In this document: piece by piece, positions 1-32,000 of the stretch
Layout of the letters: each line of letters opens with the position of its first letter
How positions within the stretch are numbered: the first letter of the stretch is position 1
From: Synechococcus elongatus PCC 6301
Lineage (GTDB): Bacteria; Cyanobacteriota; Cyanobacteriia; Synechococcales; Synechococcaceae
DNA: 32,000 nt
Direction of reading: 5' to 3'
NCBI RefSeq assembly: GCF_000010065.1
Contig: NC_006576.1
Coordinates: forward strand, 1,830,001-1,862,000
The notes under the pieces: model-generated
Told to the model about the DNA's origin: nothing
The model's database searches: none
What the model saw: the letters and a program-made list of their open reading frames with translations, nothing else
Position numbers and translations under genes: made by a program

Positions 1-171
<171 letters not shown>

Positions 172-376
172 ATTTGCCAGTCACAGCCTCGGGGTGCGAT
201 CGCGCCCCAAGGTTGAGTCTTAGCGCCGTTAGCCTAGCTGGCAGCGATCGCTTTGACTGGCTGGTTGCTGGGACCCCAAATGGGATCCTGTCGGAGGACT
301 GGCCAGAGCTGCCTGCGATCGCAAATAAGGAGTGTCAAAATGAAGAAATGTTGCGTTTCTGATCGCTCCAGCAGTC

Positions 377-1432
377 ATGGCGGATCCCATCACTAAGTTT
401 GCCTACCAGACCTTTCAGCAGAGCAAAAGCCTGCTGGGGCTGACTCACAAGAACCTCAGCACGCAACTGATGCGGTTGCTCGCACCCACGAATGGTGAGC
501 GAGAAGGTATCTCGCCAGCTCTGATGAGCCAACTGCAGGCGTCGATGCAAGTGTTGCTCGACGAAGACTATGCAGATGCTGAGGCCGGCGTCTATCCGCT
601 GTCGCAGCTGTTCGATACGCCGTGGCAGGACATCGTGCAGCAATATCCCCGCCTCTGGCTGGATATGCCATCAACTTGGCAGCGCGCCCGCGAGAAGCGC
701 TATCAAGACTTTGATGAAACCGTCGAAACCGATCGCTATCCCAGCTACTACGTCCAAAACTTTCATCACCAGACGGGCGGCTACCTGACCGAGGAATCGG
801 CAGAGCTCTACGATCTGCAGGTCGAGATTCTCTTTAACGGCACCGCCGATCCGATGCGGCGGCGAATTCTGCGCCCCCTCAAGCAGGGACTGCAAGCCTT
901 GGCTCGCCCTGAAAAAGATCTACGTGTGCTGGATGTGGCTTGCGGCACGGGTCGGACCCTGCGCCATTTGCGATCGGCACTGCCCAGCGCCAACCTCTAC
1001 GGCACCGACCTATCGCCCGCCTATCTCCGTAAAGCCAACCAACTCCTCTCAGAACGGCCGGGAGAACTACCGCAACTGCTGCAGGCTAACGCGGAAGAAC
1101 TGCCCTATCAAGATGGCTTCTTCCAAGGCGTGACTTCTGTTTTCCTCTTCCATGAATTGCCGCCGCAAGCTCGGCAAAACGTGATCAATGAATGCTTCCG
1201 CGTGCTTGAAGCGGGCGGCACCGTTGTCCTCAATGATTCGATTCAGGCGATCGACTCACCGGAATTCCGCCCTCTGATGGATGGCTTCTATCAGATGTTC
1301 CACGAGCCCTACTACCGTCATTACATGGAAGATGATCTCTGCGATCGCCTTGGCCAAGCGGGGTTTGTCGATATCCAAACCAGCAACCACTTTATGAGCA
1401 AAATCTGGGTGGCCCGCAAGCCGATCGCCTAA
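377..1432 (+). CDS. Class I SAM-dependent methyltransferase, substrate unknown
   Basis: 351-aa ORF with an ATG start. It has SAM-binding motif I (VLDVACGTGRTL), followed by LYGTDLS, FLFHELP and GGTVVLND, as in Methyltransf_11/25-type enzymes. Confidence 0.8.
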   Translation: MADPITKFAYQTFQQSKSLLGLTHKNLSTQLMRLLAPTNGEREGISPALMSQLQASMQVLLDEDYADAEAGVYPLSQLFDTPWQDIVQQYPRLWLDMPSTWQRAREKRYQDFDETVETDRYPSYYVQNFHHQTGGYLTEESAELYDLQVEILFNGTADPMRRRILRPLKQGLQALARPEKDLRVLDVACGTGRTLRHLRSALPSANLYGTDLSPAYLRKANQLLSERPGELPQLLQANAEELPYQDGFFQGVTSVFLFHELPPQARQNVINECFRVLEAGGTVVLNDSIQAIDSPEFRPLMDGFYQMFHEPYYRHYMEDDLCDRLGQAGFVDIQTSNHFMSKIWVARKPIA

Positions 1433-1435
1433 TCG

Positions 1436-1476
1436 CTGCTGCGATCGCCACAGAGGAGCGATCGCAGCAGGCTTTT
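1436..1476 (+). terminator. Candidate intrinsic terminator after the methyltransferase gene
   Basis: Perfect 13-bp inverted repeat: CTGCTGCGATCGC (1436-1448) pairs with GCGATCGCAGCAG (1458-1470), with a 9-nt loop. It is followed by GCTTTTA. The T-run is short, so confidence is moderate. Confidence 0.45.
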
Positions 1477-1766
1477 ACAACGAAATAAGTCAGTCAACTT
1501 TGCTGTTCAGCGATAACCAGACGAAGTCACTGCCCAAATTCAAGGTTGGTAGTGATGGCATTGCAGTCTCTAATCTAGTTAGAACGCTGAATTTAGCTGA
1601 CAATCGTCCAAGACCAGGGGCAAGAGCCTCTGGCTCCCCTATCTTGAGACTATCTCAACTGAAACAAGGGCTATCACAGCCAATTTTAGTCAATCTTTGT
1701 GATGCGAAACTGAGAAAAACTGACCAAGAAACTCAAGAGCCAGCATAATTTGATTAACTCTTTTGA

Positions 1767-2588
1767 GTGACTGCCATGGGCTACTCTCTTGTTCTGATTG
1801 TACTGGTCCTCTATTTCTTATTGGCAGGCTTGAAAATCGATCGAGAATATCAACGCGGTATCATTTATCGGCTTGGTCGAGTCCGACGATTGAGAGGGCC
1901 GGGACTATACTGGATCTTTCCCGGAATTGAACAAAAAGTACAAGTTGATTTAAGACTGCGAACAGTTAATATTGAGCCTCAAGAAACTGTCACTGCAGAC
2001 AGCGTCACGATTCGAGTAAATGCGGTGCTTTACTACCGGATGATTGACCCTGTCAAAGCCATTAACTCGGTTGAAAGTTATCGAGATGCTGTTTATCAGA
2101 TTGCTCTCACAACTTTGCGGAATGTGATTGGTCAAAATCTGCTAGATGATGTTCTGCAGAACCGCGATCGTATCAATTTCAATGTTCAACAAATTGTAGA
2201 TGAAGTCACCGAACCTTGGGGGATTGTGATCGAGCGGGTTGAGATGAAGGATGTCGAAATCCCGCTGAGTATGCAGCGAGCGATGGCTAAGGAAGCAGAA
2301 GCAGTTCGTGAAAAACGGGCTCGACGGATTAAAGCTGAGGCAGAACTAGAAGCATCTGAGAAGTTGACTGCGGCGTCTCGAATGATTAGTTCTAGTCCTG
2401 CTGCGCTGGAACTTCGTCGCTTACAAATGCTGGCAGAAATTGGTACAGAAAATAACACAACTACCGTCTTGATGTTGCCTTCTGACTTTCCAGTCTTGGC
2501 AAATCGACTGGCAGATTATTTAGGTCAACTACCAGTTACTTCATCACCCGTAGAAAGATCAAATGCGGGTGTCTCCGATCAAGAATAG
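1767..2588 (+). CDS. SPFH/band-7 (stomatin-like) membrane protein
   Basis: 273-aa ORF (GTG at 1767; alternative ATG at 1776). It has an N-terminal TM helix (YSLVLIVLVLYFLLAGL), then EYQRGIIYRLGR...GPGLYWIFPGIE...VDLR...TADSVTIRVNAVLYYRMIDP, and a coiled AEAxxE region. This is a classic band-7 layout. Confidence 0.85.
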   Translation: MTAMGYSLVLIVLVLYFLLAGLKIDREYQRGIIYRLGRVRRLRGPGLYWIFPGIEQKVQVDLRLRTVNIEPQETVTADSVTIRVNAVLYYRMIDPVKAINSVESYRDAVYQIALTTLRNVIGQNLLDDVLQNRDRINFNVQQIVDEVTEPWGIVIERVEMKDVEIPLSMQRAMAKEAEAVREKRARRIKAEAELEASEKLTAASRMISSSPAALELRRLQMLAEIGTENNTTTVLMLPSDFPVLANRLADYLGQLPVTSSPVERSNAGVSDQE

Positions 2589-2605
2589 CTTCCTGAAACA
2601 TACCT

Positions 2606-2977
2606 TTAGCTCAAGAGCATCATATTGAGGGCCGTAATTGCTGGATCCATGTTGCTGGTGGGCCGAATGATTCTGATTTTTAAGGCACCGAGAACTGAAA
2701 TAAAGATCTTAATTTCGGAATCCAGATCGATTGTGCCAGCAGTTTCATAGGAAAATGCTTGAATGCGAGAGATAGGAATTGAGAGATATTCCTGTTTCTT
2801 GCCAGTGATGCCTTGCTTGTCGATCAGTAGAATGCGCCGAGTCGTAAAGAACAAGAGATCTCGCGCTCCTTTGTAGGCACAGTAGATCATCTCGTCCTTT
2901 ACAAAGACTCCTGCTCGTACCGAACAAGACTGAGGATCAACAGGCGCTAAACCAATCGCAGATTTAAATTCCTGCAT
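2606..2977 (-). CDS. Bacterial PH-domain protein (YvbH/DUF1696-like)
   Basis: 123-aa ORF. The pattern DEMIYCAYKGARDLLFFTTRRILLIDKQGITGKKQEYLSIPISRIQAFSYETAG resembles the bPH_1 family. The assignment is from memory of the family pattern, not a search. Confidence 0.6.
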   Translation of the reverse strand: MQEFKSAIGLAPVDPQSCSVRAGVFVKDEMIYCAYKGARDLLFFTTRRILLIDKQGITGKKQEYLSIPISRIQAFSYETAGTIDLDSEIKIFISVLGALKIRIIRPTSNMDPAITALNMMLLS

Positions 2978-3001
2978 CTCTTGGGCTCAAGCTGAAGGTT
3001 C

Positions 3002-4036
3002 TTAGGCGATCGCAGGGGCTGAAGGCTGGCGGAGCCAATCTTGTAAAACCTGACTGGGTGGTTGGGCGTGGGGCCAAGCAAAGGCATGACGGAAAGATGC
3101 CGTTTGGCAGGCTTGTAGTTGCTGAAAGTCAATGACATCAGCAGTCAGTAGGGCTTCATATTCTGCCGGCAGCCGCACATTGTGAAGACCGGCATTGTCG
3201 GTACAGATGACGATATCAACGCCTGCTTCAAAGCAGCGATCGAAGACTGTCCTCAGTGCTGCGATCTCCGTCAGAGTACCGGTTTGAATATAGGTGGTAG
3301 GGCAGACTTCTAGGCATTGCCCCCGTGCCGCTAGCTCTGGCAACAATTCGGGATAGTGCAGCGGAATTTGGATGCCGTGGCCAATCCGCATCAAGTACGG
3401 CAATAGGTCGGGATAGCAGCCATCGCGGGTTTCAAATAGGTGGCCTGTCGTCTTCAGGCCCAGTTCCCGCGCCCAGTTGAAGAGCTCAATGAACTCTGGT
3501 AGCCGCTCTGCGTAGGCGCGATCGCCCCCTGCTACATCGATCGCACAAACTGTCGGCACACAGTCCGCGGCCAGTTGCACCATTGCCCGATTGACTTCGT
3601 AGGGCAAATGGGTGTGTAGGCAGAGGATTTGGGGCATCAGCAAGGGATAGCCCGGCACTTGGCTGGCGGCGGCAACACATTGCACCACTGCGGGCATCAA
3701 GTCCAAACGCTCAGTTTGGGACAGTGTTGCTGGAGTCCGCAGATAGGGGGTGTAGCGCAGTTCCAGATAAGCCAAGTTCTCGAAGGTGTAGGCACCCCGC
3801 ACCAACCGTTGGATGAAGTAGGGCAGCGTGCCAGTCGTTTGAGTTGACTCCACCAACTTGTGAATTTCGAGATATTCCGCCAACGAGGCCTTGGGGGCGG
3901 TGTAGAACTGCTCGAAATCGCCGTAGTGGGCAAAGCGATCGATAATTTCGGACTGCGATCGCTGCAAAAAGCGCCAGAGAATGCGAGGCACAACTGCGCC
4001 GCCCAAGTGGCGATGCAAATCGGCAAAAAGCGCCAT
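3002..4036 (-). CDS. Adenosine/AMP deaminase-family metallohydrolase
   Basis: Start trimmed to the ATG at 4036 (MALFADLHRHLGGAV), giving 344 aa. It carries the HxH metal motif (DLHRHLGG), an internal GHG (RIGHGIQ) and a C-terminal TDN (VICTDNAG), as in the A_deaminase family. Confidence 0.8.
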   Translation of the reverse strand: MALFADLHRHLGGAVVPRILWRFLQRSQSEIIDRFAHYGDFEQFYTAPKASLAEYLEIHKLVESTQTTGTLPYFIQRLVRGAYTFENLAYLELRYTPYLRTPATLSQTERLDLMPAVVQCVAAASQVPGYPLLMPQILCLHTHLPYEVNRAMVQLAADCVPTVCAIDVAGGDRAYAERLPEFIELFNWARELGLKTTGHLFETRDGCYPDLLPYLMRIGHGIQIPLHYPELLPELAARGQCLEVCPTTYIQTGTLTEIAALRTVFDRCFEAGVDIVICTDNAGLHNVRLPAEYEALLTADVIDFQQLQACQTASFRHAFAWPHAQPPSQVLQDWLRQPSAPAIA

Positions 4037-4221
4037 AATCCTGCTCCCATCCCAGGGGCGGCACGCGCCCAATTGTTAAGCTTTGTGAGTCATTCAAGCC
4101 TAACGCAGCCTGATTGGAGCGTCATTTTCGATACGTCGCATTGATCAGGACGGTTTGACAGGCGCCAAAGCGGCGTCGGATAATCCCCTTTTGTGCAAAT
4201 TTCGAGCGCAGTCGAAAGACC

Positions 4222-5556
4222 TTGGCGAACGTAGTCGTAATCGGGGCCCAGTGGGGCGACGAGGGCAAAGGCAAAATCACTGACCTGCTCAGCCGGTCAG
4301 CAGATGTCGTTGTCCGCTATCAGGGGGGCGTCAACGCGGGTCATACCGTGGTGGTGGGCGAGCAAACCCTGAAGCTGCATCTGATCCCCTCAGGCATTCT
4401 TTACCCCGACACCCAATGCATCATTGGTTCGGGCACCGTCATTGACCCCAAGGTCCTTCTGGGCGAGGTCGAGATGCTGGAGCAGCTAGGGATCTCCACC
4501 GATCACCTGCTGATTTCCCAAACCGCCCATGTGACGATGCCCTACCATCGCTTGATCGATCAAGCATCGGAGCAACAACGGGGCAGTCATAAGATCGGCA
4601 CCACCGGCCGGGGCATTGGGCCTACCTATGCCGACAAATCGGAGCGAACCGGCATTCGCATTCTGGACCTGATGGATCCCGAAGGCTTGCGGGAACAGCT
4701 TACTTGGACGATCGCCCAGAAAAACGTCATTCTCGACAAGCTCTACGGCCTACCGCCGCTCGATGCTGAGAGCGTTATCGAAGAATATTCGGGCTATGCA
4801 GAGCGGCTGCGCCCTCACGTCGTCGACAGCTCGTTGACGATCGATGAAGCGTGGCGCAAGCGCAAAAACATTCTGTTTGAAGGCGCGCAAGGTACCCTGC
4901 TCGACCTCGACCACGGCACCTATCCCTACGTCACCTCCTCCAATCCCGTGGCGGGAGGTGCTTGTATTGGCGCGGGCGTTGGCCCCACGATTATTGACCG
5001 TGTGATTGGGGTGGCGAAAGCCTACACGACCCGCGTTGGGGAAGGCCCTTTCCCGACAGAACTCCACGGCGACATCGGCGAATTGCTCTGTCAGCGCGGG
5101 GCTGAATTTGGGACGACCACCGGTCGTCGACGCCGCTGCGGCTGGTTTGATGCGGTGATCGGTCGTTACGCGGTGCGGATTAACGGTATTGACTGTCTGG
5201 CGATCACCAAGCTCGATGTCTTGGATGATCTGGATGAAATTCAGGTCTGTGTTGCTTACGACATCGATGGCGAGCGCTGCGACCATTTCCCCAGTAGTGC
5301 CCGTAGTTTTGCCAACTGCCAGCCGATCTACAAAACGGTGCCGGGTTGGAAGCAATCGACGTCTCACTGCCGTAACTTGGAAGACCTGCCCAAAGCTGCC
5401 CTGGATTATCTGAAGTTCCTGGCGGAATTGATGGAAGTCCCGATCGCGATCGTCTCCTTGGGCGCTAGCCGTGACCAGACGATCATCGTCGAAGACCCCA
5501 TCCATGGGCCGAAGCGTGCTTTGCTCCACACCAACGGCGACAGCAGCGCGAGCTAG
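4222..5556 (+). CDS. purA: Adenylosuccinate synthetase
   Basis: 444-aa ORF with a TTG start. The N-terminus [18 protein letters not shown] (P-loop), [14 protein letters not shown] and TKLDVLD are hallmark PurA motifs. Confidence 0.95.
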
Positions 5557-5631
5557 GCGATCGGCTGCCGGTAAGAGAGACAACAGGCAAGGAGTCAATC
5601 CTCCTTGTCAAAAATCAATTTGAGTAAAATC

Positions 5632-6018
5632 ATGACCCGCCAAAATATTTCCTCCGGTTCCGCCTGGGAGCCTGTGCTGGGCTATTCCCGCGCCGTCAAG
5701 GTCGGACCCTACGTCCATGTCTCTGGCACTACGGCCAGCACCCCGGACGGCGTTGTTGGTCTGGGTGATCCCTACGAGCAAACCAAAGCAGCGCTAAAGA
5801 CGATCGCACAAGCACTGACAGAGGCGGGTGCCCAACTCTCTGATGTAGTGCGGACGCGGCTCTACGTCACGGATATTTCACGCTGGGAAGAAATCGGGAA
5901 AGCCCATGGCGAGGTGTTTGGGGAAATTCGTCCCGCCATGGCGATCGTGGAAGTGAGCCAATTGATCTCGCCGGAATTGCTCGTCGAAATTGGGGCGGAT
6001 GCCTACATCGGCGAATAG
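5632..6018 (+). CDS. RidA/YjgF/TdcF-family protein
   Basis: ATG at 5632 is preferred over the upstream TTG at 5605, giving 128 aa. The sequence ...VHVSGTTA...LSDVVRTRLYVTD...RPAMAIVEVSQL...LVEIGADA is typical of the endoribonuclease L-PSP/RidA fold. Confidence 0.85.
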   Translation: MTRQNISSGSAWEPVLGYSRAVKVGPYVHVSGTTASTPDGVVGLGDPYEQTKAALKTIAQALTEAGAQLSDVVRTRLYVTDISRWEEIGKAHGEVFGEIRPAMAIVEVSQLISPELLVEIGADAYIGE

Positions 6019-6040
6019 CTGCTCTCATCAATTCCCACAG

Positions 6041-6080
6041 CCCCTCAGGTTGCTTAACGCAATGGCCTGAGGGGTTTTTT
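6041..6080 (+). terminator. Intrinsic terminator between convergent genes
   Basis: CCCCTCAGG (6041-6049) pairs with CCTGAGGGG (6066-6074) around a 16-nt loop. TTTTTT follows directly (6075-6080). Confidence 0.65.
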
Positions 6081-6088
6081 GTCATTTT

Positions 6089-6901
6089 CTAGGGCACTGA
6101 CGCTGTGGATGGGGTTGGCAGGTTGTCCAAAAAACTAAGCGGCCGATTCATGGTGGCAGAAAAGCCAAGGATGCCGTGATCGCGATGCTCGTAAATTAAC
6201 TGGCGATCGCGATCGAACAGGAAAGTACCGCCGCGTTGGGTCATGTAGCTGGTATCAGGGACGTAAGTACGCCAATGACCGAGGGATTCCGCCATGTTGC
6301 GGAGGCGTAGCGTTGCCAATTCCATCGGTCGCTGGAAGCCAGAGCCGCCCGCAAGGTTAAAAAAGTTGCCTTTGATGGGTGGTAGCGGTGCAGCCTGTAC
6401 CGTTTCTTCGGCGGCAATGAGTTGGGGTGCACTGCGATCGCCGCGATAGCCCCGAAGCACTTCCGCCAACGTGCCGGGGCTACCAATGCCAGCACACATC
6501 AACAGCAGATTCAGCCAAGCCTTGGCAGCGGGGGAAAAGCCAGGAATTGACAGTTGTAGTCCCGGATAGAGCTCTAGTTCTTGATGCAAGCTAGCTGTGG
6601 GATCAACAAAGAGCTGATCGGCGGGAAAGCCGGTGAACTCGCAGAAGCGCTGGCCTGAGTCACGATCGCCAATGCCGACTGCGCGAATCGTCAGCCCAAG
6701 TTGCTGGATCTGATCCTGTTCTCGCTGCAACCACTGGGCATATTCCAAGCTGTCGAAGTCGCCCAACTGCGGCCAAATCAAGACCAGCAGGCGATCGCTG
6801 CTTTCAGTGCCAGCAAGGACTGGCGCGATCGCCCCATCACTGACCCGTTGACGCTGACAAGCCTGCAAGAGCGGGTAAGGGTTGATGGGTGCTGGAGTCA
6901 T
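6089..6901 (-). CDS. Thioredoxin-fold, peroxiredoxin-like (AhpC/TSA PF13911-like) protein lacking the CxxC cysteines
   Basis: The 340-aa six-frame ORF is trimmed to the ATG at 6901 (MTPAPINPYPLL...), because its upstream part overlaps thiO. Alternative starts are ATG 6931 and TTG 6868. The core LLVLIWPQLGDFDSLEYAQWL matches the position of the GCxxC motif in PRXL2-type proteins. Confidence 0.6.
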   Translation of the reverse strand: MTPAPINPYPLLQACQRQRVSDGAIAPVLAGTESSDRLLVLIWPQLGDFDSLEYAQWLQREQDQIQQLGLTIRAVGIGDRDSGQRFCEFTGFPADQLFVDPTASLHQELELYPGLQLSIPGFSPAAKAWLNLLLMCAGIGSPGTLAEVLRGYRGDRSAPQLIAAEETVQAAPLPPIKGNFFNLAGGSGFQRPMELATLRLRNMAESLGHWRTYVPDTSYMTQRGGTFLFDRDRQLIYEHRDHGILGFSATMNRPLSFLDNLPTPSTASVP

Positions 6902-7976
6902 GGCTGGAGAAGCGGTCGTAACGGAAGGCATGAAGCAGTTGATCCGTGCAGTGGTCGAGAATTTGGTCAGCGAGTAGCTGAGCGGTAATTGGGGCGAGCA
7001 GCATACCGTTGCGGTAGTGGCCGGTCGCCAAGAATAAGTTCTCAGCGGGGCCTTGCCCCAGGATCGGCCATTCATCTGGTGTCGCGGGACGGTATCCCCA
7101 CCAAGTTTCAACCAGTGGACAGTCCGCCAGAGCCGGAACGAGGGCGATCGCCTCGGCCATCAAGCTCTGTAAGGGGCCAGCGGTGTTGCCAGTCCTGAAT
7201 CCCGCCGTCGCTTCCATGGTGGCACCGACCACAATCAGACCATCTCGGCGCGGCACAATATACACCCGCTCACCAAACAAAACGTGGTTCAGCAAACGCG
7301 GGTCAGCTTGCAGCGAGAACATTTGGCCTTTAACGGGATAGACCGGCAGTTGTAGCCAGTCGCCGGACCAAGCGCCGGTTGCCAGAACGTAGGCGTCAGC
7401 TTGAACTGGCCCGCGATCGGTCATCGCGGATTGCAGGCGATCGCCTGTTACAGATAACTCCCGCAGCGCCACGCTTTCATGGATCGTGACGCCACTGGCG
7501 ATCGCGGCGGCTCGCAGCGCTGGATACAGGGCACGGCGACTATCAACTTGCCCTTCTTGGGAAAACCACCAGCCACCGATTAGGTCAGAGCATAGTGCGG
7601 GCTGAAAGTCTCGTAAGTCCGCTGCCGAGAGCCATTGCCCCGGAGATTCTGCTGGATGAGGATAGCGATCGCGATTTTTGGCCTCACTCAGGGGCACCAA
7701 AATGCCGCAGGGCCAGTAGCCACTGTCTTGACCGCTGAGTTGTTCGAGTTGCTGGGTCCAGCGGGCGTAGAGCGATCGGCTGCGCAGCCCCAGATCCAGC
7801 ATGGGCCCGACTTCGATGCCTTCCGACTGGGGCGCCAACATCCCTGCTGCCACACGACCTGCCGCCGCCTGAGTGTTTTGACTGTAGACCTGCACCATCG
7901 CGCCTCGCGATCGCAGTTCTAGCGCGATCGCCAAGCCAATGACGCCGCCCCCAAAGACGGCTACCTCGAACGCCAT
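6837..7976 (-). CDS. thiO: FAD-dependent glycine oxidase
   Basis: 379-aa ORF. It has the N-terminal Rossmann motif VAVFGGGVIGLAIALEL and the C-terminal ATGHYRNGMLLAPITAQLLADQI, both typical of ThiO/DAO-family enzymes. Confidence 0.8.
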   Translation of the reverse strand: MAFEVAVFGGGVIGLAIALELRSRGAMVQVYSQNTQAAAGRVAAGMLAPQSEGIEVGPMLDLGLRSRSLYARWTQQLEQLSGQDSGYWPCGILVPLSEAKNRDRYPHPAESPGQWLSAADLRDFQPALCSDLIGGWWFSQEGQVDSRRALYPALRAAAIASGVTIHESVALRELSVTGDRLQSAMTDRGPVQADAYVLATGAWSGDWLQLPVYPVKGQMFSLQADPRLLNHVLFGERVYIVPRRDGLIVVGATMEATAGFRTGNTAGPLQSLMAEAIALVPALADCPLVETWWGYRPATPDEWPILGQGPAENLFLATGHYRNGMLLAPITAQLLADQILDHCTDQLLHAFRYDRFSSHDSSTHQPLPALAGLSASTGQ

Positions 7977-8033
7977 GTCGCTTTCCGTATCCTCAATCTC
8001 CTAGTATGACGGCGGTTCCCAAGAAGTCAGGCA

Positions 8034-8429
8034 ATGGAGATTGCCGTTTTGCGTTTGCGACCGGGTCAGGATCTCAAACAAGCCCTGTGGGATTGGACAC
8101 AGGAACACCAACCCAGTGCGGCTTGCTTGCTTAGTGCGGTCGGCAGTCTGGATGCGGTTTGCCTGCGACTGGCCGGCGGCGATCGCCAATTCCAGCGACA
8201 AGAGCCTCACGAAATTCTGAGTCTGAGCGGCACCTTCTGTCTGGATGGACTGCACCTTCATCTCGCGATCGCGGATGCCACGGGCTAGGTCTGGGGCGGT
8301 CATCTGCTGGACGGTTGCCGTATCTTCACCACAGCAGAACTGGTGCTTGGGATCTTGCCCGACTGGCAGTTTGAGCGCCAACGCGATGCGCAGACGAGAT
8401 ACCCAGAGTTAGAGGCTAAACGTTTATGA
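8034..8429 (+). pseudogene. PPC/DUF296-domain protein gene interrupted by an in-frame TAG (8286-8288)
   Basis: 84 codons (MEIAVLRLRPGQDL...HLHLAIADATG) are followed by TAG. Another 46 in-frame codons (VWGGHLLDGCRIFTTAELVLGILPDWQFERQRDAQTRYPELEAKRL) then run to TGA at 8427-8429. Both halves together reproduce the full DUF296 pattern (HxH...G.v.GGHL...tTaE.v). Confidence 0.7.
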
Positions 8430-8441
8430 AATTTTTAAAAG

Positions 8442-9220
<779 letters not shown>

Positions 9221-9278
9221 CGCCTCCCCTACAGACTTGCGGGGAGGATGCCCTAAATTCGCCGATGGGCAACAGGAC

Positions 9279-9563
9279 CTAAGCTTTACTGGCTCGCGCC
9301 GATCGCAGCATTGCAATCAAGGTCTGGTGCGCGTCTTCGGAGTCCTGTAGCTCGTGGTCGAAGCTAACTTGCAGCGATCGCGATCCCGTGGCTTCCACCA
9401 CATCCAAAACCATGGCTGCTGGCGTAATGCCCGTCAGAGTCGCCGCCGTCGCTTCCGTTGCGCCGCCATAGACTTTGGCATAAACCAAGACCGCATCCGC
9501 ATGGTCTTCATTCATGTGGCGACAGATGCGATCGCTAACTGCTGAAGTGAGTGGATCAGCCAT
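9279..9563 (-). CDS. DUF2470-domain protein (haem-binding HugZ/GluTRBP C-terminal-like)
   Basis: 94-aa ORF. ICRHMNEDHADAVLVYAKVYGG is the characteristic DUF2470 opening motif. Confidence 0.75.
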   Translation of the reverse strand: MADPLTSAVSDRICRHMNEDHADAVLVYAKVYGGATEATAATLTGITPAAMVLDVVEATGSRSLQVSFDHELQDSEDAHQTLIAMLRSARASKA

Positions 9564-9655
9564 CGTTTTTTCCTCTGCTCAGGTCATTTAGAAGCGATCT
9601 TAGACCGGTCACTCGGCTGCTCTGCCTCTAGTCCTAGAAAGAGCTGCAGCGATCG

Positions 9656-9775
9656 CTAGGAAAGAACGTGGGCTTTGAGGAGCAGCGCACTGATCAGGCG
9701 ATAGCCACTGAAGCTGACAAAGCCTAGCAAGACAACAAAGAGAGCGACATTGAAGACATCGCGCAGGCGATCCAT
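9656..9775 (-). CDS. Candidate 39-aa single-pass membrane peptide (unassigned)
   Basis: It runs from the ATG at 9775 to the TAG at 9656-9658 and encodes MDRLRDVFNVALFVVLLGFVSFSGYRLISALLLKAHVLS. It has one hydrophobic helix and lies in an otherwise unexplained 308-bp gap on the same strand as both neighbours. There is no recognisable family, and it is below the ORF-track cutoff. Confidence 0.3.
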   Translation of the reverse strand: MDRLRDVFNVALFVVLLGFVSFSGYRLISALLLKAHVLS

Positions 9776-9871
9776 AGACAAATCCAGCTGAAATGCGCCC
9801 TCACTCTATCAAGCGATCGCGCTCTCACTCGGGTCGAGCAGCAATCCGTTATAAAGCTTGCGCTGAAGCCG

Positions 9872-10918
9872 TTAGCGACTGAGAAGTCCAGCAGGCAGTT
9901 GCATCGTGATGCAATGCAGTGAGCCATGTTGCTCCAGGAGTGGCCGACAGTTGATGCCGATCGCGAGGCGATCGGGGAAAGCAGCGGCGATTGCCGCGAT
10001 CGCCGCCTCATCTGCCGGATCGTTGTAAGTCGGTACTAAGACTGCGCCATTGATGACTAAGTAATTGGCGTAGGTTGTCGGCAAGCGCTGACCATCCGCA
10101 TCGAAGCAGGGTTGCGGCCAAGGCAAGGGAATCAAGTGGTAGGGCTGTCCGTCCGCCGCGCGCAAGGCTTTGAGTTCTGCTTCAAGGGCTGTTAGTTCTG
10201 CCGCATGACTGTCACTGGGATCGTCGCAGGCAACGTAAATCAGCGTGTCATTCGGTGCGATCCGCACCAGCGTGTCGATGTGGGCGTCCGTGTCATCGCC
10301 TTCCAAATGGCCATGCTCCAACCAGAGCAGGCGATCGCCCCCCAGTTGTCGCTGGATGATCTGCGCGATCGCCTCGCGGCTCAAGCCCGGATTACGATTC
10401 GCTTCCAGCAAACACTGACTCGTGGTGAGTAGGGTGCCGCGTCCATCACTTTCGATACTGCCCCCTTCAAAAATCAGCGGCACAGTTTCCAGCGGCGTGG
10501 TGCCAAAAATTCCTTGCTGCCAAAGTCGCCGTGTCACTTGGTTGTCGTGGTTGGCGGCAAACTTTAGGCCCCAGCCATTGAAGCCCCAATCCAGCAGTCG
10601 CAGCCCTGCTGGGGTTTCCACCGTCAGCGGCCCAAAATCGCGGCTCCAAGTGTCATTGGTGGGCAGTTCAACAATCTGAATGCGATCGCAATTCGCAGTG
10701 GTCTGCGCCAGTTGTTCTGCCACGCGATCGGGCTCTGGCGTCACGATCAGCAACTGCTCAAAGCGCGTCACTGCTTCCGCTAGGTCACGGTAGACGCGAT
10801 CGACCTGATCCAACAGCGATCGCCAATCACTGTCCGCATGGGGCCAAGCAATCAAAACACCGTCCTGCGCTTCCCATTCCGCTGGAAAACGGCGATCGCT
10901 CTGTTGCCCCTGACTCAT
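9872..10918 (-). CDS. aguA: Agmatine deiminase (PAD_porph family)
   Basis: Start trimmed to the ATG at 10918 (MSQGQQSDRRFPAEWEAQDGVLIAWPH), giving 348 aa. TWSRDFGP, FEGGSIESDG, DTDAHIDT and the C-terminal catalytic GSLHCITMQ match the agmatine deiminase pattern. Confidence 0.85.
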   Translation of the reverse strand: MSQGQQSDRRFPAEWEAQDGVLIAWPHADSDWRSLLDQVDRVYRDLAEAVTRFEQLLIVTPEPDRVAEQLAQTTANCDRIQIVELPTNDTWSRDFGPLTVETPAGLRLLDWGFNGWGLKFAANHDNQVTRRLWQQGIFGTTPLETVPLIFEGGSIESDGRGTLLTTSQCLLEANRNPGLSREAIAQIIQRQLGGDRLLWLEHGHLEGDDTDAHIDTLVRIAPNDTLIYVACDDPSDSHAAELTALEAELKALRAADGQPYHLIPLPWPQPCFDADGQRLPTTYANYLVINGAVLVPTYNDPADEAAIAAIAAAFPDRLAIGINCRPLLEQHGSLHCITMQLPAGLLSR

Positions 10919-11038
10919 GATTTGACTAGCAAAAAGACCCTTGTTCAGCCTAGCGGCTTCGGTTGTTTGGGTACGGTCGTTCGGTGCGAAATCCCCCCTC
11001 ATCTCGTTCCTAAAACCGAACCATGCTCAAGCGATCGC

Positions 11039-11078
11039 CTCCCTAGAGTGAGTGTGTCGAGAGCAGTCCGTTAGGGAG
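11039..11078 (+). promoter_or_regulatory. Possible SD-sequestering hairpin in the hspA leader (candidate RNA thermometer)
   Basis: CTCCCTA (11039-11045) is complementary to TAGGGAG (11072-11078), with an extra G-U next to it. The right arm contains the only SD-like element (GGGAG), 8 nt before the hspA ATG at 11087. Confidence 0.25.
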
Positions 11079-11086
11079 ACCTCAAA

Positions 11087-11578
11087 ATGGCACTCGTTCG
11101 ATTCAGTCCGCTCTACGAATTTGATCGTGAATTGGGCACCCTCCAACGGCAGATGAGCCGCTTCTTACAGCCGTGGCCTTGGACCGAAGCAGAACTGAAA
11201 GAGTTGAGTTTTGCACCAGCGGTTGAGGTCAAGGAAACGGATGCAGCGATCGAACTTCGGGTTGAGTTGCCAGGGATTGATCCGAAGGATCTCGACCTGC
11301 AAGTCACTGCTGAAGCCGTTGTTCTCAAAGGCGAACGCCGCAGCGAAGACCGGAGCGAAGCTGAAGGTGTGCTGCGCACTGAGTTCCGCTATGGCGCCTT
11401 TGAACGGGTGATTCCATTGCCCGCTCAGGTCAAAAACACCGAAGCACAAGCCGATTATCAAAACGGCATCTTGGTGCTGACGCTACCGAAACGCGACGAA
11501 GAGTTGCACAAAGTCGTCAAGGTCGATCTGGGCCACCTCGCCGCAGCGCCGGTTGCTGCTGAAGCTTGCGAGCGATAG
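11087..11578 (+). CDS. hspA: Small heat-shock protein (alpha-crystallin/Hsp20 family)
   Basis: 163-aa ORF. The block PAVEVKETDAAIELRVELPGIDPKDLDLQVTAEAVVLKGERR...FRYGAFERVIPLP...ADYQNGILVLTLPK is a canonical alpha-crystallin domain. Confidence 0.9.
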   Translation: MALVRFSPLYEFDRELGTLQRQMSRFLQPWPWTEAELKELSFAPAVEVKETDAAIELRVELPGIDPKDLDLQVTAEAVVLKGERRSEDRSEAEGVLRTEFRYGAFERVIPLPAQVKNTEAQADYQNGILVLTLPKRDEELHKVVKVDLGHLAAAPVAAEACER

Positions 11579-11615
11579 CGCCATCCACGTTGAGTCCTGC
11601 AATTCGTCATCTTCT

Positions 11616-11646
11616 GGGGCTTTGGGTTAAAGCCCCAGTTTTTTTG
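11616..11646 (+). terminator. Intrinsic terminator of hspA
   Basis: GGGGCTTT (11616-11623) pairs with AAAGCCCC (11629-11636) around a GGGTT loop. AGTTTTTTTG follows. Confidence 0.7.
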
Positions 11647-11674
11647 TTGGTTTCCCGTCCCGAACTGCCGTAGA

Positions 11675-12868
11675 TTGACCTTGACATCGCAGCAAGTTCA
11701 AGAGGGTGCCGTGCCACTGCTGGAAGGACTGATTGGAGTCGGAATCGCGATCGCCGCGATCGGGGTTGGCCTCGAAGTGCAGTACCAACGGCGTGAGGGC
11801 AACAAACTCGAAGTCACCAACGGTCAGTGGCAGACCGATCGCAGTCCGGGTCGCTTGCAGTTGACCGGCCGGATTGAGCTGATCAACCGCACTCGCAAGC
11901 TGGAAATTATGGTGCCGGAGCTGGTTGCCAAAGCGAAGTTACTGTCCAAGCAAAGTCTGGAAGGGATTCGTTGGCAAACGCGGGTTGTGCCGGAGCACGA
12001 AGATGCGGCAGCCCGTGCCAATGACTACTGGTTTGCCTACATCGTCAAAAAACGCACCACAATTCGTGTCGAACTAGACATTGAAGGGCCAGAAGACGCG
12101 ATCGCAGCCTTGGAATCGGCTTGGCTGCAACTGCGCTACGTCACCTATGGCCCCCAGGGGCGAATTCCGCGCCGTAAACACATCGTCTTGGCGCTGAAAG
12201 AACTGGAACTCGATACCGCGCCAACTTGGCGATCGCTCTCCCAAACTGATCGTCTGCCGATTAAAACCCATCTGCTGACGCCGCAGGACGATCCAGTTGA
12301 GGTCGTCAAACGCTACGTCTTGCCCTACAGTCAGCCCGGCGACCTGCTGGCGATCGGCGAAACACCGCTGGCGATTATGCAGGAGCGCTTCCGTCATCCC
12401 CGCGATATCAAACCCGGCTGGGTGGCGCGCCACGTCTGCTACTACTTCCAACCGACATCCAGCTTGGCGACGGCAGTGGGACTGCAAACGCTGGTCGATG
12501 CGGTCGGACCGTGGCGGGTGTTCGGGGCGTTCCTCGGTGGCGTCTTGCTGCGGTTGGTTGGCAAACGTGGCGGCTTCTACATCCTTGCCGGTGAACAAGC
12601 GCGGCTGATTGATGATGTGACTGGCAGCTTGCCGCCCTACGATCAATTTGTGGTGCTGGGACCACAAGATCCGCAAGCGGTTGTCGATCGAATTGAACGA
12701 GAAACTGGCCTGAAAACAGCGATCGTCGATGTCAATGACCTGAAAGCGGTGAAGATTTTGGCGGCGAGTGCTGGGTTACCAACCGCTGTTCTGGAATCCG
12801 CTTTGCGCGACAATCCGGCTGGCAATGCCGATGAGCAAACGCCGATTGTGTTGGTGCGGCCTCGCTAG
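11675..12868 (+). CDS. Membrane-anchored protein with a CofE-like (F420-0:gamma-glutamyl ligase family) C-terminal domain; function uncertain
   Basis: 397-aa ORF with a TTG start, which is uncertain. It has an N-terminal TM helix (LLEGLIGVGIAIAAIGVGL). The C-terminal half (GDLLAIGETPLAIMQERFRHP...FYILAGEQARLIDDVTG) resembles cyanobacterial proteins annotated as F420-ligase-like. The family call is from memory only. Confidence 0.5.
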   Translation: MTLTSQQVQEGAVPLLEGLIGVGIAIAAIGVGLEVQYQRREGNKLEVTNGQWQTDRSPGRLQLTGRIELINRTRKLEIMVPELVAKAKLLSKQSLEGIRWQTRVVPEHEDAAARANDYWFAYIVKKRTTIRVELDIEGPEDAIAALESAWLQLRYVTYGPQGRIPRRKHIVLALKELELDTAPTWRSLSQTDRLPIKTHLLTPQDDPVEVVKRYVLPYSQPGDLLAIGETPLAIMQERFRHPRDIKPGWVARHVCYYFQPTSSLATAVGLQTLVDAVGPWRVFGAFLGGVLLRLVGKRGGFYILAGEQARLIDDVTGSLPPYDQFVVLGPQDPQAVVDRIERETGLKTAIVDVNDLKAVKILAASAGLPTAVLESALRDNPAGNADEQTPIVLVRPR

Positions 12869-12925
12869 CGATCGCCCCGGATCCGCAAGCTAAGATCAAG
12901 GTCACGCCGCGCTGTCAAACCACTG

Positions 12926-14104
12926 ATGTCAACTCTGATCAACAACGCTGAATCAGTGCAAATTCGGCCGCTCCAATACCGTGATCTAACCTGGCTAGAA
13001 CCCTACTGGCAGAGCGATTGCAGTGGTGGCATCAGTTGGGATACGCTGCAGCGCTGGTTCCCGCGGCTCAAGCTTCTCAGCACCTTCCCCAATCCGGCCC
13101 GTCATCTGGCGGCGATCGCCGTTGCGGAATCGGGCCAAAAACCCTGCGGCGCGATTCAAATCAGTCCGTTTAACCACAGCCGCAGCACTTGGCGGATCGA
13201 TCGCGTCTTGGCACTCCTCCCAAGCCTCAGCGAGGGCCAGTCGCTCACTCTGGCCCAAGATGTAGGCATTCGCCTACTGCGTCACTGCCTCGAAACGGTG
13301 TGGGAAGCCCGCACTTGGGTGGGTGAGGTTGACAGCAGCGATCAATCGCTGATTGCTCTCTATCGCCAAACCGGATTTCAGCCCCTCGCTCAGCTCAACC
13401 ACTGGAGCTTGTCGCCTGCGCAGTTAGCAACCTTGGCGCAGCGTGAGCCGGATCTCCCCAATCTGTTGCCCGTCAGCAATGTCGATGCGGGGCTGCTCTA
13501 CCAGCTCGACACGGTATCGATGCCACCGCTGTTGCGGCAAACCTTCGATCGCCACGTCGATGACTTCCGGATTAGTTTGCTGCGCCGCTGGAGTATTGGC
13601 TTTTGGCAGTGGCTGAATGGCCACCATCGTTGCAGTGGCTATGTGTTTGAACCGCAGCGCAAAGCCGCGATCGCCTATTTCCATCTGCAGATTGCCGAAG
13701 ACAGCAGCCAGAATCACGTGGCTCGTTTGACGGTGCATCCGGCCTACACCTGGCTCTATCCCGAGTTGATTGCCCACATGGCCCGCCTGTTGGCCTCCTG
13801 TCCGGCTGCTGACTTGCACCTCTCCTCGGCGGACTACCAGCCGGAGCGGGAGGAATACCTCAAACAAATTGGTGCGGAACATCAAGGCCAACGCTTACTG
13901 ATGGCGCGATCGGTTTGGCACAAGCTGCGGGAAACGCGCTTCGTCTCGCTAGAAGGCCTGCAGCTAGCCGATGTCTTCAATGGCTTACAGCCAGGACGTG
14001 CTCCTGCCCCCGGTCGGATTGGCAGCACCGCTCCCGTTCCGATTCGGACTCGCAATGCAGAACCGCTGCTGAGCACGGGTTGGGATCTACCGCCCGTCCT
14101 GTAA
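12926..14104 (+). CDS. Putative tandem GNAT-like acetyltransferase-fold protein
   Basis: 392-aa ORF. IRPLQYRDLTWLEPYW opens a GNAT-like domain, and LIALYRQTGFQPL matches the GNAT Y/F-x-x-x-GF region. A second similar-length half ends in EYLKQIGAEHQG. This is a weak, pattern-level assignment. Confidence 0.45.
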   Translation: MSTLINNAESVQIRPLQYRDLTWLEPYWQSDCSGGISWDTLQRWFPRLKLLSTFPNPARHLAAIAVAESGQKPCGAIQISPFNHSRSTWRIDRVLALLPSLSEGQSLTLAQDVGIRLLRHCLETVWEARTWVGEVDSSDQSLIALYRQTGFQPLAQLNHWSLSPAQLATLAQREPDLPNLLPVSNVDAGLLYQLDTVSMPPLLRQTFDRHVDDFRISLLRRWSIGFWQWLNGHHRCSGYVFEPQRKAAIAYFHLQIAEDSSQNHVARLTVHPAYTWLYPELIAHMARLLASCPAADLHLSSADYQPEREEYLKQIGAEHQGQRLLMARSVWHKLRETRFVSLEGLQLADVFNGLQPGRAPAPGRIGSTAPVPIRTRNAEPLLSTGWDLPPVL

Positions 14105-14110
14105 AAACCG

Positions 14111-14560
14111 ATGCCTTACTACGCTGCCTTGGGCCTCGATGTGGGTCGCCGCCGCATTGGGGTGGCGGGTTGCGATCGCCTCGGGATTACTGTGCAAGGA
14201 CTGACCACGATCGTCCGGCGCGATTTTGCCAGTGATGTCGCCGCGATCAGTGCGATCGCCAAAGAACGGCAGGTGGAACTGCTGGTGATTGGTTTGCCCT
14301 ACTCGATGGATGGCAGCCTCGGTTCGCAAGCCAAGCAGACGCAACGCTTTGCCACCCGTTTGAGTAAGGCGCTGCAACTGCCGATTACGTACGTCGATGA
14401 GCGGCTGACCTCCTTTGAAGCCGAAGAGATGATCAAGGCTGTAGGGCGATCGCCCTCTCGTGATAAAGGCGCGATCGATCGCAAGGCAGCTGCGCTGATT
14501 CTGCAACAATGGTTGGACGAGCAGCGGGAGCCCCGCCGCTTCGGTTCCACTCAACACTGA
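14111..14560 (+). CDS. ruvX: Holliday-junction-resolvase-like / pre-16S rRNA nuclease YqgF
   Basis: 149-aa ORF. ALGLDVGRRRIGVAGCD...LLVIGLPYSMDGSLGSQA...YVDERLTS...DRKAAALILQQWL is the conserved YqgF/RuvX pattern. Confidence 0.9.
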   Translation: MPYYAALGLDVGRRRIGVAGCDRLGITVQGLTTIVRRDFASDVAAISAIAKERQVELLVIGLPYSMDGSLGSQAKQTQRFATRLSKALQLPITYVDERLTSFEAEEMIKAVGRSPSRDKGAIDRKAAALILQQWLDEQREPRRFGSTQH

Positions 14561-14565
14561 GTCCC

Positions 14566-15093
14566 ATGGAAGACGTCCCCACGCTCTTAGTTCAGGATGA
14601 CGCTGGCCGAACGCTGCTCTGCGATCTAGAGCATCTCGTGCCGATCGATGGGCAAGAGTACGCCTTGCTCATGCCAGTTGACACGCCGGTTTCCCTGTTC
14701 GCTTGGGATGGCGAAGATGAGGACGAGCCACCTCGTTTGGTAGAAGACGAATCAGAAGTTGAGGCGGTTTGGCCAACGGCCAGCGCTGTTTTGCAAGAGC
14801 AGAACCTGACGCTGATTAACTCTGCAGTCACCCTCACCGTCGAAGGTGAACTTCCCGATCTCGAAGATGAAGACGAAGAGTCAGACTTCGAAGAAGACGA
14901 GGAAGTGGAAGAAGAATTCATCCATTTAGTCAGCTTCTACCACGAGGAGCAGGAGTATTCCTTCTTCGTGCCCCTTGAGCCGATCTACGTCGTGGCACGG
15001 CTAGTTGATGGCGAAGCGAAGCTGCTGACGCCGGAAGAGTTTGAGGCGATCGAGGAACGCCTAACCGCCGAACTCGATGAGCGGATGGCTTAA
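14566..15093 (+). CDS. Acidic DUF3727/DUF1292-like protein
   Basis: Start trimmed to the ATG at 14566, 6 nt after the ruvX stop, giving 175 aa. It contains a strongly acidic run (EDEDEESDFEEDEEVEEE). A DUF1292-type gene directly downstream of ruvX is a known conserved arrangement. Confidence 0.7.
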   Translation: MEDVPTLLVQDDAGRTLLCDLEHLVPIDGQEYALLMPVDTPVSLFAWDGEDEDEPPRLVEDESEVEAVWPTASAVLQEQNLTLINSAVTLTVEGELPDLEDEDEESDFEEDEEVEEEFIHLVSFYHEEQEYSFFVPLEPIYVVARLVDGEAKLLTPEEFEAIEERLTAELDERMA

Positions 15094-15096
15094 CCC

Positions 15097-15648
15097 ATGA
15101 CCCGAGATCATCTCCTTCAGCCCGACTTGGTCGTGCCCGGTTCGATTTTGCAGTTGCAGGCTGAGCCGCTGCTGGCCGCAGGTCTGCAGGGGTTGATCTT
15201 GGATGTCGATGAAACGCTGGTACCGACGATGAGCCGCGAGATCTCTGAGGAGCTGCGGCACTGGATTGCGGAAATGAAGCAGTCCTTCTCGCTCTGGTTA
15301 GTCAGCAACAACCTGAGTCAGTCGCGGATTGGCGCGATCGCTGCCGCTTTGGACTTGCCTTACTTTCTGGCCGCTCGCAAGCCCTCTCGCCGCAAGATTC
15401 GTCAGGCGGCAGAAGAAATGGGACTGGATCTCGAACGCGTTGGCGTCGTGGGCGATCGCCTGTTCACCGACGTTTTGGCGGGCAACCGCCTCGGGGTGTT
15501 TACCGTACTGGTGGAGCCGATGGTCTTGCCCTCATCGCTGCCCCGGAGTCATTGGTGGCGCAACCTTGAGGTGCAGATTTCACGGGTACTCGGGGCCAAA
15601 CTCCATCCCAGCCCTCTGCCGACTCGCGGGATGTTAAGTAAATCTTAG
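15097..15648 (+). CDS. HAD-IIIA phosphatase, YqeG family
   Basis: 183-aa ORF. It has the DxD nucleophile motif LILDVDETLVP, then LWLVSNN, and GDRLFTDVLAGNRLGVFTVLVEP, matching the YqeG/PGP-phosphatase-like subfamily. Confidence 0.8.
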   Translation: MTRDHLLQPDLVVPGSILQLQAEPLLAAGLQGLILDVDETLVPTMSREISEELRHWIAEMKQSFSLWLVSNNLSQSRIGAIAAALDLPYFLAARKPSRRKIRQAAEEMGLDLERVGVVGDRLFTDVLAGNRLGVFTVLVEPMVLPSSLPRSHWWRNLEVQISRVLGAKLHPSPLPTRGMLSKS

Positions 15649-15737
15649 AAAGGTTTCCCATAGACAAAAAGTTTGAGATCGTTGATCACGATTGAAATGG
15701 GGCAATGCAAGATAAATGCCCTAACCGATAAGAAACC

Positions 15738-15768
15738 GAGGTGTTGTCCCTAGGGCAGCACCTCTTTT
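15738..15768 (+). terminator. Candidate intrinsic terminator of the ruvX-DUF3727-HAD operon
   Basis: GAGGTGTTGTCC pairs with GGCAGCACCTC (12-bp stem with two G-U pairs) around a short loop. TTTT follows (15765-15768), 90 nt downstream of the HAD stop. Confidence 0.5.
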
Positions 15769-15886
15769 AACAGCGAGCTGCTGCTGAGCCAAGCCGCGAT
15801 CGCAGTAAATTCCAGCCTGCAGCCCCTGTCAAAGCCCCGTCACAGGCCATACTTTTATTGACGCAGACTTTCTCAGAGCGCCAAGT

Positions 15887-16138
15887 ATGCCGAGAACGCC
15901 GAACGAGTACGCTATCCACCTGCTCTTTGAAGGCGGTCACCGCGAAGAAATCCGTTTCCACAATCTGCAAGAGTTTCAGCGCTGGTATAGCAACGACTTT
16001 CTGCCGAAGCATGAGTCCAAGGAACTGATCAATATCCCGATCAAGAACATCCAAGGCGAGTACATGGTGGCGCGCCCCAGCAGCATCATGGCGATGCGGG
16101 TAGAGCCGATCTTTAACTCCAGCGTTGAGCGCTTCTAA
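15887..16138 (+). CDS. Hypothetical 83-aa protein
   Basis: ATG-initiated ORF in a gap with no competing gene. The amino-acid composition is balanced (MPRTPNEYAIHLLFEGGHREEIRFHNLQEFQRWY...). I recognise no family. Confidence 0.55.
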   Translation: MPRTPNEYAIHLLFEGGHREEIRFHNLQEFQRWYSNDFLPKHESKELINIPIKNIQGEYMVARPSSIMAMRVEPIFNSSVERF

Positions 16139-16191
16139 GGCTGAGGAGATCGCGTCAGGGCTAGGCTGTTAGCACTGTCTGCCCTGTTTGC

Positions 16192-17973
16192 ATGGATTCT
16201 GGACTCGACACCACCCTCCTGCTGATTGTGACCGTGGCTGCGGGTATTGCCGCGCAGGTCTTGGCCAGTTGGGCGAAGTTGCCGGGAATTGTCTTCCTGT
16301 TGCTGACTGGCTTGCTGCTCGGCCCCGATGGCTTGAACTGGGTGCAGCCTGAGCAGTTGGGGGAAGGGCTAGAGACCCTAGTCAGCCTCAGTGTGGCGCT
16401 GATCCTGTTTGAAGGTGGACTTAGCCTTGATCTGCGCAACCTCCTACAGGTATCGGGTAGCCTGCGCAATCTGATCACGCTGGGCGCGGGTATCACGATT
16501 CTGGGCGGTGCGATCGCAGCTCATCGCTTCAGTGAGTTTCCTTGGCCGCTGGCCTTCCTCTACGGCGCGATCGTCGTTGTGACTGGCCCGACGGTGACGA
16601 CACCGCTGCTGCGGCAAGTGCAAGCAGACCCCAAGGTCTCGACCCTGCTAGAAGGCGAAGGCGTCCTGATCGATCCGATCGGCGCGATCGTGGCTGTGGT
16701 GGTTCTCAACTTTGTCCTGAGCGGCAGTCAGGATGTGGGGTTGGTGCTGGAAGGACTGATCCTGCGGCTCGTCGTTGGGGCGATCGCGGGCAGTGTGGGT
16801 GGCGGACTGCTGGCACTGTTCCTCCGCCAAGTCCGTTTTCTCTCCGAGGAATTACGAACCCTCGTCGTCTTAGCCGCACTCTGGGCGATCTTTGGGGCAG
16901 CTCAAGCCGTTGTCAGTGAGGCGGGATTGCTGGCGGTGGTGATTGCGGGTTTGTTGCTGCGGGCTGTGGCGATTCCCGACTTGGAGGCGATTAAGACCTT
17001 CAAGGGACAGCTAACGACCCTAGCGATCTCGATTCTGTTTGTCTTGCTGGCAGCGGATCTCTCGATCGCGAGTCTATTTGCCTTGGGGTGGGGCGGCCCT
17101 TTGACTGTGTTGGCGCTGATGTTGCTGGTGCGCCCGCTCAGCATTGGCCTCTGCACTTGGGGCAGCGATCTGAATTGGGCGCAAAAGGCGTTTCTGAGCT
17201 GGATTGCGCCGCGTGGGATTATTTCCGCTTCGGTGGCCTCGCTGTTTGCGATTCTACTGACCGATCGCGGCTTAGCCGGTGGCGCAGCGATTAAGGCGCA
17301 GGTCTTTTTAACGATTTTGATGACGGTCTTCTTGCAAGGACTTTCAGCCAAGACCGTGGCGAAAAAGCTCGGTGTTTTGGATCGACCCGAGCAAATTGTT
17401 CTGGTTGGCGATGACCTCGAGCTACGACTGCTCGCCATCTTGTTGGAGCAAAACAAGCAGCCTCACCAAGCGATCGCTACCGTCCCAGAGGAACCTGACT
17501 GGGAGAGCGAGAGCATCACGCTGCTACTCGGTCGCGATCAGTCCACTCCTGCGGAGCAGACAGGGCTGACCGTGGTGGATCTCTGCCCACTCGACGATCG
17601 CGCCCATCTCTACAGCACCCAGATCAGTGCTGACCTTTGGCAGCAACGGTTACAGGAGCAGCGCTGTGAACTATTCCAAATTGAGCTGAGCGATCGCCAA
17701 GCCGTGCAGCAGTGGCAACAGGCGCTGGAAGCTGATCGGATTTTGCCCTTGCTGCACCAACGGGGGGAAGGCTGGGAACTCGCCCTTTTACCCGCCGTGG
17801 CGGAAACCGGCGATCGCTTTTGGGGATTGAGTCGCGATCGCCAGTTAGCGCTGGACGAGATTGAGTGGCAGGACTGGCCTGCCGATTGGTCGTCTAGCCC
17901 TGAGCCGCCGCGATCGCAGCCTGAAGACGCGGTTGAGCTTGCCCCGCCTGATGCAGCAACACCCAGCTCGTAA
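16192..17973 (+). CDS. Monovalent cation:proton antiporter (CPA1, NhaP-type) with a ~190-aa cytosolic tail
   Basis: 593-aa ORF with about 11-12 hydrophobic segments. [23 protein letters not shown] and [15 protein letters not shown] are typical of Na+/H+ exchanger family proteins. Confidence 0.85.
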
Positions 17974-19354
17974 GCAGATCGGGCCCCTGCATCGAACCCA
18001 TCAGGGCTGCCCGCAGCGATCGCATACCGATGCCTTTTTTGACACCGGCGGCTTTGACCGCTTGATCGATCAGCCCTTTCGCAACTTCGAGGGTCAGGGC
18101 TTCGCTGGGGAGTGCCTCAAGGATTTGCTGGAGCACTGCTTTACTGCCTGCTTGACCCAGTTGGGCGATCGCATCTTCTTGCAGTTCGATCCCCTGACTG
18201 AAGAAGAGCTGGCTTTGGCCGACGATATCCGTCAAGGTCACGAGGCTGGGACCCAAGAGAGTCGCCAATTCTTCCAGCCAAGCCGCAGGATAGGCTGCTG
18301 TATCGACCCCGGCCTTGCTCCAGAACGGTTGCAGCAGTGCCACCAACTCACTCGCGGATTTCTCCTTGATCACCTGACTGTTGAGCCAGTTGAGTTTGTC
18401 CCAGTCGAATTTGGCACCGGCTTTGTTGACGCGATCGAAGTCAAAGACGGTCGCTGCCTCCGCCAGACTAAAGCGCTCATCCATGCCTTCCACGGGCGAC
18501 CAGCCCAACAGGGTCATGTAGTTGGCGATCGCCTCGGGCAGATAGCCCAAGTTTTGGAAGTCGGAGATGGAGGTGACGCCATCACGCTTCGAGAGTTTGC
18601 GGCCTTCCTTGTTGAGGATCAGTGGCGTGTGCGCAAACTCGGGCACCGCAGCACCCAGCGCTTCGTAGAGCAGGATTTGCTTGGCGGTGTTAGCGATGTG
18701 GTCTTCGCCGCGAATGACGTGGCTGATCGTCATGTCGATGTCATCGACCACGACCGCGAGGTTGTAGAGCGGCTGACCGATCGTGCCAGCGGGACTGCGG
18801 CGGGCAATCACCATGTCGCCCCCGAGGTCACTGCCTTTCCAGACGACGCGATCGCGCACTAAGTCTGTCCAAGCGATTTCGCGATCGTCATCAATGCGGA
18901 AGCGAATCACCGCCTCGCGGCCTTCGGCTTGAAATGCGGCTTCTTGCTCCGGCGTCAGGTCGCGGTGGCGGTTGTCGTAGCGCGGGGCTTCATTGCGGGC
19001 GCGTTGCGACTCGCGCAGGGCTTCCAGTTCGGCTTCGGTGCAGTAGCAGCGATAGGCTTTGCCACTGTCGAGCAATTGCTGCACGGCGGCTTTGTAGAGG
19101 TCGAGCCGCTGGGTTTGGTAGAACGGGCCTTCGTCCCAGTTCAAGCCCAGCCACTGGAGGCCGGTCAGGATGTTGTCGGTGTATTCCGATCGCGATCGCT
19201 CGAGGTCTGTATCTTCGATGCGCAGGATGAACTGGCCCTGATGCCGCCGCGCAAACAACCAGTTGAAGACGGCAGTGCGGGCCGTGCCAATGTGGAGGTT
19301 GCCGGTGGGGCTAGGAGCAATGCGAACGCGAACTGACACAGTGATTTCCAACAA
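17894..19354 (-). CDS. gltX: Glutamyl-tRNA synthetase
   Basis: 486-aa ORF (TTG at 19354; alternative GTG at 19339). It has the HIGH motif [15 protein letters not shown], the KMSKS-type motif KLSKRDG, and [11 protein letters not shown]. Confidence 0.95.
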
Positions 19355-19434
19355 CGGGCTTCAGTTCTCGATCGTACGGTGTTGCGGCAGCTGCTTGTAA
19401 AGTCATCAACAAAAGGACTACCACTAGTAGCCAT

Positions 19435-21180
19435 GCTTTTAAAAATAGCTAAATCGCAACTATTTTATGATACTTTTTCCTCTTCAGGATTGACAGATAT
19501 ATACAATAGTCTCGAAGCAATTTAATTGTGATTGTCTAATTCCTTTTCAATAGCATCAATCAAATAATCAAAATTGTTATTGACATGTTTAAGATACTCT
19601 TCAATCGCTGAAGTCTGAATTACACTCTCATCTGAAGCAATTTCAGAAGCAATACACTTAGCATAGTAATGATGATCAGAAACGTTCTTATATTGAAAAA
19701 ACCATTCAACATCTAAATCATACTTTGACTTAAAAAAGGCCTTAACCGCAGAATGCTCAAAAACCTCTTTTTCCGGAGGCTTATTACCTGGAAAGGAATA
19801 TAAGCCTTCTTTCTCTGAAGGCCCAATATCTGCATCTCTAACAGCAATTGCTTTCTTTCCTGTTTTTTTAAGAATACGTACAGCTTCGCGAACTGCATCT
19901 GTGCTTCCAATAGCATGAATTTCTACTATTTTGAGCAGAGCTTTTCGTTTCATGCGTATAACTTCTATCAATAAAACCTTTGCAAAATTATCTTCGACAC
20001 ATATATCCAGTGATCGCACGTGACCAGAAGACAAGATAGATCGTAATTGACCTGAGGAAATCTTGTTTCTAATATCAACGCCACCCTCATCTCTGATCAT
20101 CAATTTTCTCGACTCAGGAGGTAGAGCATTAACAATCACACTAGAATGAGTTGAAAGTATTATTTGATGATGTCGCCTATTACATACGTCCAGAAGATAC
20201 TTTGCAAATTCATGCTGAGCGCTTTCATGAAGTGAGGTTTCTGGCTCTTCAAGGATAAAAAGACTTTGCTCTGGCGAACTCTCAAGCTTATCTATAGTAT
20301 ATAGAATACGTCCTTCGCCCAAACCCATATTATTTTCTGAGTAAGAATATCCAAGTCTGTAAGCTATACCTACTTCTGACTCTTTACCGTTGTGGGATAC
20401 TCCTTGGAATGCTACATTTTCATATTTATGACCTATGATTCTGGCCATTTTTTTTACAACTTCTGCTTCAATATCTCGTTTTTCAGTAAATTGAAGATTG
20501 ACGCCTGCATAAACACTTAAATCTCTACGTTCTACTTTTGGCAAATAAACGGTAAATCCGATATAGTAACAATACCTTTCAGGCTGTCTTTTATAGCCCG
20601 ACCAAGATGATTTTACTCGGGATACTGTAACTTCCTTAGGCTTTTGGTAATCGTCAGTCTCGTAGAAATAAACTACTTTTGCACTGTCAGATATTGGTTT
20701 TGGATCAGCTGGAGAAACTGGAAAAAAATCCTTAATATAAAGCCTTTTGTAGGTCATAGATTTATCTGGCTTCTTATATGCACAAATTGCTAGTTGACCA
20801 ACAGTACTCTTCCCCGATCCATTAAGCCCAGAAATAGCAGTTATGGGGAATTCAAGTTCAAGATCAGCCGACTGAACTCCTCGAAAGCCCTCAATATGTA
20901 CCTTTCTAAGGCAAGGCCCAAAGTTCTTGTGGCGATTTTTGGAATTGTATTTATTCCTTAATTCTTTAGTTTTGTCACTCATCTTGAAAGCTTGACTAAG
21001 TTAGTGGTTTTTTCAACAATTTTTACAGCTTAAATAATCTTGCTATCAGGTTATGCCTTAGTCTGCTTGGCAGCCTCATATTTGTAGCCAGTTATAGAAA
21101 AGACAGTTTTCAAATTTTAGCATTCTAGACTCTTTTTTGTGAAGCTCCTCTTAAGAAGAAAGTTGGTATATCAATTTCTT
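19435..21180. other. AT-rich, HIP1-free patch B: single-gene insertion
   Basis: GC falls to roughly the upper 30s% by eye. There is no GCGATCGC between about 19197 and 21343. The right edge abuts the SDR stop codon (21179-21181). The left edge lies about 80 nt upstream of gltX. Confidence 0.65.
19522..20982 (-). CDS. ABC/SMC-type ATPase fused to a Toprim-like C-terminal module (OLD-family-like nuclease candidate)
   Basis: 486-aa ORF. It has Walker A GLNGSGKST (aa 52-60), a signature-like MGLGEGR (aa 219-225), Walker B plus catalytic Glu LFILEEPE (aa 241-248) and an H-loop ILSTHS (aa 275-280). The C-terminus then has DICVEDNFAKVLL (Glu330) and IAVRDADIG (Asp383/Asp385), which resemble the Toprim E...DxD signature. 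Confidence 0.75.
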   Translation of the reverse strand: MSDKTKELRNKYNSKNRHKNFGPCLRKVHIEGFRGVQSADLELEFPITAISGLNGSGKSTVGQLAICAYKKPDKSMTYKRLYIKDFFPVSPADPKPISDSAKVVYFYETDDYQKPKEVTVSRVKSSWSGYKRQPERYCYYIGFTVYLPKVERRDLSVYAGVNLQFTEKRDIEAEVVKKMARIIGHKYENVAFQGVSHNGKESEVGIAYRLGYSYSENNMGLGEGRILYTIDKLESSPEQSLFILEEPETSLHESAQHEFAKYLLDVCNRRHHQIILSTHSSVIVNALPPESRKLMIRDEGGVDIRNKISSGQLRSILSSGHVRSLDICVEDNFAKVLLIEVIRMKRKALLKIVEIHAIGSTDAVREAVRILKKTGKKAIAVRDADIGPSEKEGLYSFPGNKPPEKEVFEHSAVKAFFKSKYDLDVEWFFQYKNVSDHHYYAKCIASEIASDESVIQTSAIEEYLKHVNNNFDYLIDAIEKELDNHN

Positions 21181-21836
21181 AGATACGGGTTGCTCGCGCT
21201 AAAGAAAGAACACAGTCAAGAATCGCTAGAAGATCACTCAGGGGAATCGCCTCACCACCTGTCAGATTAGCTGCTGCGAGATCCGCTAACACTTCTGGGG
21301 TACCCACATTTCCCGGATTAATCACCGTGACCCCAATCTGCTGCGATCGCAATTCTTCCCGTAAGGCGTGAACAACTCCCCGCAGCCCAAACTTCGACGC
21401 ACTGTTAGCAACCTCTCTTGCAGGAAAATTATCTCGACCCGAGAGAGCGCCCATAAAAACGATTTTGGGATTATGCGATCGCCGCAGTGCAGGCAGTAAG
21501 ACTTTCACCAAGCGAATCGGCGCAACAAGATTGACCGCAATTACCCGCGCAATATCCTCATCCGAACAGCTTTCAAAGTCATATTGCGGTGTAAAAGCAT
21601 GGGTTTCCCAAGTTCCGCCCATGTACAGCAGTGCATCGAGGCAATCCTCCCCGATCGCTCGAGCTACCGTTTCAACTCCGGCCAACTCCGATAAATCCGC
21701 TTGAATCCATTCCCCCAACTGGAGCCGCTGTCCGCGACACCGCCACAAGGCGATCGCACTGGTTAATAAAATGTTCTGCAACAGCAAGACCAATGCCACG
21801 ACTGGCTCCGGCCACGAGAACTGTCTTAAAAGACAT
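21179..21836 (-). pseudogene. Short-chain dehydrogenase/reductase gene with a +1-nt frameshift at a C5 run (21712-21716)
   Basis: The ATG at 21836 opens MSFKTVLVAGASRGIGLAVAEHFINQCDRLVAVSRTAAPVG, a canonical SDR TGxxxGIG Rossmann start. That frame stops after about 57 codons. The rest of the SDR (GEWIQADLSE...VAPIRLVKVLLPAL...INPGNVGTPE) continues in the frame of the 21179..21898 ORF. The span is 658 nt. Removing one G from the GGGGG run restores a 218-aa ORF. Confidence 0.75.
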
Positions 21837-21904
21837 GGCTGAATGCCCGCCGACTCAGGATTGCAAACCAATCTTGACACCAACACCTTGAAGGTCAATC
21901 AGGA

Positions 21905-24900
21905 TCAACCAGTGCCGTAGCCGCCACCACCGGGCGTAAGGATTTCAAGGCGATCGCCCGCTGAGAGGGTTACTTCCACGGTGCTTGGCAGAATTTCTTG
22001 GCTGCCATCAGCCCGAATCAAGCGATTTTCACCCGTTTGGCCAGCGCCTCCCCCCGCTAAACCAAAAGGCGCGACTTGGCGACGACTGCTGAGAATCGTG
22101 GCAGTCATCGGCTCCAAGAACTGCAGACGACGAGTTGCGCCATCGCCACCGGCATAGTGACCCGCGCCACCACTACCGCGCCGAATCGAAAACTCCTCCA
22201 GCAGCACTGGAAAACGCGACTCCAGCACCTCGGGATCGGTGAGGCGAGAGTTGGTCATGTGGGTTTGTACTACCGACGCACCTGCCCCTTCTTTGCCTGC
22301 CCCCGCACCGCCCGCGATCGTCTCGTAATACTGATAGCGATCGCTGCCAAAACTGAAGTTATTCATCGTGCCTTGGCTAGCAGCCAGCACCCCCAACGCG
22401 CCCCACAGCGCATCCGCGATCGCCTGCGAGGTTTCAACATTACCGGCAACCACGGCAGCCGGAGCTTGCGGATTGAGCAGACTGCGATCGGGGATCTGAA
22501 TCGTCAGGGGTCGCAGACAACCGGCATTAAGCGGAATCGGATGATCGACAAGACAGCGAAAAACGTAGAGCACGACGGCACGGGCGATCGCTGCTGGGGC
22601 ATTGAAATTATTCGGTTGCTGAGGTGAGGTGCCCGTGAGATCGAGTTGGGCTTCGCCGCGATCGCGATCGAGCGTCACGGTGACTTGAATCTGGCAACCA
22701 TCATCGAGGGGGCAAACACAGGTCGCTTGACCCGGATGTTCCGCCGCCAGTTGACGGATGGCTTGACGCACCGCTTGCTCAGCGTTGTCTTGCACATGCT
22801 GCATATAGGCCAAAACAGTAGGCAGCGTGAACTGCTCAACGGCTTGGATTAGGAGTTGTTGACCCGTGGCATTGGCAGCAATTTGCGCCTGAAGATCCGC
22901 CAAATTCTGGTCAGGATTCCGCGCCGGATAGGGCGACTGGCTGAGGCGATCGCGAATGGTCGTTTCGCGAAATTGCCCTTGCCGCACTAACAGCAAGCCA
23001 TCGAACAAAATGCCTTCCTGATCGATCGATTGACTCTGTGCCGGCATTGATCCCGGCGTCAAACCACCGATATCGGCATGGTGCCCGCGACTGGCGACAA
23101 AAAACTGGGGCTTAGTCTGACCCGCTAGAAAAACCGGCGTAATCACCGTGATATCCGGTAGGTGAGTGCCGCCCGCGTAGGGATTATTGAGGGCATAGAC
23201 ATCGCCAGGCTGAAGATCAGTGCCGACGCGATCGATCAAACTGCGGACGCTATCGCCCATCGAGCCGAGATGCACCGGAATGTGGGGCGCATTGGCAATC
23301 AGTTCGCCTGCTGCGTTGAAAAGTGCGCAGGAAAAGTCGAGGCGTTCCTTGATGTTGACGGAGCTAGCGGTGCTTTGTAGGGTCACACCCATTTGCTCGG
23401 CGATCGCCTGAAACAGATTGTTGAAAATCTCCAGCAGTGCTGGATCGACAGGAGCGGTTGCGGCGGCTGACCAATCGCGCTGCGGCAGTTCCACCGCCTC
23501 CAATAGCAGATCACCAAAGGAATTGAGGCTGGCAGCCCATCCGTGTTCGATCACGTTGGTGCCGGTTGGCTCCAGAATCAGCGCTGGCCCCAGAATGCGA
23601 TCGCCCGTTTGCAACGTCTGCCGGTCATACACTGGCGTGTCGTGCCAGCGATCGCCGCTGAACATGGGCACCGTGGCTTTGATCGGCGGTAGTCCCGATC
23701 GCGTCGGCTGAGACTCGGGTAATGCCGCCGCTGGCATTCGTCCGATCGCTTCTCCTTGCAGGGCGGCAATCACCAAAGGGCGATCGGGTTGCACAAAGCC
23801 GTAGCGTTGCTGATAGGCCTGCTCAAACAGAGCGGTAATTGCTGCGGCATCCTCCGCCCAAGACACCAGTAGCGCCGAATCCGTGCCCTGATAGCGCAAC
23901 TGCAGCGATCGCAGCAGAGTCACTTCCGTCAGATCCGCATCGCCATCTGCCTTGAGTTGCTCCAGAGCGCGTTGACTGAGGGCGATCGCCTGATTCTCCA
24001 GGGTGGCTAAGGTTTCCTCACTCAAAATTTGCTCGATGCTCACCTGCTGCAAGGCTCGGCGATCGGCCAAGCCCATGCCGTAGGCGGAGAGGACGCCCGC
24101 AAAGGGATGGATCAGAATCCGCCGCAGTCCCAACAATTCCGCCAAGCGGCAAGCGTGCTGACCTCCGGCTGCCCCAAAGCAGCAGAGCCAGTAATCGCTA
24201 AGATCGCGCCCGCGCTGCCACGACACTTTTTTGATGGCGTTGGCCATGTTGTCGAGAGCGATCGCCAGAAACTGCTCAGCCAACTGTTCAGGCTGGTAGG
24301 AGCGGCCTGTCTGCTGGGCGATCGTGGTGGCCAACTCCTGAAACGCCAGATTGACAGCTTCTGCATCCAAGGAGCGATCGCCAGTTGCACCAAAAACGGC
24401 TGGGAAAAATTGCGGCTGTAGTTTTCCGACTTGGATGTTGGCATCAGTGATGGTTAACGGCCCACCCTGTCCGTAGCCCTTCGGACCGGGATGCGCCCCT
24501 GCTGACTCTGGCCCCACCTGCAAGCGACCATCTTGAAAACGCAAAATCGAGCCGCCGCCCGCCGCCACGGTGTGAATATCCAGTAGCGGCACCTGAAGAC
24601 GGACGCCGGCAATTTCAGTCTGATAAACCCGCTCCAGTTCACCCGCGTAGTGGGCCACATCCGTGGAGGTGCCGCCCATGTCAAAGCTGATCAGGCGATC
24701 GCAACCAGCTCGCTGACTGACCGCGATCGCGCCGACCATACCGCCCGCTGGCCCTGAGAGAATGCTGTCTTTGCCACTGAAGGCAGAAGCTGTGGCTAGC
24801 CCACCGTTCGACTGCATGAATAGCAGTTGTGGCCCTTGCCCATTTGGACATAGCGCCTGACCAATGCGACCGACATAGCGACGCAGCACCGGCGAAAGAT

Positions 24901-25561
24901 AGGCATCGGCTACAGTCGTATCACCCCGCGCAATCAACCGCTGCAGGGGGCTGACTTGGTGCGAGACGGAAATTTGTGTAAACCCCAATTCTGTCGCGAT
25001 CGCAGCCAGTTGTTGTTCGTGCTGGGGATAGCGGTAGCCATGCATCAAGGCGATCGCGCAGGCGGTGCAGCCTTGGTCTTTTGCCTGTTGGAGTTGCTGA
25101 CGGATGATCTCCAGCTCCGTCAACGGTTGCAGAATCTCACCGCTGGCACTGACCCGCTCCGACACTTCAATCACGCGATCGTAGAGTGGCTCCGGTTGCT
25201 GGATGATCCGCGCAAAAATGTTGGGCCGATTCTGGTAGCCAATTCGCAGCGCATCGCCAAAACCCTGGGTGATCAGCAGCACGGTGCGATCGCCCTTCCG
25301 TTCCAGCAGCGCATTGGTGGCGACGGTCGTGCCCATCTTGACTGCGGCGATCGCCTCGATGGGAAGTGGATCTTCAGCCTGCAATCCCAAACAATCCCGA
25401 ATGCCTTGCAGCACGGCATCCTCGTAGCGATCGGGGTTCTCAGACAGCAGTTTGTGCGCCGTTAACCTGCCATCAGGATGCTGGGCCACAATGTCAGTGA
25501 AGGTGCCGCCGCGATCGATCCAAAACTGCCATTGACTGCCATTGGCGACCGGAGCGGGCAT
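21905..25561 (-). CDS. 5-oxoprolinase (ATP-hydrolysing), fused hydantoinase A/B (HyuA-HyuB) type
   Basis: Start trimmed to the ATG at 25561 ([26 protein letters not shown]), giving 1218 aa. It has the N-terminal hydantoinase_A motifs ([18 protein letters not shown]) and a C-terminal hydantoinase_B region ([20 protein letters not shown]). Confidence 0.9.
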
Positions 25562-26426
25562 AGTGAAGGAGAGACTGAAGACGAGCCTCTCCATTGTTGA
25601 GGATGCTGAGCTTGGCTCGCCACCTTTGGTTCTGCCCCGCCGTCCTGCCGTGAAGCGAGTGACCGATCCCAGCCGAGTCGAAGCCCTGCTGGCCGAATTG
25701 CGGCAGGAATTTGACCGCCTCCGCCAAGAACAGGAGCGCGGTCGCGATTTGCGATCGCTGTTGCGGGCAGTCTCAGTCGACGATCTGGCGCAGACGCTCT
25801 ATCAGTCGCTTGATCCGCAGCAACTAAAGCGACTGCAGCGCCGACTCGAAAGCTATCAATGTCAAGAAGAGGGATGGGACGAGCTAGAGCGAGACATTGA
25901 AAAGTTAGTGCCGCTGCCTTGGACGCTGATTCGGCAGTTCATTTTGGGGCTGGCTCAGCAAAAGTTTTCGATGGTGCATACACCCGAGGAGCTAGCAGCT
26001 TGCTTGGCCGATGAGTATGCAGTACGGCTTGATTTGCGCCAAAAGACCGATTGGTTTCGGGCTTGGGCACTCCTTCGCTACGGCCTCAGTGCGGGTACGG
26101 CGCTGAACAATCCGCCCCACAGCATCCACCAGTTTGTCGAGCAGGCGATGCAGTTTGGGGCGCAGCAACGGCGATCGCGATCGCAGCAAACCCAACAGCA
26201 GTATCAACCTCCTCGCGATCGCCAAGCTGCTAAGCAGCCCTCATCCAACGCTGAGATTCCAGCGGCAGCCACGGTTCTAGGCTTGCCTTGGCCGACTACC
26301 CTGCAAGAACTAAAAGCCTCCTATCGCCGCCTAGCCAAAGCAAATCACCCGGATCTGGGAGGTGATCCCGATCGCTTCCAACAAATTCAGTTGGCCTACG
26401 AAGAACTGCGATCGGTAATGCAGTAG
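25542..26426 (+). CDS. C-terminal J-domain (DnaJ-like) protein
   Basis: The ORF ends with [44 protein letters not shown], which includes the HPD tripeptide. There is no in-frame ATG near the 5' end. Candidate starts are TTG 25542 (overlapping the divergent oxoprolinase start), GTG 25650 and GTG 25659. The start is uncertain. Confidence 0.65.
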
Positions 26427-26695
26427 GGCCGACGAGATATTGAGACAAGCCAGCTGATTGGCTTCATCAGTGGATTGAGAACTGTTGGCAAAAGTAAAAA
26501 TTTAAGTGTTCAAAATCGTCTGAAATTGCTCGGTAGCGGCTGCAAGGCTTGATCAGCGTAAATCGAACAAATTTTTTATGGCAGTGAAAATTTGCAAAAA
26601 GAATTGGAGTTCCAAAATTCCTCAGTTACTTTCTGCTTAAGGCAGGTCGGCAGAACTTTCCTGTAAACCCGCTTGACTGAACTCACTTACTGACG

Positions 26696-27865
26696 ATGCA
26701 AAAAAAGTCTAAGTTTTTTCTGGGTTTGTTAGGCGTCATCACCTGTTTTGTCCTGATAGGTAGTTTCTGTTTGCCCTCATTGGCACAAACACAAACTTGG
26801 CGATCGCTTTCCAATGTTGTCTGGGGAAAAGACCTCCCTGCCTTTAGCTACCCATTCAGCAAGACGCCACTTGTGGACTACGACGGTGGCGTGACTAAAC
26901 AAGTGGGAACCTATAACTTTCCTGTTAGCAAAGGAATGGCTGGGGTCTACATGACTCTGAAGCCTGGAGCGATCCGAGAATTACATTGGCATGCCAATGC
27001 TGCAGAGTGGGCCTACGTCATTGAAGGACGAACACGAGTCACACTGACAAATCCAGACGGACAAGTTCAGATCGCCGATGTTGATCAAGGGGGGCTCTGG
27101 TATTTTCCCCGCGGCTGGGGTCATAGTATCGAGGGAATAGGCCCTGGTACTGCCAAGTTTCTGTTGGTTTTTAACGACGGCACTTTCTCAGAAGGAGCGA
27201 CTTTCAGCATCACAGACTGGCTCTCCCACACACCGATTTCTTGGGTTCAGCAAAACTTTGGCTGGAGTCAAGATGAAGTTGAAAAACTTCCCAAAAAACA
27301 AGTTTATATCTCTCGCTATAACCCAGAGGTTAAGCCACTGGATAAAACACAATCTAGAAACCCTAAAGTTTCTAGGATCGTTCTCCCTTATACCCATAAT
27401 CTTTTGGCTGAAAAGCCACGCACAAGTCAGGCTGGTAATACACTCAAGCTGGCAAGTGCTAAAGAGTTTCCTGCGAGCTTCAACATGGCAGGAGCTCTAT
27501 TGCGATTAGAGCCCGGTGCAATGCGCCAATTGCACTGGCATCCGAATGCCGATGAATGGCAATACGTCCTCAATGGATCGATGGATCTAGCCGTTTTTGC
27601 CTCTGAAGGAAAAGCGAGTATGAGCCGTCTACAGAAGGGTGATGTCGGCTACGTTCCTAAAGGCTATGGGCACGCGCTGCGCAATAGCTCTGATCAACCG
27701 CTAGATGTTCTCATTGTCTTTAATGATGGCGACTATCAAAGTATTGATCTCAACGACTGGATTATGAGTAATCCCAATACTGTGCTGGATGATGTCTTTC
27801 AGCTTTCTCCGCAGTTGTTAGATAAGCTGCCTAAAGAAAGTGAGATTCTGATTCCTCGTAGCTAA
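26696..27865 (+). CDS. Exported Mn-bicupin of the oxalate decarboxylase family (OxdC/MncA-like)
   Basis: 389-aa ORF with an N-terminal signal peptide (MQKKSKFFLGLLGVITCFVLIGSFCLPSLA). It has two cupin metal motifs, LHWHANAAEWAYVIEG and LHWHPNADEWQYVLNG. It is collinear, as far as I recall, with B. subtilis OxdC, including FLLVFNDGTFSEGATFSITDW against the OxdC lid region FLLVFDDGSFSENSTFQLTDW. Confidence 0.9.
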   Translation: MQKKSKFFLGLLGVITCFVLIGSFCLPSLAQTQTWRSLSNVVWGKDLPAFSYPFSKTPLVDYDGGVTKQVGTYNFPVSKGMAGVYMTLKPGAIRELHWHANAAEWAYVIEGRTRVTLTNPDGQVQIADVDQGGLWYFPRGWGHSIEGIGPGTAKFLLVFNDGTFSEGATFSITDWLSHTPISWVQQNFGWSQDEVEKLPKKQVYISRYNPEVKPLDKTQSRNPKVSRIVLPYTHNLLAEKPRTSQAGNTLKLASAKEFPASFNMAGALLRLEPGAMRQLHWHPNADEWQYVLNGSMDLAVFASEGKASMSRLQKGDVGYVPKGYGHALRNSSDQPLDVLIVFNDGDYQSIDLNDWIMSNPNTVLDDVFQLSPQLLDKLPKESEILIPRS

Positions 27866-27908
27866 GTGATTGAGCAGGTTGAATGAAGCATTGAACCCAA
27901 AGATCAAA

Positions 27909-29924
27909 ATGTCAAAACAAAAATGGGCCGTTCGTCTAGCTGTTATTGCTCTGGTTTTGGCCTTTTGGCAGGTTTTATCGCTATCATCCCCTGCTCGATC
28001 CCGTGAACTAAAAACGCTCAGCCTTGCTCCAGTTTGTTCAGTCAAACTGCAAGATCCTAAAGTCACGTGGCAACTGCCAGAAGACGTCGAAGGAGGCTTG
28101 TTACAGAAAAACTTTAATGTTGTTCAGCGAGCTGTGGATCTCTTTGCTTGGCAAGAGTTTATTGCTCTAAATTGGCCTGCAAAGGTAGGCGATCGCGGTC
28201 AACCGGATATTGCAGCAATCCTTGCGAAGGCTGGCCCTCGCGTTTGGGAGACTTGGAAAGAAGCCAGCGAAGTCTACCTGCCCAATAGCGCACTCCCTCA
28301 AGCCTGGAATCGCGGGCCAGCTCTGCCTGATGAAGTGGCCCCATCTGGAGCAACAAAGGTTCTCTTTAGGACTAGTAAGGTTGACGAGGTGTTGAGTGAT
28401 CAATTCCAACCAACTAAAGCTGATGGTGCTTTGCCTGGAACTTTAACGGATCAAAGAGGAAATCTTGTTCGCTACGAGATTCGTATGAACAAGACTCTAT
28501 TTGATTATGTTGTTGACAACAAACTCTATCAGGCAGAACAGCAGGCGAACTTCCCTAATCTCTCTGCTCCGGTAGGATCGATTCTTCTCAAAGCAGCTTG
28601 GCGAGAAGTCTTGCCGAAAGAGCGCGATCGCTTCTATACAGTGCCAGCCTACGTGAAAGATATCGAGGGTGATCGCTACCAAGAAAAGCTCATGGGTTTG
28701 GTAGGCTTTCATCTCATGACGAAGACGGCCAGTGCTCCCCAGTGGATTTGGAGTACCTATGAACAGATCGATAACGTGGAGGGTTTGCATCCTTCCTTCT
28801 TTAACCCTGATTGCCCCAACTGCCTCAAAAATCAGCAAACGCAGCCACAAGTACCCAATCAAATTACTCGTGAAACTCCTATCCCTGCGGTTGACCCTGA
28901 CTGCAGTCAAAAATCAGTCGCGATCGATAACATTGCTGCCCTGAACCGAGCCATGCAAAAGGGTCTAGGTGATTCAGTTTGGCGGCACTATCAGTTGATT
29001 AATACGCAATGGCCTGTCCCTTCACCGCAACCCTCTAGCCCTCCAACCGTCTTTAAGGTATTGCCGCCTATTTTGGCAAACACAACGATGGAGAGCTATA
29101 TCCAGAAAAGTTCCTCTTGCATGGGTTGCCATGCGATCGCTCGAACGACTAATACGCAGCAATATCGATCTGCAGATTTTAGTTTTACCTTTGCTGAAGC
29201 ACGGCCAGTCCTCAAAAACCCTCAAATTATTGCTCCTCCTAAGTCTCCCAACACAAAATGGGATCGGGAGAACTGGAATAGCATTTTGCGAGGCTATCTA
29301 ATTGCGAATAAAACCTATGAAACACTGCCCCAGTATGTTCCTCAGGCGAAACTTCACTGTGCTAGCTGCCATCTCAATGTTGGGGCAAATCCTACGGCCT
29401 CCTCTTGGTTTGGGATGATCAAAAAGTATCAATATCCAGAAACAGATGATTTGCAGAAGAGAATTAATTCCTGCTTTGAGCATAGCCTCAACGGCTTGCC
29501 GCTACCGTTGGAGAAATATAATCCAGAAGCTCAAGCTCTGATTACATATATGCAGTGGCTAGATCAGCAAGCTGCTCAGTCTAAAATTACGCTGCCTAAA
29601 ACAGCTTATCCAGATATTCAGAAGCTCGCTGGAAATCCAAAGCAGGGTCAAGAAATTTTTCAGCAGAAGTGTGCGTTTTGTCATGAGTTGAATGGTGCAG
29701 GCCGCTATGGAAGTAACACCTACTATCGACCTGCGCTGTGGGGTGATCAATCCTTTAATCGCTTGGCTGGGTTAGCACAGCCGGAGACTTTGGCAAAATT
29801 CCTGAAGTCGAATATGCCCTATCAGTTTGGGGGAAACTTGACAGATCAGGAAGCCTGGGATTTAGCCACTTTTATCGATCGTCAGCCTCGCCCACAAGGC
29901 CCCTACAAAGCGCCGAAGACTTAA
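27909..29924 (+). CDS. Membrane-anchored/exported tri-haem cytochrome c: unknown N-terminal domain + TsdA-like di-haem C-terminal module
   Basis: ATG at 27909 (an upstream TTG at 27870 is possible), giving 671 aa, 43 nt after the bicupin stop. It has an N-terminal hydrophobic anchor (WAVRLAVIALVLAFWQVL). There are three CxxCH motifs: CMGCH (29118-29132), CASCH (29358-29372) and CAFCH (29670-29684). The last ~250 aa match the thiosulfate dehydrogenase TsdA pattern (CASCHL..G...RINSCFEHSLNG; CAFCH..NGAG...PALWGDQSFN..AG...NMPY...LTDQEAWDLATFI). Confidence 0.85.
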   Translation: MSKQKWAVRLAVIALVLAFWQVLSLSSPARSRELKTLSLAPVCSVKLQDPKVTWQLPEDVEGGLLQKNFNVVQRAVDLFAWQEFIALNWPAKVGDRGQPDIAAILAKAGPRVWETWKEASEVYLPNSALPQAWNRGPALPDEVAPSGATKVLFRTSKVDEVLSDQFQPTKADGALPGTLTDQRGNLVRYEIRMNKTLFDYVVDNKLYQAEQQANFPNLSAPVGSILLKAAWREVLPKERDRFYTVPAYVKDIEGDRYQEKLMGLVGFHLMTKTASAPQWIWSTYEQIDNVEGLHPSFFNPDCPNCLKNQQTQPQVPNQITRETPIPAVDPDCSQKSVAIDNIAALNRAMQKGLGDSVWRHYQLINTQWPVPSPQPSSPPTVFKVLPPILANTTMESYIQKSSSCMGCHAIARTTNTQQYRSADFSFTFAEARPVLKNPQIIAPPKSPNTKWDRENWNSILRGYLIANKTYETLPQYVPQAKLHCASCHLNVGANPTASSWFGMIKKYQYPETDDLQKRINSCFEHSLNGLPLPLEKYNPEAQALITYMQWLDQQAAQSKITLPKTAYPDIQKLAGNPKQGQEIFQQKCAFCHELNGAGRYGSNTYYRPALWGDQSFNRLAGLAQPETLAKFLKSNMPYQFGGNLTDQEAWDLATFIDRQPRPQGPYKAPKT

Positions 29925-29925
29925 A

Positions 29926-31029
29926 TCAATTCATGACTTGAGTGCGGCGATAGCGATAGTATGCAGCGCAAGCTCCCTCGCTGGAAACCATTGGCGCACC
30001 TAGAGGTTTTTCTGGAGTACAAGTGCGACCAAAAGCCGGACAGTCACAGGGTTGTTTCTGGCCTTGAAGAACCAAACCGCTGATGCAGTCATTGACTGAT
30101 GTGAGCGCGATCGCGCCAGTGATTGCAAAACGACAATGGGCATCAAACGACTTAAATTCAGGCTGGAATTCCAGCCCTCCCTCGGGAATTGTGCCCAGGC
30201 TGCGCCAGTCTTGATCGGCGATCGCAAACACCCGTTCTACCCACTGCTGAGCGGCTAAATTTCCAGCTTCTTGAACAGCGCGACCGTAGCAATTCACGAC
30301 TTCAGAGCGGCCGGATTCTAGTTGATCCAGACAGGCGTAAATGCCCTGCAAAATATCGACTGGTTCAAAGCCAGTAATCGCGATCGGGACATGATAGCGA
30401 TTAGCGATCGCCGGATATTCCGCTAAACCAGCGACTGTACAAACATGACCCGCCGCCAGAAAGCCTTGAATCCGGCAATCTGGATCAGCGAGTAACTGTG
30501 TCATCGCCGGAGCCACGCGGACATGAGACAGCAACACCGAAAAGTTGGTGAGCTGTTGTTGCTGGGCTTGGGCGATCGCGAGAGCAGTTGCGGGAGCTGT
30601 TGTTTCAAAGCCGACCGCGAGAAAAACCACTTGGCGATCGGGGTTTTTAGCTGCGATCGCAACAGCATCCAGTGGACTATAGACAATCTGCACCTGAGCA
30701 CCAGCGGCACGGGCTTGCTGTAAACTCTGCTGGCGTTCGCCGGGAACCCGTACCATATCGCCGAAGCTACAGATTATGACTTGCGGATCTTGGGCGATCG
30801 CGATTGCCTGATCAATCACCGAGCCGGGCGTCACACAGACCGGACAACCGGGGCCATGCAGCAGCGTCACCCCCTCGGGCAGCAAAGTATCGAGGCCATA
30901 GCGAACGATGCTGTGGGTCTGGCCGCCGCAAACTTCCATCAGCGTCCAAGGTCGCGTTACCCGTTGCGCGATCGCTTCTACCCACGCTTGCACGGCTGCC
31001 GCCTGCCGAAACTCCTGGACGTAGCGCAC
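29926..31029 (-). CDS. hypD: [NiFe]-hydrogenase maturation protein HypD
   Basis: Start set to the GTG at 31029 (V/M-RYVQEFRQ), giving 367 aa. The upstream ATG at 31104 would add a Cys/Arg-rich, off-composition extension. Motifs present are EVCGGQTH, GPGCPVCVTP, GFETTAP and PxHVxxP-like SHVRVAPAM. Confidence 0.9.
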   Translation of the reverse strand: MRYVQEFRQAAAVQAWVEAIAQRVTRPWTLMEVCGGQTHSIVRYGLDTLLPEGVTLLHGPGCPVCVTPGSVIDQAIAIAQDPQVIICSFGDMVRVPGERQQSLQQARAAGAQVQIVYSPLDAVAIAAKNPDRQVVFLAVGFETTAPATALAIAQAQQQQLTNFSVLLSHVRVAPAMTQLLADPDCRIQGFLAAGHVCTVAGLAEYPAIANRYHVPIAITGFEPVDILQGIYACLDQLESGRSEVVNCYGRAVQEAGNLAAQQWVERVFAIADQDWRSLGTIPEGGLEFQPEFKSFDAHCRFAITGAIALTSVNDCISGLVLQGQKQPCDCPAFGRTCTPEKPLGAPMVSSEGACAAYYRYRRTQVMN

Positions 31030-31030
31030 C

Positions 31031-32000
31031 TCAACCCCCCGGGAAGACTTCCGGCACCGCCCAAGTGCCACTCTGCAGCGATCGCAGATACTGCACCCGT
31101 TCAAAGCGATCGGGCGCCGGACAGGACTGCTGACTCATGCAACCTTGCAGCAGCGACAACGCGGGGCAATCATGCTCCGCCAGCCACGTTTTTAAGTCTG
31201 CTTCAATCCGCTGCAAGACGTCGGGGCCATGGCGTAACAGTGCCCCCACAATTTGCGTGGTGGCTGCTCCCGCCATCACCATGCGGATCACATCATCAGC
31301 GCGTTGAATGCCACCCGTCGCCGCAAAATCCACCGGCACCTGTCCGTAGAGCAGCGCAATCCAATGCAGCGGCAGCCGTTGATCCTGTGGGTTACTCAAG
31401 ATCAGGCGCGGCACGACGTCCAAACTCTCAATGTCGATATCCGGCTGATAAAAGCGGTTAAACAGCACGATCGCCTGAGCCCCCGCTTGGGCAAACTGCC
31501 GGATCATGTGGCCGGGACTGCTGAAAAAAGGGCTGAGCTTAACCGCCAGCGGTAACTGCGTCGCCGCCCGCACTTGCTCAACCACCCGCAGATATTGGGC
31601 TTCGACTTCCGCTCCGCTCTGATTCGGATCGACCGGCAGCGCGTACAAGTTCAGCTCCAGTGCATCCGCGCCAGCACCTTCAATTCGGCGGGCGTAATCA
31701 ACCCAGCCGTTATCACTGGTGCCATTCAAACTGGCGATGATCGGGATTTGAACTTGAGCTTTAGCCTTCTCAATCTGCCGGAGATAATGCACCGGCCCGA
31801 TCGGGAACCAAGCGGGCTCCGGCGCATAGGTCAGGGATTCTGCATAGTGATGACTGCCGACTTCCAACTGCTGCCAAACGGCCTGATGCTCGGCTTCTAC
31901 CTGCTCCTCAAATAGGGAATGGAGCACGATCGCACTCGCTCCCGCTGCTTCTAAGGCGGGGAGTTGTTCCGTCCGCTCACTCAGGGGAGCAGCAGCCCCA
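31031..32000 (-). CDS. Dihydroorotate-dehydrogenase-like (class 1 DHOD/DHPD TIM-barrel family) protein, 5' end outside window
   Basis: The reading frame stays open upstream of the listed GVG/GTG at 31927 to the window edge (GAAAPLSERTEQLPALEAAGASAIVLHSLFEEQ...). IIASLNG, ADALELNLY, LPLAVKLSPF, VLFNRFYQPDIDI and AATGGI are DHOD-family barrel motifs. The stop is TGA at 31031-31033. Confidence 0.75.
   Translation of the reverse strand, partial: GAAAPLSERTEQLPALEAAGASAIVLHSLFEEQVEAEHQAVWQQLEVGSHHYAESLTYAPEPAWFPIGPVHYLRQIEKAKAQVQIPIIASLNGTSDNGWVDYARRIEGAGADALELNLYALPVDPNQSGAEVEAQYLRVVEQVRAATQLPLAVKLSPFFSSPGHMIRQFAQAGAQAIVLFNRFYQPDIDIESLDVVPRLILSNPQDQRLPLHWIALLYGQVPVDFAATGGIQRADDVIRMVMAGAATTQIVGALLRHGPDVLQRIEADLKTWLAEHDCPALSLLQGCMSQQSCPAPDRFERVQYLRSLQSGTWAVPEVFPGG

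Follow-up and report, generated by a model that had tools for sequence, protein, structure and literature searches.

Organization of the interval between the SDR gene and gltX

The window (the whole stretch of 32,000 nucleotides from Synechococcus elongatus PCC 6301 that was analyzed) contains an AT-rich patch that lies between an SDR gene and gltX and carries one gene, referred to below as the cargo gene (Table 1). The cargo gene, the oxoprolinase gene, the SDR gene, and gltX all have one orientation, as a previous sequence-only reading of this DNA had noted. gltX encodes an essential aminoacyl-tRNA synthetase, and its GTG start gives a product of 481 aa, the same length as its orthologues.

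Table 1. Features of the SDR-gltX interval (positions within the window)
Feature	Position	Strand	Basis and remarks
SDR pseudogene	21140..21836	-	Alignment with five intact 231-aa orthologues
Variable AT-rich cassette (PCC 6301/PCC 7942 lineage allele)	19397..21141	-	blastn and MAFFT; edges good to ~10 nt
Cargo promoter-like site (TTCACA, 18 nt, TG-n-TAAAAT)	21114..21143	-	Consensus match, predicted
Cargo gene (486 aa; ABC-type ATPase and C-terminal TOPRIM nuclease domain)	19522..20982	-	Pfam, PADLOC, and motifs
Terminator-like hairpin with T-rich tail (GGCTACTAGTGGTAGTC CTTTTGTTGA)	19406..19432 (hairpin 19432-19416)	-	Pattern scan, predicted
Conserved block upstream of gltX	19340..19396	-	Alignment; nearly invariant in six genomes
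gltX (glutamyl-tRNA synthetase)	17894..19339	-	Pfam tRNA-synt_1c, E 8e-101; right flank of the hotspot

The SDR gene had been described as decaying, and alignment with the intact orthologues bears this out. A 1-nt T insertion at 21718, after about codon 39, shifts the reading frame, an AAA-to-TAA change at 21181-21179 creates a premature stop, and the ancestral stop position at 21142-21140 now reads TCA. Because the identical frameshifted ORF recurs in 30 Logan run-assembly blocks (24 contigs read), a sequencing error is excluded, and the layout of SDR plus cargo was the same at all six places shown among the Logan contigs. Judged by these lesions, the SDR gene is a true pseudogene.

The cassette junctions were defined by blastn and MAFFT comparison with five other S. 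elongatus loci. Homology with the other strains, at 88%, stops at 21142, which is the ancestral SDR stop position, and restarts at about 19396-19388. The patch therefore keeps the general position given to it by the sequence-only reading, with both edges moved: on the left the boundary is not the present SDR stop (21179-21181) but 21142, a shift of ~40 nt, and on the right, because gltX starts with the GTG at 19339, the cassette ends ~50 to 57 nt upstream of gltX rather than ~80 nt.

Candidate expression signals lie close to both junctions. The extended -10 element that had been suggested for the cargo gene (TGCTAAAAT) is present at 21122-21114 on the minus strand, paired with TTCACA at 18 nt. 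This predicted promoter-like site is the best match in 19250-21350 (10/12 positions plus the TG extension), and its -35 hexamer spans the left junction. The terminator-like hairpin (RNAfold, -7.6 kcal/mol) lies near the other end of the cassette, between the cargo gene and gltX, in the path of the possible read-through into gltX suggested by the sequence-only reading. The cassette thus carries predicted promoter-like and terminator-like signals of its own. The conserved block that follows contains a -10-like TACGAT at 19376-19371, from which we infer that the block could serve as the gltX promoter, with the right junction at the expected location of the -35 element.

The patch was thought to be a single-gene insertion with no integrase, transposase, tRNA target, or flanking direct repeats, and this description holds. 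Neither an integrase nor a transposase was found in the ORF list of the patch, a search for terminal direct or inverted repeats gave only short matches of chance size and none at the two junctions, and no tRNA lies within 11 kb (the nearest is at 8441-8514). An Rfam search of the patch also returned zero matches. With no tRNA/att target, repeats, or integrase ORF, the patch does not fit the definition of a classical integrase-mediated genomic island.

Composition of the patch

The strong AT-rich break reported by eye is real. GC content is 0.32 to 0.39 in every 300-nt window across 19350-21150 and 0.55 to 0.64 in both flanks. For the 1.75-kb patch as a whole (~19397-21141) it is 0.360, compared to a mean of 0.556 in background windows of equal size (standard deviation [SD], 0.041; minimum, 0.458). 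K-mer deviation, put forward earlier as a check, points the same way: the dinucleotide signature distance of the patch is 109.6 (background, 59.2 ± 17.5; maximum, 95.6) and its tetranucleotide distance is 0.058 (background, 0.021 ± 0.004). The cargo gene has a GC3 of 0.265, versus 0.63 to 0.72 for neighboring genes.

The observation that HIP1 (GCGATCGC) is missing for more than 2 kb was also accurate. There is no site in 19192-21343, a gap of 2,151 bp in which ~5.7 sites would be expected (Poisson P(0) = 0.003). This gap ranks second in the window; the longest, 3955-6203, has normal GC content, so the absence of HIP1 is not diagnostic by itself. Taken with the nearest relatives of the cargo protein outside S. 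elongatus, none of which is named as cyanobacterial, and with the lack of the gene at this locus in other strains (both described below), the extreme composition supports the foreign origin proposed from the sequence.

The cargo protein matches the HEC-04 family

Exact-protein lookups of the cargo and gltX products returned none, and the identity of the cargo came from members of its cluster. It is identical to PCC 6301 protein BAD79903.1 and differs at one residue from Synpcc7942_2392. Pfam models AAA_15, AAA_21, and AAA_23 match residues 25 to 285. The PADLOC model PDLC04149 (HEC-04) matches with an E value of 1.8e-52 (176.6 bits), aligning residues 10 to 413 of the cargo with positions 12 to 406 of 494 in the model, and PADLOC ATPase-Toprim_I-B matches residues 239 to 459 (E 4e-18). 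The ATPase motifs include the Walker A lysine K58 in GLNGSGKST, Walker B E245-E248, and H279, and the TOPRIM motifs include E330 in CVED and D383-x-D385 in RDAD. All of these residues are invariant in an alignment of 31 sequences.

In E. coli, HEC-04 (Hma-embedded candidate 04, Payne et al.) gives protection against phages including T4 and T5, and its defense requires the Walker A lysine K62 and TOPRIM residues E319, D375, and D377 (bioRxiv 10.1101/2024.01.29.577857). Counterparts of all four residues are present in the cargo, their equivalence being based on motif and spacing and not on superposition. IbfA, a plasmid-borne HEC-04 homologue, acts by abortive-type interference (PMC12111858). 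Like these two proteins, the cargo is a single polypeptide in which an ABC ATPase forms the N-terminal part and a TOPRIM domain the C-terminal part, with a Walker A lysine and an E...DxD arrangement, and it is similar in size to the HEC-04 model. There are differences as well: the last ~70 residues of the cargo fall outside the model match, and whereas HEC-04 is Hma embedded, the copy studied here is a solitary gene with a cyanobacterial core gene on either side.

An AF2 model of the cargo (pLDDT 72 overall, mediocre in the ATPase inserts) has as its best PDB match the OLD nuclease of Thermus scotoductus (6p74, class 1; E 1e-11), followed by Gabija GajA. The ATPase-plus-TOPRIM architecture is common to all three, with structural E values of 1e-11 to 1e-10, and a 60-residue stretch covering Walker B and the H-loop aligns at the sequence level (E 2.6e-7), but overall sequence identity is only 12 to 15%, TM-scores are 0.3 to 0.4, and the ATPase inserts differ. 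The authors of the HEC-04 study likewise set that protein apart in structure from OLD, Gabija, and PARIS (bioRxiv 10.1101/2024.01.29.577857).

Two other known systems were considered and rejected. For PARIS, the AriA model is the next-best PADLOC family (E 2e-24), but the match is partial (residues 156 to 284), Pfam DUF4435 is absent, and PDB AriA scored an E value of 0.14. For Gabija, the GajA models cover ~50 to 80 residues (E 1e-12 at best), and the cassette has a single gene, without the GajB-type helicase partner. Matches to SMC_N, RecF, and Rad50 (Pfam and NCBIfam) were weak and confined to the Walker A region. On its sequence matches, then, the cargo appears to be an HEC-04-type single-gene anti-phage ATPase-nuclease; by analogy, we infer a defense activity in the host, together with its trigger and substrate.

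Relatives of the cargo

The closest relatives outside S. elongatus are proteins of 75 to 76% identity. Where sources are named, they are Gammaproteobacteria (Aeromonas, Shewanella, Pseudomonas, Paraperlucidibaca, Acidithiobacillus, and Methylomonas), and no other cyanobacterium is named among the best 120 matches. The Aeromonas and Pseudomonas homologues have GC contents of 0.43 and 0.41, against 0.51 to 0.57 at their own loci, and their DNA identity to the cargo gene is 72 to 73%, limited to the coding region. A BLAST search had been suggested as a way to the donor, but because these homologues are themselves low-GC aliens in their hosts and no closer in DNA sequence, it names no donor lineage. 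The Aeromonas homologue is located inside an island with tyrosine integrases, and the Pseudomonas homologue adjoins a ThsB-TIR-like gene. The cargo also matches phage protein family phrog_3940 (E 4e-81), and a Burkholderia phage gene is 33% identical to it. Enterobacterial plasmid homologues are only ~24% identical; one such record, from an IncF plasmid, describes a protein of 521 aa only as an "AAA family ATPase."

Synpcc7942_2392 is unmentioned in the papers covered by a literature search, and the transcriptome supplements have no entry for it. The SDR-gltX locus is not discussed in the main text of a comparative genomics study (PMC9239245) or in that of a genomic-island study (PMC3025956).

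The SDR-gltX slot in other S. elongatus strains

In five other S. elongatus genomes (L081 to L085), SDR and gltX flank 1.5 to 2.5 kb of DNA that is HIP1 free and has a GC content of 36 to 39%, compared to 0.56 to 0.59 in the flanks. None of these strains has the cargo gene at this locus, so the condition that the sequence-only reading had set for refuting its claim, presence of the gene here throughout the clade, does not hold. Counting the window, six genome types hold five unrelated contents, only L081 and L085 being alike. Alignment of related strains, which had been proposed as a way to look for an empty site, found the interval filled in all five, and none of the six genome types has an empty one. 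This comparison does not support the view that one insertion entered an otherwise simple interval, since the other five strains hold different cassettes of the same AT-rich, HIP1-free kind.

The contents are diverse. The L082 content matches both genes of the PADLOC candidate PDC-M30 (E 6e-102 and 3e-30) as well as the TcmP/DUF5131 pair. L081 and L085 encode a 407-aa protein of a widespread family of 405 to 415 aa with an invariant R-N-x3-H motif. The gene has an apparent frameshift, and apparent indels fall in A-runs in L081 and L085. Pfam was silent on this protein, and its high-confidence model matched nothing in the PDB by Foldseek; two members of the family are named Apea-like HEPN in UniRef, and we tentatively regard it as a HEPN-type protein. 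L083 has an unannotated 455-aa protein with an HExxH motif, and L084 has an unannotated 176-aa membrane protein and an unannotated 127-aa protein. No integrase, transposase, or other mobile-element protein was found in the six alleles. Of the five contents, two match PADLOC models (HEC-04; PDC-M30 A and B), one is tentative, and two are unannotated, which makes enrichment in defense systems a possibility for the slot as a whole.

The left junctions are staggered. Those of the window and L082 are at the stop codon, those of L081 and L085 are ~30 nt later, and L083 and L084 share ~45 nt, so that junctions across strains are a few to ~45 nt apart, which argues against a fixed att site.

Outgroups were also surveyed. 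A gltX scan of genome contigs returned only cyanobacteria, at no more than 69% identity, S. elongatus itself being absent, and none of the 80 gltX loci had the SDR gene within 10 kb. The adjacency therefore seems to be species specific, and there is no outgroup "empty site." The conserved gltX-leader junction sequence had no match in either of two metagenome scans.

Evidence for exchange of cassettes between strains

Over ~1.6 kb, L081 and L085 have 8 differences (99.5% identity). The near-identical tract runs from 89 nt inside SDR to ~24 nt before gltX, and outside it the two genomes have ~4 to 6 differences per 100 nt. A recombination tract is evident in this pair, and pairwise identity along the slot flanks forms a mosaic. 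A cassette common to strains with divergent flanks indicates exchange between strains and not independent accidents, and the tract, together with the lack of integrase, tRNA, and repeats, points to replacement by recombination in the flanks. The sequence-only reading had left the mechanism of insertion unexplained; an integrase-based route is still not in evidence, but allelic cassette replacement via conserved flanks is now a good candidate.

Interpretation

We conclude that the patch is probably one allele of an integrase-free core defense hotspot between SDR and gltX, with an HEC-04-type cargo. In PCC 6301 and PCC 7942, the slot would hold a self-contained cassette in which a single gene lies between a promoter-like site and a terminator-like hairpin. 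On the model of HEC-04, IbfA, OLD, and GajA, the ATPase module of the cargo protein may sense a phage-derived cue, with ATP binding or hydrolysis licensing the TOPRIM metal site (E330, D383, and D385) to cut nucleic acid. Such cleavage would block phage replication and possibly harm the host, as in abortive infection. The cassette would have arrived without an integrase or transposase, and strains would swap cassettes by recombination within the last part of SDR (its 3' end) and the gltX leader (~50 nt). Given the natural competence of S. elongatus, delivery would most plausibly be by natural transformation. It is possible, although we lean slightly against it, that the slot is a dedicated miniature exchange site for promoter-to-terminator defense cassettes and that its three unmatched contents are unrecognized anti-phage systems.

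The patch might instead be a one-off recent illegitimate insertion into a short SDR-gltX spacer in the PCC 6301/PCC 7942 lineage, the contents of the other strains being independent accidents. The absence of mobility genes, repeats, and tRNA, the extreme unameliorated composition, and the staggered left junctions would all fit such an event. We nonetheless find it unlikely, as all six genome types are occupied, with junctions so close together and no empty site among them, and as L081 and L085 share a cassette despite their divergent flanks. Quite improbable, too, is that the patch is what remains of a satellite, integrative element, prophage moron, or similar mobile element after site-specific integration and later loss of the integrase. 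The integrase-bearing island around the Aeromonas homologue and the similarity to phrog_3940 and the Burkholderia phage gene do suggest mobile relatives, but none of the six alleles has an integrase or mobile-element protein, no att-like direct repeat or tRNA is present, the alleles are just 1.5 to 2.5 kb long, and the junctions are staggered, not fixed.

It is also important to consider that the cargo may not be a defense gene here and may be a passenger, either selfish or inert (a silenced toxic nuclease, for example), or an SMC/Rad50-like DNA-repair housekeeping gene. Induced HEC-04 is toxic in E. coli (bioRxiv 10.1101/2024.01.29.577857), the authors of the IbfA study speculate on other roles for distant chromosomal homologues (PMC12111858), and the SMC_N, RecF, and Rad50 matches could be read in this light. 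Against this, the ORF is full length and keeps every family-invariant residue, the strong matches are to defense families and not repair families, and the gene differs between strains, which disallows a housekeeping function. We consider a nondefense role very unlikely.

The hotspot interpretation has a precedent in cDHS1 and cDHS2 of Pseudomonas aeruginosa, for which transfer by homologous recombination via conserved flanks has been proposed (PMC10250203). As in those loci, the SDR-gltX slot has constant core flanks, strain-variable content, and a GC content below that of the genome, and neither is obviously part of a mobile element. The slot differs in its size of 1.5 to 2.5 kb with one or two genes, the P. 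aeruginosa hotspots having a 26-kb median (PMC10250203). It also differs in belonging to a naturally competent cyanobacterium, in having the essential gltX as one flank with its putative promoter region abutting the junction, and in having a visible recombination tract that ends <100 nt from the cassette. What is new here is the context of the slot; the gene family and the type of hotspot are already known.

S. elongatus PCC 7942 is widely used in research on circadian rhythms, photosynthesis, and synthetic biology, and to our knowledge its phage-defense repertoire has been little studied. For Synpcc7942_2392 and its PCC 6301 twin, membership in a validated single-gene defense family would provide a testable function, and the three unannotated cassettes can be flagged as candidate new defense genes. 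The slot is also a compact, tractable case of how integrase-free defense hotspots are refilled, a question that the P. aeruginosa work left open. For strain engineering, it is a site, adjoining an essential gene, that evidently tolerates foreign DNA.

A variable slot between SDR and gltX

The AT-rich block at ~19397-21141, between an SDR pseudogene and gltX, is probably one of several alleles at a small hotspot that lacks an integrase and is a candidate defence hotspot; the allele here has a HEC-04-type ATPase-TOPRIM gene. The sequence-only reading had pictured a single insertion. The foreign patch with its one gene stood; the idea of a single insertion gives way to one allele of a slot that other S. 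elongatus genomes, five in all, fill variably. Neither the gene family nor the concept of such a hotspot is new, and the instance itself, a miniature slot abutting the putative promoter of an essential gene in a competent model cyanobacterium, appears undescribed. All genes around the block lie on the minus strand.

Features of the SDR-gltX region, of a second low-GC stretch and of two other S. elongatus loci (L083, L084; locus coordinates)
Feature	Position	Strand	Details
Oxoprolinase	21905-25594	minus	
SDR gene	about 21140-21836	minus	
Promoter-like site	21143-21114	minus	-35 straddles left (SDR-side) junction
Leader			160 nt
Cargo	19522-20982	minus	
Hairpin with T-tail	19432-19406	minus	-7.6 kcal/mol; ~10-20 nt inside right (gltX-side) junction
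gltX	17894-19339	minus	GTG start, 481 aa as in orthologues
SPFH/Band-7 gene	1767-2588	plus	inside 1458-3006 stretch
Bacterial PH-domain gene	2606-2977	minus	inside 1458-3006 stretch
L083 cargo	8933-10300		455-aa protein, HEYTH (HExxH) motif, by reading of the translation
L084 cargo	9031-9951		176-aa protein, then 127-aa protein

Composition of the block

The compositional break that had been judged by eye is confirmed and is large: GC stays at 0.32-0.39 from 19350 to 21150, with 0.55-0.64 on either side. The block has 0.360, against 0.556 ± 0.041 in background windows of equal size. The k-mer deviation proposed as a check lies above background for both dinucleotide signature (distance 109.6 against 59 ± 17.5) and tetranucleotides (0.058 against 0.021 ± 0.004), and GC3 is 0.265 in the cargo against 0.63-0.72 in neighbouring genes. 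The window has 99 HIP1 sites, where chance would give ~1; the claimed absence of HIP1 over more than 2 kb was borne out by 2151 bp free of sites, where 5.7 are expected (P(0) = 0.003). HIP1 absence alone does not imply foreign DNA, because a longer HIP1-free stretch, 3955-6203, has normal GC. Delaye et al., who searched PCC 7942 for xenologues by their scarcity of HIP1, give the same caveat (PMC3025956).

The cargo and its relatives

At 486 aa, the cargo protein has exactly the sequence of BAD79903.1 (PCC 6301); a single substitution, L221F, sets it apart from ABB58422.1 of PCC 7942, which, judging from the accession number, we take to be Synpcc7942_2392. It contains AAA_15, AAA_21, and AAA_23 domains. 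Its top PADLOC match is HEC-04 (E 1.8e-52, residues 10-413); the PADLOC "ATPase-Toprim" model covers residues 239-459, and the AriA, GajA, Old, and PtuA models match only partially. Walker A (K58), Walker B (E245-E248), the H-loop (H279), and the TOPRIM residues E330, D383, and D385 are all present, and these residues are invariant across 31 homologues of 58-76% identity. An AlphaFold model has a pLDDT of 72 overall and of 84-96 in its C-terminal domain; its first structural match is the Thermus OLD nuclease (E 1e-11), followed by Gabija GajA and retron/Septu PtuA. From its domains, PADLOC match, and kept motifs, the cargo gene is, at the sequence level, an intact new member of the known, validated HEC-04 family.

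In its published description, HEC-04 is a fusion of an ABC ATPase with TOPRIM and defends E. coli against phages that include T4 and T5; its induction is toxic, and mutating Walker A or the TOPRIM metal site abolishes its activity (bioRxiv 10.1101/2024.01.29.577857). IbfA, a homologue on IncI1 plasmids, has an abortive-type phenotype (PMC12111858). The cargo shares the ABC ATPase-TOPRIM build of HEC-04, its Walker A lysine, and its TOPRIM acidic residues, and by analogy would be expected to act in defence in S. elongatus.

The proposed foreign origin of the patch is supported. The search for a donor failed: the closest relatives of named source (~75% amino-acid identity) are gammaproteobacterial (Aeromonas, Shewanella, Pseudomonas, Paraperlucidibaca, Acidithiobacillus, Methylomonas), and no donor can be named. 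The homologues are themselves low in GC in their own hosts (Aeromonas 0.43, Pseudomonas 0.41, against 0.51-0.57 for their loci) and the window's DNA is 72-73% similar to that of Aeromonas and Pseudomonas, in the coding region only. The Aeromonas homologue sits inside an island carrying integrases, and a ThsB-TIR-like gene adjoins the Pseudomonas homologue. Members of the family are also found on plasmids from several phyla, a Burkholderia phage has one, and the phage protein family phrog_3940 matches the cargo (E 4e-81). The cargo is a widely circulating AT-rich gene of a defence family.

The same interval in other S. elongatus genomes

Five other genomes (loci L081-L085) were reached via their SDR orthologues (P0122-P0126). 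In all five, an intact 231-aa SDR and gltX bracket 1.5-2.5 kb with a GC of 0.357-0.390 and zero HIP1 sites, between flanks of 0.56-0.59. The empty site sought in related strains was not found in the window or in any of these loci, the interval being filled in all five. None of their contents is related to the window cargo, and only L081 and L085 resemble one another, with a single cassette in common at 99.5% identity. SDR-gltX adjacency was absent from 80 gltX loci of other cyanobacteria.

L082 carries genes for a DUF5131 and a TcmP/GMT-wHTH protein, a pair matching both genes of the PADLOC candidate PDC-M30. The L081/L085 gene, after repair of a 1-nt indel, encodes a 407-aa protein; homologues spanning its full length (405-415 aa) occur across many phyla. 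R-N-x3-H is invariant in this family and UniRef names two members Apea-like HEPN; neither Pfam nor Foldseek confirmed a HEPN-type fold. The 1-nt indel, in an A-run, is not the same in the two loci (L081 9196 and 9765; L085 same region), so that the gene is split in two ways (296+115 aa against 100+279 aa), which reflects either independent decay or homopolymer sequencing errors. The L083 protein and both L084 proteins had no meaningful match in Pfam, PADLOC, NCBIfam, or PHROGs; the 176-aa protein has hydrophobic N-terminal segments and looks membrane spanning. Three of the cassettes (L081/L085, L083, and L084) are unannotated. The slot also has a visible recombination tract, and is open to experiment.

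Junctions and exchange of cassettes

On the left, homology of the window to other strains stops at 21142, where the ancestral SDR stop codon began; the others read TAG there and the window TCA. Beyond that stop, L081/L085 have ~30 nt in common with L083 and L084, which themselves share ~45 nt. Because homology ends at different points, the left junctions are staggered rather than fixed. On the right, the strains align again from 19396-19388, ~50 nt ahead of the gltX GTG, in a block almost invariant in six genomes. In line with the sequence-only reading, there are no repeats at the cassette junctions and no tRNA within 11 kb; nor does Rfam match at the block.

L081 and L085 show 8 differences over L081 coordinates 8608 to 10232, a tract comprising the cassette, the last 89 nt of SDR, and most of the gltX leader, and differ by ~4-6 per 100 nt outside it. 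This near-identical tract amid divergent flanks means that the cassette moved between lineages, with crossovers in the conserved sequence right beside it. Pairwise identity among the five strains is mosaic along 8.7 kb to the left and 6 kb to the right, with 100% blocks in some pairs. It falls toward the hotspot, being 91-96% in SDR (8001-8696 of L081-L085) and 92-97% over the 3 kb that begin with gltX (99% in one pair), against 98-99% beyond those 3 kb.

The tract, the mosaic identity, the staggered junctions, and the lack of integrase, att repeats, and tRNA are consistent with one allele replacing another through homologous recombination in the flanks, with an illegitimate join now and then. 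S. elongatus is naturally competent, and natural transformation would be the obvious route of delivery. Flank recombination has been raised, without test, for the core defence hotspots of P. aeruginosa (PMC10250203); the idea is the same, but the S. elongatus slot shows a visible tract.

Expression signals and gltX

The extended -10 element noted earlier, TGCTAAAAT (21122-21114, minus strand), is present, and with TTCACA 18 nt upstream forms the best promoter-like match in the region. With promoter-like site, leader, ORF, and hairpin, the window cassette looks self-contained. The conserved right-hand block holds TACGAT (19376-19371), probably the gltX -10 element, which would place the right junction at the -35 position. 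Read-through into gltX is possible, and would not be needed for gltX expression if this block is the promoter.

The SDR pseudogene and other features of the window

The gene described earlier as decaying is a pseudogene: compared with five intact orthologues, SDR carries an extra T at 21718, and at 21181-21179 AAA has become TAA. The frameshifted ORF is on record in 30 Logan run-assembly blocks, 24 of whose contigs were examined. Because the rest of the protein is still 93-94% identical to its orthologues, inactivation seems to have been recent. Synteny with L081-L085 breaks exactly at the SDR start codon (window 21836-21905; L081-L085 7880-8000), upstream of which lie oxoprolinase in the window and GAF-HD, DUF3307, and CHASE2-cyclase genes in L081-L085. 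With a breakpoint on either side, SDR is a 0.7-kb islet of homology; its GC3 is low (0.45), and its protein is 84-88% identical to SDRs of distant cyanobacteria.

Elsewhere, a 1.5-kb stretch at 1458-3006 is low in GC (0.445), lacks HIP1, and may be an older acquired segment. The 3955-6203 stretch is the window's longest without HIP1 (2248 bp; GC 0.57) and spans part of an adenosine deaminase gene, purA (4222-5556), and a RidA/L-PSP gene (5605-6018). GC is moderately low (0.44-0.47) at 26300-28200 and 29000-29900, covering a bicupin gene (26696-27865) and a gene (27870-29924) whose 684-aa product has a cytochrome c domain at its C terminus. Finally, the 3' end of gltX shares 80 nt (17894-17973) with a plus-strand gene for a Na+/H+ exchanger (16192-17973) that converges on it, an overlap called likewise in the other strains.

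Follow-up and report, generated by a model that had tools for sequence, protein, structure and literature searches.

The window, by which we mean the whole 32,000-nucleotide stretch of Synechococcus elongatus PCC 6301 DNA analysed here, holds an insert of low GC content whose sole cargo is one gene, adjoining gltX (Synpcc7942_2393) on one side and a frameshifted dehydrogenase gene on the other. A protein search returned a 100% match to a protein of S. elongatus PCC 7942, and the window contains 99 HIP1 palindromes (one per about 323 bp), which bears out the cyanobacterial source proposed in an earlier, sequence-only reading of this DNA. Gene order suggests that the gene corresponds to Synpcc7942_2392. 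The features of the locus are as follows.

19400..21178, no strand assigned: low-GC single-gene insert, ~1.8 kb long, flanked by the start of gltX (19339/19354) and the stop codon of the dehydrogenase-like gene (21179)
19522..20982, minus strand: coding sequence of an ABC ATPase-Toprim protein assigned to the HEC-04 family, 486 aa, with an ATG start and its stop codon at 19522-19524
21114..21143, minus strand: promoter-like site TTCACA-18-TAAAAT (with TG), 10/12 matches in a consensus scan, a pattern match only
19416..19432, minus strand: terminator-like hairpin from a consensus scan, about 90 nt 3' of the stop codon, a pattern match only

A single-gene insert upstream of gltX

The open reading frame is intact, its translation keeps all of the catalytic residues, and every motif listed in the sequence-only reading is present and conserved in homologue sets of 31 and 87 sequences. 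Homologues of 482-484 aa align with 98-100% of the 486-aa protein, N-terminus included, so we regard the 486-aa start as correct; the GenBank call (P0001) is 411 aa long and would lose Walker A. The promoter-like site lies ~130 nt 5' of the ATG. Between 19355 and 21178 the only other reading frame of at least 60 aa is a 67-aa frame (19713..19916) nested out of frame within the gene, and the earlier statement that the island holds no second such frame stands in substance. An Rfam search of 19250-21350, with E values up to 1, returned no RNA family. Residue 221 is L in the window allele (L221) but F in all 30 close homologues and in two further S. elongatus assemblies, and look-ups of the allele's 411-aa and 486-aa products found no exact record. 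No indexed paper treats the gene, and the SeAgo/RB-TnSeq paper is silent on it.

Several compositional signals set the insert apart. Measured in 50-nt steps, GC content starts at 0.54-0.60 and drops to 0.24-0.46 over the stretch from about 19400 to 21230, and the insert as a whole has 37% GC versus ~58% for the genome. GC3 is 0.26 in the gene versus 0.63-0.72 in gltX and the oxoprolinase gene, and no HIP1 palindrome falls between 19199 and 21343. Similarity to the homologue loci is confined to the coding region, the flanks being unlike. The borders of the insert carry no direct or inverted repeats, tRNA or integrase, and no other defence genes lie beside the gene in S. elongatus, its neighbours being gltX, the dehydrogenase pseudogene and the oxoprolinase gene. 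All of the S. elongatus assemblies sampled have the gene; look-ups by exact GltX gave insert-bearing contigs only, and no empty site was seen in the species. By its composition and its proteobacterial closest relatives, the gene can be taken with confidence to be foreign and horizontally acquired.

The homologues place the gene in a broader setting. Its nearest relatives (58-76% identity) are found in Proteobacteria, and the 482-486-aa clade that spans this range of identity is drawn mainly from Gamma- and Betaproteobacteria, Desulfobacterota and Bacteroidota. A contig scan found no cyanobacteria among 23 species-level homologue loci, S. elongatus itself being likewise absent from the returns, possibly through masking of this region. 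Integrase was the sole neighbour cluster found within +/-5 kb in at least three of 30 non-redundant homologue loci, none of which shares a conserved partner gene with the others. Settings include islands bounded by integrases, a Klebsiella element resembling a satellite and loci with Thoeris genes close by. In a raw listing, restriction systems, other defence genes and integrases recur often among the neighbours, with type I, IIG, III and IV restriction, PbeA, MADS, DISARM and NERD genes represented. This patchy spread across phyla, together with the unameliorated GC3 of 0.26 and the integrase, satellite and defence settings, points to accessory defence cargo and not to a core function.

An ABC ATPase joined to a divergent Toprim domain

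Motif positions were found by regular expression on the translation, and the codons for E330 and the DAD triplet were read straight from the sequence. The protein divides into the following parts, all on the minus strand.

20083..20919, minus strand: ABC ATPase domain, about residues 22-300, from Pfam, profile matches, invariant motifs and the AF2 model
20806-20829, minus strand: Walker A GLNGSGKS, residues 52-59 (K58 at 20809-20811)
20308-20334, minus strand: signature-like NNMGLGEGR (MGLGEGR is residues 219-225)
20245-20262, minus strand: Walker B LFILEE, residues 241-246 (LEEPE 244-248; E245/E246)
20143-20154, minus strand: H-loop STHS, residues 277-280 (H279)
19783..20025, minus strand: Toprim core, about residues 320-400, from hhalign, the HEC-04 alignment, AF2 and Foldseek
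19993-19995, minus strand: Toprim E330 of the E330/D331 pair, after strand 1 (CVED 328-331)
19828-19836, minus strand: Toprim D383-A-D385, after strand 3 (RDADIG 382-387)
19525..19776, minus strand: C-terminal helical extension, residues 403-486 (AF2 helices 403-483, pLDDT about 90)

Against Pfam and NCBIfam the whole protein matches generic ABC/AAA ATPase families only (AAA_15, AAA_21, AAA_23 and SMC_N in Pfam), with no Toprim, OLD-like_TOPRIM or DUF4435; of the Pfam families put forward for checking, AAA_15 and AAA_21 were thus recovered, and OLD-like_TOPRIM and DUF4435 were not. Profiles of TsOLD, PtuA, AriA, Rad50 and SMC heads match the ATPase part. The AF2 model has a beta-hairpin, a P-loop and a helix, followed by the Walker B strand at 241-245, with pLDDT below 50 in the ATPase inserts (residues 55-94, 123-161 and 200-221). 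Between Walker A and Walker B the model is mostly beta-strand with one helix, at pLDDT below 50 over much of the region. Across 31 homologues (58-76% identity) the invariant ATPase residues are G52, N54, G55, G57, K58, G220, G222-R225, E245, E246 and H279; across 87 sequences, down to 22% identity, they are N54, K58, T60, G220, G222, E223, E246, H252 and H279.

The Toprim residues E330, D331, D383 and D385 are invariant in the same 31 homologues, and E330, D331, D383 and E404 in the 87. With such invariance across both homologue sets, the motif residues, as read from the alignments, are not a product of chance. Pfam OLD-like_TOPRIM (PF20469) matches neither the whole protein nor the C-terminal domain alone, even with E values up to 10, and is reached by 5/87 family members; since Pfam finds no Toprim, we relied upon profile-profile and fold comparison. 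An hhalign comparison of the family profile A2 with P2 Old gave 97.1% probability (E 7e-11), pairing E330 with Old E398 and the DAD triplet with Old D453-C-D455. The AF2 model of the Toprim core runs beta(325-329)-alpha-beta(353-357)-alpha-beta(378-382)-beta(394-396) at pLDDT 80-96. The best Foldseek matches are full-length OLD-family proteins (TsOLD 6p74, the class 1 Thermus OLD; GajA; the retron Eco8 OLD), and in a profile search of the PDB 6p74 was matched at E 1.6e-24. By profile alignment and predicted fold, the C-terminus is a real yet divergent Toprim domain. The ABC ATPase plus Toprim, OLD-like architecture, with E330 and D383/D385 as its putative catalytic set, is thereby upheld by hhalign, by Foldseek and by the HEC-04 alignment described below. 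The proposed likeness to DUF4435 modules is not, as neither DUF4435 nor AriB matches the whole protein or the C-terminal domain. The helical extension that follows contains conserved E404, H437/H438 and E452.

A member of the HEC-04 family

PADLOC's HEC-04 is by far the best model for the protein (176.6 bits, E 1.8e-52), with residues 10-413 matched to profile positions 12-406 of 494, or 83% of the protein and 80% of the profile. The C-terminal 189 aa carry the HEC-04 match on to position 487 by themselves, and no other model reaches to the profile end through the C-terminal extension (profile positions 297-487 of 494). The score equals that of the experimentally tested HEC-04 representative (PADLOC PDLC04149; E. 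coli MOD1-EC5853 WP_044502283.1), which matches its authors' own model at 5.2e-53 with coverage 0.80/0.83 (supplementary table 2). HEC-04 is a single-gene ABC ATPase-TOPRIM system that protects E. coli against T4, T5 and other coliphages, and its K62A and E319A/D375A/D377A mutants abolish defence (Payne et al. 2024, bioRxiv 10.1101/2024.01.29.577857). BLASTP aligns residues 15-402 with the tested protein at 29% identity (E 3e-40), and the Walker A lysine, the Toprim glutamate and the DxD aspartates correspond one to one (K58=K62, E330=E319, D383/D385=D375/D377). The Toprim stretch in the alignment reads FVEDEFAK / IIDGD, and the spacing from E to DxD is 53 residues here versus 56 in the tested protein. 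The two proteins are alike in architecture, single-gene mode and length (486 versus 490 aa), and they differ in that they share only 29% identity, in that the window gene lies outside any Hma system, and in its cyanobacterial host. The gene has no partner reading frame, no Rfam RNA and no conserved neighbour, as observed in its genetic context.

Profile and alignment evidence robustly support assignment to a one-gene family that has already been described, and the gene is therefore a new member and not a new class. A second studied homologue is IbfA of the IncI plasmids R64 and pUA1135, likewise a single gene with ATPase and TOPRIM domains and a PADLOC HEC-04 homologue, which causes abortive infection of a P22-like phage and abortive-type interference with unrelated phages (PMC12111858). 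IbfA is plasmid-borne and about 518 aa long. Two enterobacterial plasmid homologues (L001 and L044, whose identity with IbfA itself is unconfirmed) are 22-24% identical to the window protein and reach 111 bits on the HEC-04 model, below the window protein. The candidate anti-phage status given to the gene from sequence alone gains support from this family match; the suggestion of a possibly undescribed subclass does not survive a full-length match to HEC-04, an already characterised family, with IbfA as a further studied homologue.

The best-surviving alternative, which we nevertheless consider unlikely, is that the protein is an ordinary class 1 OLD of the P2 Old or Thermus type, an autoinhibited tetramer that comes apart when it senses DNA ends or hairpins and thereupon cuts tRNA anticodon arms. 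Class 1 OLD proteins (P2 Old, 586 aa; Thermus scotoductus OLD, PDB 6P74, 528 aa) are also stand-alone ABC ATPase-Toprim proteins with an E...DxD set, and in P2 Old the ATPase and Toprim residues are both required in vivo. They are defined as single genes (PMC10568477), a point that the earlier expectation of a partner gene as the norm overlooks. The window protein has their N-terminal ABC ATPase and Toprim E/DxD and no helicase, RT or separate nuclease partner; the Thermus OLD is its best solved-structure match by profile and by fold; its family profile aligns with P2 Old at 97%; and P2 OLD has recently been shown to act as a tRNase under a tetramer-to-dimer switch (bioRxiv 10.64898/2026.07.10.737580). 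Detailed comparison counts against this alternative. As had been noted, the protein is shorter than P2 Old and the GajA chains (575-598 aa), and 75 of the 100 residues missing relative to P2 Old are lost from the stretch that joins Walker A to Walker B (188 residues versus 263). In OLD this ATPase insert contains the helical dimerisation domain, and the main deficit had been forecast there. The modelled insert is, at low confidence, mostly beta-strand with one helix. The first Toprim motif is VED(N)FAK and not VEGKTE, leaving Old K400 and E402 without a counterpart, and an extra segment of ~24 residues is present at the N-terminus. The Old, GajA and retron models of PADLOC score 36-64 bits versus 177 for HEC-04, and OLD-like_TOPRIM is not matched.

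GajA, the Eco8 OLD, AriA/AriB and PtuA belong to the same branch of the ABC ATPase superfamily and are all structural neighbours of the protein, and GajA, Eco8 and AriB also carry a Toprim nuclease. Each of these systems needs a partner that is absent here (the GajB helicase; an RT and ncRNA; a separate AriB; the HNH protein PtuB). By sequence, all score far below HEC-04. For Gabija (GajA, class 2 OLD), no UvrD/PcrA-like GajB reading frame occurs in the insert or flanks, and none is conserved at the homologue loci; for Septu, the insert has no PtuB HNH frame. We rejected a fused PARIS, as PADLOC and Pfam give no AriB/DUF4435 match for the C-terminal domain and the AriA model of PADLOC matches the ATPase part only (85 bits). 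We likewise rejected a type I-B retron (class 3 OLD), there being no RT reading frame and no ncRNA in the Rfam search, with the ATPase-Toprim_I-B model of PADLOC reaching only 63.8 bits. A DUF3427/HNH gene was rejected as a conserved partner since it occurs in one lineage only (Aeromonas).

It could still be argued that the gene is left over from a multi-gene system (PARIS, Gabija, Septu or retron I-B, fused or orphaned, or a cassette embedded in Hma), parted from its partner during transfer and without activity in S. elongatus. The AriA, NsnB, GajA and PtuA models also recognise the ATPase part, the retron I-B model recognises the C-terminal half (64 bits), HEC-04 was first found embedded inside Hma systems (bioRxiv 10.1101/2024.01.29.577857), and the Aeromonas homologue has the DUF3427/weak-HNH gene 13-79 bp downstream. 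Such a remnant is very improbable given 30 loci with no conserved neighbour, a tested HEC-04 that functions as a single gene, an insert with no AriB/DUF4435, helicase, HNH or RT frame and no Rfam RNA, and an intact frame that keeps every catalytic residue and is present in all sampled S. elongatus assemblies. Least credible of all is a housekeeping role in repair, replication control or chromosome maintenance: other ABC ATPase-Toprim proteins do serve repair or replication control (an archaeal OLD homologue, for example), the authors of the IbfA study raise the prospect of non-defence host benefits for chromosomal homologues (PMC12111858), and the gene sits amid housekeeping genes in the window, but its patchy distribution, its GC3 and the homologues in integrase islands and satellites beside restriction and other defence genes speak against it.

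Proposed mechanism and significance

We favour, at a probability of roughly 80%, a HEC-04-family protein, from the OLD-like branch, that provides anti-phage defence on its own and was brought in as a single-gene insert by horizontal transfer; we propose that it works as a sensor ATPase gating a toxic Toprim nuclease. The N-terminal ABC ATPase would act as both sensor and switch, a role for which it would need to bind nucleotide through K58, and its family-specific inserts would recognise a cue of infection, for example a phage-encoded protein or phage nucleic acid in an aberrant or replicating form. Activation would free the metal-dependent C-terminal Toprim site (E330/D331 and D383/D385) for nucleic-acid cleavage, halting phage production and probably host growth as well, as in abortive infection. 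In relatives, others have shown that the gene defends by itself, that defence depends on the Walker A lysine and on the E and DxD of the Toprim site, and that over-expression is toxic. We infer activity in S. elongatus, a trigger and an oligomeric switch. The substrate may be DNA, which GajA and TsOLD cut in vitro, or tRNA, the target of P2 OLD and AriB. The protein is only 29% identical to the tested HEC-04, and 22-24% identical to the homologues on enterobacterial plasmids, so its specificity, and even its substrate, may differ.

A bolder form of the HEC-04 reading, which we advance tentatively and think rather doubtful, would make the 482-486-aa clade a functionally distinct branch of the family with a beta-rich sensor insert, a VED-type Toprim pocket and a trigger and substrate of its own. 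In such a branch the short beta-rich insert could stand in for the helical dimerisation lock of OLD, and the trigger and substrate (tRNA and not DNA, for instance) could set it apart from P2 OLD as well as from the E. coli HEC-04 that was tested. S. elongatus is naturally competent, and there the gene might also act as a brake on plasmids and transforming DNA that enter the cell. If this bolder form is true, the clean insertion of a single gene, free of integrase, repeats and tRNA, directly upstream of the essential gltX would represent the capture of a defence gene across phyla by natural transformation.

The family, its architecture and its single-gene action have already been published, and the finding will therefore not surprise a specialist; stand-alone OLD-type proteins are an established category (class 1 OLD; IbfA). 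The practical gain is that the 411-aa GenBank model, which lacks Walker A, should be lengthened to 486 aa. The host is a model strain well suited to genetic work, in which deletions, point mutants and assays by cyanophage challenge or conjugation can readily be made, and the gene could bear on two questions in the OLD field, namely whether stand-alone OLD-type proteins provide broad defence and whether their Toprim domains cut DNA or tRNA. With the S. elongatus gene, a one-gene defence family so far known from Enterobacteria and plasmids gains a member that is cyanobacterial and fixed in the chromosome.

A member of the HEC-04 family

The window protein, an ABC ATPase with a C-terminal Toprim domain encoded between gltX and a dehydrogenase-like gene, has the following features (ORF list; motif check on the translation).

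19522-20982, - strand: ORF of 486 aa, ATG start, no interruption
Residues 52-59: Walker A, GLNGSGKS (K58)
Residues 219-225: signature-like MGLGEGR
Residues 241-246: LFILEE (E245/E246)
Residues 277-280: STHS (H279)
Residues 328-331: CVED (E330)
Residues 382-387: RDADIG (D383/D385)

The sequence-only reading had quoted this ORF and these motifs, and each was found at the residues it named; direct reading of the DNA confirmed the codons for E330/D331 and D383-A-D385. The motifs are invariant across 31 homologues (58-76% identity). Among 87 sequences with identity down to 22%, N54, K58, T60, G220, G222, E223, E246, H252, H279, E330, D331, D383 and E404 are invariant, and D385 and H438 are kept in at least 90%. 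Judged from these alignments, selection acts on the motifs.

The dominant PADLOC match is HEC-04, a one-gene anti-phage family (176.6 bits, E 1.8e-52, residues 10-413), with far lower scores for AriA (85 bits), NsnB, the retron I-B ATPase-Toprim effector (64 bits, residues 239-459), GajA, Old and PtuA. The tested member, WP_044502283.1 of E. coli MOD1-EC5853, has an essentially equal score against its own model (5.2e-53, coverage 0.80/0.83; Payne et al., supplementary table). BLASTP aligns the two proteins over residues 15-402 (29% identity, E 3e-40), pairing K58 with K62, E330 with E319, and D383,D385 with D375,D377. HEC-04 was first found inside Hma systems, and one gene is enough: cloned singly, it protects E. 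coli; K62A and E319A/D375A/D377A mutants lose protection, so that both the Walker A lysine and the E/DxD of the Toprim domain are needed; and its induction or over-expression is toxic (Payne et al. 2024, bioRxiv 10.1101/2024.01.29.577857). Its range covers T4 and T5, not T7 or lambda, and IbfA of IncI plasmids, a further PADLOC HEC-04 homologue, has an abortive-infection phenotype (PMC12111858). On what can be tested of membership, the window protein is a HEC-04 protein and, by analogy, would work like one. The sequence-only reading was thus right about the architecture and about a single-gene defence candidate, and its "possibly undescribed subclass" gives way to a described family.

Alignments to homologues of 482-484 aa begin at residue 1 of the window protein, and therefore the 486-aa start is correct. 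This product is called in independent S. elongatus assemblies; the 411-aa GenBank protein of PCC 7942 (= FACHB-805) starts at M76, which would remove the P-loop (Walker A). No database record has the window allele's precise 486-aa product as a called gene. Codon 221 of this allele (window 20320), within MGLGEGR, is TTG (Leu221); two other S. elongatus assemblies carry TTT (Phe221), and 30 of 30 close homologues also have F. Leu221 could be a strain-specific, possibly attenuating substitution.

A divergent Toprim domain and its relation to OLD

Pfam matches to the whole protein are confined to ABC-type ATPase families (AAA_15, AAA_21, AAA_23, SMC_N). OLD-like_TOPRIM does not match the window protein, although 5 of the 87 relatives match it in their own right. 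The C-terminal 189 residues alone match no Pfam family, and their only PADLOC match is HEC-04, reaching the end of the profile. The C-terminus is nonetheless a Toprim domain, albeit a divergent one, as the sequence-only reading had proposed. A profile of the 87-member family aligned by hhalign with P2 Old (the class 1 OLD of phage P2) at 97.1% probability (E 7e-11, family residues 220-391), placing E330 on Old E398 (LVEGKTE) and D383-A-D385 on Old D453-C-D455. Against the PDB its best match was class 1 TsOLD of Thermus scotoductus (6P74, E 1.6e-24), where the DxD also lines up, and its GajA alignment runs through the Toprim region. In an AlphaFold2 model, whose pLDDT averages 72 and is 80-96 from about residue 260, the Toprim core runs beta-alpha-beta-alpha-beta-beta; E330 follows strand 1 and the DxD follows strand 3. 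Searched with this model, Foldseek ranked full-length 6P74, many GajA chains and the OLD effector of retron Eco8 highest.

Motif spacing in P2 Old (586 aa) and the window protein, with the difference
N-terminus to Walker A Lys: 37; 58; +21
Walker A to Walker B: 263; 188; -75
Walker B to Toprim E: 98; 84; -14
Toprim E to DxD: 55; 53; -2 (HEC-04, 56)
DxD to C-terminus: 131; 101; -30

The proposal that the dimerisation region is reduced was largely right, given the Walker A to Walker B spacing of 188 versus 263. AlphaFold2 draws strands and one helix there, versus the helical domain of OLD, at a pLDDT below 50 that leaves this picture tentative; the OLD dimerisation domain is probably missing. 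The first Toprim motif is VED-FAK, versus VEGKTE in P2 Old, and Old K400 and E402, which lie in the catalytic pocket (bioRxiv 10.64898/2026.07.10.737580), have no counterpart; the invariant D331 is specific to the window-protein family. The window protein is OLD-like by fold and context, and class 1 in the genetic sense.

A foreign insert upstream of gltX

GC content falls from ~0.58 to 0.24-0.46 across roughly 19,400-21,200, and the gene (GC 0.37) has a GC3 of 0.26, against 0.63-0.72 in gltX and the oxoprolinase gene. This is a compositionally foreign insert with the gene as its sole content, running from the dehydrogenase-like gene's stop (21179) to the gltX start (19339/19354); a Na+/H+ exchanger and the oxoprolinase are further neighbours. 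The one other ORF of at least 60 aa is nested inside the gene, out of frame, which in substance bears out the earlier claim that the island holds no second ORF of this size. No Rfam family was found in the insert, no tRNA, integrase or flanking repeats at its borders, and no similarity between the gene's non-coding flanks and any homologue locus. Of the cyanobacterial HIP1 palindrome GCGATCGC the window has 99 copies (chance would give 1.25), none of them within 19,199-21,343; a HIP1 gap of similar length lies at 3,962-6,203, where GC is normal, so its absence from the insert is supportive rather than decisive. All S. elongatus contigs recovered via identical GltX carry the insert, two of them 99.95% identical over 6 kb.

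Several features of the surrounding DNA deserve mention. The adjoining short-chain dehydrogenase gene is split over two frames: 21179-21898 (-), whose 239-aa ORF covers adh_short profile positions 53-185, and 21672-21836 (-), whose 54-aa ORF has the N-terminal Rossmann motif VLVAGASRGIG (positions 1-36). Two independent assemblies carry the same sequence without gaps, which points to a true frameshift or pseudogene. A promoter-like site, CTGTCA-18-TATCAT (19467-19496, -), lies in the low-GC insert tail immediately upstream of gltX, whose database start is GTG 19339 (481 aa), not TTG 19354; transcription of the essential gltX may now start within the inserted DNA or reach it by read-through. 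Another stretch of lower GC (0.44-0.45, ~1500-3000), which coincides with a 1.5-kb HIP1 gap (1465-3006), contains genes for an SPFH/Band_7 protein (1767-2588, +) and a bacterial PH-domain protein (2606-2977, -); it may likewise be a horizontally acquired islet. At 26696-29924, two genes have a GC of 0.47 and few HIP1 sites, versus 0.56-0.60 GC around them: one for a bicupin (26696-27865), the other for a protein of 684 aa that carries a cytochrome c domain at its C-terminus (27870-29924).

Homologues, mechanism and novelty

Homologue loci were gathered by exact-protein look-ups and by scanning species-representative genomes (23 loci) for SYSENNMG and GEGR[IV]LYT[VI], two patterns that the window protein contains. 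The scan did not return S. elongatus, whose representative is either masked there or without the gene. When all ORFs within +/-5 kb were clustered across 30 non-redundant loci, no conserved partner gene emerged; the sole neighbour cluster in at least three loci was an integrase. Gabija, PARIS, retron I-B and Septu membership each fails on the partner criterion.

The Aeromonas homologue sits in an integrase-bounded island, with a DUF3427/weak-HNH gene (11468-12274 in L003-L006) on the same strand 13-79 bp downstream; since other family members lack it as a neighbour, this gene is probably separate cargo rather than a partner. The Klebsiella homologue (10001-11452 in L007-L010) ends a satellite-like element with integrase, AlpA, putative AbiC, HicB, HEPN, AAA_25 primase-like and protease-capsid fusion genes, which in L010 directly adjoins lambda-like phage tail genes; the arrangement resembles accessory defence cargo carried by a phage satellite. 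ThsB-TIR genes lie near the Pseudomonas homologue and ThsA/ThsB near that of Paraperlucidibaca. Among 126 neighbour ORFs of 20 further loci, strong PADLOC matches comprise type I, IIG, III and IV restriction, PbeA, MADS mad2, DISARM DrmMII and MzaA, to which Pfam adds NERD and phage integrases. This qualitative survey of defence context agrees with the route by which HEC-04 was discovered. The closest plasmid-borne relative (51% identity; 8001-10446 of the Acidiphilium multivorum locus), broken by an IS630 transposase, lies on a conjugative plasmid beside a MobF relaxase; it exemplifies both a mobile vehicle for the clade and gene decay.

If solved OLD-family systems are a guide, the ATPase would be sensor and gate and the Toprim domain the effector. 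TsOLD, BpOLD and GajA cut DNA in vitro (PMC10568477). P2 OLD is an autoinhibited tetramer; once it senses DNA ends or origin hairpins it comes apart and strips tRNAs of their anticodon arms, and dsDNA cleavage was not detected (July 2026 preprint, bioRxiv 10.64898/2026.07.10.737580). AriB is likewise a tRNase. For the window-protein family, the nucleic-acid target class (DNA or tRNA) that these analogues would predict stands at roughly even odds.

Among candidates scored, 728 clusters (90% identity) pass E 1e-3; in an exhaustive library at 50% identity, the counts are 125 at E 1e-30 and 958 at E 1e-10. The named close relatives belong to Gamma- and Betaproteobacteria, Desulfobacterota, Geobacter and Bacteroidota, with no cyanobacteria among them. 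What is mildly new is the cyanobacterial host, the clean cross-phylum insertion of a single gene upstream of gltX, and a tight clade 29% identical to the tested HEC-04.

Follow-up and report, generated by a model that had tools for sequence, protein, structure and literature searches.

MncA (Sll1358) of Synechocystis 6803 is described as an MnII-dependent oxalate decarboxylase and as a Tat substrate (PMC11742986), and in a Synechocystis lexA mutant both sll1358 and the adjacent sll1359 were decreased. For TsdA, the roles of the active-site residues compared below (Arg119, Cys123, Ser127 and Gly221) have been set out (PMC4423706). A 2025 review of the P460/c'-beta superfamily mentions no fusions and no cyanobacteria. 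Relatives of all three occur together in Synechococcus elongatus PCC 7942/6301, in two neighbouring genes of the window analysed here, the whole 32,000-nucleotide stretch of DNA (Table 1).

Table 1. Features of the bicupin-cytochrome patch of S. elongatus (positions are those of the window)
Feature	Position	Strand	Remarks
Leader upstream of mncA	26427..26695	+	269 nt, AT-rich, GC 0.42; direct sequence reading
mncA, exported Mn bicupin	26696..27865	+	389 aa; orthologue of Synechocystis Sll1358
MncA signal peptide	26696..26785	+	MQKKSKFFLGLLGVITCFVLIGSFCLPSLA, then Q; without twin-arginine; 2vqa mature end aligns from residue 31
Intergenic spacer mncA/cytochrome	27866..27908	+	43 nt; direct sequence reading
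Tri-haem c-type cytochrome	27909..29924	+	671 aa from ATG; ABB58417.1 / syc1718_d; Sll1359 homologue
Cytochrome Sec-type signal peptide	27909..28001	+	MSKQKWAVRLAVIALVLAFWQVLSLSSPA, then RS; translation; predicted N-terminal helix residues 2-23
N-terminal mono-haem domain	28026..29243	+	~residues 40-445; enlarged P460/c'-beta-like; without Pfam family
Lys228, invariant	28590..28592	+	aligns with haem cross-linking Lys78 of M. capsulatus P460 (McP460)
Haem motif 1, C404-M-G-C-H408	29118..29132	+	CMGCH, identical in McP460
TsdA-type di-haem module	29277..29897	+	residues 457-663; phmmer vs A. vinosum TsdA E=1e-27
Haem motif 2, C484-A-S-C-H488	29358..29372	+	equivalent of TsdA catalytic haem 1
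R518-I-N-S-C522-F-E-H-S526	29460..29486	+	TsdA Arg119, Cys123, Ser127 (precursor numbering); family-invariant
Haem motif 3, C588-A-F-C-H592	29670..29684	+	equivalent of TsdA electron-transfer haem 2
K633-S-N635-M636, haem-2 distal motif	29805..29816	+	pattern of C. jejuni TsdA K252-x-N254-M255
hypD, convergent	29926..31104	-	PF01924 E=4e-147; backbone-like composition; patch boundary

The original prediction described an AT-rich, HIP1-poor and foreign-looking patch of about 3.5 kb with four HIP1 sites and a tight layout, and each of these points was borne out. The patch (26430-29925) has a GC content of 0.47 against 0.56-0.58 in the backbone; the values are 0.472 for the two-gene pair (GC3 0.44-0.45) and 0.557 for the remaining window, and the sliding profile runs at 0.46-0.49 across the pair and at 0.56-0.60 outside it. 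HIP1 (GCGATCGC) occurs 99 times in the 32 kb window, the expectation being 1.25, and only four of these sites (26800, 28189, 28624 and 29133) lie within the patch, giving 1.14/kb compared with 3.30/kb elsewhere in the window. This contrast between patch and backbone is far beyond chance. The layout could be read from the sequence: both genes are on the same strand, and a single nucleotide lies between the TAA of the cytochrome gene (29922-29924) and the stop codon of hypD (29926-29928, which reads tca on the + strand). Neither flanking direct repeats nor an adjacent tRNA nor mobility genes were found around the patch. A PCC 11801-type strain (L080) displays an equal GC contrast (0.47 vs 0.58), and between the PCC 7942 and PCC 11801 types the identity is 85.5% for MncA, 80.6% for the cytochrome and 86-93% for the flanking proteins. 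The low GC content and HIP1 depletion indicate that the patch was acquired by the S. elongatus lineage before those of PCC 7942 and PCC 11801 diverged.

On sequence grounds, the first gene is an orthologue of the one for MncA/Sll1358 and would specify a Mn-dependent periplasmic oxalate decarboxylase. Its product, which is identical to S. elongatus proteins ABB58418.1, BAD79907.1 and AJD57119.1, matches PDB entry 2vqa across residues 31-384 (E=2e-191) and B. subtilis OxdC (E=2e-85), contains two Cupin_1 domains, and scores 339 bits against TIGR03404 (cut-off 254), in keeping with the bicupin family to which it had been assigned. The Mn-ligand motifs are H97-W-H99, E104 and H143 together with H280-W-H282, E287 and H326, and the lid reads S165-E166-G-A-T. 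The N-termini of both gene products are signal-peptide-like, as the claim of export required, and the mature end of 2vqa starts at MncA residue 31, immediately past SLA-Q. The signal peptide itself varies: the Synechocystis type carries RRRFL, many other orthologues start with MRR, and all S. elongatus sequences have KKSK or KKSR. Since KKSK stands in place of RRRFL, the Tat dependence of S. elongatus MncA is doubtful.

The second gene, for which alternative TTG starts exist at 27870 and 27891, specifies a cytochrome with three CxxCH motifs (residues 404, 484 and 588) and an AF2 model of pLDDT 89.8. Its 1016 homologues (~50% identity) are distributed over the Acidobacteriota, Verrucomicrobiota, Planctomycetota, Myxococcota, Bacteroidota and Proteobacteria; across 79 loci no conserved neighbour of the gene was found, and its context gave no substrate hint in any phylum. 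The protein had been called TsdA-like, a description which holds for the C-terminal di-haem third (E=1e-27; Foldseek against 4v2k, E=5e-14, target TM 0.78) but not for the N-terminal ~400 residues, which are P460/c'-beta-like. Residues R518, C522, S526 and G621 are invariant in 73 homologues and align with Arg119, Cys123, Ser127 and Gly221 of TsdA. In a profile search of the PDB with the N-terminal domain, the sole matches were the cytochrome P460 entries 9hrk and 6hiu (E=1e-3), the best five Foldseek matches are all c'-beta or P460 proteins, and three distant members independently gave sub-threshold matches to PF16694 (17 bits, cut-off 27). The superfamily of this domain comprises 2728 clusters. 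Lys228 may be cross-linked to the haem. Since it possesses a complete TsdA site of its own and a P460-like open-haem domain, the cytochrome appears to be an independent enzyme and not a plain acceptor. The tri-haem acceptor role first suggested for it sits poorly with a protein two thirds of which is a P460/c'-beta-like mono-haem domain and whose TsdA module keeps the catalytic Cys, Arg and Ser.

The two same-strand genes probably share one transcript; a simple scan found no terminator-like site in the spacer. The leader gave no Rfam match at E<=1, folded no better than shuffled sequences (z 0.69) and, in a simple scan of its + strand, contained no consensus sigma-70-like site.

The coupling of a bicupin to such a cytochrome had been thought undescribed; the bicupin being an MncA orthologue, the pair already exists as sll1358-sll1359 in Synechocystis 6803. 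Conserved linkage, on the absence of which the original prediction was to fall, was found in four or more lineages of cyanobacteria whose flanking genes are unrelated: S. elongatus (the window and L080), Synechocystis-type loci (L001, L165 and L167), L164, and Vulcanococcus-type picocyanobacteria (L004 and L003). These lineages fall in four of the five cyanobacterial subclades of the cytochrome tree, with cytochromes 56-64% identical between lineages and short spacers (~13-143 nt) throughout. None of ~70 non-cyanobacterial cytochrome loci has a bicupin beside the cytochrome, none of 80 metagenomic bicupin loci has the cytochrome beside the bicupin, and among ~85 bicupin loci the pair was present only in two Synechocystis-like ones. 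The cytochrome lacks a mncA partner in PCC 6312-type genomes, L002 and L163. In L007 a 35-codon mncA relic lies directly 5' of the cytochrome gene; in the picocyanobacterium L003 mncA is frameshifted, and in L005 and L060 it is cleanly missing between the same flanks, the cytochrome gene being intact in all of these loci. The linkage is thus facultative and limited to cyanobacteria, and MncA is dispensable beside the cytochrome, decaying or lost in related picocyanobacteria. Several of the pair loci may share one ancestral operon or have moved as a unit, and would therefore amount to few independent observations.

We give about even chances to the view that the patch is a probably co-transcribed unit of two autonomous periplasmic metalloenzymes, and not a dedicated redox couple. 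MncA would work alone as a Mn(II)-dependent oxalate decarboxylase, and the cytochrome would be a self-contained oxidoreductase whose own haem, open or Cys-ligated, turns over a small anion, either inorganic or one-carbon. Thiosulfate/tetrathionate are candidate substrates for the TsdA site; at the P460-like site the candidates are hydroxylamine, NO and perhaps formate. In the TsdA module the invariant Arg-Cys-Ser would lie at the His/Cys haem and K-x-N-M around the His/Met haem, from which electrons would leave to a soluble periplasmic carrier. The original prediction had the bicupin oxidise oxalate (as an oxalate oxidase would) or another small substrate and pass the electrons straight to the tri-haem cytochrome. 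Such a hand-off to haem c is not supported. Oxalate decarboxylation is redox-neutral overall, and its net reaction frees no electrons. The published activity of MncA is that of a decarboxylase and not of an oxidase (PMC11742986), and the decarboxylase-typical lid Glu (S165-E166) is kept. Tight spacing on one strand, export of both products, persistence of the pair in four cyanobacterial lineages with different flanks and the joint shift of sll1358 and sll1359 in the lexA mutant all favour the direct couple, but the complete catalytic site and open-haem domain of the cytochrome, the missing linkage in the non-cyanobacterial cytochrome and metagenomic bicupin loci, and the decay or loss of mncA next to an intact cytochrome gene make it improbable.

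Formate might instead join the two proteins: MncA would produce formate and CO2 from periplasmic or photorespiratory oxalate, and the open haem of the cytochrome would oxidise this formate (or, in a variant, a radical or peroxide by-product derived from Mn), completing the 'decarboxylation branch' and passing electrons back to plastocyanin or cytochrome c6. In the literature, Sll1358 serves as the oxalate decarboxylase of the glycolate decarboxylation pathway of cyanobacteria, and that pathway requires a formate-oxidising step (PMC8359801). The operon is conserved within cyanobacteria, and in proteobacterial-type loci MncA homologues adjoin an FMN-dependent hydroxyacid oxidase, which ties the bicupin to glycolate/glyoxylate chemistry. 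Eisenhut et al. are also said to have labelled Sll1359, in 2008, the formate dehydrogenase of the decarboxylation branch. Against this, no formate dehydrogenase with haem c only is known; the cytochrome resembles none of these enzymes, whatever their cofactors, is common in heterotrophs with no bicupin nearby, and conserves the residues of a thiosulfate-binding site, so that coupling through formate appears very unlikely. A history without shared function is a tentative possibility. The cytochrome would then be a periplasmic enzyme acting on sulfur compounds (thiosulfate/tetrathionate) or nitrogen oxides, whose gene came to lie 3' of mncA in a segment of an ancestral cyanobacterium; the pair would have moved or stayed together since the cytochrome gene is expressed from the mncA promoter. 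Such a history agrees with the overwhelming separation of the two families, the lone cytochromes, the repeated loss of mncA without loss of the cytochrome, and a low-GC patch consistent with transfer as a block; a neutral pairing is, however, unlikely to outlast reshuffling in four lineages whose cytochromes have diverged so far, with the short spacers kept throughout. Two autonomous but co-expressed enzymes remain our preferred reading: retention of the cytochrome directly 3' of mncA despite reshuffled surroundings argues that selection has kept the two co-expressed for a single periplasmic process, of housekeeping or of detoxification, with a possible functional link between them, but does not argue for an obligatory MncA-to-haem electron-transfer complex. 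A pair kept across reshuffled flanks is nevertheless the classical signature of true coupling, whether functional or physical, and this reading could understate the cyanobacterial partnership.

Compared with Synechocystis 6803, both bicupins have two HxH...E...H Mn sites and are exported, and each is followed directly by a homologous cytochrome gene; the pair there has the RRRFL signal and host-like GC, unlike the KKSK signal and low-GC patch of S. elongatus. B. subtilis OxdC (1j58) shares the TIGR03404 family and the lid glutamate, its lid being SENST where S. elongatus MncA has SEGAT, but is cytosolic and without a cytochrome neighbour, whereas MncA is periplasmic.

The novel part is the architecture of the cytochrome, a P460/c'-beta-like domain joined to a TsdA module. 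Its 207 C-terminal residues can be aligned with TsdA (A. vinosum, 4wq7; C. jejuni) over their full length; both CxxCH motifs are present, and the protein keeps the Cys ligand, the active-site Arg, Ser and Gly, the strictly conserved Met and the K-x-N-M of CjTsdA. It differs in that the module is only the C-terminal third of the protein, in lacking equivalents of Arg109 and Arg224 (a deletion and Gln624, respectively), and in the absence of sulfur-metabolism genes near its loci. TsdBA of Marichromatium purpuratum (5lo9) likewise has a haem-carrying part fused N-terminally to a TsdA module in one polypeptide, but there the electron acceptor, TsdB, is a class I cytochrome c with two haems, whereas here the position is taken by a 400-aa beta-rich mono-haem domain. 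The only structural and profile matches of that domain are to the P460/c'-beta superfamily (McP460 6hiu, NeP460 2je2 and TtCP-beta 7ead), with which it shares a CxxCH near its C-terminal end, the CMGCH of McP460 and an invariant Lys at the position of Lys78; those proteins have ~150 aa, in contrast to its ~400 aa with large insertions and fusion to TsdA.

The patch holds two genes in tight tandem whose products are both predicted to be exported, their N-termini resembling signal peptides, and judged by sequence the first gene (mncA) encodes a known protein, the orthologue of the Mn oxalate decarboxylase MncA of Synechocystis (Sll1358). The bicupin is identical to ABB58418.1, BAD79907.1 and AJD57119.1 (S. 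elongatus PCC 7942 / PCC 6301 / UTEX 2973 type), and it matches the Sll1358 structure (2vqa) with an E-value of 2e-191 and B. subtilis OxdC with one of 2e-85. Its TIGR03404 score, 339.4 bits, is over the curated cut-off of 254.2. The two cupin domains contain the Mn-ligand sets H97/H99/E104/H143 and H280/H282/E287/H326, and the lid of the N-terminal domain (S165-E166-G-A-T) has the lid Glu. The original prediction of an exported Mn-bicupin was therefore right as to family, but the protein is not new. By accession order the bicupin is probably Synpcc7942_2388 and the cytochrome Synpcc7942_2387, tags of which the literature search found no mention. The 90%-identity cluster of the cytochrome includes ABB58417.1 and syc1718_d. 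Two partial proteins labelled Klebsiella pneumoniae (MCP5990053.1, MCP5990068.1), from contigs of 380–414 nt, fall in the S. elongatus cytochrome and MncA clusters and are most likely S. elongatus contamination of a K. pneumoniae assembly.

MncA is a textbook model of protein metal selection; to our knowledge its physiological role and operon partner have never been studied before. The Synechocystis protein is described as an oxalate decarboxylase of the periplasm that depends on Mn(II) and is exported by Tat (PMC11742986; PMC7020235), Mn(II) and decarboxylase activity both being reported for it (PMC11742986); the cyanobacterial route of glycolate decarboxylation has been drawn with it as the oxalate decarboxylase (PMC8359801). 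Its Tat signal permits trapping of Mn in the cytoplasm, and cytoplasmic folding followed by Tat export is the published reason why it takes Mn over Cu or Zn (PMC11742986). Synechocystis-type orthologues carry RRRFL and many others begin MRR, whereas the S. elongatus signal peptides have KKSK or KKSR and no twin-arginine (MQKKSKFFL in the window, MLKKSRL in L080, the PCC 11801 type). Set against the Tat-based model of Mn acquisition, this suggests that S. elongatus MncA may be exported or metalated in another way than its Synechocystis counterpart, and it provides a natural test of the view that the folding compartment decides the metal.

The window scan found 99 HIP1 octamers in 32 kb against 1.25 expected, which is of cyanobacterial character. 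The low GC and HIP1 poverty attributed to the patch were borne out: GC is 0.472 against 0.557 across the remaining window (0.56–0.58 in the backbone elsewhere), and the four HIP1 sites amount to 1.14/kb against 3.30/kb outside. The leader, the short intergenic gap, the single-base distance to the convergent hypD stop and the two export signals were likewise present as described (see the table). A simple scan detected no terminator-like site in the spacer between mncA and the cytochrome gene, and no terminator-like structure for the cytochrome gene or hypD where they converge. A riboswitch or structured leader upstream of mncA was rejected, there being no Rfam match and a fold z-score of 0.69. 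Rejected also was a mobile-element reading, since the patch has neither flanking direct repeats nor an adjacent tRNA; no integrase or transposase was found there either. Elsewhere in the window lie a second low-GC patch, with an SPFH/Band 7 protein ORF, and the strongest low-GC island, which contains an AbiEii-like ATPase gene and looks like an acquisition of the defence or toxin-antitoxin type.

Coordinates of the features discussed, in the window and in the compared loci
Feature	Locus	Position	Strand	Remarks
SPFH/Band 7 protein ORF	window	1767-2588	+	in low-GC patch 1500-3000, GC 0.45
Low-GC island	window	19000-21500		GC 0.36-0.41; no HIP1 between 19199 and 21343
AAA_15 / AAA_21 (AbiEii-like) ATPase, 486 aa	window	19522-20982	-	in the low-GC island
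Leader upstream of mncA	window			269 nt; GC 0.42
mncA ORF	window	26696-27865	+	389 aa
MncA signal peptide	window	26696-26785	+	
Cytochrome ORF	window	27909-29924	+	671 aa; spacer of 43 nt after mncA
Cytochrome and hypD stops	window	29922-29928		convergent; single base between them
MncA signal peptide	L080 (PCC 11801 type)	6815-6910		
MncA signal peptide	L001 (Synechocystis salina)	6779-6870		
mncA 3'-end relic	L007 (Cyanobium sp. N.Huapi 1H5)	7800-7904		35 codons
FdhF/YdeP-family gene	L005 (labelled Mesorhizobium)	4726-7065		
FdhF/YdeP-family gene	L060	10017-12344		
Bicupin locus	L170	4001-6394		62-64% identical to MncA (all three loci)
Bicupin locus	L171	219-2612		
Bicupin locus	L172	4001-6089		
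N-domain homologue locus	L067 (Sorangium cellulosum So ce56)	6461-14888		
N-domain homologue locus	L068 (Caldilineaceae MAG)	2265-10703		

The patch occupies the same site in the PCC 7942 and PCC 11801 lineages, and in both the pair lies about 11 GC points under its flanks. The Synechocystis pair is host-like in GC (0.474 vs 0.479) and that of picocyanobacteria is merely 2–5 points under its host. Between the two S. elongatus types protein identity is 85.5% for MncA, 80.6% for the cytochrome and 86–93% for the flanking proteins; these values and the shared low GC indicate that the patch is older than the lineage split, with no amelioration in the time after it. Short of proof, these comparisons are best read as an old acquisition. 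In the cytochrome tree S. elongatus falls weakly nearer Synechocystis than picocyanobacteria, with a bootstrap support of only 24%; picocyanobacteria are the closer relatives of S. elongatus.

The pairing was examined from both sides. In a scan on the cytochrome side (one genome per species, 79 loci, many phyla) a bicupin stood directly upstream only in Synechocystis salina, Vulcanococcus and Synechococcus UW140, and all-against-all clustering of the neighbours in these loci revealed no other neighbour common to more than 4–5 of them. Targeted look-ups added L080, with a gene order identical to that of the window (hydantoinase, DnaJ, bicupin, cytochrome, hypD, DHO dehydrogenase, PFOR), the Synechocystis-like contig L165 and contig L164; they also yielded cytochromes without a bicupin in PCC 6312, L163 and L166, as did the genome scan in L002. 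On the bicupin side, the cytochrome occurred within 5 kb in none of 80 metagenomic loci (bicupins 37–65% identical), and among closer MncA orthologues only at the Synechocystis-like loci L167 and L168. Beside two further closer orthologues, of proteobacterial type, lie instead a glutathione S-transferase (GST) gene and, in convergent orientation, that of an FMN-dependent hydroxyacid oxidase; one has neither these nor the cytochrome, and the contig of another ends before the neighbour region. In the proteobacterial-type loci L170 (the only one with a taxonomic label), L171 and L172, the gene after the bicupin is convergent and encodes an FMN-dependent alpha-hydroxyacid oxidase (PF01070), with the GST gene next in L170 and L171; this context appears to fit glycolate/glyoxylate-to-oxalate metabolism better than a cytochrome partner.

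Of the five subclades of the cyanobacterial cytochrome tree, four contain loci bearing the pair, interspersed with cytochrome-only loci; two model organisms, PCC 7942 and PCC 6803, are among the bearers. The flanks are unrelated between lineages. Synechocystis has glycogen phosphorylase, S. elongatus DnaJ and hypD, and picocyanobacteria an MFS pump and a Coq4-like gene, while in L164 the upstream flank is a gene with a HEPN domain and the downstream flank encodes an EF-hand protein. When a pair is kept despite reshuffled flanks, this usually points to selection for the operon or to transfer of both genes together. The linkage is real and conserved in a subset of cyanobacteria, but with no instance at the metagenomic bicupin loci it is not a general bicupin–cytochrome module. 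In Synechocystis both sll1358 and sll1359 are expressed less in a lexA mutant (0.38/0.55 and 0.49/0.76 relative to wild type; PMC4759255), weak evidence and the sole expression evidence that turned up. The idea that S. elongatus and picocyanobacteria share synteny at hypD was rejected, as the cytochrome is followed in L003, L004, L005 and L060 by a convergent gene (cluster 4) that is not HypD; it is weakly Coq4-like. The window's flank proteins had no match in L001–L079. A second partner was also rejected, the 422-aa upstream ORFs of L163 and L166 and the 481-aa ORF of PCC 6312 being mutually unrelated.

In picocyanobacteria mncA can be followed through stages of decay beside an intact cytochrome gene. 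It is intact in Vulcanococcus (L004), split by a frameshift in Synechococcus UW140 (L003), and cleanly missing in L005 and L060, where the MFS and Coq4-like flanks are unchanged. In Cyanobium (L007) a 3'-end relic ('FNYGRCRSMDPDGWITINPDSVLGITFQLPP' vs 'FNDGDYQSIDLNDWIMSNPNTVLDDVFQLSP'; 43% identical to MncA residues 338–372) lies directly upstream of the cytochrome gene and shares one open frame with its start region. These losses argue that the cytochrome is independent of MncA, and in most bacteria it is autonomous. Two genes downstream of the cytochrome, L005 (its Mesorhizobium label is judged wrong) and L060, both lacking mncA, carry an FdhF/YdeP-family molybdopterin oxidoreductase (formate dehydrogenase-like; TIGR01701, 786 bits), which could be chance or could hint weakly at a formate link. 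A nitrate-assimilation context, which might have suited P460 chemistry, was rejected, since the MFS protein proved to be an efflux pump of Bcr/CflA type and the molybdoenzyme a member of the FdhF/YdeP family, not NarB.

By alignment, the cytochrome combines a predicted P460/c'-beta-like haem domain, in which a lysine occupies the cross-link position, with a TsdA-type site possessing all invariant catalytic residues. This fusion, in a large family outside Pfam coverage, is the most novel element of the locus; the TsdA likeness originally noted holds for the C-terminal di-haem part and not for the rest. No Pfam family covers the N-terminal ~400 residues (the N-domain). PF16694 matches under threshold, at 17.4 bits in the window protein (gathering 27) and 16.8 and 19.7 in two distant homologues; the weak matches in the window, Nitrospira and Cellvibrionaceae proteins (E-values of 0.006, 0.009 and 0.001) concern the equivalent region. 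An N-domain profile that took in distant stand-alone relatives, searched against the whole PDB, matched solely the cytochrome P460 entries 9hrk and 6hiu (E-value=1e-3), in two collinear segments ('PtGsievKaaWk' vs 'PDGAILVKLSWKK' and CMGCH vs CMGCH). For an AF2 model of the N-domain alone (pLDDT 81.6) the top five Foldseek PDB hits, with E-values of 0.017–0.19 and target TM of 0.26–0.35, were T. thermophilus c'-beta, N. europaea c'-beta (one entry, through two of its chains) and N. europaea P460 (two entries). Each of these three lines is weak, but all suggest that the N-domain belongs to the cytochrome P460/c'-beta superfamily and nothing else is indicated.

A lysine at the haem cross-link position sets P460 apart from c'-beta. 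K228, invariant across the superfamily alignment, is aligned to McP460 Lys78 and is a candidate for the same covalent link; in 6HIU numbering Lys78 forms the cross-link to the haem, with Cys140 and Cys143 as the cysteines (PMC12352625). A 2025 review of the superfamily describes minimal sequence conservation within P460/c'-beta and is silent on fusion proteins and cyanobacteria, and the literature search found no relevant paper linking P460 and TsdA. Clustered at 50% identity, the N-domain superfamily comprises 2728 clusters that reach E<=1e-3, 375 of them with E<=1e-30; stand-alone proteins of 430–500 aa are the majority among the matches listed, and the TsdA-fused form of ~700 aa is one branch. 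Distant stand-alone homologues (L067, L068, L070 and L075) occur in a conserved trio consisting, in this order, of an uncharacterised ~370–430-aa protein, the mono-haem protein and a giant Ser/Thr kinase-AAA-GAF-histidine kinase sensor of ~1820 aa, which hints that some members may act as periplasmic ligand sensors.

Residues 457–663, with two of the three CxxCH motifs of the protein, form two class-I cytochrome c domains similar to A. vinosum TsdA in sequence (E-value=1e-27) and fold (Foldseek E-value=5e-14; target TM 0.78–0.81). In TsdA precursor numbering, with roles taken from PMC4423706 and invariance judged over 73 homologues, the counterparts of Cys123 (mature Cys96, sixth ligand of the catalytic haem; ligation by alignment), Arg119 and Ser127 (active site) and Gly221 are C522, R518, S526 and G621, all invariant. 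Arg109 falls in a deletion and Arg224 is replaced by Q624; both are substrate-pocket residues, less conserved and variable among TsdAs (PMC4423706). The strictly conserved haem-2 Met ligand corresponds to M636, also invariant, within K633-S-N635-M636. With these residues kept, the module looks catalytically complete. No sulfur-related genes were found around the 79 cytochrome loci. One paper (PMC3514855) annotates the Synechocystis gene sll1359 as a 'predicted cytochrome c' and lists for it a strain-specific N-to-K substitution in a conserved residue. Its placement among individually encoded pilin genes (PMC4144903) looks like an error, given that annotation and the tri-haem homologues found here.

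The cytochrome would act as a self-contained periplasmic oxidoreductase, electrons leaving through its His/Met haem to a soluble carrier, and its co-expression with MncA in cyanobacteria would arise because both serve the same periplasmic housekeeping or detoxification setting. Of the original interpretation the pairing stands, within some cyanobacteria, but its central proposal, direct electron transfer from MncA to the cytochrome, is unlikely, because decarboxylation releases no net electrons, the cytochrome has substrate sites of its own and the two are only facultative partners. Formate could possibly link the two in one pathway: Eisenhut et al. reportedly assigned Sll1359 in 2008 as the formate dehydrogenase of the decarboxylation branch. 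We know of no haem-only formate dehydrogenase. The most far-reaching reading, to which we give little credence, would make the 671-aa protein the founder of an unrecognised enzyme class (a lysine-cross-linked catalytic P460-type haem in a 400-aa domain, a TsdA-type Cys-ligated catalytic haem and an exit haem) forming with MncA a haem-only periplasmic chain that oxidises formate or radical products of oxalate decarboxylation and passes electrons to photosynthetic carriers.

This cytochrome family is conserved and widespread in soil and freshwater bacteria, and it joins two haem chemistries hitherto studied apart, the P460 type (hydroxylamine and NO, nitrogen cycle) and the TsdA type (thiosulfate and tetrathionate, sulfur cycle). 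If the lysine cross-link and catalytic activity are true, the P460 superfamily would reach far past nitrifiers and methanotrophs, and PCC 7942 and PCC 6803 would be genetically tractable study models. Compared with known P460/c'-beta members, which are small single-domain proteins of ~150–190 aa, the N-domain is much larger. The C-terminal module keeps the Cys, Arg119, Ser127 and Gly221 equivalents of A. vinosum TsdA without those of Arg109 and Arg224, and shares with C. jejuni TsdA the K-x-N-M pattern, there K252-x-N254-M255 with the Met as ligand (PMC5146829).
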